Shown here piece by piece: positions 1 to 64,000 of a stretch of DNA of 64,000 bases. The stretch is from contig OZ296653.1 in the NCBI GenBank assembly GCA_965655095.1, forward strand, positions 9,920,001 through 9,984,000, written 5' to 3'. The position numbers and the translations under genes are program-made. This DNA comes from Haplodiscus bocki. Taxonomy: Eukaryota. The notes beneath the pieces were generated by a model, which worked only from the letters and a program-made list of their open reading frames with translations, made no database searches and was not told the origin of the DNA. Position 1 is the first letter of the stretch, and each line of letters begins with the position of its first letter.

Positions 1-296
1 CTGGATTCTCTTCTACCTAATCAGGTACATGTACACACGACTGCAAACAAGAGTTTATAAGTAAATTTTATTTCGAATCGTGCTCGTCAATGTTCACCTG
101 TGCTTTAACGCGATTTATCGTTTTGACGCTCCATCTAGAACCGTGTTGGCAAGAGTTTTCGAATATCCAGAGAACTTGATCTTTCATTGTTGTAGATCAT
201 CTGGTTGTCGGGCCCTCTGATTAAATTGCGTGCACTTTCGAATTGAAGCAGGTCTCAATTTCCATTTCGGGTTCTAGTTTGTCAAGCAGTAGGTAC

Positions 297-1310
297 TATA
301 GCAGCAGAAACTTTCTTAAAACCTAAATTAAATTTTCCTTCATTAAATTTTCTTTCTTAAAACTTGAACTAAATTTCATTTCTATTTTCGTCTGATTTAT
401 AAACAGCTCGCGCTGAGTCAAGTACCCTCGAGTGCTTTTGCTAAACAAAGCCCCTTTTCATAACAGTATTTTACAAACAACAAAATCCTCTTATCACTAC
501 TCTGTAATTTACATACAACACTCTTTCTATTCTTTCTTCTTACATGCAATAATCTTCCTTTATAACAAGTGTACAATTTAATCACATACGTAACGTTTCA
601 ACAACTTTAATACAACACATTTCTTATCATTGACATAAAATAACGTTTAATATTTTCCGTTATAATTCACTGCTAGTATTTTATTATAATATACACTCTC
701 CATAAATACTTCGCACAACAATTACATAGCAGTGCTGTACTTTCTGTTTTGTTTTCGTAACCCGCTGACCCTTACCCCTCATCCAGGCCCGCATTTAAAT
801 CAGTGCAAATTTCGAAGTCTCTCTCTTAATCCTGACCAAAAATAATATCCGCCTGAAAATTCCTACTCATTCGTCGACAACAACACAACGAAAGAAGGAC
901 GACCCAGCAAACAGACGAACTCAGCCGCAACAGTTTCCAGCTCTTTCCCGAAGAAAAGAAGAAGCAAATCTCCTCTCTACAATTTGACAACCAGTCCTCC
1001 AGAATCTTCAACTTTCTCTATCCAGAAGTGCAATTGCCCCTCTTTGCCTCAACCAACAAAAGACATTATGTAAGCGTATAATTTATTTAAACTTTACTTC
1101 AAAAATATCTTCCTTTTTCTAATTAAAATTCTTTCCCAAAAAGCCAAAAACATTTTGTATTCACTTGAGATATCCCGCTAGCAACCACCAAACCAAAAAC
1201 ACCTAAATAGTAATTTTAGAAATTACTGAAGTACCATTTCCAATAACAGTCGTCCTCCGCATCCAAAACTAATTTCTAGCGAACTGTTTTAAAAGCATAC
1301 GACTGTTACA
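297..1310 (+). repeat. 5' LTR of element 1 (1014 bp, TATAGCAG...CTGTTACA)
   Basis: Direct repeat of 14130-15141. Visible differences are one TC dinucleotide indel (~820) and gcaacc vs gcatcc (~1184). Confidence 0.97.
1068..1075 (+). promoter_or_regulatory. Putative splice donor in LTR (AT|GTAAGC)
   Basis: GTAAG consensus at 1070; no ATG between 547 and 1067; phase matches the acceptors at 10269 and 13034. Confidence 0.7.
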
Positions 1311-1313
1311 AAA

Positions 1314-1331
1314 TGGTGACAGGAGTGGGAT
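1314..1331 (+). promoter_or_regulatory. Primer-binding site, tRNA-Leu-like
   Basis: TGGTGACAGGAGTGGGAT, 3 nt after the LTR; the complement ATCCCACTCCTGTCACCA resembles tRNA-Leu 3' ends. Confidence 0.85.
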
Positions 1332-1474
1332 ACCTCAAGTGAAAGGTCGTTTAAAAACGATCCGCGTGCGATTTTCGAAAATTGTAAAAGTGATTTAGTT
1401 TTTCCCCTTTCTTAGCTTTGGCCCAAGACCTTCGCCCACTGTTTTTCTTGTCACTGAATTTCAGTGCCCGCCAG

Positions 1475-1556
1475 CTAAGATCCTCTTCACCGGACTGTGT
1501 CCGAGCCTAGTTTTCCTAAGATCCTCTTCACCGGACTTTGTCCGAGCCTAGTTTCT
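1475..1556 (+). repeat. 2 x 41-bp tandem repeat in the 5' leader (again at ~3243-3324)
   Basis: ctaagatcctcttcaccggact(g/t)tgtccgagcctagttt repeated. Confidence 0.9.
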
Positions 1557-1714
1557 CCAGCTTCGTGCTGTGTATTCCGCGTTATGCGAGTTCTGGCAAG
1601 ACCCGCTAAGATGGCCCTTAAGTTTTAAGGATCTCACGTGAGTACTAGCTAAAACTTCAATTTTTCTTGAAATTTTTTTTGTACATTTTTGCTTTTATTA
1701 TCCCTTTTCCTTTA

Positions 1715-1984
1715 ATGTCCGTTCAGTTTTGTGCGCATACATCACCCCATGCCCGAGTTTTTTCTGTGAGTCCACCTTCACCCCCACCAGCGTACCGACC
1801 CCTGCAAAACCGTTTCCCGATCATCAGTACAACCTGCCTTTTCAACATTTTTCTCGCACTGACTGTCATTACGCTACTCCTACTGATAGCCGCCATAACC
1901 GGATTAGCTTTCGAAGTTCACGAAACCAGAAAACAGTGTTTCCGCGCAGTAAACGCTAAATTTTCAACAAAAGACACCTTTTGA
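1715..1984 (+). CDS. Putative small single-pass membrane protein in leader (89 aa from ATG; copy 1)
   Basis: PPPAY motif, hydrophobic FNIFLALTVITLLLLIAAITGLAF, then ETRKQCFR. Confidence 0.4.
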   Translation: MSVQFCAHTSPHARVFSVSPPSPPPAYRPLQNRFPIISTTCLFNIFLALTVITLLLLIAAITGLAFEVHETRKQCFRAVNAKFSTKDTF

Positions 1985-2431
1985 GTAGAATTTGTAATTC
2001 CGATGTATCTTTTTGGTTTTCCTGTGTCAACCACTACGAACACGTTACCTAAAGAAATTTTTATTCCCTGTTATTTCTGTCAAGTCCGCACACATCAAAT
2101 CCCAATCGCTTTTCGGCCCGAGTCCTCTTTTACACCGCATCAATTGAGTATTCACTATCGACTTGAAGGAATTCATTACCACCAACACAGTGAGACGCAC
2201 CCACTGGTTCAATTTTTCCCCAACACGAACCATCCCAACCACATTAAGTCCACAAGTAGTTTCTTCTTCCCAATCCTAACTCAAATCTGGAGAATTTATA
2301 TTGAATTCTTGTCGCACTACTTTACTGAACCCCTTGCGATCGTGTACCCAGGTAGTGGTCCCCTCAACTTGATGACCTCAGCCGCTAATAATTTGAAGTA
2401 GTTTGATTTCCTTTGAGTTTTTTTTATCACT

Positions 2432-3166
2432 ATGTCGACAACCGTCGCTACGGCAACGACCACCACCGCCACCATTACAAGTGCAGGAGGAACCACTTCT
2501 AGCACGCCTACCTCCTCCACTGCTACCACCAGTGCAACAAGTACCCCAGTTTCGTCGACCGCAACTAGCTCAACGCCTACTGCAACCCTAGGCACTGGTG
2601 CTGCCGCACCTTGCACGCCGTTCGCGACACCTTTTGGCCCCGGAGGTGCCCCTTTTGTAACTCCTTTGCCCTCATGCCTTATGCCAGAAAGTTTCACCGG
2701 TTCTGGTGATTTTGAGGACTACCTACAGCAATTTAACACTGCTGCCTTACTTTCTGGTTGGTTTTCACCAACCCATGACAACAGGCCACATTATTTCGCC
2801 CTTCGGCTGCGAGAAAATGCCCTACACTTCTACACAACGCTTTCTGCAGCCCAACAAACTGACTTCAACTTGTTAGTTGATGCCTTCCGGCAGAACTATA
2901 CAACGAATGTCGAAATACTGAAAGCAAGATTGAAAGCTGCCCGACAGCAACCCAATCAAGATATTTCTGCCTTTTTGTGTGACATTAGAACACTCGCGCG
3001 ACGCGCCTATCGCGCTTTTCCTCACTTAGTAGAACAAATTGTCCTGACTAGTTTCATCGAAGGCCTACGACTGTTACAAAATGGTGACAGGAGTGGGATA
3101 CCTCAAGTGAAAGGTCGTTTAAAAACGATCCGCGTGCGATTTTCGAAAATTGTAAAAGTGATTTAG
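2432..3166 (+). pseudogene. gag: Truncated gag copy fused to U5/PBS sequence
   Basis: Matches gag up to SFIEGL (one G/E difference), then reads through the duplication junction. Confidence 0.9.
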
Positions 3167-3482
3167 TTTTTCCCCTTTCTTAGCTTTGGCCCAAGACCTT
3201 CGCCCACTGTTTTTCTTGTCACTGAATTTCAGTGCCCGCCAGCTAAAATCCTCTTCACCGGACTGTGTCCGAGCCTAGTTTTCCTAAGATCCTCTTCACC
3301 GGACTTTGTCCGAGCCTAGTTTCTCCAGCTTCGTGCTGTGTATTCCGCGTTATGCGAGTTCTGGCAAGACCCGCTAAGATGGCCCTTAAGTTTTAAGGAT
3401 CTCACGTGAGTACTAGCTAAAACTTCAATTTTTCTTGAAATTTTTTTTGTACATTTTTGCTTTTATTATCCCTTTTCCTTTA

Positions 3483-3752
3483 ATGTCCGTTCAGTTTTGT
3501 GCGCATACATCACCCCATGCCCGAGTTTTTTCTGTGAGTCCACCTTCACCCCCACCAGCGTACCGACCCCTGCAAAACCGTTTCCCGATCATCAGTACAA
3601 CCTGCCTTTTCAACATTTTTCTCGCACTGACTGTCATTACGCTACTCCTACTGATAGCCGCCATAACCGGATTAGCTTTCGAAGTTCACGAAACCAGAAA
3701 ACAGTGTTTCCGCGCAGTAAACGCTAAATTTTCAACAAAAGACACCTTTTGA
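3483..3752 (+). CDS. Putative small single-pass membrane protein in leader (copy 2)
   Basis: Identical translation to copy 1, inside the duplication. Confidence 0.4.
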   Translation: MSVQFCAHTSPHARVFSVSPPSPPPAYRPLQNRFPIISTTCLFNIFLALTVITLLLLIAAITGLAFEVHETRKQCFRAVNAKFSTKDTF

Positions 3753-4199
3753 GTAGAATTTGTAATTCCGATGTATCTTTTTGGTTTTCCTGTGTCAACC
3801 ACTACGAACACGTTACCTAAAGAAATTTTTATTCCCTGTTATTTCTGTCAAGTCCGCACACATCAAATCCCAATCGCTTTTCGGCCCGAGTCCTCTTTTA
3901 CACCGCATCAATTGAGTATTCACTATCGACTTGAAGGAATTCATTACCACCAACACAGTGAGACGCACCCACTGGTTCAATTTTTCCCCAACACGAACCA
4001 TCCCAACCACATTAAGTCCACAAGTAGTTTCTTCTTCCCAATCCTAACTCAAATCTGGAGAATTTATATTGAATTCTTGTCGCACTACTTTACCGAACCC
4101 CTTGCGATCGTGTACCCAGGTAGTGGTCCCCTCAACTTGATGAACTCAGCCGCTAATAATTTGAAGTAGTTTGATTTCCTTTGAGTTTTTTTTATCACT

Positions 4200-5420
4200 A
4201 TGTCGACAACCGTCGCTACGGCAACGACCACCACCGCCACCATTACAAGTGCAGGAGGAACCACTTCTAGCACGCCTACCTCCTCCACTGCTACCACCAG
4301 TGCAACAAGTACCCCAGTTTCGTCGACCGCAACTAGCTCAACGCCTACTGCAACCCTAGGCACTGGTGCTGCCGCACCTTGCACGCCGTTCGCGACACCT
4401 TTTGGCCCCGGAGGTGCCCCTTTTGTAACTCCTTTGCCCTCATGCCTTATGCCAGAAAGTTTCACCGGTTCTGGTGATTTTGAGGACTACCTACAGCAAT
4501 TTAACACTGCTGCCTTACTTTCTGGTTGGTTTTCACCAACCCATGACAACAGGCCACATTATTTCGCCCTTCGGCTGCGAGGAAATGCCCTACACTTCTA
4601 CACAACGCTTTCTGCAGCCCAACAAACTGACTTCAACTTGTTAGTTGATGCCTTCCGGCAGAACTATACAACGAATGTCGAAATACTGAAAGCAAGATTG
4701 AAAGCTGCCCGACAGCAACCCAATCAAGATATTTCTGCCTTTTTGTGTGACATTAGAACACTCGCGCGACGCGCCTATCGCGCTTTTCCTCACTTAGTAG
4801 AACAAATTGTCCTGACTAGTTTCATCGAAGGCCTGAGCGATGCAACGCTTCGATGGGAACTTAGAAAGTCCAAACCAGCTACAGCTGATGATGCTCTAGC
4901 CCTGGCCATGGAATTGAATTCTTTCCTGGAAATTGAGAAAGGAGCCCCATTAACAAGCAAAATGGCCGAGACCAGCGTAAACGCGATCTCCCGTGAAACT
5001 CCTGAGCCACCCACCAAAGAGTGGATGGACGAGCTTGTTCGAACGCTAACGGACGGAATCAAGAACTCCATGCCTAAGCCGAGCCAAGAAGGATCCCGAC
5101 AGCGTAATAGCACGCCAAATCGCAACCAACCTTCTCGGTCAAACAGTACCGATTCACAAGGAACCCGAACGGTCCGTTTTCAAAACAATTCGAACGAAAG
5201 AAGAAATAACAGCGGCCGAGACAATAACTGGCGCGGACCCAACCGTCAAAATACGAAGTCTAACCGATCGAATGACAACAAAAACAGCTCCAAAGGACCT
5301 TGCAAACAATGTAAACGCGAAAATCATGCCTCAAACGAATGCAAAGCGTGTTTCAAGTGTGGAAAGATTGGACACTTCCGCAATGAGTGCCGAAGTAACA
5401 CTCCCAACAATTTAAACTGA
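4200..5420 (+). CDS. gag: Gag (Thr/Ser-rich N-terminus, capsid-like region, two CCHC zinc knuckles)
   Basis: CKQCKRENHASNEC and CFKCGKIGHFRNEC; position between PBS and pol. Confidence 0.95.
   Translation: MSTTVATATTTTATITSAGGTTSSTPTSSTATTSATSTPVSSTATSSTPTATLGTGAAAPCTPFATPFGPGGAPFVTPLPSCLMPESFTGSGDFEDYLQQFNTAALLSGWFSPTHDNRPHYFALRLRGNALHFYTTLSAAQQTDFNLLVDAFRQNYTTNVEILKARLKAARQQPNQDISAFLCDIRTLARRAYRAFPHLVEQIVLTSFIEGLSDATLRWELRKSKPATADDALALAMELNSFLEIEKGAPLTSKMAETSVNAISRETPEPPTKEWMDELVRTLTDGIKNSMPKPSQEGSRQRNSTPNRNQPSRSNSTDSQGTRTVRFQNNSNERRNNSGRDNNWRGPNRQNTKSNRSNDNKNSSKGPCKQCKRENHASNECKACFKCGKIGHFRNECRSNTPNNLN
5411..5417 (+). promoter_or_regulatory. -1 ribosomal frameshift slippery site T TTA AAC
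   Basis: In gag phase directly before the TGA; the -1 frame is open into pol; downstream gtctacgc...gcgcagac can pair. Confidence 0.85.
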
Positions 5421-8400
5421 GAACGTCTACGCCAGAGGGTCAACGCGCAGACAAAGACACTCCCCCAGGCCCACAAATTGAAACATTGAATTCTGTTGTT
5501 GATCACCGAAGTGTGTTCATTCAAATAACAATTTTTGATCGCATAATCGAAGCGATATGCGACAGTGGAGCAAGTGTGTCATGCCTTAGTAGTGAAATCT
5601 ATGATGCCCTCAAATTGAAACATTCTTTGAGATTGGAACCTGCCCTGAGACAACTTAAAGCTGCAAATCAATTGCCTATTGAGACGCGAGGCGTCGTACG
5701 CCTCCCTATAAGTTTAGGCGGAAGAAAATTTGAACATAATTTTCATGTTTTGTCTAAGTCGGAGGCCGATTGCCTCATAGGACTCGATTTTTTGGAAGAT
5801 CACCAATGTGATCCACTTTTTTCGCAGAAGAAATTGCGAGTGAATGATGATACTTTTGTCCCATTATATCACAAAGTTTATACCATACAAACTGATCAAG
5901 TCTTCCGAGTTGCTTCCACTGACAACGTTTGGATCCCAGCAGGTCATTCGATGATCATACCAGCCCATATCCCAGGATGGAAGCGCCCACCAATAGAGTT
6001 GGCCGCCGTATTCGAGCCGCATGAACGGTTCAAGGTAGACAAAGAGGTCAGTGCTGACCATGTCTTGTTTAATTTCTCCGAGGAAACAATCCCGGTGATG
6101 GTAACAAATACTGGGGATGAAGCGGTCATGATACATAAAGACACTACATTGGGACAATCCGAACTAGTCGCAACGGATAAAATTCAAAACATTAGTACAT
6201 TGAAAAGCCGCAAAAGCCCAAAACTAACCGACAAAAAGGATGCCAAGTACGATTTGAAACTTGTCAAAAACTCTATCGATACTGGTATTTCCCAGGAAGC
6301 AAAAGCAAAGTTCTTTAAACTAATCAATGAGTTTTCTGATGTGTTCTCGAAAAATGAATGGGACATTGGCCAATGCGATGTAACCGCCCACAAGATTCAA
6401 GTAGAACCCGGATCGCGACCAATTAAACTCCCCAACAGAAGAATGCCCTTACATTACAAGGACGATCTACAGGAAAAGATCGATGCTTTCCTAGAAAAGA
6501 AGCTAATCACGCCTTGTCATAGCCCATATAGTGCACCGGCTATGCTCGTCCCGAAGAAAAACGGTAAACTGCGTTTAGTAATAGACTACCGGCAGTTGAA
6601 TAAACAAACAATCAAGTCCTGTTGGCCCATTCCATCCATAGAAGAAATCTTTGACACCTTAGAAGGAAGTGAATTCTTTACCACGATTGATATGTCGTGG
6701 GGTTTCTACCAGCTCCCAATGGCTGAAGAAAGTCAAGATTATACCGCTTTTAGCACGCCTTTCGGATCTTTCAAATGGCTCCGAATGCCTATGGGACTGA
6801 CTGGTAGCCCGAATACTTTTCAAAGCTTGATGGAACAGGTTCTAGTTGGCCTGACCTGGAAGACAACAGTCCCTTATTTAGATGATTGTATCATCTTCTC
6901 TTCTACGGCTGAAGAACACATTGAAAGATTAAGAGAAGTTCTTGAACGGTTTCGCTCTGCGAATCTAAAAATAAACCCAACAAAATGTGAATTTTTTCGA
7001 ACTCGCGTCCCCTTTCTTGGCCATATCATCAGCAAAAATGGTCTAGAGGCGGACCCGGACAAAATTGCTGCCGTTAAAAAGTTTCCCATCCCTACAAATC
7101 CGACCGAAGTAAAATCTTTTCTTGGTTTATGTTCTTACTACCGTCGTTATGTGCAAAATTTTGCTGACATAGCCCGACCACTCCACAAAGCCAGTGAAGT
7201 AACTATAAATTTCAATTGGACACCCGAAGCCCAAGATGCTTTTGAAACTCTGAAATCTCGATTAACAACTACGCCCATTTTGGCTTTTCCAATGATGAAA
7301 GAACCTTTCATCCTGTACACCGACGCTAGCCTAACGGCTATGGGCGCTGTCTTGTCGCAAGTACAAGATGGACAGGAGCGTGCCATCTGCTACGCCTCCA
7401 AAGCTTTCTCGAAAGCCCAAACTAGATATTCTGCGACTAAAAGAGAGTTGTTAGCCGTCGTTAACTTCACACGACACTTCAAACATTACTTGCTTGGTCA
7501 GAAATTCACAATTATCACTGATCATCGCGCCCTACAATGGCTCCATAACTTCAAGGACCCAGATGCACTAACCGCCCGGTGGCTTGAAAAACTTGCCGCT
7601 TTCGACTACGAGGTAGTGCATAGGCCCGGAAAAACAATTGGCCATGCCGATGGTCTATCCCGAACACCACTTAGAGCATTTAATGCAATCGCAACTGAAG
7701 ACCCAGCTGCAGATGCGCCTGAAGAAGACCAAGAATGGCCCAACCGCACGAATGAAAGTCCACCTGATCCCAAACATTTCCAATATTCGGAGATCCAAGG
7801 CGATGTACTGCAATCAACTGACTCCATTGCGCACTGTATTTCAGCTGACTTCAAGCTAGGAGCAGGAATCGCTCGAAGCATTAAGCGACGCTTTCCAACG
7901 CAGTACCCCGACAAAGAAGCCATCGCTAGCGAAGTCATTTGGCCGCAATGGATCCCCGAATCGCAACGCTTCGTGTATCATTTAACAACAAAAGTGCGTT
8001 ATTTCCATCAACCAACGTACAAGGCATTGAGATTATCTCTAGAGGCTATGAAAAACCACGCTGAAAGCAAAAAAGTTTTGCGTATTAGCATGCCCCAGAT
8101 AGGTTGTGGCCTTGATAAACTTGATTGGAGTAAAGTTCGAAAATTGATTAAAGAAGTTTTCCGCCCTACCAACATACAGATCATCGTGTTTCTAAAGCCC
8201 TTAAAAGAACCGCCACGCGCAGGTCAAAACCCAGTTAACTCCTCTGATAATGCAGTTGCAGCAGAAACGCCTAATATTTCCGAAACGTTGACTTCCCTCG
8301 CATCGGCACAGAGAGCCGACCCAGCATTGAAGAATCTTTTTCAATGGGTCATACGTGGTACACCACCAAGTACCCACGCGTTACAAGGACTGCCGCGAGC

Positions 8401-10210
8401 AACATGGCAATTGGTCAACGAATTCCGAAGTCTGAAGATCATCAATGACGTTCTATGTAGAGAATTCACCCACAAAGGACGCCCATTGTACTATCAACAA
8501 CTCATACCTGCGTCATTAGTACCCCAAGTCCTAAATTCAATCCACTCATCGACCACTGGAGGTCACCTAGGAATATTCAAAACTGTAGAAAAAGTACGTG
8601 AACGTTTCTACTGGCCTGGTTTCCAAGAGGATGTGAAATTATTCATCAATCGTTGCGAACAATGTCAAAAAAGAGCCAACCCACCCAAGACCCATCGACA
8701 TTCTTTGGTCGAATGGACCCCAAGCTATCCGTTTCATCATATCGGCATTGATTTTATGGGTCCCTTACCATTGTCGAACGGTAACCAACACATTCTTTTA
8801 ATTGGCGATCATTTTTCGAAGTGGTACGAAGCGATTCCACTTCCCGACCAAACTGCTTCTACCACAGCTACGGCTCTTCTTGAAAATTGGATATGTCGAT
8901 TTGGATGCCCCCACAGTATCCATAGCGATCAAGGTCGTAACTTCGAATCAAAACTTTTTAAAAGTCTGAATCAAGCTTTGCAAGTTGACAAGACCCGAAC
9001 AACAGCCTTCCGGCCCCAGTCAAACGCGGTTGTGGAACGGATGAACCGTACGTTGCAATCAATGCTTGCCAAATGCGTCAACGATGAACAAAGTAACTGG
9101 TCACAACAGTTACCGTATGTCATGATGGCATATCGTACCTCGGTTCACGAATCCACAGGGTACACTCCACATTTTCTTGTCTACGGACAGGAAGTCTGCC
9201 TTCCTATTGATTTCATGTATCCAAATCCGAGTGATCAACCCCCAGCCGACCTCCATGAATTTGTGTCTGCCCGACAAGTCAGATTTCAAAAGGCGTACGA
9301 TTCGGCTCGTACAGCCCTGAATTTCAATCAGCGACGCAGAAACGCCCATTACAATCGAAAGGTCCATGGACCCACCTATCAAGTCAATCAAAAGGTTCTA
9401 CTACACAATCCCGTTGTCCCAGTTGGAAAGTCACCAAAGTTCTTTAGCCCATGGAAAGGTCCATATGTCATTTTACAATGCCTCAATGATGTGACCTACC
9501 GCATTCAAGAAATTGCAACTCAAAAAGAACTTGTTGTTCATTATGACCGACTGAAGTTATTCCATGAACCCCCACCGACCTCGAATGTACCAACGCGTGA
9601 TAAAAGAAATCCGAAAAACATATCTCACCCAAAACCTCAGCAAAAAGAACCACCAATCCCCGAGTACGACCACGATCAATGCACCTGGCATTATCCGTAC
9701 CATACCGTCCCTTCAGCAACCACTTGTTCTCGTGGCGTTGCTTGCACAACCCCGCCTGCTACGCCTGCACCAGCAACTACTCCAGTTGGTTCCCCCAAAC
9801 CTGTACTACCGAGTCCCTCTTCTTCCTATTCTGGAGCTACAGCACCCTATAGCCATGGCTCTCCCAGCACACCGAAGACAACCACTTCTCTCCGTTCAGG
9901 CACACCTACACCTGAACCTCAAACATCTGCAGAATCACCAGCTCACTCCCGAAGCCTTCCTAGCAGCCCTTCTACGCCGTCTTCTGTGAGATCAAAACCA
10001 TGGTTCCGCGAAGTCATTGACAATGCTTCTCGTACTCTTCAATTTGGTGATGCACCAACTCAAGCCCAACCTCAACGTAACCTCCGCAGTAGTACAAAAG
10101 AACAACGCAAAGCCCAACCATTATGGAAAGCAAAACTACCTCCTGACCTAAGTGATTTCTATTCCCCCGCCAGCTCGAAGAAGAAAAAGAAAAGTTCGCC
10201 CACTTTATAA
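5411..10210 (+). CDS. pol: Pol: aspartic protease, RT, RNase H, macrodomain, integrase (expressed as Gag-Pol)
   Basis: AICDSGAS; YLDD; LYTDAS...TDH...HADGLSR; HHCC, IDFMG/HSDQG/VERMNR, WKGPY; no internal stops. Confidence 0.97.
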   Translation, partial: FKLRTSTPEGQRADKDTPPGPQIETLNSVVDHRSVFIQITIFDRIIEAICDSGASVSCLSSEIYDALKLKHSLRLEPALRQLKAANQLPIETRGVVRLPISLGGRKFEHNFHVLSKSEADCLIGLDFLEDHQCDPLFSQKKLRVNDDTFVPLYHKVYTIQTDQVFRVASTDNVWIPAGHSMIIPAHIPGWKRPPIELAAVFEPHERFKVDKEVSADHVLFNFSEETIPVMVTNTGDEAVMIHKDTTLGQSELVATDKIQNISTLKSRKSPKLTDKKDAKYDLKLVKNSIDTGISQEAKAKFFKLINEFSDVFSKNEWDIGQCDVTAHKIQVEPGSRPIKLPNRRMPLHYKDDLQEKIDAFLEKKLITPCHSPYSAPAMLVPKKNGKLRLVIDYRQLNKQTIKSCWPIPSIEEIFDTLEGSEFFTTIDMSWGFYQLPMAEESQDYTAFSTPFGSFKWLRMPMGLTGSPNTFQSLMEQVLVGLTWKTTVPYLDDCIIFSSTAEEHIERLREVLERFRSANLKINPTKCEFFRTRVPFLGHIISKNGLEADPDKIAAVKKFPIPTNPTEVKSFLGLCSYYRRYVQNFADIARPLHKASEVTINFNWTPEAQDAFETLKSRLTTTPILAFPMMKEPFILYTDASLTAMGAVLSQVQDGQERAICYASKAFSKAQTRYSATKRELLAVVNFTRHFKHYLLGQKFTIITDHRALQWLHNFKDPDALTARWLEKLAAFDYEVVHRPGKTIGHADGLSRTPLRAFNAIATEDPAADAPEEDQEWPNRTNESPPDPKHFQYSEIQGDVLQSTDSIAHCISADFKLGAGIARSIKRRFPTQYPDKEAIASEVIWPQWIPESQRFVYHLTTKVRYFHQPTYKALRLSLEAMKNHAESKKVLRISMPQIGCGLDKLDWSKVRKLIKEVFRPTNIQIIVFLKPLKEPPRAGQNPVNSSDNAVAAETPNISETLTSLASAQRADPALKNLFQWVIRGTPPSTHALQGLPRATWQLVNEFRSLKIINDVLCREFTHKGRPLYYQQLIPASLVPQVLNSIHSSTTGGHLGIFKTVEKVRERFYWPGFQEDVKLFINRCEQCQKRANPPKTHRHSLVEWTPSYPFHHIGIDFMGPLPLSNGNQHILLIGDHFSKWYEAIPLPDQTASTTATALLENWICRFGCPHSIHSDQGRNFESKLFKSLNQALQVDKTRTTAFRPQSNAVVERMNRTLQSMLAKCVNDEQSNWSQQLPYVMMAYRTSVHESTGYTPHFLVYGQEVCLPIDFMYPNPSDQPPADLHEFVSARQVRFQKAYDSARTALNFNQRRRNAHYNRKVHGPTYQVNQKVLLHNPVVPVGKSPKFFSPWKGPYVILQCLNDVTYRIQEIATQKELVVHYDRLKLFHEPPPTSNVPTRDKRNPKNISHPKPQQKEPPIPEYDHDQCTWHYPYHTVPSATTCSRGVACTTPPATPAPATTPVGSPKPVLPSPSSSYSGATAPYSHGSPSTPKTTTSLRSGTPTPEPQTSAESPAHSRSLPSSPSTPSSVRSKPWFREVIDNASRTLQFGDAPTQAQPQRNLRSSTKEQRKAQPLWKAKLPPDLSDFYSPASSKKKKKSSPTL
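7778..8194 (+). other. TARG1/OARD1 (Poa1p-like) macrodomain inside Pol, between RNase H and integrase
   Basis: GDVL..DSIAHCISADFKLGAGIA...YHLTTK...PTYKALRLSLEAMKNH...ISMPQIGCGLDKLDW..V..LIKEVF follows the TARG1 motif series. Confidence 0.93.
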
Positions 10211-10269
10211 CTTTCACTCCTTTCAGAACGCTAATTTCACACCTTTTACCCCTCATATCGTTCTTTTAG

Positions 10270-12595
10270 GCTTCCTTTCCTACTTTCACTTGTCCTTCCC
10301 AATGGCCCGCCTCTTTGTTACACTGTGACCCACTACTCGACTCATCTCAACGATCAGCCAGAAGTTCCAGTCTTCAAGAAAGGCGCTGCCTTCCTTTTCA
10401 AGTGTCACGCAGTCACTTCCGAAAGTGAGAGCAAAGTTCGAGTGTTCTCCCCGTTCCCGAAAATCCCGGATGTCAATCTTACTGGAGCTGAAGAATTGTT
10501 GAGCCTAGCGAAAATACGAATAACCGGAATTGGTGGCATGTATGCCCAAAAAATTTGTGAATTCCAAGAAATCAACAAAACATATGGTTTATTAATGACA
10601 CAGTTGAAGGATCGCGTGGAATTGATCAAGCTTGAAGTGAAACAAGCAACAGATGAGCAAGGAAAGCTCGCAGACGTAATGAAGTCTTTTCTCCCGAAAC
10701 AGTATCAGAGGAACGTGGCGACGCTTCCACGTTCGAAACGATTTATTGGCGCAGTAGCTGCTCTTGCAGCAGGTGCCGGATTGATCCTGGGAGACCCGTT
10801 GAAAGAAGCTGCATGTACAGCTGTCTCGATTTTTAACTTGTGCGATGACACAAGCCGTTTGTCCCAAGACGTGGACCAGATCCTGAAAACGCAGGAAGAA
10901 ACAATAGCGACCTTGCAACGTGTCCAGTCAGCCAATGATGAGAACTTCTTCCTACTGGGTAATGAAGTCCGCGAAACGCAACAAAATGTTAAAAACCTTC
11001 GTGATGCCGTGAATGATCACCTACAGGTTCTCCATGATCGAAAAAATGGAATTCAAGGAGATTTAATTCAACATAAAGAATGTCAACGAAGACAAGCTCA
11101 ACATTCCCTCTTCCTCCAAGAGATTAGATATACCATATCTCATTTGGGTACCTTGTATACTCACATAAAGTCTTACCAAGCTGCGTTCTACGCCTACAAG
11201 ATTAACTTGTTCTCGACGATCTCGTCCCTTGCTAGTGGCCAAATAACCCCCCAGTTCCTCCTACCCCAAGAAATCGCTGACATTGTACGAACACTGTCAG
11301 AAGAAGAGAGTTATCGTGGTACAAAACTTACCCCCGCCATACAGCCTGGCTTCGAAGCTGTCTATTATGAGATACAACTCGTTTTAGAAGTCACGTTAAT
11401 TCCGCGCGGTATATCAGTTGTACTTGGTGTACCAATGAACTCCAAGTCTTCCACTTTCAACGTGTACCATGCTACCCCGCTGTATCAACCGAACGGTGAC
11501 AACAAGACAGCCTCCTTGTTCCAGCTCGCAAAGCCTTTCTTGGCTGTGGCTACTGACGATTCTAGATACGCCGAATTGGATAGTTCCACCTTACAACAAT
11601 GTTCAGGTAACAATCGGATCAGACTTTGTCGCAAAGGTTTCTCAACCACAACTGATGACACCCTCCTATGCCTGAGTTCTTTGATGTTCGATTATGCCAT
11701 CCCAGCATTGCGTAACTGCCCCGCCAATTCTGTGCTTTTACCTGACGCGCCACAAGCTTTTTATTTGGCCGAAGGATTGTATCATGTCATCTCCCGTGAA
11801 CCACTTCTTCACATGAAAAACGCCAGTGATATACATGGTGTCAGTGTTTCAATGATCCCTTGTCACGCCTGCATTTTGAGACCCAGTTGCCACAGTACCC
11901 TAACCCTGAATCAAGGTGATCTAGTTCTTGAACCGGATATGGACTACTGTTCGACGAGCCCAGAGCCCTTCTTTGCCACGATCGAACTGATCCCATCATT
12001 AGAACAAGTCTTCAAACATGTCCCACACTCCAATCATGTCTTTCACGCCTATTCGTTGGGCGAAGCACGTCATTCTGTCCTCAGCAGTGTTCGTATGGAA
12101 TTAGCAGAACTCCCGGACGTGCGACGCATGTCAGTTGATTCAATCGACCAACTAGCACACCCGATTGCGCAGTATTACTCATCAATTTCTCCGGCAACAT
12201 CACAAGCCCTCGAGTCATATCTCCCCTTTCGCACTGCCGTCTTGTTCTCGACTGCTTCGATTACCCTTTCTTTATTGACTTTCACTATCAGTTTTACCTT
12301 GTTCCGCCGTCAATGGAAACGACTTTTTCTTCATCCACACAAGTTCTTCAAAAGTACAAATGGACGACTCTTGGATGTCACGGACAGTCATGAAACTCCA
12401 GATACAGCCATTGATGACGCTTCTGTTTTCATCCAGCTCAGTTTGGACGAATTCAACGCATTAAAAACACTTGCCAGTGAAACCCTGAGACACCCACCCC
12501 ATAATAACTCATATACCACATGCAATGTCCCTCATATTCCTACCCGTGTCTACCCAGACATCACAGCCCCTCATTATTCCGAGTCTACACCATAA
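10270..12595 (+). CDS. env: Env, class I fusion (F-like) glycoprotein; start probably supplied by splicing
   Basis: Signal-like LPFLLSLVL; furin site RSKR (10730-10741) then fusion peptide FIGAVAALAAGAGLILG; heptad repeat; Cys-rich region; TM AVLFSTASITLSLLTFTISFTLF followed by RRQWKR. Confidence 0.9.
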
Positions 12596-12664
12596 TCTAA
12601 CTTAACTCCTTAACATCTTGTTGTTCTAACATATTATACACGTCATATTTAAAATCAGAACACC

Positions 12665-12816
12665 CTGCACTTTCGTGCCCCCTTTAGTACGGTTCCGTAC
12701 TCGGCTTGCCTAGATTCACATCATGGCCCAGCTTTTGCACGTTTCCGTGCCTGCCCTCTTGTACGTTTCCGTACCTGCCCAGCTTTTGTTGGCCCGTTTG
12801 CACGTGTCCGTGCCCA
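12665..12816 (+). repeat. Short imperfect direct repeats between env and ORF4
   Basis: ttgcacgtttccgtgcctgccc / ttgtacgtttccgtacctgccc / ttgcacgtgtccgtgccc. Confidence 0.7.
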
Positions 12817-13008
12817 CTTCTTGCTCAGACTTTGATCTGACCCTTGACAAATTGAGACCAATCATGTCTCCCCTGTCCTATGATTTCAGCGTTGACAGTA
12901 TACGTATCCGTATACGCGTACCACAAAAAAACTCAACAATAAGGACTCGTTTCTTCTCTTCTCCCTTTCCCCTCCCTCTTTTTCTTCTTTTTTACAATAA
13001 ATTGTGAT

Positions 13009-14052
13009 ATGTACTTATCATTTTTTTGTTTCAGGTTTCCTACTAAGCGTCCTTCTGGCTCCCCTCTATACACTTGCAGTGGCAAGGTTGCTGTAATCAA
13101 CCCGGGTGACATCGTCCACATTCTAGACGAGCGAGAATACCGTGTGCTGCGGATTAATCCACATTCTTCAACAGTTGTGCTTCGCCGGGTCGACGCAACG
13201 TCCAACCAACGCAGTTTCATGCGTCCTTCAACATCTGTCTGTCTACTACCCTCTTCTACCCGTGACGCCTCAGTCGAATGTAATGAACCAACCGATAATT
13301 GTATGTGCGAATTGACTCCGCCCCCAGTTCTTCCGGACGTTAACGATGGTTCTACACAGTGTAATCTCCCGGATGTTTGCGCCGCCTCTACACAATGCGA
13401 TTTTGAAGCAGATTCGTATGCCGCCTTCAAAAGTTCTCGATTCGACAGTGTAGATCGACTTGTCCAAGGCTTCGAAGAAGCCAAATTCTCTGCAAATGCT
13501 GCGTTCAAAGAGCTTTGTAACCAAGTTGACGCAGTAAATGAATTAAAAGCCCAAGTTTCACAACTCCAGCAACGAATAGCTACCCTAAATGACGAAAATG
13601 AGGCTCTTCTTAAACGAACATTTGAATTAACTGAAGATGTTTCAACCCTCACTGCTATTACCTCTACACATCGTCACCTACCTGCTCTGCAACGAATGTT
13701 CTTCCATCATCTACAACAACTTCCATTAACAACAAATCCAAACGAACATCCCCATAATCTCTTATTCCATGTAGTTGGATGTGCCCCCTCTTCTTCTCCG
13801 GAAATAATTCAAGAAAACATCAAATGCCTTCTTCAACAGCTGCACCCTGATAAAAATCCTTCTGTTCCTTCTTCTGTCAGCCAATACGTGCCCCTCGTCA
13901 CCATGGCTAAAACAATTCTTCTCAACAAGAACTTATTACCCACATACCGTTGTTGTGGCATGTTCGGAGTTACTAGACAACAAAATGGTCTTCGAACATG
14001 CAGAAAATGTGACCCCTTCTTACGGAAACTGGATGATTTAATGGACTTGTAA
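13009..14052 (+). CDS. Accessory ORF4: coiled-coil plus J-domain (HPD) protein; likely start at spliced AT|G (13035)
   Basis: 347-aa open frame inside the element; heptad stretch ~13500-13650; FHVVGC...IQENIKCLLQQLHPDKN...AKTILLN...TYRCCG aligns with the DnaJ J-domain. Confidence 0.8.
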   Translation: MYLSFFCFRFPTKRPSGSPLYTCSGKVAVINPGDIVHILDEREYRVLRINPHSSTVVLRRVDATSNQRSFMRPSTSVCLLPSSTRDASVECNEPTDNCMCELTPPPVLPDVNDGSTQCNLPDVCAASTQCDFEADSYAAFKSSRFDSVDRLVQGFEEAKFSANAAFKELCNQVDAVNELKAQVSQLQQRIATLNDENEALLKRTFELTEDVSTLTAITSTHRHLPALQRMFFHHLQQLPLTTNPNEHPHNLLFHVVGCAPSSSPEIIQENIKCLLQQLHPDKNPSVPSSVSQYVPLVTMAKTILLNKNLLPTYRCCGMFGVTRQQNGLRTCRKCDPFLRKLDDLMDL

Positions 14053-14095
14053 AGCACACTTTTTCAACTTCTTCCGCTCTTCACTACTTAATTGC

Positions 14096-14129
14096 TTTGC
14101 GGGACGCAAACCCAGTAAAATGAGAGCAG
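14096..14129 (+). promoter_or_regulatory. Pre-PPT hairpin and polypurine tract
   Basis: tttgcg-gga-cgcaaa stem-loop, then purine-rich aaaatgagagcag abutting the 3' LTR. Confidence 0.65.
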
Positions 14130-15141
14130 TATAGCAGCAGAAACTTTCTTAAAACCTAAATTAAATTTTCCTTCATTAAATTTTCTTTCTTAAAACTTGA
14201 ACTAAATTTCATTTCTATTTTCGTCTGATTTATAAACAGCTCGCGCTGAGTCAAGTACCCTCGAGTGCTTTTGCTAAACAAAGCCCCTTTTCATAACAGT
14301 ATTTTACAAACAACAAAATCCTCTTATCACTACTCTGTAATTTACATACAACACTCTTTCTATTCTTTCTTCTTACATGCAATAATCTTCCTTTATAACA
14401 AGTGTACAATTTAATCACATACGTAACGTTTCAACAACTTTAATACAACACATTTCTTATCATTGACATAAAATAACGTTTAATATTTTCCGTTATAATT
14501 CACTGCTAGTATTTTATTATAATATACACTCTCCATAAATACTTCGCACAACAATTACATAGCAGTGCTGTACTTTCTGTTTTGTTTTCGTAACCCGCTG
14601 ACCCTTACCCCTCATCCAGGCCCGCATTTAAATCAGTGCAAATTTCGAAGTCTCTCTTAATCCTGACCAAAAATAATATCCGCCTGAAAATTCCTACTCA
14701 TTCGTCGACAACAACACAACGAAAGAAGGACGACCCAGCAAACAGACGAACTCAGCCGCAACAGTTTCCAGCTCTTTCCCGAAGAAAAGAAGAAGCAAAT
14801 CTCCTCTCTACAATTTGACAACCAGTCCTCCAGAATCTTCAACTTTCTCTATCCAGAAGTGCAATTGCCCCTCTTTGCCTCAACCAACAAAAGACATTAT
14901 GTAAGCGTATAATTTATTTAAACTTTACTTCAAAAATATCTTCCTTTTTCTAATTAAAATTCTTTCCCAAAAAGCCAAAAACATTTTGTATTCACTTGAG
15001 ATATCCCGCTAGCATCCACCAAACCAAAAACACCTAAATAGTAATTTTAGAAATTACTGAAGTACCATTTCCAATAACAGTCGTCCTCCGCATCCAAAAC
15101 TAATTTCTAGCGAACTGTTTTAAAAGCATACGACTGTTACA
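14130..15141 (+). repeat. 3' LTR of element 1 (1012 bp)
   Basis: Repeat of 297-1310, followed by TSD GTAC. Confidence 0.97.
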
Positions 15142-16204
15142 GTACAAAGACAATTGAGTTTTCAAACTGTGATGCTGCTCCAACTCAATTTAATAACTTC
15201 AAGTAAGTTTGTTGACACTGATATACGAATTATGTCTGATCTGTTGAGGTAATCTTGGTTTTCAATAAAATAACCTTGACATAATTGATTCTGCTGTTTA
15301 CTTCCAAGTCGTAATCGAAATTATTAGTGGTTGGTGAACACGAGGCATATGTTATAGAAGTTATTCTTTGTTCTGGTTACTAGTCTGTACGCTGTGATAC
15401 AGTAATACTTTCCGATGCATGCCCTCTTGAGCCGTCAGTGTCGAGATGTCGTTAAAAGTTATCAAGCCTTGTCAAATTTCACAAAACTGGGTACAATGTT
15501 TCGGAGAAAGTCCAACTTTCTGCTTGTCTCTGATGTGAACTTTCAAACTTTTTTCCATTCATAGCGATTGTGACAACTGTTATTAACAAAAAGGATTTTT
15601 TTTCCATCAGGCGGTAGATTGGATACCAGCCGAACTTCAGAAAGAGGCTAAACTTAACACGAAGAGCTGTAGAAAATATGAAGCATGAAAAAAATGCATG
15701 AATGCTACAAAACTGGCGATCCGGTCAGCGGAATATGAGCATGACTAGCAACATTCCTTTTAATGTTGCGAAATTGTTATATACTGAAATGGATGCACTT
15801 CATAAAATGTTTGTTCATTTTTTTCAAGCTTCCAATCAATTACAGCTGTAGCGAAAAAAGAAGGCATTGTACCGCCACAATAATTTAAATACTCCTATGT
15901 TCAAAAACCTTGCTGGATTGCTTAGTTAAATTCACTGGACAATTTTAAACAAGAAACACATGCGAATTAAATTTACCCAATTTTAACACATGGCGTGGTC
16001 TAACACACGCGTTTCTGTCAACTTCGTTTAGACCGCTAATTATTCAATTCAATGGGGGTTTGGGGGAACTCCTTGGTTTTGGGGAATTAAATCTGCCAAT
16101 GGGCAAAATTTTTGAGTGGGGCAAAAATACACCAAATAGGTCAAAAATCTTTGAAAAGTGATGTGGGCTTCCGAAAAAACAGACTACTCACGTGGACAAA
16201 TGTT

Positions 16205-16345
16205 AGCAGCTGCGCGGGAGCGCATGAACAAACATTGTAAGAAAGCGAAAACGCATGAACAAAAACTAGGGACATTAAACCTAGGAACAAATGCGAGGTA
16301 TGTCAAAAGCCTGTAATATAAGACTTGCTTGCGCAAGTGTAATCA
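16205..16345 (+). repeat. Dispersed short repeat with internal (ga)gcgcatgaacaa units (copy A)
   Basis: Related to 21090-21265; both end in acttgcttgcgcaa(g/a)tgtaat. Confidence 0.7.
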
Positions 16346-16519
16346 AAATATCACGTAGCTGAAATTATTCGAAATTATGAAAAACTGGAAAAAAACTTAG
16401 CCTAGACTAAATTCCGAAATAATTGAAAAATTGTGCAGAAAATCGCTGCAATAATCTTGCAAACATGGTTTGAAATAATCAAAATTCCATATCTTATCAC
16501 AATTCATTACTTTGCATAG

Positions 16520-17314
16520 AACCCTGGTTACGCCGGCCGTCAAGAACTTCCTGAAAACTTGAAGATCATGTTCCGGACAGTTGCGATGATGGTTCCAGAC
16601 CGCGCCATTATCATCAGGGTGAAACTCGCCAGCTGTGGTTTCCTGGAAAACATTGACTTGTCTGGAAAATTTTACACTTTGTACAAACTGTGTGAAGAAC
16701 AACTCTCTAAACAAGTACATTACGATTTCGGATTACGTAATATCTTGTCGGTTCTGCGAACATTGGGATCCGAAAAAAGAAAAAGTCCGACTGACCCTGA
16801 AAATAAAACGGTCATGCGAGTTTTACGAGACATGAATCTTTCCAAACTCATTGACGAAGATGAAGGATTGTTCCAGTCACTTATCGACGACCTTTTCCCA
16901 GGAATGACCCTGGACACGAAAGGATACCCTGACTTGGAAAGAACAATTGACCGAATTGTAAACAACGCTGGCAATTTGGTCAACCATAAAGACTGGAACT
17001 TGAAAATAATTCAACTGTTCGAGACCCAAAGGGTGCGTTGGGGTATCATGACCCTAGGTCCCACAGGTGCGGGGAAGACAACCTGCATAAACACCTTATT
17101 GAAGTCTTTCACAGAGCAGGGAATCCCCCACAAGGAAATGCGCATGAATCCTAAAGCAATCACTGCTCCCCAGATGTTCGGCAGACTCGACGTGGCCACA
17201 AATGATTGGACAGATGGAATATTCTCAACACTTTGGCGCAAAACTCACAAAGCGCGGGAAAACGAGCACATCTGGCTGGTGCTGGACGGGCCCGTGGATG
17301 CCATCTGGATTGAG
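16520..17314 (+). CDS. Axonemal outer-arm dynein heavy chain (DNAH5/DNAH8-like) exon: end of AAA1 to AAA2
   Basis: tag|AAC CCT GGT ([15 protein letters not shown]), HYDFGLRN, Walker [20 protein letters not shown]|gtgaat. Confidence 0.95.
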
Positions 17315-17683
17315 GTGAATTGAAAACTTTTTCTTCTCTGCGCTCAGTTTCGTAAATAATTTTGAGAAAATGAAAATTTTGGCCAAATTTTGTCACTTTT
17401 TTCAAAGTTGTTTTGAATGTTACAAGGATGAATGGAATATATGCTCCAAGGGAAATTTTGTTTCTTCTGAAGTTTCATCTCTATATTTCTGTCAAAACCC
17501 TTGACTATATTTTGGGTACGTTTTTCGACTGAACTAAATAAATAACTCATGCAAAAGTCACCTTCACTCGCTCGAAAACCTTGAGCAAAACTTCGAGGCA
17601 GGTAAGGGACCGCATATCAAGATATTACGATGACTGAAACAGTCTAACTGAACATTCTGCAATATTTCTTTTCCTCATTCCAG

Positions 17684-19155
17684 AATTTGAACTCAGTATT
17701 GGACGACAACAAGACTTTGACTTTGGCTAACGGAGATCGAATCCCGATGGCTGCCAACTGCAAAATCATTTTTGAGCCTGATAACATCGACAACGCTTCA
17801 CCAGCTACCGTTTCCAGAAACGGAATGGTCTTCATGTCCAGTTCTGTCCTCAATTGGAGTCCAATCATCTCTGGATGGCTTCGTGACCGAAAACGAGAAG
17901 AGGGTGATATTATCAAAGCTCTGTTCGCAAACTCATTTCAAGTCATTTACGACTACAGCGTTCAGAACTTGGTTTACAAAATGAGAGTTCTGGAATGCAT
18001 GATTGTCAAACAGATGATTCGGCTGATGGACGGGTTGATACCTGTTAGGGAGGAACGAGACGCTCCCACGGCCGGAAGAAAGTTTCTTGAGGCATTGTAC
18101 ACCTATAGCATAATGTGGAGCATCGGTGCGTTTTTAGAATGGGATGATCGCCGAAAGTTGGAAGAGTTTTTGCGAAACAGCAAAGAAATTACGAACCCGA
18201 TGAATATGCCAATTGTGGAAAACGCTTCGAGTAATACGATGTACGATTATTACGTAACATCGGATGGCGAGTGGAAACATTGGAGATCCCAAGTAGAGGA
18301 GTATGTCTACCCGACTGATCACACTCCCGATTTCAACTCTATTTTAGTGCCGAATGTTGACAATGTCAGAACTGACGCTCTGATTTCAACTATTGGTAAA
18401 CAACAAAAACCGGTTTTGCTTATTGGCGAACAAGGAACCGCAAAAACCGTTATGATCAAAGGCAATATGCTGAAGAACGACCTGGAAAAACACGTTACCA
18501 AAAGTTTGAACTTCTCAAGCGCAACTACGCCGTACATGTTCCAAAGAACAATCGAAAGCTACATCGATAAACGTATGGGTAGCACCTTTGGACCTCCAGC
18601 AGGTAAAAAGATGACAGTTTTTGTTGATGACATCAACATGCCAATCATCAACGAATGGGGAGACCAGGTAACCAATGAAATTGTGCGTCAGACTATAGAA
18701 ATGAGTGGGTTCTATAACCTTGACAAACCCGGAGATTTCACTACTATAGTCGATGTCCAGTTCATAGCGGCTATGATTCACCCGGGCGGGGGTCGAAACG
18801 ACATTCCAATGCGACTTAAACGACAGTTTTGCATTTTCAACTGCACTTTACCCTCCGAATCTTCGATTGAGATGATATTCAGAAAAATCGGGTGCGGTCA
18901 TTATTGCAGAGAGCGAGGTTTCAGAAGCGACATTATTGAATTGGTCAATAAATTGGTTCCACTGACTACGATTGTGTGGCAAAAAGTGAAGAAGGTAATG
19001 TTGCCGACTCCTGCCAAGTTTCACTACGTGTTTAACTTGAGAGATTTGTCGAGAATCTGGCAAGGAATGATCAACACGATCAGCGATGTAGTCAACACAG
19101 AGCAAACTTTGATTGGATTGTGGAAACATGAATGCCAACGAGTCATTTCCGACAG
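17684..19155 (+). CDS. Dynein heavy chain exon: AAA2 to AAA3
   Basis: cag|AAT TTG AAC ([20 protein letters not shown]), [32 protein letters not shown], ends AG|gtaag; in phase with the previous exon. Confidence 0.95.
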
Positions 19156-19646
19156 GTAAGATCAAAATTTAAGATAGAAGTATTTGGTTTAGATGCCGCT
19201 CCGGTATTTTGCACCCGTTAATTACTATTTTGAAAATATTTTTTTTGCAAACCGCAGATTAACTGAAGCTCATTTGAAAAACCTTCCGATTTTTGTTTAT
19301 GTTTATAAACAACGTACAACACCATTTTTCTGGACAGCTTCTCAAAAAAAGGATCACTTAAAATCGAACTTCGGAAAATGAAAATTACTTTTTTCACAGC
19401 TTTGCAGATCAATGAAAGGTGTTCATAACTAACTTTATGAAATGATTCCTACATCAAATTTTGATTTGAAGCTTCGAACATGACAAAAACATCTCATGCA
19501 AGCAAATGCATGAGTGAAAGTGAAGAAGCGGGAACTAAAAACAGTCTTTTTGAAGTAAAAATAAATTAATTCACTCACAAATATTTCGTTCTATAAACTT
19601 TGTACATCAGCTCAACGGTCAAGGCCAACAATCAGTTTGTGGTCCA

Positions 19647-20278
19647 CTAATTTGCGTGTTGAGAAGTTCGTTTTTCCGCCGCAGTCAAAGTAGATCTTCT
19701 GTATCGCAATGTGTCGCGTCTACATTTTGCAACATCGCTGCAACTTGATAGTATTTCCGTGTAAGCCTCAACAGCTCTGTTTGGCGGGATCATCATCAGC
19801 ATTTCTCCGAACTTCATTTTCGGGCCAATACTTTTCAAAATCACCAACTCAATTTCTAGAAACATGTCGGCACTTTGAGTCAGAGTTCTGTACAATCTGA
19901 CACTTTCTTCAAACGAAACAGAAATTAGGAGAGCTTTCAAGAGCGCACACATGATTGAGGAGTCGTATCTTTGAAGCGAATTTGAAATGGCTCTCGTCAT
20001 GTTTGTATGCAGCTCTATCAGGAGGAAGATTCCCTCGAAATAGTTCGGAAAGAAGGCTTTCTTAGATTCGTCAACTGAACGACAAAATTCGGTCAGCCAA
20101 GAGGACAGTTTTGAAAGAGTTTTCGCAGAAACTTGAGATGCAAAGTTGACGAGAAGGTTCTGAACACCTATGTGAAACTTGCGACATAGAACGCAAGGGC
20201 AAGGAATGGAGTCACAAGTATGTTTCACGTTCGGGTTAAAGTTTCGTCTCCGTCGAAGACCCGCGTTGGTTTCTTTCT
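19647..20278 (-). CDS. Unidentified antisense ORF/exon, possible 3' part of a nested gene
   Basis: About 200 open codons, helical-looking composition, no recognised motif. Confidence 0.35.
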
Positions 20279-21089
20279 CTTAAAAATGCATCAAACATAT
20301 CAGCCAAATAAACGACATCTATGATACGCGAAAACTCAAAGAAACCCGAAGCTGACAATTTTCATTCCCACACATTTGAACAACTTTTGCATTAGACTAG
20401 AACAAACATGGCCGCCCAGCCCAAGGCGGATAGGACTTCAAACTTTTTTTATGATTTTTTATTTGCGCGCTCTGACTACTACTATGATGACCAGTATGGT
20501 CCCTCCTGTACTCCCACGCAGCTTTGCTGCGTTTTGAAAATTCTTTTTCTAAAATGTTGCACGAAATTCCTCATTTCGGACGATGTCACAAAACGTCGTC
20601 GCAAAAAGCGTCCAAAACAAAAACCGAGTAACACTTAAAGTACATCGTAAAATTAAAGTTCCGCGAAGTCCTAAAAACGGTGAACATCGTTTATCGTCGG
20701 TACGTTTTACATAACTTCCATTTTAGTATATCCTATTCGCAAACAAAACGATACATGTTAAGCGGCTTCATGTCTTTTCAGTCGAGGGTGTTTTCGTGTT
20801 TTAGTTGATCACAGATAAATTCAGTTTTTAGTTACATAGAGGCAAAGCTGCGCTTTGCAACACTTGCGCCAATGGCATACTAGTGAACAAATCGTAAAAG
20901 TATAACTGCTTTTTGAAGAAGCCACAGCACAAAAACTTCTGATTAAACAAATTTAATTAACTTAGTTAAATTATATGAGCTTATATACAAGTGTAACAAG
21001 TACGAACAACTATTGCAGTCAATTCGCCTTTTATTCAATTAAAACAGGCGCACACGCTGTAAAATTGGCCATGATAACAATTTTTGCAA

Positions 21090-21265
21090 CTGAGCGAGAG
21101 CGCATGAACAATTTTTTGAAGAAAACGAGAGCACATGAACAAATTGTTGCAAGAACGCGAGAGCGCATGAACAAAATCTAGGCAGCATGCGAATCTAGGC
21201 ACAATTGCGAGTTGCGAACGAATCGAAAAGAAATGATATAGCACTTGCTTGCGCAAATGTAATAA
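21090..21265 (+). repeat. Dispersed short repeat (copy B) with three gagagc(g/a)catgaacaa units
   Basis: Related to 16205-16345. Confidence 0.7.
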
Positions 21266-21271
21266 AAGGGT

Positions 21272-22294
21272 TCACATTTGAAGTAAAAAAATGCAGGTGA
21301 AATCCGGAAGTGAAAAAAACTCACCAGGAACACAGCATGCCAACTCCTCTGTAATGCCTTTGAACGGGGTCAGAAGTCTCAGCCAATCAAAATTGGGGTC
21401 GTACATGAAGCTCTTATTTGACTGTATCAACTGCACCGCTTGAGAATAAAGCGGACTCTCTATCTTCACTTTTCTGCTATCTTTGCTGGTTGATCGATTC
21501 AAATTCGAGACAGCGCTGGAATCTTCTAGAATGTAGAGCTTGAACAACCACTCAACCACAATTTCCAAGTCTTCTGACGTTCGTATTATTTGTCCTGTTC
21601 CTTGCATGAGAGATTTCAAAAGAAACTTGAAGGCGTTGTTTTGGAGAATGGAAAATCCCTTGAACAATGTCTCCATCTCCTCCGCACGACTTCCGGTGCA
21701 GAAACTAATTGAGTCTTCGATTGATATAGCCCCAGTAGAGACGAGAGCAATTAGAGCCGATGAAAAGAAATAAGGATGTAATTTGAACATATCATGGGCC
21801 AATCGTGTTAGTTTGTGCGTGGAATACTGAATGATTTCGCTCTTTTGCAGAACATACTCATCATCATTGGATGTACCACATGTAGATGCCTCTAGTGTCG
21901 ACGAAGATTCTTCGAAAATAAGCGACGCATTTCCAGAAACCACGCTCGTGAGTTCTTCAACTTTGATGGTCGACAAAGTTTGCGATAGTTCCTCGACGGA
22001 TCCTAGAGCCGACAACGCTGAAGCTTTTCCCAGTTTATCGAAAGAGCTGAATACGTAGCCAGGACAGTAATGCAAAGTGTTGTAGTGGTCTACAATTTCG
22101 AGTTTGGACAAAAATTTGAAGAGACGCATGTTTGAGTAGAGTAGCTTAGTTACAATTTGGGGATTGCAGCCTTGGGCCATGTTCAGGAGGTCTTTGAGGA
22201 TTTTGGGGCTTTCTTTCACTCGGCGAAGCAATAAGACAATCCATTCCGGACTGCTTATGATCAAGTTTAGAGAGGAAGCGTTTACCGAATAGCT
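21272..22294 (-). CDS. Unidentified antisense exon (~340 codons), probable nested host gene
   Basis: Long ORF with a phase-0 ttttag acceptor at 22295, matching the upstream mini-exon. Confidence 0.5.
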   Translation of the reverse strand, partial: SYSVNASSLNLIISSPEWIVLLLRRVKESPKILKDLLNMAQGCNPQIVTKLLYSNMRLFKFLSKLEIVDHYNTLHYCPGYVFSSFDKLGKASALSALGSVEELSQTLSTIKVEELTSVVSGNASLIFEESSSTLEASTCGTSNDDEYVLQKSEIIQYSTHKLTRLAHDMFKLHPYFFSSALIALVSTGAISIEDSISFCTGSRAEEMETLFKGFSILQNNAFKFLLKSLMQGTGQIIRTSEDLEIVVEWLFKLYILEDSSAVSNLNRSTSKDSRKVKIESPLYSQAVQLIQSNKSFMYDPNFDWLRLLTPFKGITEELACCVPGEFFSLPDFTCIFLLQM

Positions 22295-22397
22295 CTAAAA
22301 CATCAACAAAAATTTGAGATTTCCGAAATTCCGCAGAGAAATTGCCATTTTTGCCGCCGTGTTAGACAAAATCAAAAACCTTCAGGTTATGTCCTAC

Positions 22398-22457
22398 CTG
22401 AGACTTGCCATATAGTTTGGTTTCAAAAAGCGAGACCCAAAACAACAGCACAAACAT
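22398..22457 (-). CDS. Possible first exon of the antisense gene (MFVLLFWVSLFETKLYGKSQ)
   Basis: ATG at 22457; CAG|gtagg donor, phase 0. Confidence 0.35.
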
Positions 22458-22605
22458 CTTGAATAAAAGCACCCAGAAATCAGGTGCAGTGACACAATCA
22501 ATTCAAAATTTGAACAGAGGCGAAAACGTTCACAAACAAGCATAGGCAAAATCGATGACTGCATCATTTTTGAAACTCGACGTCTCGAAAATCGGCGAAA
22601 ATTGT

Positions 22606-23047
22606 TGTGATATTTTTGCATATTAAAATTTATTAACTTAATTGCAGCTAATTAATATCAACCCTCACTAAACAATTTAACCCTAAATTGGAGCTATGAT
22701 TATTTATTCTTACAAAAAACCCACCCCGGAACGCAAATAGTAATTTCCGGAACAATAAAAAAGCAATAACAATAAATTATGGCCGCTCCCTAAATACACG
22801 CATGAGCAGTTTTTTAATTTAAAAAATATACTGGAAAATTTCCTCATGACAGGAAACAATAAAGTGAAGTAAATAAAAGATTGATGACGATAACTTGGCG
22901 ACAAAAAAAATTTGGGCTTCTATTGAATAGCTGAATGCGAAGGATCGACAAAAAAATCTTTCTGTAAAGTCTTCCTCACGCCCGCACTGAAGAAAGCTAG
23001 AACAAAAGAGATATCAGAATTGGTAGAAAAACCCAAGGAGTTTCACA
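22606..23047 (+). repeat. 5' LTR of element 2 (TGTGA...TTTCACA)
   Basis: Aligns to 31692-32137 with many substitutions. Confidence 0.9.
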
Positions 23048-23062
23048 CGGTGACAGGAATGA
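23048..23062 (+). promoter_or_regulatory. Degenerate PBS (cggtgacaggaatga), same type as element 1
   Basis: Directly after the LTR; shares GGTGACAGGA with the element 1 PBS. Confidence 0.7.
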
Positions 23063-23129
23063 AGTGAGGACAACTCCTAAATCGAAAAGGCAGCAGCAAA
23101 CCCTCAACCACATATCACACTCAACCCGT

Positions 23130-24191
23130 TCCGCGGAAAACCAGATGTAAACTGGCCAGATTTTGGAAGCTTACTCAGAAGCTTAATCAATGTTGGAAAC
23201 ATTGCAGCAGCAAACCAACCACAATTCCTCCAACTTCATTTACTAGATCAAGCATTACAATTCTTCAGAACTCTACCGCAAGCAACAAAAGATAAGTTCG
23301 ATCTATCCATTACAGCCCTCAGAAACCATTATTGTAACCCAAACCTCAGGGAATTACAAACTCCAAAACCTGAAATTTGACCACAAAACCGGAAGCCCAA
23401 AAGACTTCTTGGTTCAAACACAAATCAAAGCAGCACAAGCCTACCCTGACCCAGTATTTGCTCCTATACTACCACCAAATGACCAAGGAGAAATAGACGG
23501 AGTTGCAGCAGCCCAGGCAGCTAACCAAATCATTCTGGATAATGCTGCGAATGAAAGAAACAGACGAATAAAGGAATATTTCACAAACGCAATGCCAAAC
23601 TTCTTTAAGAGAAAATTATTGGACCAAAATGAAGCAGCGACAGAACAGGACTTATGTACAATGGCCAGACGACAGATGGTATTGTTCGAGCTATGCCCAA
23701 GTGACGACGGGTCGAGGGATGCATTCAATGAAGTGAGCTCATCACTTTCAGAAAATTCGGTCGGTGCACTAACGAAGCTCACACAACAGGAAGAACTGAA
23801 ACAACAACAGAATGACCTCTCGAACAGAATCAGTTTGTTGAACGACAACAAGACAAACCAGAACTACGCCAGAAATAACCAACAACAGTACTACAGAGGA
23901 AACAACAGATTTAACAACCCACGAGAAAATAGAGGACGGGAAAATTTCAATATCAGAGGACGTGGTAGATTCAAAAATAACAGAGGATATTACGGCATGA
24001 ACTACAACAGGTTCAACAACCCACAAATACAAGAAAAATCGAATAACGGACATATTGCACAGACAACTTACTCAAAACAAATTTGCTACACTTGCGGATA
24101 CCCAAATCATTATGCGAGGGACTGCAATCATAGAAAACCAGGATACCGAAATCAACAAATCCCTTTCCAAACAGCACCAAAAAACGAATAG
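23130..24191 (+). pseudogene. gag: gag remnant of element 2
   Basis: Zinc knuckle CYTCGYPNHYARDC, RG/N-rich region, A AAA AAC slip site at 24179-24185; 5' boundary approximate. Confidence 0.85.
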
Positions 24192-27100
24192 AGCCACGCC
24201 AGTATGATGACGCACCACAGGAGGCAAAACGGACACAAGAAAATGGAATCACTGCATGTATCTCACTTGAAGGAGACCTTTCATATGTGCCCTTGAAATT
24301 CTCAGCAACTCAACAGAGAAGAGCACTAATAGACACCGGTACTTGCGCAAATGCAATTAGCAAAGTAGCTTCCGGACAAGTTACACCTGTGCGTGGCCAA
24401 ATAGAATTAACATTCTCGATAGCACAACACTCGTTCAAAAAATTTTTTAGTCTTACCAAGCACAAATAATATTATACTGGCAAATTCGTTTTTCAAAAAC
24501 AAATCCATTGCACTGTACCCTAGAAAAAACCTCATGAAACACCCGGACATCACACTTCAATTAAACGAAATACTGCCACACTCAACAGAAAAAGAAGCCA
24601 AGCCGCAATCTACAGTGAGAACATTGGAAAAAAATAACGATTGTCCCATATCAACAAACAACGCTTAAATGTGGTCTCATATCAAAAAGATGTTCACTGA
24701 CGTCTGTGGAATAGTGGAACCAAAACTGAGTTTTGAGGTCAAGAAGGGATTGTGCATCACATCGTCCTTATCTAGGACAGACTCAAATGGATACTTGTAT
24801 CTTTCCGCTTTAAATCTACAAAATATTGATATTACAATACCAAAAAATTCGGATATTGCGTTCTTTAAATTCCTTTTACCACAACAAGCAGGAACGTTGA
24901 CTTCAATTGACACCCAACTACTAACTTTAGCAAAATTCATAAACCCAGACGACTTTGTCAAGGAAATAAACCAATTAATTATTGATGAAGAATTCAACTC
25001 AGACTCTCAACCACCTAGATCCAAACCAGAATGCAAAAACATTTGGTTTCCAACGCCGGAAACCTGCACATATCCAGAAGGACTGCAGGGAGTTGAGAAA
25101 CGAACTCAAGACGAGTTATCAAAACTCCAAGCATTGGACCAAATTGACCCGCAAACTAACCAAAGTTATCGAACATAATTGCTACAAATATTCAAATGGA
25201 AAAACTCAGTACTTAATGAGGCACAGAAACAAGTTGAAGAATTGTTAGTTGAAATTTCAGATATTTTCGCGAAACATAGATTCGATGTTGGCTACAACTC
25301 CGAAACTAGGATGAAGCTTACACCTGACCATGACCAGCCGGTCTATACACAGAGTCCACCAACACCTATTCATCTACGCGAAGAACTACAAGTTGAACTT
25401 GCTCTACTTCAATACTTTGGGATAATAAACAGCCTCAACCATTCGCAGTATAGTAGCCCAACCTTTGCCCATCGTAAAACTAACGGAGAACTCAGAATTT
25501 TAGTTGACTTACGCCGAACAAATCATTTCCTCCTACACGACTATCATAAAAACAACCTCCCATATCCACAATGGCCGACACGACAGCTCAATTCGCAGGG
25601 AAATCACTATTCAGCAAACTTGATTGTTCTCAAGCATACCACTGTGTACAAATGGCAGACCCAGTTTCAGTACAATTATTAGCTTTCAAATTCGCTTCAA
25701 GGACCATGGCCTACCAAAGATTAGCTAGAGGACTAAATAGAGCAGTAACAAGATTCAGTGCATTTGAACGCAACTATCTAGAACCATGCCTTTCCGCTAA
25801 TATCTGCACCCACTTCATGGACGACATTGGACGTGGAGTAGATTCCCCAGAACAACTTCCCTACCTTAGACAAATTTTTCAATGCCTCCGGAGATCAGGA
25901 CTCAAACTGTCACCTGAGCAATGCGTTTTTGGATCTGAACAAGTTAGCTTCCTTGGTAATTTATTACAAAAGAAGGCCTAAAACCCGAAAGAGGATTGAA
26001 AAATTACTACGAACACTGGAAGTACCAAAATCAAGGAAAAAAGTGGAGACTTATTGGCTGCCTTCAATTCTTCAGAAACTTCATTCCGAACTTAAACGAA
26101 CACCTGATACCATTCTACAAACTCCTCAGAAAAAAATGTTTCATTTGAACATGCGGAAGAAATAATGAAAGCGTTCGAAACCCTCAAAGAAAAACTACAA
26201 ACGACAGCAACTCAAACTCTTCGACTAGCGAAACCAGGTCTACAGTATGCAATCTTCTGTGACGCAAGTTATCATTCAAGATGAGCAAAAGTATATCAAA
26301 CAATTGGCACGATTGCTGATTGATAATGGCATCCTGAAACGTAAATACTACAATCATGACGGCCTGACCCTATACAATCAATTATGTGTCCCGAAACACA
26401 TTTCGAAAGAAATATTATATCGAATCCACAATTAACCAACGGGCGGACACTTGGTAATAACCAGGACAATTGCAGAATTTAGAAAACGGTACTACTGCCC
26501 GAATTACATTGAGAAGATCGCGGATTATATCAAAAACTGTTCTTCGTGCCTTCAGGTTAAACAAGTTCGGCCGTCTAGACTGAAACCACCATTACAAGAG
26601 ATCACCACAACAACATCTTTTCCAGGAGACATATTGCAAATAGACATTATGGGAGCATATCCTACGACAGCTTACAAATATATCCTGACAGCAATTAATG
26701 TTTTCTCGAAATACTTGTTTGCAGTACCGTTGATGACGGTCAGTGCTTCAACAGTAGCCTCAGCGCTAGTTTCCACAATGTTCAACCACAGCTATATCCC
26801 AAAAGAAATAATGTCGGATTTGGGAACGCAATTCGTCTCAGAACTTCTACACGAAATTACAAAACTGCTGGAGATTAAAAATTCTCATGCTTCCCTAAAA
26901 CACCCACAAACAAAAGTGGTAGTAGAAAGAACACACGCAGCTTTGGCCCGTATCTTGAAACTGAATAGCAATCAAGCATTCACGATTTGGCATAAATACG
27001 TACCATTGGCAACTTTCATCCATAACACGTCACACCACACATCGATTGGATGCTCACCTACAGTTCTATTTCACGGCAGAGAACCAATGAAACCCTTGGA

Positions 27101-27947
27101 TTTGCGATTCTAGAGCGATTGTAATCCAAAATCGGCATTCAACTATGACTTTGATGAATCGCTCAGGGATGAAATGCTAAAAAAGTTCTCGAACGCGAAA
27201 GAAAGCCTAGCGAAGTCATTTGCTCGATATCGAAGATATTATGACCAAAAAGCAAGAGCAAACCCATTAATAGAGCAAACGTTTTGCCTACTTTTGAATC
27301 CGAAACTGACTGAACAATCTGCTTCCAGTCCGAAACTCATGCAAAAATGGTAAGCACTATACCGTATCGAGAAAATACTAACAGACTCCAACTACTTGAT
27401 TTGCAAAATAGGAACGAATTTTACACAAAGTGTACACAAAATTAGACTGAGACCAATCGCTCCACAATACCCTGTTGACGATATTGCAGATATCAACCCA
27501 CAAAACTTCAAAACAGACCCATTATTGGGAAAACATAGAGGAGAGCAGGATTACTTTGACAAAGGTCTCCCGGCATTACTGGAGAATGCGAAACTCAACG
27601 TACACACAACAGCCCCCAAAAACTTTGATAACTCCGTCAGAGTTTCTATCTCGCTCGGAACAACTGTACAACCACCAACAATAGTACCAGCCCCGGCTAT
27701 GGCGGCACCAGCAGTAGTACCATCAGAAAATCCAGGAAACAATCCAGCGGTAGCGCCCAGACGAGTTCTAACACCACCAGAACACCTTACAGCACAACTT
27801 CCAGACTGGTCAGAAGAATCAGATGAGTCCGTAGGACCAATCGCACCGTTAAGACGATCAGAGAGATTACAAGATCAGAACCAAAACAGATACCAAAACT
27901 TCAAATTCTTCGAAGCAGCAGGACAACAAATACGGAAAACGCAATGA
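24190..27947 (+). pseudogene. pol: pol remnant of element 2 (PR, RT, truncated RNase H, IN)
   Basis: ALIDTG; FSKLDCSQAY, FMDD; IFCDAS followed by a jump to the integrase linker (~26280); QIDIMG/MSDLG/VVERTH; many frameshifts. Confidence 0.9.
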
Positions 27948-28119
27948 AGCAAACAAACATCCCAGGGTGAAAAAAAAGAAACCCGTAATTTTGTTGACCT
28001 CCTCAATAATCGCCGCAAAAAACGCCAGCAGATGCAATTTGTACAACGAACAGGCGCACAACAAAGTGGATCTGACAAAGAAACAACGCCCTGATATTAA
28101 TGCAATTGAACATGACACA

Positions 28120-28541
28120 TGGCGGAACATCAGAATTGTCACAGAAAAGCACTTTTGTAGAAATTGCAGCATGGGTCAGTGCGTTTCTTCAGAATTCCAC
28201 ATGGGAGCAGGAATATCAGCAAAATTTAACCAACTTTACCCACAAATTGAACAAAAAGCATCGAAAAATCTGATTGCAGGATCAGTTTTGACTAATATGA
28301 CAAGAACTCGAGACGGTGGATTGACAATTTAGTGACAAAATTCAAGTTTTTCCATAAACAATTCTACGAATCGCTAAGAATGAGCCTCAAGTTGATGCGA
28401 AAACACGCCGAATACAACAGAGTTCACCATATTCGTCTACCAAAACTTGGATGTGGACTTGACAACCTCCAATGACAAGTAGTGCACGAAATTTTGGAAC
28501 AAACCTTCCAAGGTTCGCCTGTGAAAACAACAGTATGCTTC
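28120..28541 (+). pseudogene. Decayed TARG1-like macrodomain downstream of integrase
   Basis: SMGQCVSSEFHMGAGISAKF, frameshift, then NLVTKFKFFHKQFYESLRMSLKLMRKHAEYNRVHHIRLPKLGCGLDNLQ*QVVHEILEQTF (hand-translated). Confidence 0.88.
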
Positions 28542-29394
28542 CCCCAAACTAGTCACTCCAATGTCTGAAATCAAACACTGCCGCAATCGCAAAACCTAGT
28601 CAGAAAACAGGCAAAAAAACTCAAATTATGACCAATTTGACTGAAGAAATTCTAACACTTCTGGATAAAAAACACAACGTAAAACCCATGGAATGAAAAT
28701 TTTATACAAATAACGATAAAGGACAGGCTTTTAGACAGTGTAGAGATGAAATGCGAAACCAAAATTTGACTATTTCAAGAAAACCTCACAAATTGATGTA
28801 TTGTGCCACTGCGACTGAACAAAGTTAAGATAGAAAAGTACAGTATATTCGCTCACAGTGCAGCCCACAACACGCTCTACACGATAGGGTATTCTATACA
28901 ACCATACGAGCTGCGCTATATGAGGAAACTGATCACAATGTGCCGATATTGGATTTTTAAAGTCCCAATTTTTCAAAATTGCTACTGCGAGTACCAAGAT
29001 AAAGATAGACGAGACTGATATATGAACTGCAGCAAACGGCCTCACCGAGAAAGTTACGTTACCTCCTACAAAAGTCACCTTCCACCTTCCCACAACCCTT
29101 CAAATGGACTCCACCACAACAACTGCAACCCATCTTCATCCATACAATTCAAACCCAACAATGTGGCTGTTGTACATCCCTTTCTATTAAGGCCACCACT
29201 GAAAAGATAGCAGCTTCAGCATCATGGACATTGACGAGGAAACACCCGAATTTGAGGACCTCTTCTACTCACTCCAGACACTAGTCAACACCATGAAAGG
29301 GCAACAACAACTGAAAGCCAAGCTTATTGACCTCTTGGACAACATGAAGATTGAGCTATTCTAATAATGTTCGTACAAGAACCCTACGTTTCAG

Positions 29395-31559
29395 AATCTT
29401 AGACTTCTGCCCAAACTGCTTTCATTAATTATTTTCATTCACATAGCTCAGGCTAATACCCGCCAAGGCAGTTTGGACAAAGGCAATTTCTTCAATGAAG
29501 AAACAAAAATCCTCTTGGCAGAGAAATTTATCAATGTCCAATTTTTGGTCCCATTCCCACGCTTTGAAATGACCCTTAATTCGAGTGTTGACCAAATTGC
29601 ACAGTCACTCCAAATTATGTGGCAAACCCCAACTTTTTTCTGCTATCTCAACTTCACAAATACAAGTGAAATAGATTTCAAAATGGATTGGCTCCTCAAA
29701 GAAACAAAAAAGGAAATTTCTTTTGCACAAGCTGGGCTGCTAAAAATCAAGAGTGACGTAGAATCATTCCTAAAGGGTACGCAAGCGAACAGAAGGACCC
29801 GGAAAAAACGAGCACTTCCGTTAGCAGCCGCAGCGGTAAGCGCAATCGGTTTATTCGGAGGTGGCATCATGTTTGGCTCTGGAGACTGCGGTATTATGGG
29901 TATTTTTGGCTCGTGTCAGGAGAAGGCAAAACAGAATGCACAGAATAATGAAAAACTGGGAGAATACGCGATATCTTTGGGTCAAAATATTCAACAGCTG
30001 GCAAACGCAACGGATGCCAAGTTTTTCCGAGTATCAAAGGAACTAGAGATGTTACATGGCATTCAAAGACAAATCGTAGAGACCCAAAATTAAAACCGGA
30101 GAACAATAGAAAAACAGTTCGACGCGTTTCAACAAAACATCCACGAGATGAGAAACTGTGATCAATGACTCTATACAAGACAAGTGAACTTGAACTTTGA
30201 TACCATCTCATCATTCTTGTCCTTGATTCACAGTAATGTCAAGTCCTACAGAGCAGCACTGTATGCATTCCAAATGAACATCATGAACGCCATACCCTCC
30301 TTACTGACCCAATATGTGCCGAACTCTTTGTTACCGAAAGAATCCCTGGAAATTATTCTGCAGCAGGTGGCCACAGAACAGCTACAATCACGTGATAGAT
30401 TAACTTTGGCAATTCCCCTCGATGAGCTTCTGGCGTATTATGACGCGAGATTACTCATAGACGTCCTAACAGACAATAGCTTGCTGATGACGATGTCAAC
30501 TCCACTAGCATCCCGCCAAACAGTTTTCACGGCCTACAAAGCAATAGTGGTCCCCATGCCACAATTGGAAAAAGAGTATGCAATCCAGTGGACTGTAGAA
30601 ACGGAGTACATCGCCATATCAGAAGATCTCAGAGAAACAGCATTGGTCACACGTGATCAATTGGGAAAATTTATCGGATCCAACAAATATAAGATTTGTC
30701 ACGAATCGACGGCGACCGACACACCGGATGCGCCATGCTTGGCAGTACTGTATTTTGGAAACGTTATGGACGCAATTGAAGTTTGCGACACTGAAGCTGT
30801 GACACTCCCTCTAAAGGAAAAAGCAACGAACCTAGGTTATGGAATATGGCTCAGAAGCTCAACTTCACCCAATTTCAAGTTTCGAGAATCCTATATGAAT
30901 GCAACAACGACAGCAGGATCCACAATGGCCGATCGTTGTCAGATATGCCTGGTTAGCCTAAGCTGTGGCAAACAACTGATCGGTTCCAACGTTAGAATCA
31001 GATCTGATCTAGGCACCTGTATGACAGTTCCACCACTGAAACTAAATGTAACACAGCCGGAACCAATGACACGACTATTCAGCCTCATCGCAACAGTGGA
31101 CCAGCTTCCTCACTACAACACACGCGTGGAAGTGAATATTCAACTGCTGAACTCTTGAAACTGGAACTACAACCCCAACCGGATCACTCATACCTTTCAG
31201 ATTTGAACTATATTGCACAACCAATTGCACAAAAATTTACAGCACTGAAGCCGTTCCTGCAGAAACAGCTCAACAACTATCTGTCCTGGAAAATTCACCT
31301 TGCAATTGGCTTGGTAGTGTTCCTTGTTAGTACAACACTACACCTGGGTGTTACTTATGCATTACATAGATACAAGAAACTACATAAAGTTCTACCGTTC
31401 TCCCATAAACTGGACAAACGGAAGGTGCCATTGAAATCGATCATGATGGTGGAAGACCAACATCTGGAAGGACTGGCGAACGATGAGAAATTTCCGTGGA
31501 GAAACGAAACAAAATTTGCTGATCCCCAAATCCCAATTAAGAGAAACAAGAAACCCTGA
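29395..31559 (+). pseudogene. env: env remnant of element 2 (F-like fusion protein)
   Basis: tttcag acceptor then signal-like NLRLLPKLLSLIIFIHIAQA; RTRKKR|ALPLAAAAVSAIGLFGGG; TM IHLAIGLVVFLVSTTLHLGVTY; contains stops and a frameshift. Confidence 0.85.
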
Positions 31560-31691
31560 ACCCGATGCCCCAATATACTCGCAACTCAAAAGGCAACTAC
31601 GAACAGGGCAAACTTGAAAGAAAAAACTACTCACTTGATGGACATACCAAGGAACATTTCAAACCAGCGAGTTGAATAGTTAAAGTCGGCT

Positions 31692-32137
31692 AGTGAAATA
31701 TTTTTGAAAATTAAAATGTATTACTCTAATTGGAGCTAAGTAATATCAATCCTCACTAAACAATTTAACCCTAAATTGGAGCTATGATTATTTAATCTTA
31801 CAAAAAAACCCACCCCGGAACGCAAATTGTAATTTCCGGAACAACGAAAAAGCAATAGAATTAAAATATGGCCTACCCCCTAAATACACGCATGAGTAGT
31901 TTTTTTTAAAAAAAAACATATTGGAAAATTTCCTCATGACAGGAAACAATAAAGTGAAGTAAATAAAAGATTGATGACGATAAATTGGCGACAAGAAAAA
32001 TTTGGGCCTCTATTGAATAGATGACTGTAAAGGATCGACAAAAAATTCTTTTCTGTAAAGTCTTCCTCACGCCCCGCTCTGAAGAAAGCTAGAAGAAAAG
32101 ATCTCAGAATTGGTAGAAAAACCCAAGGAGTTTCACA
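31692..32137 (+). repeat. 3' LTR of element 2
   Basis: Aligns to 22606-23047; ends acccaaggagtttcaca. Confidence 0.9.
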
Positions 32138-32589
32138 ATTGTTAAAATAGTTCTGAGATTGTCGAGTTGAAAAGTGAGGAAAAATTAACAATTGCCCCTG
32201 CATATTTGAATATGGGCGTCTAAACCCGCCCAAAACTTATTCCTTCAAAAAAAGATTTTGCGAGAGTATCTTTCAAAATTAACATCCTTTACCGGCCAAA
32301 TACTGGATGCATCAAAATTTACTCCTGCAAAAATTTCCTACACAATTTCAACGCCAAATTCAAGCAGTGGAGCGAGACAGTGAAGTGCAAGTGGGAAAAT
32401 GGAAAACAACTTCAGCGAAACATCCAGTTTGATATCATACAATTTGATAGTTGTAAACAGTCAAAAAAAGTACCGCCGTATTCATATCCATGACACTTGC
32501 TATCGCAAGTATAACACATAGGCAAAGCAAAGCTTTGCAAAAAAAGACTTTTTATCACTCATAAAAAAATTTGTCGACGTGGTTACATC

Positions 32590-35500
32590 AGAACTAACGA
32601 ATGCCAGCAAACTTGAGATTAAAAAGGCTGTAGATTCGAAAAACAACAGAGGATACCCTGCTAGTAATTAAAACTTCCAATTTTTGGTTGATGCATGGGC
32701 AATGAACGATGAATTAATCGTTAGCGAGAACGCAGCAAAAGTGAAGCGGATCAATTTTCAGAAAACATGTAAAGATGTTTGATTGAAAAGACAATGGGAA
32801 TACCACCTCTGTCACCCTGACCAGCTTTTAGGTATGAGAAATGAGAAATCGAGGAAATGCTATAGGGACGAAAGTGATTAAAAAACGTTTCTGACGAAAG
32901 ACTAAGAAGAGAACTTTTTAGATTGGCCTATGACAAGCAAAACTGTTTTCCCCGAATACTATGCGCCAGACCATCCCAGCTCTTTAATGGATCCTCCGAG
33001 CAGTGACTAATTTGTTGAGCATGAATTGACATTAGACCTTTAGTTTTCCAAGGAAAGCGCCTTCGAGGAACGAAAGTAACAAACCTCATCCATTCTACAA
33101 AAACCAGTAAAAAATTCCTTCGCCATAAAAGTAGGCAAAGACAATCCCTAACGCGTATTAGATGCTACAGGACGCGAGTTCAGTCAGCACTTGGGTGGAA
33201 CTAATCCGAACAAAAATTCTCGAGGAAAAACTAATGAATGACTTAACAAAACAAAGGTACACAAATTACGGTTATTCACGAAAAAAACGATCACGGATCT
33301 TGAGAGAAGCCCCTGCTAGCATCGAATAGTTGCATAGCATAAAACGGACCCAATCCGAACATTAGTCAACAAGATAACTTTTAACGAACGGTATAAACAA
33401 CATCTTCTTTCTACCACTTGAAAGTGACGATAATCGGTAGAAAAATTGAAAACAGACAATGCTGGCAGCTCATCAGAAGCTAAAAGTAGCGAGTAGCTGA
33501 ATCATCACTGGATAAAAACAATTCAAACATTAGTCATCAAGAGCAAGGTTTGACGAAGTCTTCGATTTTTCAAACAAGTTCCTGAAACTGACTAGCAGAA
33601 GAGGCCACAGAAGTGGAACAAGACTATCCCAGCTGCTCATCAGAAAAGTCAGGAAGCGAGTAGTTGAGATAGCACTGGGTGGCACCAATCCGCAAAGCAG
33701 TTAAAAAACAAAGCCGCCTAAGGCGGATAGGACTTCGGAAAAATTTTGGGATAACTAAAGAATTTTTGCGTAAAAGCTGTGCTTACACGGGCCACAATTC
33801 ATCCCACCAAATTATTCTCAATGACAAATTCATCAAGCAAGAAGACTACGATAGCTTGTGAAAAACTAACTGGAAGCTGTCTTTCAAAAGGACGTTCAGA
33901 AAATGCGCTAATGAATACCAGCAAAATGGAGATTAAAATGGCTGTACATATAAAAACTAACAGAGGATACCCTGCTAGTAATTAAAACTTCCAATTTTTG
34001 GTTGATGCATGGGCAATGAACGATGATGAATTAATCGTTAGCGAGAACGCAGCAAAAGTGAAGCGAATCAATTTTCAGAAAACATGTAAAGATGTTTGAT
34101 TGAAACGACAATGGGAATACCACCTCTGTCACCCTGACCAGCTTTTAGGTATGAGAAAAGAGAAATCGAGGAAATGCTATATGGACGAAAGTGATTAAAA
34201 AACGTTTCTGACGAAAGACTAAGAAGAGAACTTCTTAGATTGGCCTATGACAAGCAAAACTGCTTTCCCCGAAAACTATGCGTCAGACCATGCCAGCTCT
34301 TTAATGGATCCTCTGAGCAGTGACTAATTTGTTGAGCATGAATTGACATTAGACATTTAGTTTTCCAAGAAAAGCGCCTTCGAGGAACGAAAATAACAAA
34401 CCTCATCCATTCTACAAAAACCAGTAAAAAATTCCTTCGCCATAAAAGTTGGCAACGACAATCCCTAACGCGTATTAGATGCTACAGGACGCGAGTTTAG
34501 TCAGCACTTGGGTGGAACCAATCCGAACAAAAATTCTCGAGGAAAAACTAATTAATGACTTAACAAAACAAAGGTACACAAATTACGGTTATTCACGAAA
34601 ACGATCACGGATCTTGAGAGAAGCTCCTGCTAGCATCGAATAGTTGCATAGCACAAAACGGACCCAATCCGAACATTAGTCAACAAGATAACTTTTAACA
34701 AACGGTATAAACAACATCTTCTTTCTACCACTTGAAAGTGACGATAATCGGTAGAAAAATTGAAAACAGACAATGCTGGCAGCTCATCAGAAGCTAAAAG
34801 TAGCGAGTAGCTGAATCATCAGTGGATAAAAACAATTCAAACATCAGTCATCAAGAGCAACGTTTGACGAAGTCTTCGATTTTTCAAACAAGTTCCTAAA
34901 ACTGACTAGCAGAAGAGGCCACAGAAGTGGAACAAGACTATCCCAGCTGCTCATCAGAAAAGTCAGGAAGCGAGTAGTTGATATAGCACTGGGTGGCACC
35001 AATCCGCAAAGCAGATATAAAACAAAGCCGCCTAAGGCGGATAGGACTTCGGAAAAAATTTGGGATAACTAAAGAACTTTTGCGTATAAGCTGTGCTTAC
35101 AGGGGCCACAATTCATCCCACCAAATTATTCTCAATGAGAAATTCGTCAAGCAAGAAGACTATGATAGCTTATGAAAAACTAACTGGAAGCTGTCTTTCA
35201 AAAGGACGTTCAGAAAATGCGCTAATGAATACCAGCAAAATGGAGATTAAAATGGCTGTACATATAAAAACTAACAGAGGATACCCTGCTAGTAATTAAA
35301 ACTTCCAATTTTTGGTTGATGCATGGGCAATGAACGATGATGAATTAATCGTTAGCGAGAACGCAGCAAAAGTGAAGCGAATCAATTTTCAGAAAACATG
35401 TAAAGATGTTTGATTGAAACGCAAATGGGAATACCACCTCTGTCACCCTGACCAGCTTTTAGGTATGAGAAAAGAGAAATCGAGGAAATGCTATATGGAC

Positions 35501-38500
35501 GAAAGTGATTAAAAAACGTTTCTGACGAAAGACTAAGAAGAGAACTTCTTAGATTGGCCTATGACAAGCAAAACTGTTTTCCCTGAAAACTATGCGTCAG
35601 ACCATCCCAGCTTTTTAATGGATCCTCCGAGCAGTGACTAATTTGTTGAGCATAAATTGACATCAGACCTTTCCAAGAAAAGCGCCTTCGAGGAACGAAA
35701 GTAACAAACCTCATCCATTCTACAAAAACCAGTAAAAAATTCCTTCGCCATAAAAGTAGGCAAAGACAATTCCTAACGCGTATTAGATGCTACAGGACGC
35801 GAGTTCAGTCAGCACTTGGGTGGAACTAATTCGAACAAAAATTCTCGGGGAAAAACTAATGAATGACTTAACAAAACAAAGGTACACAAATTACGGTTAT
35901 TCACGAAAAAAACGATCACGGATCTTGAGAGAAGCTCCTGCTAGCATCGAATAGTTGCATAGCATAAAACGGACCCAATCCGAACATTAGTCAACAAGAT
36001 AACTTTTAACGAACGGTATAAACAACATCTTCTTTCTACCACTTGAAAGTGACGATAATCGGTAGAAAAATTGAAAACAGACAATGCTGGCAGCTCATCA
36101 GAAGCTAAAAGTAGCGAGTAGCTGAATCATCACTGGATAAAAACAATTCAAACATTAGTCATCAAGAGCAAGGTTTGACGAAGTCTTCGATTTTTCAAAC
36201 AAGTTCCTAAAACTGACTAGTAGAAGGGGCCACAGAAGTGGAACAAGACTATCCCAGCTGCTCATCAGAAAAGTCAGGAAGCGAGTAGTTGAGATAGCAC
36301 TGGGTGGCACCAATCTGGAAAGCAGTTAAAAAACAAAGCCGCCTAAGGCGGATAGGACTTCGGAAAAAATTTGGGATAACTAAAGAACTTTTGCGTATAA
36401 GCTGTGCTTACAGGGGCCACAATTCATCCGACCAAATTATTCTCAATGACAAATTCATCAAGCGAGAAGACTACGATAGCTTATGAAAAACTAACTGGAA
36501 GCTGTCTTTCAAAAGGACGTTCAAAAAATGCGCTAATGAATACCAGCAAAATGGAGATTAGAATGGCTGTACATATAAAAACTAACAGAGGATACCCTGC
36601 TAGTAATTAAAACTTCCAATTTTTGGTTGATGCATGGGCAATGAACGATGATGAATTAATCGTTAGCGAGAACGCAGCAAAAGTGAAGCGAATCAATTTT
36701 CAGAAAACATGTAAAGATGTTTGATTGAAACGACAATGGGAATACCACTGTCACCCTGACCAACTTTTAGGTATGAGAAAAGAGAAATCGAGGAAAAGCT
36801 AAATGGACGAAAGTGATTAAAAAACGTTTCTGACGAAAGACTAAGAAGAGAACTTCTTAGATTGGCCTATGACAAGCAATACTGCTTTCCCCGAAAACTA
36901 TGCGTCAGACCATCCCAGCTCTTTAATGGATCCTCTGAGCAGTGACTAATTTGTTGAGCCAGAATTGACATTAGACATTTAGTTTTCCAAGAAAAGCGCC
37001 TTCGAGGAACGAAAGTAACAAACCTCATCCATTCTACAAAAACCAGTAAAAAATTCCTTCGCCAAAAAAGTTGGCAACGACAATCCGTAACACGTATTAG
37101 ATGCTACAGGACGCGAGTTTAGTCAGCACTTGGGTGGAACCAATCCGAACAAAAATTCTCGAGGAAAAACTAATTAATGACTTAACAAAACAAAGGTACA
37201 CAAATTACGGTTATTCACGAAAACGATCACGGATCTTGAGAGAAGCTCCTGCTAGCATCGAATAGTTGCATAGCACAAAACGGACCCAATCCGAACAATA
37301 GTCAACAAGATAACTTTTAACAAACGGTATAAACAACATCTTCTTTCTACCACTTGAAAGTGACGATAATCGGTAGAAAAATTGAAAACAGACAATGCTG
37401 GCAGCTCATCAGAAGCTAAAAGTAGCGAGTAGCTGAATCATCACTGGATAAAAACAATTCAAACATTACTCATCAAGAGCAACGTTTGACGAAGTCTTCG
37501 ATTTTTCAAACAAGTTCCTAAAACTGACTAGCAGAAGAGGCCACAGAAGTGGAACAAGACTATCCCAGCTGCTCATCAGAAAAGTCAGGAAGCGAGTAGT
37601 TGAGATAGCACTGGGTGGCACCAAACCGCAAAGCAGTTAAAAAACAAAGCCGCCTAAGGCGGATAGGACTTCGGAAAAACTTTGGGATAACTAAAGAACT
37701 TTTGCGTATAAGCTGTGCTTACAGGGGCCACAATTCATCCCACCAAATTATTCTCAATGAGAAATTCGTCAAGCAAGAAGACTATGATAGCTTATGAAAA
37801 ACTAACTGGAAGCTGTCTTTCAAAAGGACGTTCAAAAAATGCGCTAATGAATACCAGCAAAATGGAGATTAGAATGGCTGTACATATAAAAACTAACAGA
37901 GGATACCCTGCTAGTAATTAAAACTTCCAATTTTTGGTTGATGCATGGGCAATGAACGATGATGAATTAATCGTTAGCGAGAACGCAGCAAAAGTGAAGC
38001 GAATCAATTTTCAGAAAACATGTAAAGATGTTTGATTGAAACGACAATCGGAATACCACCTCCGTCACCCTGACCAGCTTTTAGGTATGAGAAAAGAGAA
38101 ATCGAGGAAAAGCTAAATGGACGAAAGTGATTAAAAAACGTTTCTGACGAAAGACTAAGAAGAGAACTTCTTAGATTGGCCTATGACAAGCAAAACTGCT
38201 TTCCCCGAAAACTATGCGTCAGACCATCCCAGCTCTTTAATGGATCCTCCGAGCAGTGACTAATTTGTTGAGCATGAATTGACATTAGACCCTTAGTTTT
38301 CCAAGAAAAGCGCCTTCGAGGAACGAAAGTAACAAACCTCATCCATTCTACAAAAACCAGTAAAAAATTCCTTCGCCAAAAAAGTTGGCAACGACAATCC
38401 GTAACACGTATTAGATGCTACAGGACGCGAGTTTAGTCAGCACTTGGGTGGAACCAATCCGAACAAAAATTCTCGAGGAAAAACTAATTAATGACTTAAC

Positions 38501-41500
38501 AAAACAAAGGTACACAAATTACGGTTATTCACGAAAACGATCACGGATCTTGAGAGAAGCTCCTGCTAGCATCGAATAGTTGCATAGCACAAAACGGACC
38601 CAATCCGAACAATAGTCAACAAGATAACTTTTAACAAACGGTATAAACAACATCTTCTTTCTACCACTTGAAAGTGACGATAATCGGTAGAAAAATTGAA
38701 AACAGACAATGCTGGCAGCTCATCAGAAGCTAAAAGTAGCGAGTAGCTGAATCATCACTGGATAAAAACAATTCAAACATTACTCATCAAGAGCAACGTT
38801 TGACGAAGTCTTCGATTTTTCAAACAAGTTCCTAAAACTGACTAGCAGAAGAGGCCACAGAAGTGGAACAAGACTATCCCAGCTGCTCATCAGAAAAGTC
38901 AGGAAGCGAGTAGTTGAGATAGCACTGGGTGGCACCAATCCGCAAAGCAGTTAAAAAACAAAGCCGCCTAAGGCGGATAGGACTTCGGAAAAAATTTGGG
39001 ATAACTAAAGAACTTTTGCGCATAAGCTGTGCTTACAGGGGCCACAATTCATCCCACCAAATTATTCTCAATGAGAAATTCGTCAAGCAAGAAGACTATG
39101 ATAGCTTATGAAAAACTAACTGGAAGCTGTCTTTCAAAAGGACGTTCAAAAAATGCGCTAATGAATACCAGCAAAATGGAGATTAAAATGGCTGTACATA
39201 TAAAAACTAACAGAGGATAGATACCCTGCTAGTAATTAAAACTTCCAATTTTTGGTTGATGCATGGGCAATGAACGATGATGAATTAATCGTTAGCGAGA
39301 ACGCAGCAAAAGTGAAGCGAATCAATTTTCAGAAAACATGTAAAGATGTTTGATTGAAACGACAATCGGAATACCACCTCCGTCACCCTGACCAGCTTTT
39401 AGGTATGAGAAAAGAGAAATCGAGGAAAAGCTAAATGGACGAAAGTGATTAAAAAACGTTTCTGACGAAAGACTAAGAAGAGAACTTCTTAGATTGGCCT
39501 ATGACAAGCAAAACTGCTTTCCCCGAAAACTATGCGTCAGACCATCCCAGCTCTTTAATGGATCCTCCGAGCAGTGACTAATTTGTTGAGCATGAATTGA
39601 CATTAGACCCTTAGTTTTCCAAGAAAAGCGCCTTCGAGGAACGAAAGTAACAAACCTCATCCATTATACAAAAACCAGTAAAAAATTCCTTCGCCATAAA
39701 AGTAGGCAAAGACAATCCCTAACGCGTATTAGATGCTACAGGACGCGAGTTCAGTCAGCACTTGGGTGGAACTAATCCGAACAAAAATTCTCGAGGAAAA
39801 ACTAATGAATGACTTAACAAAACAAAGTTACACAAATTACGGTTATTCACGAAAAAAACGATCACGGATCTTGAGAGAAGCTCCTGCTAGCATCGAATAG
39901 TTGCATAGCATAAAACGGACCCAATCCGAACATTAGTCAACAAGATAACTTTTAACGAACGGTATAAACAACATCTTCTTTCTACCACTTGAAAGTGACG
40001 ATAATCGGTAGAAAAATTGAAAACAGACAATGCTGGCAGCTCATCAGAAGCTAAAAGTAGCGAGTAGCTGAATCATCACTGGATAAAAACAATTCAAACA
40101 TTACTCATCAAGAGCAACGTTTGACGAAGTCTTCGATTTTTCAAACAAGTTCCTAAAACTGACTAGCAGAAGAGGCCACAGAAGTGGAACAAGACTATCC
40201 CAGCTGCTCATCAGAAAAGTCAGGAAGCGAGTAGTTGAGATAGCACTGGGTGGCACCAAACCGCAAAGCAGTTAAAAAACAAAGCCGCCTAAGGCGGATA
40301 GGACTTCGGAAAAACTTTGGGATAACTAAAGAACTTTTGCGTATAAGCTGTGCTTACAGGGGCCACAATTCATCCCACCAAATTATTCTCAATGAGAAAT
40401 TCGTCAAGCAAGAAGACTATGATAGCTTATGAAAAACTAACTGGAAGCTGTCTTTCAAAAGGACGTTCAAAAAATGCGCTAATGAATACCAGCAAAATGG
40501 AGATTAAAATGGCTGTACATATAAAAACTAACAGAGATTACCCTGCTAGTAATTAAAACTTCCAACTTTTGGTTGATGCATGGGCAAGGAACGATGATGA
40601 TTTAATCGGTAGCGAGAACGCAGCAAAAGTGAAGCGAATCAATTTTCAGAAAACATGTAAAGATGTTTGATTGAAACGACAATGGGAATACCACCTCTGT
40701 CACCCTGACCAGCTTTTAGATATGAGAAAAGAGAAATCGAGGAAATGCTATATGGACGAGAGTGATTAAAAAACGTTTCTGCCGAAAGACTAAGAAGAGA
40801 ACTTCTTAGATTGGCCTATGACAAGCAAAACTGTTTTCCCCGAAAACTATGCGTCAGACCATCCCAGCTCTTTAATGGATCCTCCGAGCAGTGACTAAAT
40901 TGTTGAGCATGAATTGACATTAGACCTTTAGTTTTCCAAGGAAAGCGCCTTCGAAGAACGAAAGTAACAAACCTCATCCATTCTACAAAAACCAGTAAAA
41001 ATTCGTCCGCCATAAAATTTGGCAAAAACAATCCCTAACGCGTATTAGATGCTACAGGACGCGAAGTTAGTCAGCACTTGGGTGGAACCAATCCGAACAA
41101 AAATTCCCGAGGAAAAACTAATTAATGACTTGACAAAACAAAGGTACACAAATTACGGTTATTCACGAAAAAAACGATCACGGATCTTGAGAGAAGCTCC
41201 TGCTAGCATCGAATAGTTGCATAGCACAAAACGGACCCAATCCGAACATTAGTCAACAAGATAACTTTTAACGAACGGTATAAACATCTTCTTTCTACCA
41301 CTTGAAAGTGACGATAATCGGTAGAAAAATTGAAAACAGACAATGCTGGCAGCTCATCAGAAGCTAAAAGTAGCGAGTAGCTGAATCATCAATGGATAAA
41401 AACAATTCAAACATTAGTCATCAAGAGCAACGTTTGACGAAGTCTTCGATTTTTCAAACAAGTTCCTAAAACTGACTAGCAGAAGAGGCCACAGAAGTGG

Positions 41501-44500
41501 AACAAGACTATCCCAGCTGCTCATCAGAAAAGTCAGGAAGCGAGTAGTTGAGATAGCACTGGGTGGCACCAAACCGCAAAGCAGTTAAAAAACAAAGCCG
41601 CCTAAGGCCTATAGGACTTCGGAAAAACTTTGGGATAACTAAAGAACTTTTGCGTATAAGCTGTGCTTACAGGGGCCACAATTCATCCCACCAAATTATT
41701 CTCAATGAGAAATTCGTCAAGCAAGAAGACTACGATAGCTTATGAAAAACTAACTGGAAGCTGTCTTTCAAAAGGACGTTCAAAAATGCGCTAATGAATA
41801 CCAGCAAAATGGAGATTAAAATGGCTGTACATATAAAAACTAACAGAGGATAGATACCCTGCTAGTAATTAAAACTTCCAATTTTTGGTTGATGCATGGG
41901 CAATGAACGATGATGAATTAATCGTTAGCGAGAACGCAGCAAAAGTGAAGCGAATCAATTTTCAGAAAACATGTAAAGATGTTTGATTGAAACGACAATC
42001 GGAATACCACCTCTGTCACCCTGACCAGCTTTAAGGTATGAGAAAAGAGAAATCGAGGAAATGCTATATGGACGAAAGTGATTAAAAAACGTTTCTGACG
42101 AAAGACTAAGAAGAGAACTTCTTAGATTGGCCTATGACAAGCAAAACTGCTTTCCCCGAAAACTATGCGTCAGACCATACCAGCTCTTTAATGGATCCTC
42201 TGAGCAGTGACTAAATTGTTGAGCATGAATTGACATTAGACATTTAGTTTTCCAAGAAAAGCGCCTTCGAAGAACGAAAGTAACAAACCTCATCCATTCT
42301 ACAAAAACCAGTAAAAATTCGTCCGCCATAAAATTTGGCAAAAACAATCCCTAACGCGTATTAGATGCTACAGGACGCGAAGTTAGTCAGCACTTGGGTG
42401 GAACCAATCCGAACAAAAATTCCCGAGGAAAAACTAATTAATGACTTGACAAAACAAAGGTACACAAATTACGGTTATTCACGAAAAAAACGATCACGGA
42501 TCTTGAGAGAAGCTCCTGCTAGCATCGAATAGTTGCATAGCACAAAACGGACCCAATCCGAACATTAGTCAACAAGATAACTTTTAACGAACGGTATAAA
42601 CATCTTCTTTCTACCACTTGAAAGTGACGATAATCGGTAGAAAAATTGAAAACAGACAATGCTGGCAGCTCATCAGAAGCTAAAAGTAGCGAGTAGCTGA
42701 ATCATCAATGGATAAAAACAATTCAAACATTAGTCATCAAGAGCAACGTTTGACGAAGTCTTCGATTTTTCAAACAAGTTCCTAAAACTGACTAGCAGAA
42801 GAGGCCACAGAAGTGGAACAAGACTATCCCAGCTGCTCATCAGAAAAGTCAGGAAGCGAGTAGTTGAGATAGCACTGGGTGGCACCAAACCGCAAAGCAG
42901 TTAAAAAACAAAGCCGCCTAAGGCCTATAGGACTTCGGAAAAACTTTGGGATAACTAAAGAACTTTTGCGTATAAGCTGTGCTTACAGGGGCCACAATTC
43001 ATCCCACCAAATTATTCTCAATGAGAAATTCGTCAAGCAAGAAGACTACGATAGCTTATGAAAAACTAACTGGAAGCTGTCTTTCAAAAGGACGTTCAAA
43101 AATGCGCTAATGAATACCAGCAAAATGGAGATTAGAATGGCTGTACATATAAAAACTAACAGAGGATACCCTGCTAGTAATTAAAACTTCCAATTTTTGG
43201 TTGATGCATGGGCAATGAACGATGATGAATTAATCGTTAGCGAGAACGCAGCAAAAGTGAAGCGAATCAATTTTCAGAAAACATGTAAAGATGTTTGATT
43301 GAAACGACAATCGGAATACCACCTCCGTCACCCTGACCAGCTTTTAGGTATGAGAAAAGAGAAATCGAGGAAAAGCTAAATGGACGAAAGTGATTAAAAA
43401 ACGTTTCTGACGAAAGACTAAGAAGAGAACTTCTTAGATTGGCCTATGACAAGCAAAACTGCTTTCCCCGAAAACTATGCGTCAGACCATCCCAGCTCTT
43501 TAATGGATCCTCCGAGCAGTGACTAATTTGTTGAGCATGAATTGACATTAGACCCTTAGTTTTCCAAGAAAAGCGCCTTCGAGGAACGAAAGTAACAAAC
43601 CTCATCCATTATACAAAAACCAGTAAAAAATTCCTTCGCCATAAAAGTAGGCAAAGACAATCCCTAACGCGTATTAGATGCTACAGGACGCGAGTTCAGT
43701 CAGCACTTGGGTGGAACTAATCCGAACAAAAATTCTCGAGGAAAAACTAATGAATGACTTAACAAAACAAAGGTACACAAATTACGGTTATTCACGAAAA
43801 AAACGATCACGGATCTTGAGAGAAGCTCCTGCTAGCATCGAATAGTTGCATAGCATAAAACGGACCCAATCCGAACATTAGTCAACAAGATAACTTTTAA
43901 CGAACGGTATAAACAACATCTTCTTTCTACCACTTGAAAGTGACGATAATCGGTAGAAAAATTGAAAACAGACAATGCTGGCAGCTCATCAGAAGCTAAA
44001 AGTAGCGAGTAGCTGAATCATCACTGGATAAAAACAATTCAAACATTAGTCATCAAGAGCAACGTTTGACGAAGTCTTCGATTTTTCAAACAAGTTCCTA
44101 AAACTGACTAGCAGAAGAGGCCACAGAAGTGGAACAAGACTATCCCAGCTGCTCATCAGAAAAGTCAGGAAGAGAGTAGTTGAGATAGCACTGGGTGGCA
44201 CCAAACCGCAAAGCAGTTAAAAAACAAAGCCGCCTAAGGCGGATAGGACTTCGGAAAAACTTTGGGATAACTAAAGAACTTTTGCGTATAAGCTGTGCTT
44301 ACAGGGGCCACAATTCATCCCACCAAATTATTCTCAATGAGAAATTCGTCAAGCAAGAAGACTATGATAGCTTATGAAAAACTAACTGGAAGCTGTCTTT
44401 CAAAAGGACGTTCAAAAAATGCGCTAATGAATACCAGCAAAATGGAGATTAAAATGGCTGTACATATAAAAACTAACAGAGATTACCCTGCTAGTAATTA

Positions 44501-47500
44501 AAACTTCCAACTTTTGGTTGATGCATGGGCAAGGAACGATGATGATTTAATCGGTAGCGAGAACGCAGCAAAAGTGAAGCGAATCAATTTTCAGAAAACA
44601 TGTAAAGATGTTTGATTGAAACGACAATGGGAATACCACCTCTGTCACCCTGACCAGCTTTTAGATATGAGAAAAGAGAAATCGAGGAAATGCTATATGG
44701 ACGAGAGTGATTAAAAAACGTTTCTGCCGAAAGACTAAGAAGAGAACTTCTTAGATTGGCCTATGACAAGCAAAACTGTTTTCCCCGAAAACTATGCGTC
44801 AGACCATCCCAGCTCTTTAATGGATCCTCCGAGCAGTGACTAAATTGTTGAGCATGAATTGACATTAGACCTTTAGTTTTCCAAGGAAAGCGCCTTCGAA
44901 GAACGAAAGTAACAAACCTCATCCATTCTACAAAAACCAGTAAAAATTCGTCCGCCATAAAATTTGGCAAAAACAATCCCTAACGCGTATTAGATGCTAC
45001 AGGACGCGAAGTTAGTCAGCACTTGGGTGGAACCAATCCGAACAAAAATTCCCGAGGAAAAACTAATTAATGACTTGACAAAACAAAGGTACACAAATTA
45101 CGGTTATTCACGAAAAAAACGATCACGGATCTTGAGAGAAGCTCCTGCTAGCATCGAATAGTTGCATAGCACAAAACGGACCCAATCCGAACATTAGTCA
45201 ACAAGATAACTTTTAACGAACGGTATAAACATCTTCTTTCTACCACTTGAAAGTGACGATAATCGGTAGAAAAATTGAAAACAGACAATGCTGGCAGCTC
45301 ATCAGAAGCTAAAAGTAGCGAGTAGCTGAATCATCACTGGATAAAAACAATTCAAACATTAGTCATCAAGAGCAACGTTTGACGAAGTCTTCGATTTTTC
45401 AAACAAGTTCCTAAAACTGACTAGCAGAAGAGGCCACAGAAGTGGAACAAGACTATCCCAGCTGCTCATCAGAAAAGTCAGGAAGCGAGTAGTTGAGATA
45501 GCACTGGGTGGCACCAAACCGCAAAGCAGTTAAAAAACAAAGCCGCCTAAGGCCTATAGGACTTCGGAAAAACTTTGGGATAACTAAAGAACTTTTGCGT
45601 ATAAGCTGTGCTTACAGGGGCCACAATTCATCCCACCAAATTATTCTCAATGAGAAATTCGTCAAGCAAGAAGACTACGATAGCTTATGAAAAACTAACT
45701 GGAAGCTGTCTTTCAAAAGGACGTTCAAAAATGCGCTAATGAATACCAGCAAAATGGAGATTAAAATGGCTGTACATATAAAAACTAACAGAGGATAGAT
45801 ACCCTGCTAGTAATTAAAACTTCCAATTTTTGGTTGATGCATGGGCAATGAACGATGATGAATTAATCGTTAGCGAGAACGCAGCAAAAGTGAAGCGAAT
45901 CAATTTTCAGAAAACATGTAAAGATGTTTGATTGAAACGACAATCGGAATACCACCTCTGTCACCCTGACCAGCTTTAAGGTATGAGAAAAGAGAAATCG
46001 AGGAAATGCTATATGGACGAAAGTGATTAAAAAACGTTTCTGACGAAAGACTAAGAAGAGAACTTCTTAGATTGGCCTATGACAAGCAAAACTGCTTTCC
46101 CCGAAAACTATGCGTCAGACCATACCAGCTCTTTAATGGATCCTCTGAGCAGTGACTAAATTGTTGAGCATGAATTGACATTAGACATTTAGTTTTCCAA
46201 GAAAAGCGCCTTCGAAGAACGAAAGTAACAAACCTCATCCATTCTACAAAAACCAGTAAAAATTCGTCCGCCATAAAATTTGGCAAAAACAATCCCTAAC
46301 GCGTATTAGATGCTACAGGACGCGAAGTTAGTCAGCACTTGGGTGGAACCAATCCGAACAAAAATTCCCGAGGAAAAACTAATTAATGACTTGACAAAAC
46401 AAAGGTACACAAATTACGGTTATTCACGAAAAAAACGATCACGGATCTTGAGAGAAGCTCCTGCTAGCATCGAATAGTTGCATAGCACAAAACGGACCCA
46501 ATCCGAACATTAGTCAACAAGATAACTTTTAACGAACGGTATAAACATCTTCTTTCTACCACTTGAAAGTGACGATAATCGGTAGAAAAATTGAAAACAG
46601 ACAATGCTGGCAGCTCATCAGAAGCTAAAAGTAGCGAGTAGCTGAATCATCAATGGATAAAAACAATTCAAACATTAGTCATCAAGAGCAACGTTTGACG
46701 AAGTCTTCGATTTTTCAAACAAGTTCCTAAAACTGACTAGCAGAAGAGGCCACAGAAGTGGAACAAGACTATCCCAGCTGCTCATCAGAAAAGTCAGGAA
46801 GCGAGTAGTTGAGATAGCACTGGGTGGCACCAAACCGCAAAGCAGTTAAAAAACAAAGCCGCCTAAGGCCTATAGGACTTCGGAAAAACTTTGGGATAAC
46901 TAAAGAACTTTTGCGTATAAGCTGTGCTTACAGGGGCCACAATTCATCCCACCAAATTATTCTCAATGAGAAATTCGTCAAGCAAGAAGACTACGATAGC
47001 TTATGAAAAACTAACTGGAAGCTGTCTTTCAAAAGGACGTTCAAAAATGCGCTAATGAATACCAGCAAAAAGGAGATTAAAATGGCTGTACATATAAAAA
47101 CTAACAGAGGATAGATACCCTGCTAGTAATTAAAACTTCCAATTTTTGGTTGATGCATGGGCAATGAACGATGATGAATTAATCGTTAGCGAGAACGCAG
47201 CAAAAGTGAAGCGAATCAATTTTCAGAAAACATGTAAAGATGTTTGATTGAAACGACAATCGGAATACCACCTCTGTCACCCTGACCAGCTTTAAGGTAT
47301 GAGAAAAGAGAAATCGAGGAAATGCTATATGGACGAAAGTGATTAAAAAACGTTTCTGACGAAAGACTAAGAAGAGAACTTCTTAGATTGGCCTATGACA
47401 AGCAAAACTGCTTTCCCCGAAAACTATGCGTCAGACCATACCAGCTCTTTAATGGATCCTCTGAGCAGTGACTAAATTGTTGAGCATGAATTGACATTAG

Positions 47501-50500
47501 ACATTTAGTTTTCCAAGAAAAGCGCCTTCGAGGAACGAAAGTAACAAACCTCATCCATTCTACAAAAACCAGTAAAAAATTCCTTCGCCATAAAAGTTGG
47601 CAAAGACAATCCCAAACGCGTTTTAGATGCTACAGGACGCGAGTTTAGTCAGCACTTGGGTGGAACCAATCCGAACAAAAATTCTCGAGGAAAAACTAAT
47701 AAATGACTTAACAAAACAAAGGTACACAAATTACGGTTATTCACGAAAAAAACGATCACGGATCTTGAGAGAAGCTCCTGCTAGCATCGAATAGTTGCAT
47801 AGCACAAAACGGACCCAATCCGAACATTAGTCAACAAGATAACTTTTAACGAACGGTATAAACAACATCTTCTTTCTACCACTTGAAAGTGACGATAATC
47901 GGTAGAAAAATTGAAAACAGACAATGCTGGCAGCTCATCAGAAGCTAAAAGTAGCGAGTAGCTGAATCATCACTGGATAAAAACAATTCAAACATTAGTC
48001 ATCAAGAGCAACGTTTGACGAAGTCTTCGATTTTTCAAACAAGTTCCTAAAACTGACTAGCAGAAGAGGCCACAGAAGTGGAACAAGACTATCCCAGTTG
48101 CTCATCAGAAAAGTCAGGAAGCGAGTAGTTGAGATAGCACTGGGTGCCACCAAACCGCAAAGCAGTTAAAAAACAAAGCCGCCTAAGGCCGATAGGACTT
48201 CGGAAAAACTTTGGGATAACTAAAGAACTTTTGCGTATAAGCTGTGCTTACAGGGGCCACAATTCATCCCACCAAATTATTCTCAATGAGAAATTCGTCA
48301 GGCAAGAAGACTACGATAGCTTATGAAAAACTAACTGGAAGATGTCTTTCAAAAGGACGTTCAAAAAATGCGCTAATGAATACCAGCAAAATGGAGATTA
48401 AAATGGCTGTACATATAAAAACTAACAGAGGATAGATACCCTGCTAGTAATTAAAACTTCCAATTTTTGGTTGATGCATGGGCAATGAACGATGATGAAT
48501 TAATCGTGAGCGAGAACGCAGCAAAAGTGAAGCGAATCAATTTTCAGAAAACATGCAAAGATATTTGATTGAAACGACAATGGGAATACCACCTCTGTCA
48601 CCCTGACCAGCTTTTAGGCATGAGAAAAGAGAAATCAAGGAAATGCTATATGGACGAAAGTGATTAAAAAACGTTTCTGCCGAAAGACTAAGAAGAGAAC
48701 TTCTTAGATTGGCCTATGACGAGCAAAACTGTTTTCCCCAAAAACTATGCGTCAGACCATCCCAGCTCTTTAATGGATCCTCCGAGCAGTGACTAATTTG
48801 TTGAGCATGAATTGACTTTAGACCTTTAGTTTTCCAAGAAAAGCGCCTTCGAGGAACGAAAGTAACAAACCTCATCCATTCTACAAAAACCAGTAAAAAA
48901 TTCCTTCGCCATAAAAGTTGGCAAAGACAATCCCAAACGCGTATTAGATGCTACAGGACGCGAGTTTAGTCAGCACTTGGGTGGAACCAATCCGAACAAA
49001 AATTCTCGAGGAAAAACTAATGAATGACTTAACAAAACAAAGGTACACAAATTACGGTTATTCACGAAAAAAAACGATCACGGATCTTGAGAGAAGCTCC
49101 TGCTGGCATCGAATAGTTGCATAGCACAAAACGGACCCAATCCGAACATTAGTCAACAAGATAACTTTTAACGAACGGTATAAACAACATCTTCTTTCTA
49201 CCACTTGAAAGTGACGATAATCGGTAGAAAAATTGAAAACAGACAATGCTGGCAGCTCATCAGAAGCTAAAAGTAGCGAGTAGCTGAATCATCACTGGAT
49301 AAAAACAATTCAAACATTAGTCATCAAGAGCAAGGTTTGACGAAGTCTTCGATTTTTCAAACAAGTTCCTAAAACTGACTAGCAGAAGAGGCCACAGAAG
49401 TGGAACAAGACTATCCCAGCTGCTCATCAGAAAAGTCAGGAAGCGAGTAGTTGAGATAGCACTGGGTGGCACCAAACCGCAAAGCAGTTAAAAAACAAAG
49501 CCGCCTAAGGCCGATAGGACTTCGGAAAAACTTTGGGATAACTAAAGAACTTTTGCGTATAAGCTGTGCTTACAGGGGCCACAATTCATCCCACCAAACT
49601 ATTCTCAATGAGAAATTCGTCAAGCAAGAAGACTACGATAGCTTATGAAAAACTAACTGGAAGCTGTCTTTCAAAAGGACGTTCAAAAAATGCGCTAATC
49701 AATACCAGCAAAATGGAGATTAAAATGGCTGTACATATAAAAACTAACAGAGGATAGATACCCTGCTAGTAATTAAAACTTCCAATTTTTGGTTGATGCA
49801 TGGGCAATGAACGATGATGAATTAATCGTTAGCGAGAACGCAGCAAAAGTGAAGCGAATCAATTTTCAGAAAACATGTAAAGATGTTTGATTGAAACGAC
49901 AATGGGAATACCACCTCTGTCACCCTGACCAGCTTTTAGGTATGAGAAAAGAGAAATCGAGGAAAAGCTATATGGACGAAAGTGATTAAAAAACGTTTCT
50001 GCCGAAAGACTAAGAAGAGAACTTCTTAGATTGGCCTATGACAAGCAAAACTGTTTTCCCCGAAAACTATGCGTCAGACCATCCCAGCTCTTTAATGGAT
50101 CCTCCGAGCAGTGACTAATTTGTTGAGCATGAATTGACATTAGACCTTTAATTTTCCAAGAAAAGCGCCTTCGAGGAACGAAAGTAACAAACCTCATCCA
50201 TTCTACAAAAACCAGTAAAAAATTCCTTCGCCATAAAAGTAGGCAAAGACAATCCCAAACGCGTATTAGATGCTACAGGACGCGAGTTTAGTCAGCACTT
50301 GGGTGGAACCAATCCGAACAAAAATTCTCGAGGAAAAACTAATGAATGACTTAACAAAACAAAGGTACACAAATTACGGTTATTCACGGAAAAAACGATC
50401 ACGGATCTTGAGAGAAGCTCCTGCTGGCATCGAATAGTTGCATAGCACAAAACGGACCCAATCCGAACATTAGTCAACAAGATAACTTTTAACGAACGGT

Positions 50501-53500
50501 ATAAACAACATCTTCTTTCTACCACTTGAAAGTGACGATAATGGGTAGAAAAATTAAAAACAGACAATGCTGGCAGCTCATCAGAAGCTAAAAGTAGCGA
50601 GTAGCTGAATCATCACTGGATAAAAACAATTCAAACATTAGTATCAAGAGCAAGGTTTGACGAAGTCTTCGATTTTTCAAACAAGTTCCTAAAACTGACT
50701 AGCAGAAGAGGCCACAGAAGTGGAACAAGACTATCCCAGCTGCTCATCAGAAAAGTCAGGAAGCGAGTAGTTGAGATAGCACTGGGTGGCACCAAACCGC
50801 AAAGCAGTTAAAAAACAAAGCCGCCTAAGGCCGATAGGACTTCGGAAAAACTTTGGGATAACTAAAGAACTTTTGCGTATAAGCTGTGCTTACAGGGGCC
50901 ACAATTCATCCCACCAAACTATTCTCAATGAGAAATTCGTCAAGCAAGAAGACTACGATAGCTTATGAAAAACTAACTGGAAGCTGTCTTTCAAAAGGAC
51001 GTTCAAAAAAAGCGCTAATGAATACCAGCAAAATGGAGATTAAAATGGCTGTACATATAAAAACTAACAGAGGATAGATACCCTGCTAGTAATTAAAACT
51101 TCCAATTTTTGGTTGATGCATGGGCAATGAACGATGATGAATTAATCGTTAGCGAGAACGCAGCAAAAGTGAAGCGAATCAATTTTCAGAAAACATGTAA
51201 AGATGTTCGATTGAAACGACAATGGGAATACCACCTCTGTCACCCTGACCAGCTTTTAGGTATGAGAAAAGAGAAATCGAGGAAAAGCTATATGGACGAA
51301 AGTGATTAAAAAACGTTTCTGCCGAAAGACTAAGAAGAGAACTTCTTAGATTGGCCTATGACAAGCAAAACTGTTTTCCCCGAAAACTATGCGTCAGACC
51401 ATCCCAGCTCTTTAATGGATCCTCCGAGCAGTGACTAATTTGCTGAGCATGAATTGACTTTAGACCTTTAGTTTTCCAAGAAAAGCGCCTTCGAGGAACG
51501 AAAGTAACAAACCTCATCCATTCTACAAAAACCAGTAAAAAATTCCTTCGCCATAAAAGTTGGCAAAGACAATCCCTAACGCGTATTAGATGCTACAGGA
51601 CGCGAGTTTAGTCAGCACTTGGGTGGAACCAATCCGAACAAAAATTCTCGAGGAAAAACTAATGAATGACTTAACAAAACGAAGGTACACAAATTACGGT
51701 TATTCACGGAAAAAACGATCACGGATCTTGAGAGAAGCTCCTGCTAGCATCGAATAGTTGCATAGCACAAAACGGACCCAATCCGAACATTAGTCAAAAA
51801 GATAACTTTTAACGAACGGTATAAACATCTTCTTTCTACCACTTGAAAGTGACGATAATCGGTAGAAAAATTGAAAACAGACAATGCTGGCAGCTCATCA
51901 GAAGCTAAAAGTAGCGAGTAGCTGAATCATCACTGGATAAAAACAATTCAAACATTAGTCATCAAGAGCAAGGTTTGACGAAGTCTTCGATTTTTCAAAC
52001 AAGTTCCTAAAACTGACTAGCAGAAGAGGCCACAGAAGTGGAACAAGACTATCCCAGCTGCTCATCAGAAAAGTCAGGAAGCGAGTAGTTGAGATAGCAC
52101 TGGGTGGCACCAAACCGCAAAGCAGTTAAAAAACAAAGCCGCCTAAGGCCGATAGGACTTCGGAAAAACTTTGGGATAACTAAAGAACTTTTGCGTATAA
52201 GCTGTGCTTACAGGGGCCACAATTCATCCCACCAAACTATTCTCAATGAGAAATTCGTCAAGCAAGAAGACTACGATAGCTTATGAAAAACTAACTGGAA
52301 GCTGTCTTTCAAAAGGACGTTCAAAAAATGCGCTAATGAATACCAGCAAAATGGAGATTAAAATGGCTGTACATATAAAAACTAACAGAGGATAGATACC
52401 CTGCTAGTAATTAAAACTTCCAATTTTTGGTTGATGCATGGGCAATGAACGATGATGAATTAATCGTTAGCGAGAACGCAGCAAAAGTGAAGCGAATCAA
52501 TTTTCAGAAAACATGTAAAGATGTTTGATTGAAACGACAATGGGAATACCACCTCTGTCACCCTGACCAGCTTTTAGGTATGAGAAAAGAGAAATCGAGG
52601 AAAAGCTATATGGACGAAAGTGATTAAAAAACGTTTCTGCCGAAAGACTAAGAAGAGAACTTCTTAGATTGGCCTATGACAAGCAAAACTGTTTTCCCCG
52701 AAAACTATGCGTCAGACCATCCCAGCTCTTTAATGGATCCTCCGAGCAGTGACTAATTTGTTGAGCATGAATTGACATTAGACCTTTAATTTTCCAAGAA
52801 AAGCGCCTTCGAGGAACGAAAGTAACAAACCTCATCCATTCTACAAAAGCCAGTAAAAAATTCCTTCGCCATAAAAGTTGGCAAAGACAATCCCAAACGC
52901 GTATTAGATGCTACAGGACGCGAGTTTAGTCAGCACTTGGGTGGAACCAATCCGAACAAAAATTCTCGAGGAAAAACTAATAAATGACTTAACAAAACAA
53001 AGGTACACAAATTACGGTTATTCACGAAAAAAACGATCACGGATCTTGAGAGAAGCTCCTGCTAGCATCGAATAGTTGCATAGCACAAAACGGACCCAAT
53101 CCGAACATTAGTCAACAAGATAACTTTTAACGAATGGTATAAACAACATCTTCTTTCTACCACTTGAAAGTGACGATAATCAGAAAAATTGAAAACAGAC
53201 AAGGCTGGCAGCTCATCAGAAGCTAAAAGTAGCGAGTAGCTGAATCATCACTGGATAAAAACAATTCAAACATTAGTCATCAAGAGCAAGGTTTGACGAA
53301 GTCTTCGATTTTTCAAACAAGTTCCTAAAACTGACTAGCAGAAGAGGCCACAGAAGTGGAACAAGACTATCCCAGCTGCTCATCAGAAAAGTCAGGAAGC
53401 GAGAAGTTGAGATAGCACTGGGTGGCACCAAACCGCAAAGCAGTTAAAAAACAAAGCCGCCTAAGGCGGATTGGACTTCGGAAAAAATTTGGGAAAACTA

Positions 53501-56500
53501 AAGAACTTTTGCGTATCAGCTGTGCTTACAGGGGCCACAATTCATCCCACCAAATTATTCTCAATGAGAAATTCGTCAAGCAAGAAGACTATGATAGCTT
53601 ATGAAAAACTAACTGGAAGCTGTCTTTCAAAAGGACGTTCAAAAAATGCGCTAATGCATACCAGCAAAATGGAGATTAAAACGGCTGTACATATAAAAAC
53701 TAACAGAGGATACCCTGCTAGTAATTAAAACTTCCAATTTTTGGTTGATGCATGGGCAATGAACGATGATGAATTAATCGTTAGCGAGAACGCAGCAAAA
53801 GTGAAGCGAATCAATTTTCAGAAAACATGTAAAGATGTTTGATTGAAACGACAATGGGAATACCACCTCTGTCACCCTGACCAGCTTTTAGGTATGAGAA
53901 AAGAGAAATCGAGGAAAAGCTATATGGACGAAAGTGATTAAAAAACGTTTCTGCCGAAAGACTAAGAAGAGAACTTCTTAGATTGGCCTATGACAAGCAA
54001 AACTGTTTTCCCCGAAAACTATGCGTCAGACCATCCCAGCTCTTTAATGGATCCTCCGAGCAGTGACTAATTTGTTGAGCATGAATTGACATTAGACCTT
54101 TAGTTTTCCAAGAAAAGCGCCTTCGAGGAACGAAAGTAACAAACCTCATCCATTCTACAAAAACCATAAAAAATTCCTTCGCCATAAAAGTTGGCAAAGA
54201 CAATCCCAAACGCGTATTAGATGCTACAGGACGCGAGTTTAGTCAGCACTTGGGTGGAACCAATCCGAACAAAAATTCTCGAGGAAAAACTAATAAATGA
54301 CTTAACAAAACAAAGGTACACAAATTACGGTTATTCACGAAAAAAACGATCACGGATCTTGAGAGAAGCTCCAGCTAGCATCGAATAGTTGCATAGCACA
54401 AAACGGACCCAATCCGAACATTAGTCAACAAGATAACTTTTAACGAATGGTATAAACAACATTTTCTTTCTACCACTTGAAAGTGACGATAATCGGTAGA
54501 AAAATTGAAAACAGACAAGGCTGGCAGCTCATCAGAAGCTAAAAGTAGCGAGTAGCTGAATCATCACTGGATAAAAACAATTCAAACATTAGTCATCAAG
54601 AGCAAGGTTTGACGAAGTCTTCGATTTTTCAAACAAGTTCCTAAAACTGACTAACAGAAGAGGCCACAGAAGTGGAACAAGACTATCCCAGCTGCTCATC
54701 AGAAAAGTCAGGAAGCGAGTAGTTGAGATAGCACTGGGTGGCACCAAACCGCAAAGGCAGTTAAAAAACAAAGCCGCCTAAGGCGGATAGGACTTCGGAA
54801 AAAATTTGGGAAAACTAAAGAACTTTTGCGTATAAGCTGTGCTTACAGGGGCCACAATTCATCCCACCAAATTATTCTCAATGAGAAATTCGTCAAGCAA
54901 GAAGACTATGATAGCTTATGAAAAACTAACTGGAAGCTGTCTTTCAAAAGGACGTTCAGAAAGCGCTAATGAATACCAGCAAAATGGAGATTAAAATGGC
55001 TGTACATATAAAAACTAACAGAGGATACCCTGCTAGTAATTAAAACTTCCAATTTTTGATTGATGCATGGGCAATGAACGATGATGAATTAATCGTTAGC
55101 GAGAACGCAGCAAAAGTGAAGCGAATCAATTTTCAGAAAACATGTAAAGATGTTTGATTGAAACGCAAATGGGAATACCACCTCTGTCATCCTGACCAGC
55201 TTTTAGGTATGAGAAAAGAGAAATCGAGGAAATGCTATATGGACGAAAGTGATTAAAAAACGTTTCTGACGAAAGACTAAGAAGAGAACTTCTTAGATTG
55301 GCCTATGACAAGCAAAACTGTTTTCCCCGAAAACTATGCGTCAGACCATCCCAGCTCTTTAATGGATCCTCCGAGCAGTGACTAATTTATTGAGCATGAA
55401 TTGACATTAGACCTTTAGTTTTCCAAGAAAAGCGCCTTCGAGGAACGAAAGTAACAAACCTCATCCATTCTACAAAAACCAGTAAAAAATTCCTTCGCCA
55501 TAAAAGTTGGCAAAGACAATCCCAAACGCGTATTAGATGCTACAGGACGCGAGTTTAGTCAGCACTTGGGTGGAACCAATCCGAACAAAAATTCTCGAGG
55601 AAAAACTAATGAATGACTTAACAAAACAAAGGTACACAAATTACGGTTATTCACGAAAAAAACGACCACGGATCTTGAGAGAAGCTCCTGTTAGCATCGA
55701 ATAGTTGCGTAGCACAAAACGGACCCAATCCGAACATAAGTCAACAAGATAACTTTTAACGAACGGTATAAACAACATCTCCTTTCTATCACTTGAAAGT
55801 GACGATAATCGGTAGAAAAATTAAAAACAGACAATGCTGGCAGCTCATCAGAAGCTAAAAGTAGCGAGTAGCTGAATCATCACTGGATAAAAACAATTCA
55901 AACATTAGTCATCAAGAGCAAGGTTTGACAAAGTCTCCGATTTTTCAAACAAGTCCCTAAAACTGACTAGCAGAAGAGGCCACAGAAGTGGAACAAGACT
56001 ATCCCAGCTGCTCATCAGAGAAGTCAGGAAGCGAGTAGTTTAGATAGCAATGGGTGGCACCAAACCGCAAAGCAGTTAAAAAACAAAGCCGCCTAAGGCC
56101 GATAGGACTACGGAAAAACTTTGGGATAACTAAAGAACTTTTGCGTATAAGCTGTGCTTACAGGGGCCACAATTCATCCCACCAAATTATTCTCAATGAG
56201 AAATTCGTCAAGCAAGAAGACTACGATAGCTTATGAAAAACTAACTGGAAGCTGTCTTTCAAAAGGACGTTCAAAAAATGCGCTAATGAATACCAGCAAA
56301 ATGGAGATTAGAATGGCTGTACATATAAAAACTAACAGAGGATACCCTGCTAGTAATTAAAACTTCCAATTTTTGGTTGATGCATGGGCAATGAACGATG
56401 ATGAATTAATCGTTAGCGAGAACGCAGCAAAAGTGAAGCGAATCAATTTTCAGAAAACATGTAAAGATGTTTGCTTGAAACGACAATAGGAATACCACCT

Positions 56501-59500
56501 CTGTCACCCTGACCAACTTTTAGGTATGAGAAAAGAGAAATCGAGGAAATGCTATATGGACGAAAGTGATTAAAAAACGTTTCTGACGAACGACTAAGAA
56601 GAGAACTTCTTAGATTGGCCTATGACAAGCAAAACTGTTTTCCCCGAAAACTATGCGTCAGACCATCCCAGCTCTTTAATGGATCCTCCGAGCAGAGACT
56701 AATTTTTTTGAGCATGAATTGACATTAGACCTTTACTTTTCCAAGAAAAGCGCCTTCGAGGAACGAAAGTAACAAACCTCATCGATTCTACAACAACCAG
56801 TAAAAAACTACTTCGTCAAAAAAGTTGGCAAAGACAATCCCTAACGCGTATTAGATGCTAGAGGATGCGAGTGTAGTCAACACTCGGGTGGAGCTAATCC
56901 GAACAAAAAGTCTCGAGGAAAAACTAACGAATGACTAAACAAAACAAAGGTACACAAATTACGGTTATTCACGAAAAAAACCAACCCCGATCCTTGAGAG
57001 AAGCTCCATCAGCATGCAATAGTTGCATAGCACAAAACGGACCCAATCCGAACATTAGTCAACAAGATAACTTTTAACGAACGGTATAAACAACATCTTC
57101 TTTCTACCACTTGAAAGTGACGATAATCGGTAGAAAAATTGAAAACAGACAATGCTGGCAGCTCATCAGAAGCTAAAAGTAGCGAGTAGCTGAAACATCA
57201 TTGGATAACAACAATTCAAACATTAGTCATCAAGAGAAACGTTTGACAAATTCTTCGATTTTTCCTATAATTGACTAGCAGAAGAGGCCACAGAAGTGGA
57301 ACAAGACTATCCCAGCTGCTCATCAGAAAAGTCAGGAAGCGAGTAGTTGAGATAGCACTGGGTGGCACCAATCCGCAAAGCAGTTAAAAAACAAAGCCGC
57401 CTAAGGCGGATAGGACTTCGGAAAAAATTTGGGATAACTAAAGAACTTTTGCGCATAAGCTGGGCTTACAGGGGCCACAATTCATCCCACCAAATTATTC
57501 TCAATGAGAAATTCGTCAAGCAAGAAGACTATGATAGCTTATGAAAAACTAACTGGAAGCTGTCTTTCAAAAGGACGTTCAAAAAATGCGCTAATGAATA
57601 CCAGCAAAATGGAGATTAAAATGGCTGTACATATAAAAACTAACAGAGGATAGATACCCTGCTAGTAATTAAAACTTCCAATTTTTGGTTGATGCATGGG
57701 CAATGAACGATGATGAATTAATCGTTAGCGAGAACGCAGCAAAAGTGAAGCGAATCAATTTTCAGAAAACATGTAAAGATGTTTGATTGAAACGACAATG
57801 GGAATACCGCCTCTGTCACCCTGACCAGCTTTTAGGTATGAGAAAAGAGAAATCGAGGAAATGCTATATGGACGAAAGCGATTAAAAAACGTTTCTGCCG
57901 AAAGACTAAGAAGAGAACTTCTTAGATTGGCCTATGACAAGCAAAACTGTTTTCCCTGAAAACTATGCGTCAGACCATCCCAGCTTTTTATTGGATCCTC
58001 CGAGCAGTGACTAATTTGTTGAGCATGAATTGACATTAGACCTTTACTTTTCCAAGAAAAGCGCCTTCGAGGAACGAAAGTAACAAACCTCATCGATTCT
58101 ACAACAACCAGTAAAAAACTACTTCGTCAAAAAAGTTGGCAAAGACAATCCCTAACGCGTATTAGATGCTAGAGGATGCGAGTGTAGTCAACACTCGGGT
58201 GGAGCTAATCCGAACAAAAAGTCTCGAGGAAAAACTAACGAATGACTAAACAAAACAAAGGTACACAAATTACGGTTATTCACGAAAAAAACCAACCCCG
58301 ATCCTTGAGAGAAGCTCCATCAGCATGCAATAGTTGCATAGCACAAAACGGACCCAATCCGAACATTAGTCAACAAGATAACTTTTAACGAACGGTATAA
58401 ACAACATCTTCTTTCTACCACTTGAAAGTGACGATAATCGGTAGAAAAATTGAAAACAGACAATGCTGGCAGCTCATCAGAAGCTAAAAGTAGCGAGTAG
58501 CTGAAACATCATTGGATAACAACAATTCAAACATTAGTCATCAAGAGAAACGTTTGACAAATTCTTCGATTTTTCCTATAATTGACTAGCAGAAGAGGCC
58601 ACAGAAGTGGAACAAGACTATCCCAGCTGCTCATCAGAAAAGTCAGGAAGCGAGTAGTTGAGACAACACTGGGTGGCACCAATCCGCAAAGCAGTTCAAA
58701 AACAAAGCCGCCTAAGGCGGATAGGACTTCGGAAAAATTTTGGGATAACTAAAGAACTTTTGCGTATAAGCTGTGCTTACAGGGGCCACAATTCATCCCA
58801 CCAAATTATTCTCAATGAGAAATTCGTCAAGCAAGAAGACTATGATAGCTTATGAAAAACTAACTGGAAGCTGTCTTTCAAAAGGACGTTCAAAAAAATG
58901 CGCAAATGAATACCAGCAAAATGGAGATTAAAATGGCTGTACACATAAAAACTAACAGAGGATACCCTGCTAGTAATTGAAACTTCCAAATTTTGGTTGA
59001 TGCATGGGCAATGAACGATGATGAATTAATCGTTAGCGAGAACGCAGCAAAAGTGAAGCGAATCAATTTTCAGAAAACATGTAAAGATGTTTGATTGAAA
59101 CGACAATGGGAATACCACCTGTGTCACCCTGACCAGCTTTCAGGTATGAGAAAAGAGAAATCGAGGAAATGCTATATGGACGAAAGTGATTAAAAAACGT
59201 TTCTGACGAAAGACTAAGAAGAGAACTTCTTAGATTGGCCTATGACAAGCAAAACTGTTTTCCCTGAAAACTATGCGTCAGACCATCCCAGCTTTTTAAT
59301 GGATCCTCCGAGCAGTGACTAATTTGTTGAGCATGAATTGACATTAGACCTTTAGTTTTCCAAGAAAAGCGCCTTCGAGGAACGAAAGTAACAAACCTCA
59401 TCCATTCCACAAAAACCAGTAAAAAATTCCTTCGCCATAAAAGTTGGCAAAGACAATCCCAAACGCGTATTAGATGCTACAGGACGCGAGTTTAGTCAGC

Positions 59501-62500
59501 ACTTGGGTGGAACCAATCCGAACAAAAATTCTCGAGGAAAAACTAATGAATGACTTAACAAAACAAAGGTACACAAATTACGGTTATTCACGAAAAAAAC
59601 GATCACGGATCTTGAGAGAAGCTCCTGCTGGCATCGAATAGTTGCATAGCACAAAACGGACCCAATCCGAACATTAGTCAACAAGATAACTTTTAACGAA
59701 CGGTATAAACAACATCTTCTTTCTACCACTTGAAAGTGACGATAATGGGTAGAAAAATTAAAAACAGACAATGCTGGCAGCTCATCAGAAGCTAAAAGTA
59801 GCGAGTAGCTGAATCATCACTGGATAAAAACAATTCAAACATTAGTCATCAAGAGCAAGGTTTGACAAAGTCTTCGATTTTTCAAACAAGTTCCTAAAAC
59901 TGACTAGCAGAAGAGGCCAGAGAAGTGGAACAAGACTATCCCAGCTGCTCATCAGAAAAGTCAGGAAGCGAGTAGTTGAGATAGCACTGGGTGGCACCAA
60001 ACCGCAAAGCAGTTAAAAAACAAAGCCGCCTAAGGCGGATAGGACTTCGGAAAAAATTTGGGATAACTAAAGAACTTTTGCGTATAAGCTGTGCTTACAG
60101 GGGCCACAATTCATCCCACCAAATTATTCTCAATGAGAAATTCGTCAAGCAAGAAGACTATGATAGCTTATGAAAAACTAACTGGAAGCTGTCTTTCAAA
60201 AGGACGTTCAGAAAATGCGCTAATGAATACCAGCAAAATGGAGATTAAAATGGCTGTACATATAAAAACTAACAGAGGATACCCTGCTAGTAATTAAAAC
60301 TTCCAATTTTTGGTTGATGCATGGGCAATGAACGATGATGAATTAATCGTTAGCGAGAACGCAGCAAAAGTGAAGCGAATCAATTTTCAGAAAACATGTA
60401 AAGATGTTTGATTGAAACGCAAATGGGAATACCACCTCTGTCACCCTGACCAGCTTTTAGGTATGAGAAAAGAGAAATCGAGGAAATGCTATATGGACGA
60501 AAGTGATTAAAAAACGTTTCTGACGAAAGACTAAGAAGAGAACTTCTTAGATTGGCCTATGACAAGCAAAACTGTTTTCCCTGAAAACTATGCGTCAGAC
60601 CATCCCAGCTTTTTAATGGATCCTCCGAGCAGTGACTAATTTGTTGAGCATGAATTGACATTAGACCTTTAGTTTTCCAAGAAAAGCGCCTTCGAGGAAC
60701 GAAAGTAACAAACCTCATCCATTCCACAAAAACCAGTAAAAAATTCCTTCGCCATAAAAGTTGGCAAAGACAATCCCAAACGCGTATTAGATGCTACAGG
60801 ACGCGAGTTTAGTCAGCACTTGGGTGGAACCAATCCGAACAAAAATTCTCGAGGAAAAACTAAGGAATGACTTAACAAAACAAAGGTACACAAATTACGG
60901 TTATTCACGAAAAAAACGATCACGGATCTTGAGAGAAGCTCCTGCTGGCATCGAATAGTTGCATAGCACAAAACGGACCCAATCCGAACATTAGTCAACA
61001 AGATAACTTTTAACGAACGGTATAAACAACATCTTCTTTCTACCACTTGAAAGTGACGATAATCGGTAGAAAAATTAAAAACAGACAATGCTGGCAGCTC
61101 ATCAGAAGCTAAAAGTAGCGAGTAGCTGAATCATCACTGGATAAAAACAATTCAAACATTAGTCATCAAGAGCAAGGTTTGACAAAGTCTTCGATTTTTC
61201 AAACAAGTTCCTAAAACTGACTAGCAGAAGAGGCCAGAGAAGTGGAACAAGACTATCCCAGCTGCTCATCAGAAAAGTCAGGAAGCGAGTAGTTGAGATA
61301 GCACTGGGTGGCACCAAACCGCAAAGCAGTTAAAAAACAAAGCCGCCTAAGGCGGATAGGACTTCGGAAAAATTTTGGGATAACTAAAGAACTTTTGCGT
61401 ATAAGCTGTGCTTACAGGGGCCACAATTCATCCCACCAAATTATTCTCAATGAGAAATTCGTCAAGCAAGAAGACTATGATAGCTTATGAAAAACTAACT
61501 GGAAGCTGTCTTTCAAAAGGACGTTCAAAAAAATGCGCAAATGAATACCAGCAAAATGGAGATTAAAATGGCTGTACACATAAAAACTAACAGAGGATAC
61601 CCTGCTAGTAATTGAAACTTCCAAATTTTGGTTGATGCATGGGCAATGAACGATGATGAATTAATCGTTAGCGAGAACGCAGCAAAAGTGAAGCGAATCA
61701 ATTTTCAGAAAACATGTAAAGATGTTTGATTGAAACGACAATGGGAATACCACCTGTGTCACCCTGACCAGCTTTCAGGTATGAGAAAAGAGAAATCGAG
61801 GAAATGCTATATGGACGAAAGTGATTAAAAAACGTTTCTGACGAAAGACTAAGAAGAGAACTTCTTAGATTGGCCTATGACAAGCAAAACTGTTTTCCCT
61901 GAAAACTATGCGTCAGACCATCCCAGCTTTTTAATGGATCCTCCGAGCAGTGACTAATTTGTTGAGCATGAATTGACATTAGACCTTTAGTTTTCCAAGA
62001 AAAGCGCCTTCGAGGAACGAAAGTAACAAACCTCATCCATTCCACAAAAACCAGTAAAAAATTCCTTCGCCATAAAAGTTGGCAAAGACAATCCCAAACG
62101 CGTATTAGATGCTACAGGACGCGAGTTTAGTCAGCACTTGGGTGGAACCAATCCGAACAAAAATTCTCGAGGAAAAACTAATGAATGACTTAACAAAACA
62201 AAGGTACACAAATTACGGTTATTCACGAAAAAAACGATCACGGATCTTGAGAGAAGCTCCTGCTGGCATCGAATAGTTGCATAGCACAAAACGGACCCAA
62301 TCCGAACATTAGTCAACAAGATAACTTTTAACGAACGGTATAAACAACATCTTCTTTCTACCACTTGAAAGTGACGATAATCGGTAGAAAAATTAAAAAC
62401 AGACAATGCTGGCAGCTCATCAGAAGCTAAAAGTAGCGAGTAGCTGAATCATCACTGGATAAAAACAATTCAAACATTAGTCATCAAGAGCAAGGTTTGA

Positions 62501-64000
62501 CAAAGTCTTCGATTTTTCAAACAAGTTCCTAAAACTGACTAGCAGAAGAGGCCAGAGAAGTGGAACAAGACTATCCCAGCTGCTCATCAGAAAAGTCAGG
62601 AAGCGAGTAGTTGAGATAGCACTGGGTGGCACCAAACCGCAAAGCAGTTAAAAAACAAAGCCGCCTAAGGCGGATAGGACTTCGGAAAAAATTTGGGATA
62701 ACTAAAGAACTTTTGCGTATAAGCTGTGCTTACAGGGGCCACAATTCATCCCACCAAATTATTCTCAATGAGAAATTCGTCAAGCAAGAAGACTATGATA
62801 GCTTATGAAAAACTAACTGGAAGCTGTCTTTCAAAAGGACGTTCAGAAAATGCGCTAATGAATACCAGCAAAATGGAGATTAAAATGGCTGTACATATAA
62901 AAACTAACAGAGGATACCCTGCTAGTAATTAAAACTTCCAATTTTTGGTTGATGCATGGGCAATGAACGATGATGAATTAATCGTTAGCGAGAACGCAGC
63001 AAAAGTGAAGCGAATCAATTTTCAGAAAACATGTAAAGATGTTTGATTGAAACGCAAATGGGAATACCACCTCTGTCACCCTGACCAGCTTTTAGGTATG
63101 AGAAAAGAGAAATCGAGGAAATGCTATATGGATGAAAGTGATTAAAAAACGTTTCTGACGAAAGACTAAGAAGAGAACTTCTTAGATTGGCCTATGACAA
63201 GCAAAACTGTTTTCCCTGAAAACTATGCGTCAGACCATCCCAGCTTTTTAATGGATCCTCCGAGCAGTGACTAATTTGTTGAGCATGAATTGACATTAGA
63301 CCTTTAGTTTTCCAAGAAAAGCGCCTTCGAGGAACGAAAGTAACAAACCTCATCCATTCCACAAAAACCAGTAAAAAATTCCTTCGCCATAAAAGTTGGC
63401 AAAGACAATCCCAAACGCGTATTAGATGCTACAGGACGCGAGTTTAGTCAGCACTTGGGTGGAACCAATCCGAACAAAAATTCTCGAGGAAAAACTAATG
63501 AATGACTTAACAAAACAAAGGTACACAAATTACGGTTATTCACGAAAAAAAACGATCACGGATCTTGAGAGAAGCTCCTGCTGGCATCGAATAGTTGCAT
63601 AGCACAAAACGGACCCAATCCGAACATTAGTCAACAAGATAACTTTTAACGAACGGTATAAACAACATCTTCTTTCTACCACTTGAAAGTGACGATAATC
63701 GGTAGAAAAATTAAAAACAGACAATGCTGGCAGCTCATCAGAAGCTAAAAGTAGCGAGTAGCTGAATCATCACTGGATAAAAAGAATTCAAACATTAGTC
63801 ATCAAGAGCAAGGTTTGACAAAGTCTTCGATTTTTCAAACAAGTTCCTAAAACTGACTAGCAGAAGAGGCCAGAGAAGTGGAACAAGACTATCCCAGCTG
63901 CTCATCAGAAAAGTCAGGAAGCGAGTAGTTGAGATAGCACTGGGTGGCACCAAACCGCAAAGCAGTTGAAAAACAAAGCCGCCTAAGGCGGATAGGACTT
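32590..64000. repeat. Tandem satellite array, ~1308-1322-bp unit, ~24 copies, runs off the window end
   Basis: Anchor gtggcacc...gcag recurs at 33679, 34993, 36304 ... 61308, 62626, ~63945; no long ORF. Confidence 0.98.

Follow-up and report, generated by a model that had tools for sequence, protein, structure and literature searches.

The window analysed here, a 64,000-nucleotide stretch of Haplodiscus bocki DNA, contains a recently inserted member of a large env-bearing Gypsy (Metaviridae) clade (Table 1). Its two LTRs are 99.7% identical, with one substitution and one 2-nt indel between them in an LTR-versus-LTR comparison, and a GTAC duplication flanks the element, in agreement with an initial annotation that described it as young and TSD-flanked. 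The element has the Metaviridae features of LTRs, a TSD, a primer-binding site (PBS), an imperfect polypurine tract (PPT), the order protease, RT, RNase H, integrase, and a Ty3-like RT, which scored E=9e-80 with Ty3, 4e-55 with caulimoviruses and 2e-36 or weaker with retroviral RTs. Membership of Retroviridae was rejected, the RT being Ty3-like rather than of retroviral type. A coding exon inside the LTR was ruled out by a codon-periodicity test, which found no periodicity, and an Rfam search returned no match.

Table 1. Features of the element, in window positions.
Feature	Position	Strand	Description
Target-site duplication	293-296; 15142-15145	.	GTAC, 4 bp
5' LTR	297-1310	+	TATA...TACA ends
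Predicted splice donor	1068-1075	+	AT/GTAAGC, in LTR; would donate AU to the start codons of env and J
Tandem duplication, first copy	1292-3066	+	1.77 kb; repeated as 3060-4834, 99.66% identical
Content of first copy	1715-1984; 2003-2401; 2432-3166	+	Leader ORFs (first two) and truncated gag (third); also LTR end and PBS
Primer-binding site	1314-1331; 3082-3099	+	Complementary to the 3' end of host tRNA-Leu(CAG)
Leader ORF1	3483-3752	+	89-aa single-pass membrane protein; PPAY (PY-type) motif ahead of hydrophobic segment
Leader ORF2	3771-4169	+	Roughly 130 aa, with a Trp-containing helix and a predicted zinc site formed by an invariant CxxC...HxxxH
gag	4200-5420	+	406 aa; S/T-rich N-terminus, capsid, zinc knuckle
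pol frame	5399-10210	+	Protease, RT, RNase H, macrodomain, integrase, P/S/T-rich tail
Predicted -1 slippery site	5409-5417	+	AATTTAAAC; shared with a family with 64% identical Pol
TARG1/OARD1-type macrodomain	7790-8203	+	Lies after RNase H and before integrase; retains the Lys and Asp that align with the TARG1 catalytic pair
env	10270-12595	+	Class I fusogen of F type, with a short hydrophobic leader behind a predicted acceptor (10270)
env furin site	10730-10741	+	RSKR; fusion peptide, heptad helix and C-terminal TM segment also in env
J-protein ORF	13035-14052 (first ATG 13009)	+	KOW/Tudor-like barrel, coiled coil, J-domain, Cys-rich tail
HPD motif of J-domain	13843-13851	+	
Polypurine tract	14117-14129	+	Imperfect; purer tracts in siblings
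3' LTR	14130-15141	+	

Gag matched the Pfam families Retrotrans_gag and zf-CCHC, and pol overlaps gag in the -1 frame at AATTTAAAC; the gag and frameshifted pol of the initial annotation are borne out by these matches and this overlap. Full-length RNA would yield Gag and, through a -1 frameshift, Gag-Pol. A motif check of Gag found no PTAP/PSAP, PPxY or YPxL.

The leader contains a tandem duplication that leaves two copies each of the PBS, of leader ORF1 and ORF2, and of a truncated gag. It was absent from all 17 siblings that cover the stretch and is therefore private to the window copy. An assembly artefact is unlikely, because the two duplicates differ at 6 aligned positions. Leader ORF1 is the leader transmembrane ORF already recognized from the sequence, and an [LP]PxY motif was found in 13/14 leader TM ORFs, with no late motif of any kind in Gag. 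PPxY binds NEDD4 ligases during viral budding, according to the accessible text of PMC6874086. The leader membrane protein would likely recruit NEDD4-family ligases through its PPxY, and so provide the budding signal missing from Gag. Leader ORF2, with four invariant Cys/His residues, had been overlooked, as had the duplication; it may encode a zinc-binding adaptor, and in the window copy it departs from the sibling reading frame near its 3' end. Pfam and PDB searches gave no match for the leader proteins or for an extra downstream ORF, and an Atlas search with leader ORF2 gave nothing usable (best 0.85).

The macrodomain in Pol matched human TARG1 (E=1.4e-29), and among covered elements the Lys of the catalytic pair was kept in 36/38 and the Asp in 33/38. 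By sequence homology and by this Lys and acidic residue, the predicted domain belongs to the TARG1/ALC1-like type. A TARG1-like macrodomain is thus present as annotated, but it lies within Pol and is not a separate ORF. As part of Gag-Pol it would likely remove ADP-ribose, either from proteins of the element or from the ends of nucleic acids. In the window copy, Pfam scores fell under the cut-off both for Macro (17.9 bits; cut-off 22) and for DnaJ in the downstream J-protein (20.8; cut-off 27.8), so it is through PDB, profile and fold comparisons that the two domains were assigned.

The J-protein profile matched DNAJB8 (E=5e-8), and the predicted J fold aligned with Z=9.0 and an rmsd of 2.5 A over 74 residues. 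In the model the J-domain is helical and helices II and III flank HPD, which places the protein among class C J-domain proteins and upholds the annotated HPD J-domain ORF. HPD was present in 36/41 elements, was lost in 5/41, mostly older copies, and was kept down to 21-30% identity. In the window lineage just one of the 16 residues before HPD (helix II) is basic, against 3-4 in the most distant families; stimulation of Hsp70 could therefore be reduced or altered. The N-terminal barrel gave a middling match to KOW/Tudor folds (Z=7.4). This barrel would most likely let the J-protein, acting as a regulatory factor translated from spliced mRNA, direct host Hsp70 to RNA-protein complexes of the element itself. 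An Atlas search with the J-protein returned nothing usable. For two distant J homologs this genome yielded no close match, which weakly hints at other hosts. In the host itself, COX1 on a short contig is read best with genetic code 5.

Env is encoded in a frame that stays open from 10235 to 12595. The window Env had no direct Pfam F match; Baculo_F was matched by 4/40 env homologs (best 3e-8) and, above the cut-off of 24.1, by a same-genome relative with 48% identity (29.1). Through these homologs and this relative, sequence comparison makes Env homologous to F fusogens by transitivity. The F-like env of the initial annotation therefore holds for the open frame, furin site, fusion peptide and TM segment, whereas F homology comes through relatives and not through the window protein. 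Beyond coiled-coil noise, a PDB profile search with Env returned just one weak row, labelled 'fusion protein' (E=0.64), and a Foldseek search with its structure model, which was poor (pLDDT 49), was uninformative.

Neither the first ATG of env (10538) nor that of the J ORF is probably the real start. To form the env and J start codons, AU would come from the LTR donor and G from one or the other of two alternative acceptors. AT preceded the donor word in 31/32 elements that have one, compared to 20/217 control words, and the J acceptor was YAG/G in the required phase in 33/41 elements. By an automatic rule, an env acceptor in the expected phase was found in 19/40 elements; in the window copy the rule took another AG. 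Among the matches listed for contigs from four RNA runs of one study, none had a joint at the predicted splice sites, a result that is uninformative either way. Precedents appear in the accessible parts of bioRxiv 10.1101/2023.08.03.551782, where env is joined by splicing to an AU dinucleotide, and of PMC4276936, for spliced gypsy env; nothing further came from PMC3383448 or PMC4695847.

Selection was assessed by comparing the synonymous share of variants shared by copies with that of private variants. The shared and private values were 0.60 and 0.23 for leader ORF1 (p=2.7e-5), 0.45 and 0.21 for leader ORF2 (p=6.5e-5), 0.45 and 0.28 for the macrodomain, 0.54 and 0.29 for env, and 0.51 and 0.25 for the J ORF (p=1.4e-14). 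All four extra modules (leader ORF1, leader ORF2, macrodomain and J) are under purifying selection across genomic copies; the accessory ORFs are neither absent from sibling copies nor decaying, the outcomes that would have spoken against the initial annotation. No synonymous excess was detected in this test for the env-J spacer or for ORF 12723-13007 (0.29 vs 0.26, p=0.36), and the latter was rejected as a gene: it is neutral, a chance ORF. Between families, synonymous sites are mostly saturated and the frames are still open. The layout LTR-leader ORFs-gag-pol(macro)-env-J-LTR was found in 10/10 distant loci (LTR identity 99.1-100%), and env in every distant family examined. The clade amounts to several hundred loci in this genome; since copies are related, element counts are not independent events.

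We favor the interpretation, at a probability of roughly 0.6, that this is a young env-bearing Gypsy insertion whose four selected modules likely serve as accessory genes to an endogenous virus that is enveloped and passes from cell to cell. The sequence data establish the anatomy, its conservation, the motifs, selection and the swapping of modules, and from these we infer splicing, every biochemical activity, budding and transmission; the phrases 'possibly infectious' and 'host manipulation' in the initial annotation were likewise drawn from sequence. By analogy with the extra genes of complex retroviruses, the modules would likely recruit host chaperone, ubiquitin and ADP-ribose machinery. 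Counted against this interpretation are the defects of the window copy (the duplication, the leader ORF2 frameshift and the weak PPT) and the difficulty of translating gag behind two leader ORFs. A fuller version, to which we give somewhat less than even odds, is an independent 'complex retrovirus' within Metaviridae: a multiplying enveloped invertebrate clade with a PPxY membrane protein as late domain, one LTR donor building two start codons, its own Hsp70 co-chaperone, an ADP-ribose eraser, a zinc adaptor, and J exchanged as a cassette between lineages.

It is very improbable that a successful element carries the extra ORFs along as passengers, or that they are chance frames. Chance short ORFs do occur, ORF 12723-13007 being an example, but the selection test has already largely refuted this idea through a significant synonymous excess in all four modules, and motifs are invariant across families with saturated synonymous sites and splice signals are conserved. 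It is also improbable, if far less so, that the clade replicates intracellularly or via cell contacts, without free infectious particles, with Env and the PY-motif protein remodelling membranes or removing host surface proteins and the accessories acting as counter-defence factors. PPxY motifs can down-regulate membrane proteins as well as drive budding, and PPxY adaptors of other viruses degrade host proteins. The accessible text of an eLife survey calls the transmission mechanism unknown for most env-bearing elements; a look for acoel names in that text found none. The occurrence of env in all those distant families argues against such a life cycle, as does purifying selection on the furin site, fusion peptide, heptad helix and TM anchor, which fits a working fusogen.

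A stronger, though still doubtful, alternative concerns the J-protein, which could be a co-chaperone of capsid assembly or uncoating, or a J-like decoy with Hsp70 stimulation largely lost, rather than an RNA regulator. The basic-poor helix II of most families, the long coiled coil and the sub-cut-off DnaJ score of the window copy are consistent with such roles. J genes are swapped between near-identical backbones, and the exchanged alleles have saturated synonymous sites, from which it follows that J need not be matched to a particular Gag, RNA or promoter, U3 being a possible exception; in several copies a window-type J is combined with a diverged U3. Against this alternative, HPD persists at very low identity and the N-terminal barrel is similar to KOW/Tudor folds that bind RNA or chromatin.

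Env-bearing Gypsy elements are usually viewed as simple three-gene viruses. If the accessory-gene interpretation is correct, a deep, active clade with a fixed accessory set would mean that retrovirus-like complexity arose outside Retroviridae, and would implicate ADP-ribosylation, NEDD4/ESCRT and Hsp70 as host pathways for such invertebrate elements. Each module is a small, separately assayable protein, and the hundreds of genomic copies are a natural evolutionary record.

A literature search, mostly without subscription papers and without Repbase or GyDB, found no paper on this combination of modules, nor on a Gypsy-encoded J-domain or TARG1 domain. Gypsy elements with gag-pol-env(F) outside insects are already described as widespread in the accessible text of Chary and Hayashi 2026 (PMC13524379), whose 'ancient errantiviruses' share gag-pol-env order, an F-type env, a furin site, a fusion peptide, tRNA-Leu among the reported PBS, and multiple young copies. 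The words 'macro', 'DnaJ' and 'accessory' are absent from its main text as accessible, and its RNase H-integrase bridge is described as a 'mini' or pseudo-RNase H; here the bridge holds a TARG1 domain, and there are three separate extra ORFs. The springer subclade of Drosophila iERVs has an AU-spliced env start codon, an F-type env and a frameshifted pol, but three ORFs only in the accessible text of bioRxiv 10.1101/2023.08.03.551782, in contrast to one predicted AU donor with two acceptors here. Cer1/CERV of C. elegans is also an LTR retrotransposon with an extra protein from spliced mRNA that acts on its own RNA; the accessible text of PMC10309623 mentions no J-domain, macrodomain or PY-motif protein. 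Human TARG1/OARD1 (PDB 4j5q; accessible text of PMC7050489) has an ALC1-like macrodomain with Lys and an acidic residue 41 positions apart, and macrodomain ORFs are borne by fish epsilon-like ERVs (accessible text of PMC4977317), whereas the predicted domain here is embedded in Gypsy Pol, in the RNase H-integrase interval. Gypsy-like LTR elements of bdelloid rotifers carry a paramyxovirus-like env or captured enzyme genes as ORF3, one or the other in the accessible text of PMC5408684, while here env and accessory genes occur together.

As anatomy, the initial idea of a complex element equipped with accessory genes stands because the accessory ORFs are selected in siblings and the layout is clade-wide; as a novelty it is narrower, since env-F, retroelement macrodomains and spliced Gypsy accessories have precedents. 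New here are PPxY on a membrane protein, an LTR donor predicted to build the env and J start codons, and J swapping. Polyomavirus T-antigen is a viral J-domain protein that recruits Hsp70, and complex retroviruses have several small accessory genes and alternative 3' acceptors. To both, the relation is one of analogy only; the RT of this element is closer to Ty3 (E=9e-80) than to retroviruses (E=2e-36).

The element is real, and its anatomy is well supported. Its LTRs, 1014 and 1012 bp long, are identical except for a single substitution and a 2-nt indel, and GTAC flanks the pair; the primer-binding site (PBS) matches a host tRNA-Leu(CAG), and a 406-aa gag and a pol frame of 1603 codons overlap at AATTTAAAC, with pol in -1. 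The initial annotation of a young, TSD-flanked element with gag, frameshifted pol, a leader transmembrane (TM) ORF and a J-domain ORF was thus borne out, with both accessory ORFs where it had placed them, but one further leader ORF and a tandem duplication had escaped it. The reverse transcriptase (RT) is nearest to Ty3 among solved structures, and by all tests run the element is Gypsy, not a retrovirus. The duplication was absent from 17/17 siblings covering that stretch; the divergence between its two copies is about as low as that between the LTRs, pointing, we infer, to a template switch during insertion or close to it.

Elsewhere, tRNA-Leu(CAG)-type 3' ends form a tandem array with ~424-bp spacing, and the pattern has 550 matches across the whole genome. 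The window also holds a tandem satellite (period about 1316 bp), host gene exons just downstream of the element, presumably dynein heavy chain-like from their translation, and a second, decayed Gypsy element that has an env and LTRs of 90% identity; in it a macrodomain fragment follows integrase instead of preceding it, and the J profile has no match.

Coordinates of the element and of other features (window positions unless a locus is named; L handles are loci of other families)
Feature	Position	Strand	Remark
Whole element	297-15141	+	LTR to LTR
Tandem duplication	1292-3066 = 3060-4834		within element
Host gene exons	16520-19159		
Second Gypsy element	22610-32137		decayed
Tandem satellite	about 33000-64000		
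tRNA-Leu(CAG)-type array	G000:C1:161072333-161173689		
Third leader ORF	L072:3594-3899; L078:3325-3615; L082:4265-4561		
~205-aa ORF after J	L073:6181-6921; L077:6341-6955		relatives also

A genome search with just the J-domain as query scored 150 matches among 969 candidates, 29 of them sharing one identical score. Queries with three distant J homologs yielded 116, 108 and 137 matches, with overlaps between lists not removed; these counts indicate a clade of several hundred loci. Public collections contain 57 close J homologs and 286 J profile matches. We read ten loci with J 43-67% identical and ten with J 29-41% identical. All ten of the latter had the layout LTR-leader ORFs-gag-pol(macro)-env-J-LTR, with LTR identity of 99.1-100%.

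The TARG1-like macrodomain of the initial annotation (E=1.4e-29) proved to be a domain of Pol itself, with RNase H before it and integrase after it. It was present in 38/41 elements, absent only where the copy was partial or deleted, and retained equivalents of the TARG1 catalytic pair (Lys 36/38, Asp 33/38) at a spacing that agrees with the 84/125 numbering of the review PMC7050489. The env reported as intact and F-like is indeed an uninterrupted reading frame, encoding a furin site, a fusion peptide, a long helix and a TM segment; its F type is assigned by transitive homology, with a putative fold.

Leader ORF1, found in 14/14 elements examined, encodes a 74-90-aa membrane protein with [LP]PxY ahead of the TM segment in 13; Gag had no late motifs. 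Leader ORF2 (12/14) had no match in family searches, and C23, C26, H58, H62 and W96 were invariant in 9/9 aligned sequences. A third leader ORF family of ~100 aa occurs in 7/14 elements but not in the window lineage, and leader ORF order varies between families. The J-protein AlphaFold model (pLDDT 70) starts with a small beta-barrel (matching Spt5 KOW, Z=7.4); a disordered linker and a helix of 70 residues lead to the J-domain (fold match to ERdj5, Z=9.0; profile match to DNAJB8, E=5e-8) and a Cys-rich tail, whose (C/H)C...CxxC motif suggests zinc binding. HPD is retained in 36/41 elements; the few basic residues in helix II are a genuine caution for a working J-domain in the window lineage. 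In four distant families an additional ORF (~205 aa, basic C-terminus) separates J from the 3' LTR; judged by eye it has what we take to be SGNH/GDSL-like motifs, but a Pfam search gave no match.

Absence or neutral decay of the accessory ORFs in siblings had been proposed as grounds for rejecting the initial reading. From the 44 matches of the J-ORF at DNA level we took 20 (near-full-length, spanning the identity range) and compared the synonymous share in variants common to at least two copies with that in private variants. Enrichment was found in leader ORF1 (p=2.7e-5), leader ORF2 (6.5e-5), macrodomain (0.003) and J (1.4e-14), as in gag (2e-9), RT-RH (2e-27) and env (4e-20), but not in a chance ORF at 12723-13007 (p=0.36), the env-J spacer (p=0.7) or the non-coding leader (p=0.08); two short stretches of genuine ORFs also lacked significance, with p=0.21 for env 10538-10741 and p=0.12 for a pol linker. 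Synonymous sites were saturated in 12/15 pairs of young families, yet frames were open; the three unsaturated pairs gave dN/dS of 0.18-0.31. Older copies are mostly broken, one open frame spanning env in 4/23 and J in 8/23 close copies.

Across leader, gag, pol and env, three copies share 96-99% identity with the window, but their J proteins are only 62-67% identical to its J and their U3 differs. In DNA trees of 21 copies (20/41 elements, partial, redundant or distant, were excluded), the window env grouped with these three (support 96/89), while its J grouped with another copy, ~0.5 changes/site from theirs. Lineages thus exchange the 3' cassette. Several copies combine a J of the window type with a U3 that has diverged, so J and U3 are not shown to be strictly coupled.

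The elements are related, so the splice-signal counts should be read as coming from about eight lineages rather than as 41 events. In 32/41 a donor word is located 120-300 nt upstream of the PBS, AT preceding 31 of these 32 compared with 20/217 (9%) donor-type words elsewhere in elements. The J acceptor is YAG/G in 33/41, the G falling at the third codon position. The automatically picked env acceptor has this form in 19/40; in the window the pick was a different AG, 42 nt upstream of the one in phase. Upon splicing, the AT of the LTR donor and the acceptor G would create the start codon of env and J. One distant family (L078-L079) departs from this splice-made start, since both of its acceptors precede their own ATG.

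Collectively, the element probably functions in the manner of a complex enveloped virus, with activities, splicing and transmission that we infer. The initial annotation knew of no description of its combination of genes, and our search of the open-access literature (Repbase and GyDB outside its scope) found none of a Gypsy-encoded J-protein, a PY-motif membrane protein or the whole combination. The envelope is not what is new, since gag-pol-env(F) Gypsy elements are widespread in invertebrates (PMC13524379). Macrodomain ORFs are likewise reported in fish ERVs (PMC4977317), extra ORFs in bdelloid rotifer LTR elements (PMC5408684) and a regulatory protein from a spliced mRNA in Cer1 (PMC10309623). 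The proposed splice-made env start resembles that mapped in the Drosophila springer subclade (bioRxiv 10.1101/2023.08.03.551782). Whereas macrodomains, DnaJ and accessory genes go unmentioned in the main text of PMC13524379, the window element carries a macrodomain, J and leader ORFs.

Follow-up and report, generated by a model that had tools for sequence, protein, structure and literature searches.

How does a retrotransposon translate genes that seem to lack a start codon of their own? This question is raised by an element at positions 297-15141 of a 64,000-nt stretch of Haplodiscus bocki DNA (the window). A preliminary description had proposed that a splice donor in the 5' LTR ends in AT, and that two downstream acceptors, one before env and one before a gene called ORF4, would each add the G of a shared start codon.

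The element is a young env-carrying Ty3/gypsy retrotransposon. It has direct LTRs, a target-site duplication, a primer-binding site (PBS) and a CCHC-bearing gag, and its pol shows the Ty3/gypsy (Metaviridae) order of protease, reverse transcriptase, RNase H and integrase; a macro-like domain (~7964-8147), with a score under the Pfam cut-off, lies between RNase H and integrase. The LTR termini are TA...CA in this element and TG...CA in the A' copies. The PBS is presumably tRNA-Leu-like, and an ARAGORN scan of sequence L037 returned no tRNA. The first gag copy (2432-3166) is truncated within a tandem duplication that is absent from the other element copies examined. The element sits in sense orientation in the dynein intron preceding the exons listed in Table 1. 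A search for promoter and poly(A) motifs found no conserved TATA or AATAAA position, the viral_contigs set yielded 0 relatives among 36 candidates, and for one env family (P0068) this genome contains no close copy.

Table 1. Features of the element and its surroundings in the window (a slash marks a splice point)
Feature	Position	Strand	Remarks
Target-site duplication GTAC	293..296	+	second copy 15142-15145
5' LTR	297..1310	+	1014 bp; 1 substitution and a 2-nt indel relative to the 3' LTR
Bases 1-2 (AT) of the predicted shared start codon	1068..1069	+	end of predicted first exon
Predicted major splice donor GTAAGC	1070..1075	+	244 nt before the PBS
Tandem duplication, ~1.77 kb	1292..4834	+	LTR end, PBS, leader, 5' gag; 99.7% identity
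Primer-binding site	1314..1331	+	duplicate at 3082
Strong acceptor-like leader site	1395..1415	+	AG 1414-15; similar in C, C2 and H leaders
Second donor-like site CAC/GTGAGT	1638..1643	+	leader
gag	4200..5420	+	own ATG; Retrotrans_gag and CCHC knuckle
pol	5399..10210	+	-1 frame relative to gag (TTTAAAC at 5411)
Competing out-of-phase AG	10225..10226	+	upstream of branch-like CTAAT
env acceptor	10231..10269	+	branch-like CTAAT (10231), pyrimidine tract, AG 10268-69
env exon	10270..12595	+	G10270, then LPFLLSLVL in env frame
In-frame ATG upstream of ORF4 acceptor	13009..13011	+	this copy
ORF4 acceptor	13020..13034	+	T tract, TTTCAG; AG at 13033-34
ORF4 exon	13035..14052	+	G13035, then FPTKRP in ORF4 frame
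3' LTR	14130..15141	+	identical AT/GT site at 14899-14906
Host axonemal dynein heavy-chain gene	16520..19156	+	two exons

The donor reads GACATTAT/GTAAGC (A1068 T1069/G1070 T1071) with an A at -3, and the nearest preceding ATG, at 544, lies 524 nt upstream of the AT, which confirms the ATG-free stretch of about 520 nt described earlier. This AT/GTAAGC (1068-1075) can pair in phase with AG/G at 10269 (env) and at 13034 (ORF4), and both acceptors, with the frames that they open, had also been described exactly. Past the env acceptor, the first ATG (10302) is out of frame and the earliest in-frame Met is residue 90 counted from the acceptor. What had been overlooked is the J domain of ORF4, an ATG at 13009 that is in frame with ORF4, and the AG at 10226 that competes with the env acceptor.

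Each of the 10 LTR types has a single GT[AGT]AG within 300 nt before the PBS, and it comes after AT, against a background of 16/133 for AT before this motif elsewhere within the same elements. AT and GT..AG are invariant in the 10 types, while positions -12 to -4 and +7 to +14 vary, and the distance from donor to PBS ranges from 144 to 266 nt. Within the A clade (33 copies in total), AT/GT is present in 25 of the 31 scored copies and missing in six; it is also missing in one decayed B-like copy. Reading by eye revealed a GTTAG donor in one host dynein intron as well. The preliminary description had further seen a start-stop switch in the ATG TAA of the unspliced site. This part of the proposal was rejected as a conserved feature, because ATG TAA occurs in 7/10 LTR types and ATG TTA in the other 3/10; where it occurs, ATG TAA arises incidentally from the donor consensus GTAAG.

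Acceptors were ranked with a simple pyrimidine score devised for this analysis, because the only ~ten dynein introns in 264 kb were too few for a weight matrix, and the best site was picked blind to frame. Of 20 such picks, 14 had the phase that the donor demands (binomial 9e-4 at p=1/3), a significance that is overstated because the families are related; family and copy counts are likewise non-independent through shared kinship. Four of the 20 sites were missed (env of A, C and C2; ORF4 of H), and for the window env the out-of-phase AG 10226 was chosen over the in-phase acceptor; 31/31 copies have such an out-of-phase AG, 42-45 nt before the env acceptor. AG/G is in phase at env in 31/33 A-clade copies and at ORF4 in 28/29 scored ones. 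At the family level, this holds for env in 8/10 (A, B, C, C2, G, I, J, E) and for ORF4 in 8/9 AT-type families with a full ORF4 (A, B, C, C2, G, H, I, J). A G following AG is common at animal acceptors in general, and by eye it is found at 3/9 host dynein acceptors. Synonymous sites of ORF4 are saturated in 5/5 between-family pairs, and retention of the splice motifs therefore reflects more than recent descent. The conservation of AT/GT and AG/G in relatives, proposed earlier as a check, was thus confirmed, and the sister families strongly support that part of the proposal in which one donor serves two acceptors.

All three non-G exceptions have an ATG of their own at or shortly past the acceptor: F env reads AG/ATG, F ORF4 reads AG/A ATG, and H env reads AG/T with an ATG 15 nt further on. 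Moreover, env of G, I and J has an in-frame ATG 6-14 codons past the acceptor, ahead of the hydrophobic stretch, and the split start is therefore dispensable in those families. A distant relative on metagenome contig L141 has no G-type acceptor fitting the ORF4 frame, and the distant relative's env (L144) has its own ATG. The own ATGs in F, H and G/I/J env would suit messages in which the acceptors are real but the 5' end is another one (an internal promoter, the leader donor 1638 or a trans-spliced leader), with own or near-cognate start codons. Internal env promoters are documented, e.g. for Oikopleura Tor3b/4b in the accessible part of PMC4402516, and donors resembling the 1638 site are kept 240-325 nt past the PBS in eight leader types (A, A', B, C, C2, G, I, J); a non-coding leader exon reaching 1637, after the acceptor-like site 1414-15, is possible. 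Such an origin is nevertheless unlikely. No Met precedes the conserved N-terminal part in env of A, B, C2 and E or in ORF4 of eight families, the window's 1638 donor ends in AC, and another 5' end would leave unexplained the G that begins the exon with an AT donor, and the free choice of this base with an ATG TC donor. Given that neither gene opens with a conserved, usable ATG, and given the splice signals of the sister families, splicing likely builds the shared start codon.

ORF4 consists, in order, of an SH3/KOW-like beta barrel, a low-confidence linker, a long coiled coil, a J domain (HPD at 13843) and a Cys cluster, and its helical J fold with HPD makes it a J-domain protein. The DnaJ profile PF00226 scores above cut-off in B, C, F and H and below it in the window ORF4 (E 5e-4) and J, the HPD motif is nearly invariant, and J domains occupy the leading rows of a Foldseek search (best E 3e-3); an Atlas search with ORF4 gave no usable match. 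The predicted J domain probably recruits host Hsp70 via the HPD motif, and we speculate that ORF4 acts in particle assembly or in the handling of unspliced RNA. The ATG at 13009 is open and in frame in the window copy, and ORF4 might start there, or ribosomes might reach it on the env message through leaky scanning or reinitiation, with the split start serving env only. We regard this as very improbable, given that a 13009-type ATG is in frame in only 6/29 scored copies and is thus not conserved, that B ORF4 has no Met before residue 121 of its open frame, that ORF4 acceptors are more consistent than env acceptors (ORF4, 9/10 in the blind pick), and that H preserves AG/G at ORF4 although its env has its own ATG. 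A start at ATG 13219, the first past the ORF4 acceptor, would drop the conserved N-terminal barrel.

The env exon opens with a hydrophobic N-terminus and carries RSKR at 10730, then a fusion-peptide-like stretch at 10742 and a TM-like stretch at ~12239. As judged by hydropathy and motifs only, this post-pol ORF with its signal-like N-terminus, furin site, fusion peptide and TM has the layout of an F-type env. The window env found no match in Pfam or PDB; 4/24 env homologues matched Baculo_F (best 3e-8) and one Fusion_gly, and a profile search matched a 'fusion protein' at E 0.008. The structure model is poor (pLDDT 50), and its fold matches (TM <=0.17) are uninformative. Since env lies in the pol frame in 7/10 families, with B, C, E and J having it immediately after the pol stop, it might arise by read-through from pol, AG/G being incidental and inherited from a single ancestor. 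This has hardly any likelihood: G, I and C2 have env in another frame than pol, at least two stops separate the two genes in A, F and H, the signal-like stretch would be internal in a Pol-Env fusion, the splice motifs are unsaturated despite saturated synonymous sites, and ORF4 and the E genes are left unaddressed.

Family E constitutes a built-in natural experiment, in which the donor codon co-varies with the acceptor base. Its donor reads ATG TC/GT in place of AT/GT (ATGTC/GTGAGT in 21 of 23 copies, ATGTT in one), and its predicted targets are env, with AG/G in 22 of 23 copies, and up to four ATG-less accessory genes. The acceptors of the accessory ORFs are in phase in 51/61 cases by the blind pick, 61/61 have C or T as first exon base, compatible with a TCN codon, and 54/61 lack a Met among codons one to six; the second RING-like gene is in phase in only 4/8. 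These genes are under purifying selection, with dN/dS of 0.09-0.30 in 5/7 pairs with finite dS. Trans-splicing, also considered, fails to account for the co-variation in E. The preliminary description had not noticed the clade-wide design, with up to five target genes in E.

On the sequence evidence, it is highly likely that env and the J-domain ORF4 are expressed from separate spliced mRNAs, with a shared AUG completed at the junction. Transcription would start in the 5' LTR between 547 and 1067, and the unspliced RNA would serve as genome and as gag/gag-pol message. The exact junctions are predicted: splicing at 1069^10270 (a 9200-nt intron here) would give a signal-peptide-bearing Env, and splicing at 1069^13035 would give ORF4. 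Four runs, apparently of DNA and from one study (contigs up to 80 kb), were compared with positions 3079-15141; among 15 joints listed from a total of 163, none falls at the donor or the acceptors, a result that bears neither way. The donor may act as a plug-in start module that lets elements gain accessory genes behind env, because each downstream gene requires just a phase-2 acceptor; E, with its env and up to four small genes, would be an example. We think it fairly probable that this animal Ty3/gypsy clade has independently become 'complex' in a retrovirus-like manner, the phase-2 donor of the LTR being a start-codon module for universal use (with AT in most families and ATG TC in E) and accessory genes joining by gaining a phase-2 acceptor; the genes concerned are envelope, J-domain, RING-like and others.

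An AU/G start of env is already known in Drosophila gypsy, as the preliminary description had stated. In the available part of PMC12992720, exon 1 is annotated as 2 nt in gypsy, gypsy2, gypsy6, springer and gypsy3, and the env exon of the springer subclade is spliced from this AU dinucleotide. The elements studied here likewise have a phase-2, AT-ending donor and an env acceptor before G. However, the fly AU is found 3' of the LTR (gypsy 567-568, LTR 1-482; springer 444-445, LTR 1-404) and serves one annotated gene, whereas here the donor lies within the LTR in 10/10 types and would serve two genes, and up to five in E. According to the same portion of that source, the first exon of env in the ZAM/Beagle subclade lies upstream of gag and encodes a short peptide; the ATG TC exon of E is alike but would give just five coding bases, from within the LTR, to several acceptors. 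The 'ancient errantiviruses' with F-type env, as presented in the accessible part of PMC13524379, are also multicopy animal gag-pol-env Ty3/gypsy elements with a furin-like site and a fusion-peptide-like stretch; the available main text has 0 occurrences of 'splic', 'DnaJ' and 'macro', and seven supplements, as available, have 0 of 'splic' or 'DnaJ'.

Beyond these elements, HTLV-1 also makes one LTR transcript with alternative acceptors and several post-env accessory genes (available parts of PMC3504254 and PMC6921414). It differs in belonging to Retroviridae rather than Metaviridae, in its whole, unsplit start codon and in its unrelated proteins. HTLV-1 Tax and p30 borrow the env initiator. 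The C. elegans Cer1 protein CERV, likened here by expression mode alone, is an LTR-retrotransposon accessory protein made via a spliced mRNA and functions in genomic RNA export (PMC10309623, accessible part). Bdelloid ORF3s are additional 3' ORFs (PMC5408684), and Oikopleura Tor3a has spliced env messages while Tor3b/4b differ in using an internal promoter (PMC4402516); the available portions of these two accounts describe neither a split start nor a J domain. Literature searches did not find AU/G as a shared multi-gene start from inside an LTR, and their titles or abstracts held no precedent for a J-domain accessory gene in a retrotransposon.

These results reveal a conserved J-domain accessory gene in a retrotransposon clade. 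If the proposed splicing is true, the single-gene mechanism of fruit-fly gypsy would extend to the expression of several genes in a different clade of retroelements, and ORF surveys that require an ATG would miss or mis-start env and accessory genes of invertebrate retroelements. If the donor is indeed a universal module, genes plugged into it would escape ATG-based annotation.

We examined whether a single splice donor in the LTR supplies the first two bases of a split start codon (AT|G) to both env and ORF4, the J-domain accessory gene located 3' of env, as the preliminary description had proposed. All its coordinates were found to be right in the window. Transcription would start ahead of the donor, splicing would join it to either acceptor, translation would initiate at the junction and the hydrophobic N-terminus of Env would act as a signal peptide.

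Main features of the studied element and of family E
Feature	Coordinates	Remarks
Element (family A)	window 297-15141	LTR retrotransposon; target-site duplication GTAC
LTR donor	window 1068-1075	AT|GTAAGC
gag, then pol in -1 frame		protease, RT, RNase H, weak macro match, integrase
Macro-like domain in pol	window 7964-8147	flanked by RNase H and integrase; sub-threshold Pfam match (E 0.004)
env	window 10235-12595	stop to stop; acceptor 10269
ORF4	window 12943-14052	acceptor 13034
Family E accessory cassette	L044:2468-4552; L101-L120 (other genomic stretches)	gain, loss and replacement between copies

A single substitution and a 2-nt indel separate the two LTRs of the element, indicating a young insertion. 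It is intronic and in sense orientation within an axonemal dynein heavy-chain gene, in an animal genome of 1.5 Gb; strong acceptors and two donors are thereby added, and host splicing may be disturbed. Inside the next dynein intron (window 32650-64000), a ~1317-nt unit is arrayed in tandem in at least 24 copies, mostly 95-100% alike. As assembled, the PBS, the leader and the 5' part of gag occur twice in a 1.77-kb tandem duplication (window 1292-4834), so that the element has a second PBS and its first gag is truncated. Read depth over the 3' end of the LTR (14766-15141) was ~20-40 times that of the adjoining bin in four runs, which suggests that this segment is common to many other elements.

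Searching the genome with env, ORF4 and database homologues yielded families A/A', B, C/C2, E, F, G, H, I and J, those other than A sharing 76-88% RT identity with the window; env identity was 47-67%. The sample, a small fraction of the total, comprised 1-5 copies with both ends for most families, plus 33 A-clade and 23 E copies. A full ORF4 is present in all families except E, and its synonymous sites were saturated in the five pairs tested (5/5). A' copies (L039-L040, L037-L038) are nearly identical to the window in gag, pol and env, whereas the U3-side LTR and most of ORF4 differ (~62% ORF4 identity), a mosaic suggestive of module exchange via recombination. In one of them (L037 ~5092-5140), which lacks gag, the PBS extends into a longer tRNA-like sequence, in which ARAGORN called no tRNA. 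In families G and I, a fifth ORF of ~200 aa that starts at an ATG of its own sits 3' of ORF4 and ahead of the 3' LTR (L054:4040-4654; L062 after 3803); a Pfam search gave no match for it.

In 10/10 LTR types, about eight lineages once A/A' and C/C2 are merged, just one GT[AGT]AG occurs in the 300 nt preceding the PBS and AT stands directly before it, while AT precedes 16 of 133 other such sites and the columns flanking the donor vary among types. In each of the 11 LTR types, 108-526 nt separate the donor from the closest ATG on its 5' side. Within the A clade, 25 of 31 scored copies keep AT|GT (2 further unscored). The unspliced start-stop ATG TAA was read in seven of the 10 types; it is not a conserved device, because the other three read ATG TTA. 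AT-type leaders measure 780-1940 nt with 6-18 upstream ATGs; that of family E is ~440 nt and has none. A non-coding leader exon could be delimited by a strong acceptor just 3' of the PBS together with a second donor, itself conserved (window 1395-1643).

On the acceptor side, AG|G was read in context in the required phase for env in 8/10 families and for ORF4 in 8/9 AT-type families; F env, F ORF4 and H env, the three that depart from this pattern, each carry an ATG of their own at the acceptor or shortly 3' of it. When the most pyrimidine-rich YAG was chosen blind to frame, the pick fell in the required phase in 14/20 cases and on own-ATG env sites in two more, and missed four, including the window env. 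Across the A clade, the acceptor was in phase in 31/33 copies for env and 28/29 scored copies for ORF4 (4 unscored).

In the window, the first ATG after the env acceptor falls in another frame, and an in-frame Met is not reached until residue 90, beyond both the hydrophobic N-terminal stretch and a conserved block; starting ORF4 at the first post-acceptor ATG would lose its conserved N-terminal barrel. The earlier survey of start codons had located the donor and both acceptors correctly but overlooked an in-frame ORF4 ATG at 13009, with an upstream in-frame ATG present in 6/29 A-clade copies, and a competing AG at 10226. Since the 31 copies examined have a branch-like motif that either overlaps the latter or lies 3' of it, a scanning model would favour the acceptor at 10269.

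Family E lacks the AT donor; 21/23 copies have ATG TC|GTGAGT instead, placed 680-770 nt ahead of the PBS, which gives a complete ATG plus two bases, in the same phase as the AT-type donor. Up to four small ORFs follow env. Two of them look RING-like from weak Pfam matches, another is of unknown kind, and one is similar to the N-terminus of ORF4 on visual comparison. Blind picks placed 51/61 of the acceptors of these small ORFs in phase, 54/61 lack an early Met, and purifying selection is evident (dN/dS 0.09-0.30 where finite). Their exons begin with C or T in 61/61. As the third base is free in a TCN codon and fixed in ATG, this co-variation links the acceptors with the donor in the LTR and is the strongest evidence here, the E copies being related and their counts not independent. 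An RT tree, with a midpoint root only, places E among the AT-type families at an unresolved fork.

Relatives were found in four metagenome contigs. One (L142) has a family-I-like AG|G at ORF4 and another (L144) an AG|ATG at env, as in F. L141 carries env and, 3' of it, an ORF4 homologue (E 2e-34) whose frame fits no acceptor with G; this is either evidence against generality or a broken copy.

In the ORF4 structure model (mean pLDDT 76, pTM 0.38), a small beta barrel is followed by a disordered linker, then by a helix of 77 residues and a J domain. Top Foldseek matches were J domains and Spt5/ribosomal KOW-type barrels, with none in PDB and one in the viral library at E<=0.001; a profile search gave 57 representatives at E<=1e-30. 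The HPD motif of the J domain would allow Hsp70 recruitment.

An AU|G env start that uses a 2-nt exon 3' of the LTR has been published for the Drosophila springer subclade (PMC12992720); the split codon as such is therefore known. Env-bearing Ty3/gypsy elements are common across animals (PMC13524379), that report nowhere mentioning splicing. We found no report in the open-access literature of a split start common to several genes of an LTR retrotransposon. One donor serving many acceptors is the typical plan of complex retroviruses. The original observation is thus confirmed and its interpretation largely right, except that regulated switching between env and ORF4 is not supported: these elements very probably use a shared split start, wider in reach than was first seen.

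What the first reader, a model, noticed from the sequence alone, without database searches (positions are those of the whole stretch)
13756..13959. Retrotransposon-encoded J-domain (Hsp40-like) with intact HPD
Seen: LFHVVGCAPSSSPEIIQENIKCLLQQLHPDKN...VTMAKTILLNKNLLPTYRCCG keeps DnaJ spacing (YYEILGV...IRKAYKRLAMKYHPDRN...IKEAYEVL...YDQYG), with HPD at 13843-13851. The basic residues of helix II are largely lost. Known: HPD stimulates Hsp70, and polyomavirus T antigens use a viral J-domain. Inference: it recruits Hsp70 for particle assembly/uncoating or to interfere with chaperone-dependent small-RNA silencing.
Basis: partly seen in the sequence, partly recalled or inferred. Interest (0 to 1): 0.8.

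Follow-up and report, generated by a model that had tools for sequence, protein, structure and literature searches.

The report
Retroelement accessory gene with a J-domain
A young, retrovirus-like mobile element in an unidentified animal-type genome carries a fourth gene with a genuine Hsp40-type J-domain, kept by selection across a whole clade of such elements, so these elements probably bring their own adaptor for the host Hsp70 chaperone.

Summary
Window 13756-13959 is residues 250-317 of a 347-codon ORF (13009-14052), and HPD lies at 13843-13851.

**J-domain.** The window copy scores below Pfam's cut-off (PF00226, E=4e-4). The family settles the question:
- 28 of 34 homologues hit PF00226.
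- A family profile hits solved J-domains (best 4.7e-8).
- The AlphaFold model superposes on J-domains at 1.1-2 Å.

**Conservation.** HPD-K is among the best-conserved positions. dN/dS is 0.17-0.27 in three close pairs. Between subfamilies, synonymous sites are saturated.

**Context.** The ORF sits inside an intact Ty3/gypsy-type element (297-15141; LTRs 99.7% identical; GTAC target duplication). It follows gag, pol and an envelope-like ORF3. The same order recurs in ten related loci, and the family spans four public datasets in all.

**Architecture.** The protein has an SH3-like β-barrel, a long coiled coil, the J-domain, and a Cys-containing tail.

**Caveats.**
- Helix II is not basic in this subfamily.
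- Hsp70 recruitment is inferred, and the client is unknown.
- Conserved splice-site-like motifs suggest spliced expression. The start codon is unresolved.
- The host taxon is unresolved.

I found no published retroelement J-protein.

The parts
293..296 (+). Target-site duplication GTAC, 5' copy. The 3' copy is at 15142-15145.
   Evidence: Sequence flanking both LTR ends.
297..1310 (+). 5' LTR.
   Evidence: Self-blastn: 297-1310 against 14130-15141, 99.7% identical. Boundaries.
1314..1330 (+). Primer-binding-site-like sequence starting TGG, three bases after the LTR.
   Evidence: Read directly from the sequence. The tRNA was not identified.
1292..4834 (+). Internal tandem duplication, 1292-3066 = 3060-4834. 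It covers the LTR end, PBS, leader and 5' part of gag.
   Evidence: Self-blastn at 99.7%. Duplicate truncated gag ORF at 2432-3166.
3403..3411 (+). 5' splice-site-like motif CAC|GTGAGT in the leader. Its duplicate is at 1635-1643.
   Evidence: Crude PWM scan. GT[GA]AGTAC is kept at the same place in L004, L011, L001 and L005 although the flanks are about 70% identical.
4200..5420 (+). gag (capsid-like domain plus CCHC zinc knuckle).
   Evidence: PF03732 at 2.7e-7 and PF00098 at 2.6e-5.
5486..10210 (+). pol: protease, RT, RNase H, TARG1-type macrodomain (7823-8191), integrase.
   Evidence: Pfam. Macrodomain E=6e-27 to OARD1 structure 4j5q.
10325..12595 (+). ORF3, envelope-like. It has RSKR followed by a hydrophobic Gly/Ala-rich stretch, a helical region and a C-terminal membrane anchor.
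   Evidence: Translation. 66-97% identical in L001, L003 and L004. Only a weak PF00523 hit, in the L003 copy, E=0.009. No PDB hit by sequence.
12950..13034 (+). Pyrimidine-rich tract ending in a conserved 3' splice-site-like ...TTTCAG|G.
   Evidence: DNA alignment of six loci. The motif is kept in five of six and the AG in all six, while upstream sequence diverges.
13009..14052 (+). ORF4, 347 codons: the J-domain accessory gene.
13063..13245 (+). ORF4 N-terminal SH3-like β-barrel, residues about 19-79.
   Evidence: AF2 on a 38-sequence alignment, block-mean pLDDT 87-91 over model residues 11-60. The Foldseek top hits are KOW and Tudor domains at E 0.012-0.1. No Pfam family.
13444..13719 (+). 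ORF4 helical region, residues 146-237: a coiled-coil-like long helix (146-219) plus a second helix (223-237).
   Evidence: AF2 helices 146-219 and 223-237, block-mean pLDDT 84-95 over residues 151-210. Weak hits to the zipper half of bZIP_1 in 15 of 34 members.
13756..13959 (+). ORF4 J-domain, residues 250-317. HPD is at 13843-13851.
13951..14049 (+). ORF4 C-terminal segment with conserved CC...CxxC and a hydrophobic/acidic tail ending LMDL.
   Evidence: Column conservation 0.76-0.97. C331 is invariant in the divergent set. The role is unknown.
14117..14129 (+). Purine-rich, polypurine-tract-like run abutting the 3' LTR.
   Evidence: Read directly from the sequence.
14130..15141 (+). 3' LTR.

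Best explanation
ORF4 is a functional accessory gene of an envelope-carrying Ty3/gypsy-type (errantivirus-like) endogenous retroelement. It encodes a class-C-type J-protein.

Shown:
- Homology to J-domains and a predicted J fold.
- A conserved HPD-K motif.
- Purifying selection on the gene.
- A fixed position after gag, pol and ORF3 in elements whose ORF4 proteins are only 30-69% identical to the window copy.

Inferred:
- The protein pairs through its long helix.
- Its SH3-like N-terminal barrel docks on a client.
- The HPD loop switches on the ATPase of host Hsp70, so Hsp70 is loaded onto that client.

My best guess for the client is the element's own nucleoprotein machinery: Gag or capsid assembly or disassembly, or activation of the reverse-transcription complex. 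This is by analogy with Hsp70/Hsp40 activation of the hepadnaviral reverse transcriptase.

The gene is probably expressed from a spliced subgenomic RNA. The start codon is not settled.
For: **J-domain.** Pfam E=4e-4 for the window copy. 28 of 34 homologues hit PF00226, best 2.5e-8. The profile against the PDB gives 4.7e-8, and 20 of its 21 hits are J-domains. AF2 and Foldseek give rmsd 1.1-2 Å to J-domains, including the DnaK-bound one, 5nro.

**HPD.**
- Intact in 37 of 45 close homologues; the other 8 are all single-sequence clusters.
- All nine clusters with at least 4 member sequences have HPD.
- H and D are kept in at least 90% of 21 divergent representatives, 20-69% identical.

**Selection.**
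- dN/dS is 0.27 (window/L010), 0.17 (L004/L011) and 0.26 (L001/L005).
- It is 0.18-0.45 over the J-domain plus tail and 0.12 for residues 250-315 alone in L001/L005.
- Between subfamilies, third-position differences are 0.6-0.7 against 0.14-0.3 at second positions.

**Synteny.** ORF4 follows the retroelement genes in L001-L006, L008, L010 and L011, and follows an ORF3-sized ORF in L009. These loci come from three datasets. A fourth, ERZ1742291, holds a family member on a short contig without neighbours.

**Family size.** 101 representatives at E<=1e-10.

**Other domains.** A domain for docking plus a helix for pairing is the usual build of a J-protein adaptor.

**Splice motifs.**

**Precedent.** A reverse transcriptase that needs Hsp70/Hsp40: PMC2094093.
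Against: - Helix II in the window's subfamily keeps one of five canonical basic positions and has net charge -1. This could weaken or retarget Hsp70 binding. The non-basic residues E269 and N270 are themselves conserved, which suggests specialisation.
- The window copy alone is below Pfam's gathering score.
- There is no expression, interaction or activity data.
- The client is a guess.
- The N-domain matches are weak (E 0.012 or worse).
- Pairing through the coiled coil is inferred from a single-chain model.
- In three loci no in-frame ATG precedes the conserved N-domain, and the leader exon supplies none in the window. How the protein starts is therefore open.
Confidence: 0.6

Rival explanations
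1. The domain keeps the J fold and the HPD letters but no longer drives Hsp70. It serves as a structural or protein-binding module in an accessory protein with another job, for example regulation or RNA export.
For: - Helix II is acidic or neutral in the window's subfamily and in most close relatives.
- The N-domain is more conserved than the J-domain between subfamilies: dN 0.16 against 0.28 for window/L004.
- The C-terminal tail is strongly conserved. By eye only, it fits a hydrophobic spacing seen in export signals.
Against: - HPD-K is among the most conserved positions (0.89-0.96). It is kept in subfamilies down to 20-30% identity, and the known role of that motif is Hsp70 activation.
- More divergent subfamilies have a more basic, canonical helix II.
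- DNAJC12-like cellular J-proteins, among the nearest non-family hits, also have a weakly basic helix II.
Confidence: 0.2
2. The J-protein targets host defence rather than the element's own particles. The Tudor/KOW-like barrel docks on a component of small-RNA silencing or another restriction pathway, and Hsp70 is used to dismantle or misdirect it.
For: - The Foldseek neighbours of the N-domain include SMN, TDRD3, TDRD1, Tudor-SN and Krimper Tudor domains.
- The same Pol carries a TARG1-type macrodomain. I read this as a counter-defence type of domain by analogy with RNA-virus macrodomains (own knowledge).
- A viral J-domain acting on DICER1 through HSC70 is on record for Merkel cell polyomavirus (PMC8567380).
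Against: - The structural matches are weak (E 0.012-0.1), and KOW domains score at least as well as Tudor domains.
- No aromatic cage was shown.
- There is no sequence match to any Tudor family.
- The idea is purely inferential.
Confidence: 0.13
3. ORF4 is a passenger: a host gene fragment picked up by one element lineage, carried along without function and decaying.
For: - Capture of host domains by this lineage is evident (macrodomain).
- Many copies in the database are truncated or have lost HPD.
Against: - dN/dS is 0.17-0.27, and synonymous sites are saturated between subfamilies while the protein stays alignable.
- The position and the multi-domain build are the same in lineages at 30-69% identity.
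- The ORF is intact in the youngest copy examined (window, LTRs 99.7% identical).
Confidence: 0.04
4. A chance ORF with a chance HPD.
For: The single-sequence Pfam score is below the curated cut-off.
Against: Every family-level test.
Confidence: 0.01

Closest known systems
Cellular class C (type III) J-proteins, e.g. DNAJC12- or DNAJC5-like
   Same: - A single J-domain with HPDKN.
- No G/F region and no CxxCxGxG zinc-finger repeats.
- The J-domain is combined with unrelated targeting domains.
- DNAJC5, DNAJC10, DNAJB8 and DNAJC12 are among the best PDB hits.
- A DNAJC12-like protein is among the first non-family hits of the big search. It shares the LGC start and a weakly basic helix II.
   Different: - The J-domain is near the C-terminus.
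- It is preceded by an orphan SH3-like barrel and a long coiled coil.
- It is encoded inside LTRs in many copies.
- No cellular donor could be named, and scores to different DNAJ classes are similar.
Polyomavirus large and small T antigens (viral J-domain)
   Same: A mobile or viral genome carries its own HPD J-domain, which in T antigens binds Hsc70 (reviews PMC11720896 and PMC5721967).
   Different: - The T-antigen J-domain is N-terminal and fused to a helicase/origin-binding protein or a PP2A-binding protein of a DNA virus.
- There is no sequence relationship beyond the J-domain, and no barrel or coiled coil.
- T antigens are not among the 50 best BFVD matches listed.
DnaJ-domain proteins of giant viruses, phages and baculoviruses
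   Same: They are the best structural matches among predicted viral proteins: Clandestinovirus, Hokovirus and mimivirus-like viruses, phages, and the nucleopolyhedrovirus Djbp and J-domain proteins.
   Different: All are DNA viruses. No reverse-transcribing virus or retroelement protein is among the 50 BFVD matches listed.
Envelope-carrying Ty3/gypsy elements of non-insect metazoans ('ancient errantiviruses', PMC13524379)
   Same: - LTRs, gag, and pol in the order PR-RT-RH-IN.
- A large ORF3 with a furin-type site, a fusion-peptide-like stretch and a membrane anchor.
- Many near-identical copies.
   Different: - That paper does not mention DnaJ, a J-domain, chaperones or a macrodomain.
- This clade has a fourth gene and a macrodomain in Pol.
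- Membership of their clades was not tested by phylogeny.
Additional ORFs captured by LTR retrotransposons (bdelloid rotifers, PMC5408684; plants, PMC7264820)
   Same: An extra gene downstream of pol that is not env, thought to play auxiliary roles in replication.
   Different: The discussion of the rotifer paper names a DEDDy exonuclease and an SGNH hydrolase/esterase. Its text has no DnaJ, J-domain or chaperone.

Membership tests
J-domain (Pfam PF00226 DnaJ) | Sequence match at Pfam's curated threshold. | tested here: inconclusive
   The window copy scores 20.8 bits against a 27.8-bit cut-off, E=4e-4. At family level, 28 of 34 members match at E<=0.01, best 2.5e-8. Many homologues carry a precomputed PF00226 hit. 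The family profile against solved J-domains gives 4.7e-8.
J-domain (Pfam PF00226 DnaJ) | Four-helix fold with the helix II-III hairpin. | tested here: met
   AF2 block-mean pLDDT 78-92 over residues 251-340. Nearly all of the 50 Foldseek PDB hits listed are J-domains, rmsd 1.1-2.0 Å over 62-69 columns, TM up to 0.85 by target length.
J-domain (Pfam PF00226 DnaJ) | HPD tripeptide in the loop between helices II and III. | tested here: met
   H279-P280-D281 at 13843-13851. Conserved at 0.89-0.91, with the following K at 0.96.
J-domain (Pfam PF00226 DnaJ) | Basic face of helix II. | tested here: not met
   The window subfamily has one of five canonical basic positions and net charge -1. Divergent subfamilies have 2-4.
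J-domain (Pfam PF00226 DnaJ) | HPD-dependent stimulation of Hsp70 ATPase. | not testable with these tools
   Needs a biochemical assay.
Class A / class B J-proteins (DNAJA, DNAJB) | G/F-rich linker after the J-domain (classes A and B) and CxxCxGxG zinc-finger repeats (class A). | tested here: not met
   Only 30 residues follow the J-domain. They hold CC and one CxxC, and there is no G/F region. By exclusion the protein is class C.
LTR retrotransposon, Ty3/gypsy (Metaviridae) | Two LTRs with a target-site duplication, a PBS and a polypurine tract. | tested here: met
   LTRs of about 1.0 kb (1014 and 1012 nt) at 99.7% identity, GTAC duplication, TGG-starting PBS-like sequence, and a purine run before the 3' LTR.
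LTR retrotransposon, Ty3/gypsy (Metaviridae) | gag with capsid and CCHC; pol in the order protease, RT, RNase H, integrase. | tested here: met
   Pfam hits in that order.
Errantivirus-like (envelope-carrying) element | ORF3 is a viral fusion glycoprotein. | tested here: inconclusive
   An RSKR site, a hydrophobic stretch and a C-terminal anchor are seen in the translation. There is only a weak PF00523 hit, in one homologue, E=0.009. No PDB sequence hit. No structure was predicted.
Tudor / KOW (SH3-like barrel) domains | Five-stranded SH3-like β-barrel. | tested here: inconclusive
   The AF2 model is confident, block-mean pLDDT 87-91. Foldseek matches to Spt5 KOW and to SMN/TDRD3 Tudor domains are only E 0.012-0.1, with TM 0.45-0.50 by query.
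Tudor / KOW (SH3-like barrel) domains | Family sequence signature (aromatic cage for Tudor; KOW motif). | tested here: not met
   No Pfam Tudor or KOW hit in any of 38 members at E<=1. The aromatic cage was not examined in the model.
Polyomavirus T-antigen J-domain | N-terminal J-domain fused to T-antigen-specific regions. | tested here: not met
   The J-domain here is C-terminal, and no T antigen appears among the 50 best BFVD matches listed.

The most novel reading that the evidence does not exclude
A clade of retrovirus-like elements carries a two-part host-manipulation kit. One part is a dimeric adaptor that joins a Tudor/KOW-like reader barrel to a J-domain, using host Hsp70 to take apart a defence complex (for instance the small-RNA silencing machinery) or to drive capsid remodelling. 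The other part is a TARG1-type ADP-ribose hydrolase built into Pol. As far as I could find, this would be the first J-protein described in any reverse-transcribing element.
Probability: 0.2. Interest if true: 0.85.

Novelty: new variant of a known kind. Interest (0 to 1): 0.62.

Why it matters
Retroviruses and retrotransposons are known to depend on host chaperones. Among viruses, self-encoded J-domains are described in DNA viruses: polyomaviruses, giant viruses, baculoviruses and phages.

A selected, multi-domain J-protein gene in a whole clade of envelope-carrying LTR elements would show that reverse-transcribing elements can also carry their own Hsp70 adaptor. It would give a defined protein with which to ask which step of the retroelement life cycle, or which host defence, is chaperone-limited.

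The neighbouring macrodomain in Pol suggests that this clade has captured several host domains. It is therefore a good place to study how accessory genes arise in retroelements.

Tried and rejected
**Negative or blank searches**
- NCBIfam gave only coiled-coil noise.
- Rfam found nothing in the window.
- Pattern scans of IMG/VR and JGI metagenome contigs found no relatives.

**Host taxon**
- The dynein exon search gave only 66% identity to the best named protein (a fish DNAH5), plus a 93% unnamed hit.
- The Pol search gave only unnamed close relatives.
- The sample accessions appear in no paper.
- The taxon is left unresolved.

**Donor of the J-domain**
- Scores to DNAJB8, DNAJC5, DNAJC10 and DNAJC12 are too close to choose between them.
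- The DNAJC12-like lead is not a result.

**Origin of the N-domain**
- By eye it resembled the element's own integrase C-terminal module.
- hhalign gave probability 2.4%, so I dropped the idea.

**Start codon**
- A crude donor scan found one conserved leader motif.
- It supplies no in-frame ATG.
- The splice model therefore stays incomplete.

**Other checks**
- bZIP hits cover only the zipper half of the profile, so I make no DNA-binding claim.
- The ORF near the 3' end of the second, degraded element (30184-31155) is not a J-protein.
- TRF missed the long-period array; self-blast found it.
- NG86 and YN00 fail between subfamilies because synonymous sites are saturated. I used codon-position differences and close pairs instead.
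- One call failed on frame.

- The window has no N.

Full report
**Observation**

The interval 13756-13959 is residues 250-317 of a 347-codon ORF on the + strand (13009-14052). HPD is at 13843-13851, as stated.

On its own, this copy matches Pfam PF00226 (DnaJ) at E=4.1e-4 and 20.8 bits. That is under the 27.8-bit curated cut-off, but the match spans profile positions 3-56 of 63. The eight best phmmer hits among solved structures are all J-domains. The window has no N, and nothing in it or in the fetched loci was taken for human.

**Family evidence**

The word-index search found 54 homologues at 37-98% identity. All are unnamed, and many carry a precomputed PF00226 hit.

- In a 34-sequence alignment, H279, P280, D281 and K282 are each kept in at least 90% of sequences.
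- Scanned one by one, 28 of 34 members hit PF00226, best 2.5e-8.
- A profile of the alignment hits 20 solved J-domains, best DNAJB8 at 4.7e-8.
- AlphaFold2 on the alignment gives block-mean pLDDT of 84-95 over residues 151-210 (the long helix 146-219). The blocks covering the J-domain and tail, residues 251-340, have means of 78-92.
- Foldseek against the PDB returns almost only J-domains, at rmsd 1.1-2.0 Å over 62-69 columns. These include the DnaK-bound J-domain 5nro.

Both were run, and neither refutes the finding.

**HPD and helix II**

- Among 45 close homologues that cover the motif, 37 have HPD. The eight exceptions are all single-sequence clusters.
- All nine clusters with four or more member sequences have HPD.
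- The exhaustive HMMER search found 284 representatives at E<=1e-3, 101 at E<=1e-10 and 42 at E<=1e-30.
- The 21-sequence alignment of divergent representatives, 20-69% identical to the window copy, contains 14 near-full-length members. These keep the same domain order, and H and D are kept in at least 90% of the 21.
The window's subfamily keeps one of the five canonical basic positions and has net charge -1. More divergent subfamilies have two to four basic residues.
- The non-basic residues E269 and N270 are themselves conserved. This looks like specialisation rather than decay.

**Selection**

- Three close pairs give dN/dS of 0.27 (window/L010), 0.17 (L004/L011) and 0.26 (L001/L005).
- Over the J-domain plus tail the values are 0.18-0.45. 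For residues 250-315 alone in L001/L005 the value is 0.12.
- Between subfamilies, third codon positions differ at 0.6-0.7 of sites, against 0.14-0.3 at second positions. Synonymous distances are saturated.

The gene is therefore maintained as a protein.

**Context**

- ORF4 lies inside an LTR element spanning 297-15141. The LTRs are 297-1310 and 14130-15141, 99.7% identical.
- The element has a GTAC target-site duplication, a PBS-like TGG sequence after the 5' LTR, and a purine run before the 3' LTR.
- It encodes gag (capsid-like domain plus CCHC) and pol in the order protease, RT, RNase H, integrase.
- It also encodes a 756-residue ORF3. ORF3 has an RSKR site followed by a hydrophobic Gly/Ala-rich stretch, and a C-terminal anchor.
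- ORF3 has only a weak F0 fusion-glycoprotein hit, in one homologue (E=0.009), and no PDB hit by sequence. 'Envelope-like' is therefore an inference.
- ORF4 follows the retroelement genes in L001, L002, L003, L004, L005, L006, L008, L010 and L011. In L009 it follows a 699-residue ORF.
- These loci come from ERZ26859043, ERZ25074608 and the Logan assembly of SRR24961302. A further family member lies on a 2-kb contig of ERZ1742291, with no neighbours.

**Architecture**

- With a more diverse 38-sequence alignment, the N-terminal region folds confidently as a small all-β barrel, with block-mean pLDDT of 87-91 over model residues 11-60.
- Its best PDB neighbours are Spt5 KOW domains and the SMN, TDRD3, TDRD1, Tudor-SN and Krimper Tudor domains. 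The matches are only E 0.012-0.1, and there is no Pfam family.
- The long helix follows. It gives weak matches to the zipper half of bZIP_1 only.
- After the J-domain come a conserved CC...CxxC and a hydrophobic/acidic tail. Their role is unknown.
- There is no G/F region and no class-A zinc finger, so by exclusion this is a class-C J-protein.

**Expression**

- Conserved coding begins exactly at a pyrimidine tract ending ...TTTCAG|G (13024-13035). The motif is kept in five of six loci and the AG in all six, while upstream sequence diverges.
- L001, L005 and L003 have no in-frame ATG upstream of the conserved N-domain.
- A 5' splice-site-like GT[GA]AGTAC is conserved in the leader of both subfamilies examined. 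One decayed copy departs from it.
- This resembles retroviral subgenomic splicing. However, the leader exon gives no in-frame ATG in the window, so the start codon is unresolved.

**Mechanism**

- Shown: a selected J-domain gene that belongs to the element.
- Inferred: HPD-dependent recruitment of host Hsp70 to a client held by the N-terminal barrel, in a protein paired through its coiled coil.
- I favour the element's own assembly or reverse-transcription machinery as the client. The analogy is the Hsp70/Hsp40 activation of the hepadnaviral reverse transcriptase (PMC2094093).
- A counter-defence role is the main alternative. A viral J-domain acting on DICER1 through HSC70 is documented for Merkel cell polyomavirus (PMC8567380).
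- The non-basic helix II keeps open the rival that the domain no longer drives Hsp70.

**Comparison and novelty**

- Viral J-domains are known in polyomavirus T antigens (PMC11720896). By structure search they also occur in giant viruses, phages and baculoviruses. No reverse-transcribing element appears among the 50 BFVD matches listed.
- Five full-text searches, plus term look-ups in three of the papers they returned, found no retroelement J-domain. The papers checked include the survey of envelope-carrying Ty3/gypsy elements and the bdelloid study of captured ORFs. Absence from that library is not proof.
- No relatives were found in IMG/VR or JGI contigs.
- The host is unidentified. The flanking gene is a DNAH5/8-like axonemal dynein whose best named match is 66% identical. 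Close Pol relatives are all unnamed.
- I rate this a new variant of known kinds: a J-protein, and a retroelement accessory gene.

**Limits**

- There is no wet-lab or transcript evidence.
- The AlphaFold models rest on alignments of related element copies.
- dN/dS between element copies mixes selection on active lineages with neutral decay after insertion.
- I used profile HMMs and alignments only to compare copies.

Noticed in passing
window 7823-8191 (within pol, 5486-10210): Pol carries a TARG1/OARD1-type macrodomain between RNase H and integrase (E=6e-27 to human OARD1 structure 4j5q). Other unnamed Pol proteins with a macrodomain exist in public data (P0322, P0327, P0355, P0372, P0397, P0403). 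None of the 15 best-ranked papers of a five-term search (395 papers held at least two of the terms) mentioned both a macrodomain and an LTR retrotransposon.
   Followed up: partly
window 1292-3066 and 3060-4834: A 1.77-kb internal tandem duplication (99.7%) of the LTR end, PBS, leader and 5' part of gag. It gives a truncated second gag ORF at 2432-3166. It could be real or an assembly artefact; this was not resolved.
   Followed up: no
window 32594-64000: A tandem array with a period of about 1315 bp, at least 24 copies, 96-97.6% identical, running off the window end. TRF missed it because the period exceeds 500.
   Followed up: no
window about 22610-32137: A second, degraded LTR-type element. 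It has 440-bp repeats 90% identical at 22610-23047 and 31698-32137. It also has a CCHC knuckle (23409-24188), an integrase fragment (26451-27110) and an envelope-like fragment (30184-31155). No J-domain ORF was detected.
   Followed up: partly
window 16559-19159 (+): Exons of a DNAH5/8-like axonemal dynein heavy chain lie 1.4 kb downstream of the element, on the same strand. The best named match is 66% identical (a fish), and there is a 93% unnamed ENA match. The host taxon stays unknown.
   Followed up: partly
L004 10001-11020 vs L011 10001-11014: Synonymous distance between these two ORF4 copies is about 3.3 in the N-domain but 0.11 in the J-domain and tail. This suggests recombination between element subfamilies within the gene.
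   Followed up: no
window 12720-12830: The spacer between ORF3 and ORF4 holds three imperfect copies of a roughly 20-nt motif (GCACGTTTCCGTGCCTGCCC-like). I could not say whether it is a regulatory element.
   Followed up: no
window 10303-10329: ORF3 has no early ATG in its own frame. A short ATG-started ORF just upstream is in another frame, whereas the L001 and L003 copies of ORF3 have an N-terminal extension. How ORF3 starts in this copy is open.
   Followed up: no

Follow-up and report, generated by a model that had tools for sequence, protein, structure and literature searches.

The second of two LTR retroelements in the window (the whole stretch analysed, 64,000 nucleotides, G000:C6:9920001-9984000) is an old, defunct copy from a Ty3/Gypsy lineage that carries env and has a TARG1-type macrodomain at the end of Pol. 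Overall, we put at roughly 55% the probability that this lineage gained its ADP-ribose eraser sideways and used it against ADP-ribose added by the host. Exons from a dynein heavy chain gene (16520-19159) lie between the two elements, together with two long minus-strand ORFs (19647-20279 and 21272-22294) that match no Pfam family. Positions ~32594-64000 are filled by a tandem array in which a ~1,316-base unit is repeated at least 24 times at 95-100% identity, with similarity to neither element; neither the array nor any other part of the window gave an Rfam or tRNA match.

Element 2 (22606-32137, plus strand) has the paired LTRs and flanking target-site duplications of an LTR retrotransposon, with ATTGT present at both 22601-22605 and 32138-32142. 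The 5' LTR (22606-23047) and 3' LTR (31692-32137, start approximate) are 90.3% identical, 399 of 442 aligned bases being the same. Directly after the 5' LTR comes a primer-binding-site-like stretch with the core GGTGACAGGA, followed on the plus strand by a broken gag with one CCHC knuckle (23050-24191; knuckle 24084-24125) and by pol remnants (24190-27947) comprising a protease-like DTG (24332), an RT with FMDD (25814), an RNase H remnant, integrase and a post-integrase linker. This pol is riddled with stops and frameshifts; its order, PR-RT-RH-IN, is that of Ty3/Gypsy elements and agrees with that of open-frame relatives. Beyond the macrodomain there is an accessory-ORF remnant (29026-29337), homologous to a 228-aa ORF without a Pfam family in the relative L061, and then a broken env of the F type (29368-31559) with a furin-like RKKR site (29800).

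The macrodomain itself lies at approximately 28114-28544 on the plus strand, the place of the C-terminal Pol domain in relatives. An earlier, sequence-only reading of this DNA had placed the motifs MGAGI (28201-28215), LVTK (28329-28340) and LGCGLD (28446-28463) downstream of integrase and had described a frameshift and a stop as hiding most of the domain; the motifs do follow the integrase core (rve within 26436-27110), and the two lesions were located near 28300-28330 and at 28473, respectively. The upstream linker has lesions of its own, with a stop at 27945 and, near 28070-28110, a change of frame, which make the macrodomain look detached from Pol. Since Pfam Macro under-calls this domain (element 1 scores 17.6 bits against a cut-off of 22), PDB sequence matches and our own profiles were used instead. 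The 3' piece alone matched human TARG1/OARD1 structures at E 5e-13 and, with a profile built solely from non-retroelement macrodomains, the region scored 78.3 bits, compared with 8.7 bits for the best of 200 base-shuffled versions. The best sequence match was to TARG1 and not to MacroD, the next PDB family being weaker by many orders of magnitude. The Lys (in LVTK) and Asp (in GCGLD) at the catalytic positions are still kept in this broken copy; between these and Lys84/Asp125 of TARG1 we assume an offset in residue numbering.

Element 1 (297-15141, plus strand) is a young Gypsy element with gag at 4185-5420, pol at 5399-10210, env at 10235-12595 and an extra ORF at 12943-14052, between LTRs (297-1310 and 14130-15141) which are 99.7% identical. 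It carries an OARD1/TARG1-type macrodomain in the open pol frame (7775-8200, plus strand; human TARG1, E 9e-30), and this lies between RNase H and integrase, upstream of the latter as had been claimed. The remaining contrasts drawn between the elements also hold: their LTRs are not significantly similar (E 0.054 at best in blastn), the target-site duplication of element 1 is of 4 bp (GTAC) and that of element 2 of 5 bp, and element 1 has YLDD (6875) and two CCHC knuckles as opposed to FMDD and one. The third ORF of both elements is homologous to class I F glycoproteins; the env of element 1 has Fusion glycoprotein F0 as its Atlas top match (0.94), with no Pfam or PDB match, and is homologous to that of element 2 (26% over ~300 aa, E 1e-26). 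The GGTGACAGGA core directly follows the 5' LTR in both elements (after 1310 and after 23047), though their RTs are distant, which suggests use of the same primer tRNA, presumably that for Leu. Element 1 also has an internal tandem duplication of 1,768 bases (1292-3066 / 3060-4834, 99.7%) that includes the leader and gag up to its midpoint, whilst the fourth ORF after env (12943-14052) encodes a coiled coil with a weak DnaJ-like C-terminal match (E 5e-4, below the cut-off) and has homologues 3' of env in most fetched members of the clade of element 1.

A DNA search with the macrodomain region of element 2 gave 40 matches, 30 of which were fetched. In this sample, which was selected by the region itself, the macrodomain was found downstream of integrase sequence in 28 of the 30, the exceptions being L042, without a macrodomain match for that query, and L059, without an integrase match. 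Integrase and macrodomain share one open frame in relatives (701 aa in L052, 978 aa in L067, at least 1471-1523 aa in L074 to L077 and at least 1587 aa in L112), from which it follows that the macrodomain is the last domain of Pol and not a separate gene; the possibility raised beforehand, that intact relatives of element 2 would lack it, is not borne out. Protein searches of the genome gave 5,782 to 6,294 first-look candidates, 150 of which were scored each time. The RNase H-integrase position was seen in 14 fetched elements, all with an F-type env (12 belong to the clade of element 1; the other two, L110 and L111, have a divergent macrodomain), and 16 fetched elements revealed a third position, between protease and RT. 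Where two positions had been claimed there are thus three distant lineages with three placements (post-integrase, RNase H-integrase and protease-RT), and in fetched elements the macrodomain is always within Pol, never in env or as a free ORF.

Some of these loci are unusual in other respects. L072 (G000:C1:120170095-120180094) consists of tandem ~1.5-kb units, every one of which contains a macrodomain of the element 2 type; neither RT nor integrase is present in 10 kb there. At L111:2-5707 pol and env are joined in a single open frame that lacks part of integrase, probably as a result of internal deletion, and the divergent macrodomain at L110:1806-2225 is without the glycine-rich GAGIA stretch and keeps Lys and Asp.

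Every positional class formed its own starred clade in the RT and integrase trees (26 rows), and mean RT identity between the clades of elements 1 and 2 is ~27%; the two are therefore not the sister lineages that the earlier reading had allowed for. A database search with the RT-RNase H of the element 2 lineage found 328 proteins, of which 120 were listed, and the RT tree was built from the 26 of these that continue for 400 residues or more beyond integrase, with P0325 added and 93 dropped as too short; none of the 120 listed bears an informative name, and no reference Gypsy elements are among the rows of the tree. Within the 100/99 clade containing element 2, the macrodomain is present in 10 of 11 informative database proteins (from the 120 listed of 328), the eleventh, P0294, diverging from the sequence of its sister just before the expected start of the domain. 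Outside the clade, one of 16 proteins has a partial macrodomain, and the 15 macro-less ones are known without genomic context, such that a separately encoded macrodomain or env is possible there. From this difference it follows that the macrodomain entered the lineage of element 2 long after its RT had split from that of element 1, and the phylogeny places the gain after the split from the nearest macro-less relatives. Two of these relatives, P0340 and P0376, have a dUTPase match before RT, another host-countering accessory domain.

The alternative of one ancient capture pre-dating the split of the lineages, with vertical inheritance, moves within Pol and many losses, is improbable. Repeated loss would be needed in 15 of the 16 outgroup proteins over several branches, and the macrodomain, which evolves faster than RT within lineages (48-60% identity, compared with 77-85%), must then have diverged less than RT between them, where the identities are 36-38% and 25-32%, respectively. 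A mixture-model tree of the macrodomain does pair the post-integrase with the protease-RT class (96/82), as does the RT tree (94/98), in line with such a capture; however, the integrase tree does not pair these lineages.

The sequence-only reading had proposed either independent capture or relocation of the domain. Separate placement is upheld by the RT distance, the nested gain and the third position, but the macrodomain trees speak against capture from the host, and relocation fits better. The best host OARD1 candidate, which ranked first for a query with frog OARD1, is located at L116, where two genes stand in tandem with no retroelement genes within 7 kb; these adjoining OARD1-like genes (L116:3344-4327 and 5592-6815, minus strand) differ in that one has a long N-terminal extension and the other a repetitive C-terminal tail. 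In a 57-row macrodomain tree each positional class is monophyletic, with 731 of 1000 bootstraps putting all three classes on one side; a 33-row mixture-model tree places them together at 91/82 (unstarred), a grouping which could be long-branch attraction on 140 columns. No retroelement class groups with the host candidate in any of 1000 bootstraps, and the AU test does not reject the domains of elements 1 and 2 as one clade (p 0.72). The simplest reading of these trees, and of identities between lineages that are higher for the macrodomain than for RT, would be a single retroelement pool of macrodomains, moved between lineages, and transfer between elements, rather than fresh capture of a host gene, is the likely source for the lineage of element 2; the domain would have been acquired through recombination, with another element of the same host lineage as donor. 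Independent captures of cellular OARD1 by each lineage, for the same counter-defence role, are favoured by the three positions and the nesting of the gain inside the lineage of element 2, by the fact that the classes are about as similar to L116 (35-42%) as to each other (36-38%), and by the post-integrase domains of P0243 and P0261, which come from other sources, have unrelated RTs and lie elsewhere in the tree. The L110 domain, which joins the other three classes in none of 1000 bootstraps, may also be a separate capture. However, with the possible clade of elements 1 and 2 and the absence of any grouping with L116 against them, such captures are rather unlikely to explain the pattern as a whole, and transfer between elements is preferred.

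That the domain is a neutral passenger, useless to the element, is very improbable. In its favour, the copy in element 2 is broken and most pairs show more rapid change in the macrodomain than in RT or integrase; however, gag, pol and env of element 2 are all broken, so that damage to the macrodomain is uninformative on its use. In eight of the nine pairs with measurable dS the macrodomain dN/dS is 0.06-0.30, well below 1 (four of 13 pairs were saturated), and in the ninth, a pair of close copies, it is 0.63 with 0.81 for RT. The Lys at the catalytic position is kept in 111 of 113 and the Asp in 104 of 111 aligned retroelement matches (some places being counted twice), across lineages, and both are invariant in alignment A1. 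By these measures the macrodomain is conserved as a working enzyme would be, under purifying selection, and the retroelement macrodomains are probably active ADP-ribosyl hydrolases.

TARG1 is described as removing ADP-ribose from proteins and nucleic-acid ends and as relocating to DNA damage (PMC7050489), and as acting also on ADP-ribosylated RNA bases (bioRxiv 10.64898/2026.03.31.715305). An eraser of this kind would free the element's RNA, proteins or cDNA ends of ADP-ribose added by the host. As any position in Pol suffices, the benefit probably lies in synthesis and packaging with Pol, and not in fusion to one enzyme. Whether the packaged eraser would have a counter-defence role, by analogy with viral macrodomains acting against antiviral PARPs, we judge to be evenly balanced. 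The main rival is a helper of integration or repair, which would clear or read ADP-ribose that PARP1/2 add at integration gaps or cDNA ends; it would serve Gypsy elements of any kind, irrespective of env, and no dedicated defence would be involved. The action of TARG1 on ADP-ribosylated nucleic-acid ends and its movement to DNA damage agree with this, as do the confinement of the domain to Pol and the occurrence, among the profile matches, of TARG1-type fusions with the DNA-repair enzymes ligase III, PNKP and UDG. However, with the usual cleavage of Pol a macrodomain at the protease-RT position would be parted from integrase, and five elements that appear to be env-less are without the domain; a helper role is a weaker candidate than counter-defence.

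Those five elements belong to the comparison with envelope genes, in which the sequence-only reading had linked the macrodomain to env-bearing elements. An F-type env was found in 16 of 19 fetched post-integrase loci, with none seen at L066, L072 and L112. In the protease-RT lineage env was reached in three of 16 loci, because most of the available DNA stretches end short, and is a PF24664 fusion glycoprotein (E 2e-24), which is class III and unrelated to the F type; the other 13 gave no env match in a stretch ending 2.3-3.4 kb past integrase. The view of this lineage as env-less was rejected on account of the PF24664 glycoprotein in the neighbouring DNA. PDB sequence searches with both env types gave no useful match. 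Six elements without a macrodomain were picked by integrase score: L106, with a PF24664 env, and L101, L102 and L124-L126, with no env-sized ORF, L101 and L102 alone among these being shown to be closed by LTRs. The latter five represent three env-less-looking families, tallied as two lineages and picked regardless of macrodomain. By lineage there are four with env and macrodomain, one with env alone, two with neither and none with a macrodomain alone. These counts are consistent with the link in that all four macro-positive lineages have an env, of two unrelated types, but the association is not significant (p = 0.14, seven lineages) and L106 is a counter-case. The RT of L106 is 52% identical to that of element 1, yet a PF24664 env stands in place of the F type, an env swap among close lineages.

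The earlier reading had further suggested recurrent selection by a host defence based on ADP-ribosylation, and had named expanded or fast-evolving host PARPs as something to look for. A search of this single genome gave 31 PARP-domain matches at 26 loci; at nine of the 15 strongest SF1-helicase matches a PARP domain is encoded on the same strand, no more than 5 kb away. For comparison, 17 PARPs and three ZNFX1 genes are given for Aplysia (PMC9334734). Among these nine loci, the three that were fetched all have helicase and PARP fused in a single ORF of 1774-2012 aa, two with a ZNFX1 domain match. These intronless fusions of an SF1 (UPF1/ZNFX1-like) helicase and a PARP (L117:189-6224, L118:889-6558, L119:533-5854 and six more G000 loci, at least nine in all) include one, L117, with two PARP domains. 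They are a possible family of nucleic-acid-sensing ADP-ribosyltransferases. In metazoans ZNFX1 is described as a sensor of dsRNA with an antiviral role (PMC9334734). A candidate opponent for the elements' eraser thus exists; however, nothing ties the family to the elements, and the defence itself is inferred. The fuller scenario, in which a host ADP-ribosylation defence built on an expanded helicase-PARP family was answered by a TARG1-type eraser that swept through at least three enveloped Gypsy lineages, with two unrelated fusogens and a different Pol position in each, should be considered speculative. If true, it would represent a counter-defence module traded between transposon families, the retroelement counterpart of the coronavirus macrodomain. 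ADP-ribosylation as an anti-retroelement defence has been little tested in invertebrate-type hosts, and as thousands of first-look candidates, several young families and a gene family that is a candidate opponent are found in one genome, the question is testable with isolated domains.

Fish retroviruses with macrodomains were already known, as, separately, were Gypsy elements with an env. Our literature search, thin on subscription papers, found no report of this macrodomain in a Gypsy Pol or of the three-position pattern, nor did the accessible portions of PMC6338049, PMC4695847 and PMC12859917 have anything on a macrodomain in a Gypsy Pol. In automatic annotation such Pols do occur (XP_048515211.1 of Athalia rosae, P0243, P0261 and P0272), with RNase H-integrase (doubled in Athalia) and post-integrase placements in other sources; where RT is present it is 22-30% identical to that of the element 2 lineage, i.e., unrelated. 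Among the best 150 profile matches, eight carry RT, RNase H or integrase; some of these probably stem from the lineage of this host itself. Elements 1 and 2 resemble the env-carrying Ty3/Gypsy errantiviruses (Chary and Hayashi 2026, PMC13524379) in their gag-pol-env arrangement, Gypsy domain order and the presence of both env types in one host, F-type and gB-type env being described there as widespread in Gypsy elements. The words 'macro' and 'OARD1' are absent from the main text as available, the word matches displayed from its supplement being species names; the unnamed 'pseudo' and 'mini' domains which it reports between RNase H and integrase might include the macrodomain, which bears on novelty.

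For both classes of domain the best structure match is human TARG1/OARD1/C6orf130 (ALC1-like class; PDB 4j5r, 4j5q and 2l8r; E 9e-30 and 6e-22), a free 17-kDa protein, whereas the domain of the elements is embedded in Pol and known from sequence alone. Its Lys and Asp align with the catalytic pair of TARG1, Lys84/Asp125 (PMC8120803). The macro domain ORFs of teleost epsilon-like endogenous retroviruses (Basta et al. 2009, as described in PMC4977317, the citing paper) provide another case of enveloped retroelements with a macrodomain; however, these are Retroviridae with additional ORFs, whereas here the domain is inside the Pol of Gypsy elements, at three positions. An accessory enzyme would have moved between distant LTR lineages and work from three places in Pol. 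The model for its use is found in the Coronaviridae, Togaviridae and Hepeviridae, whose polyprotein-borne macrodomains are described as ADP-ribose erasers countering host PARPs (PMC8120803). Those are mostly of the MacroD type and belong to RNA viruses without RT, whereas the domain that the retroelements have chosen is of the TARG1 type.
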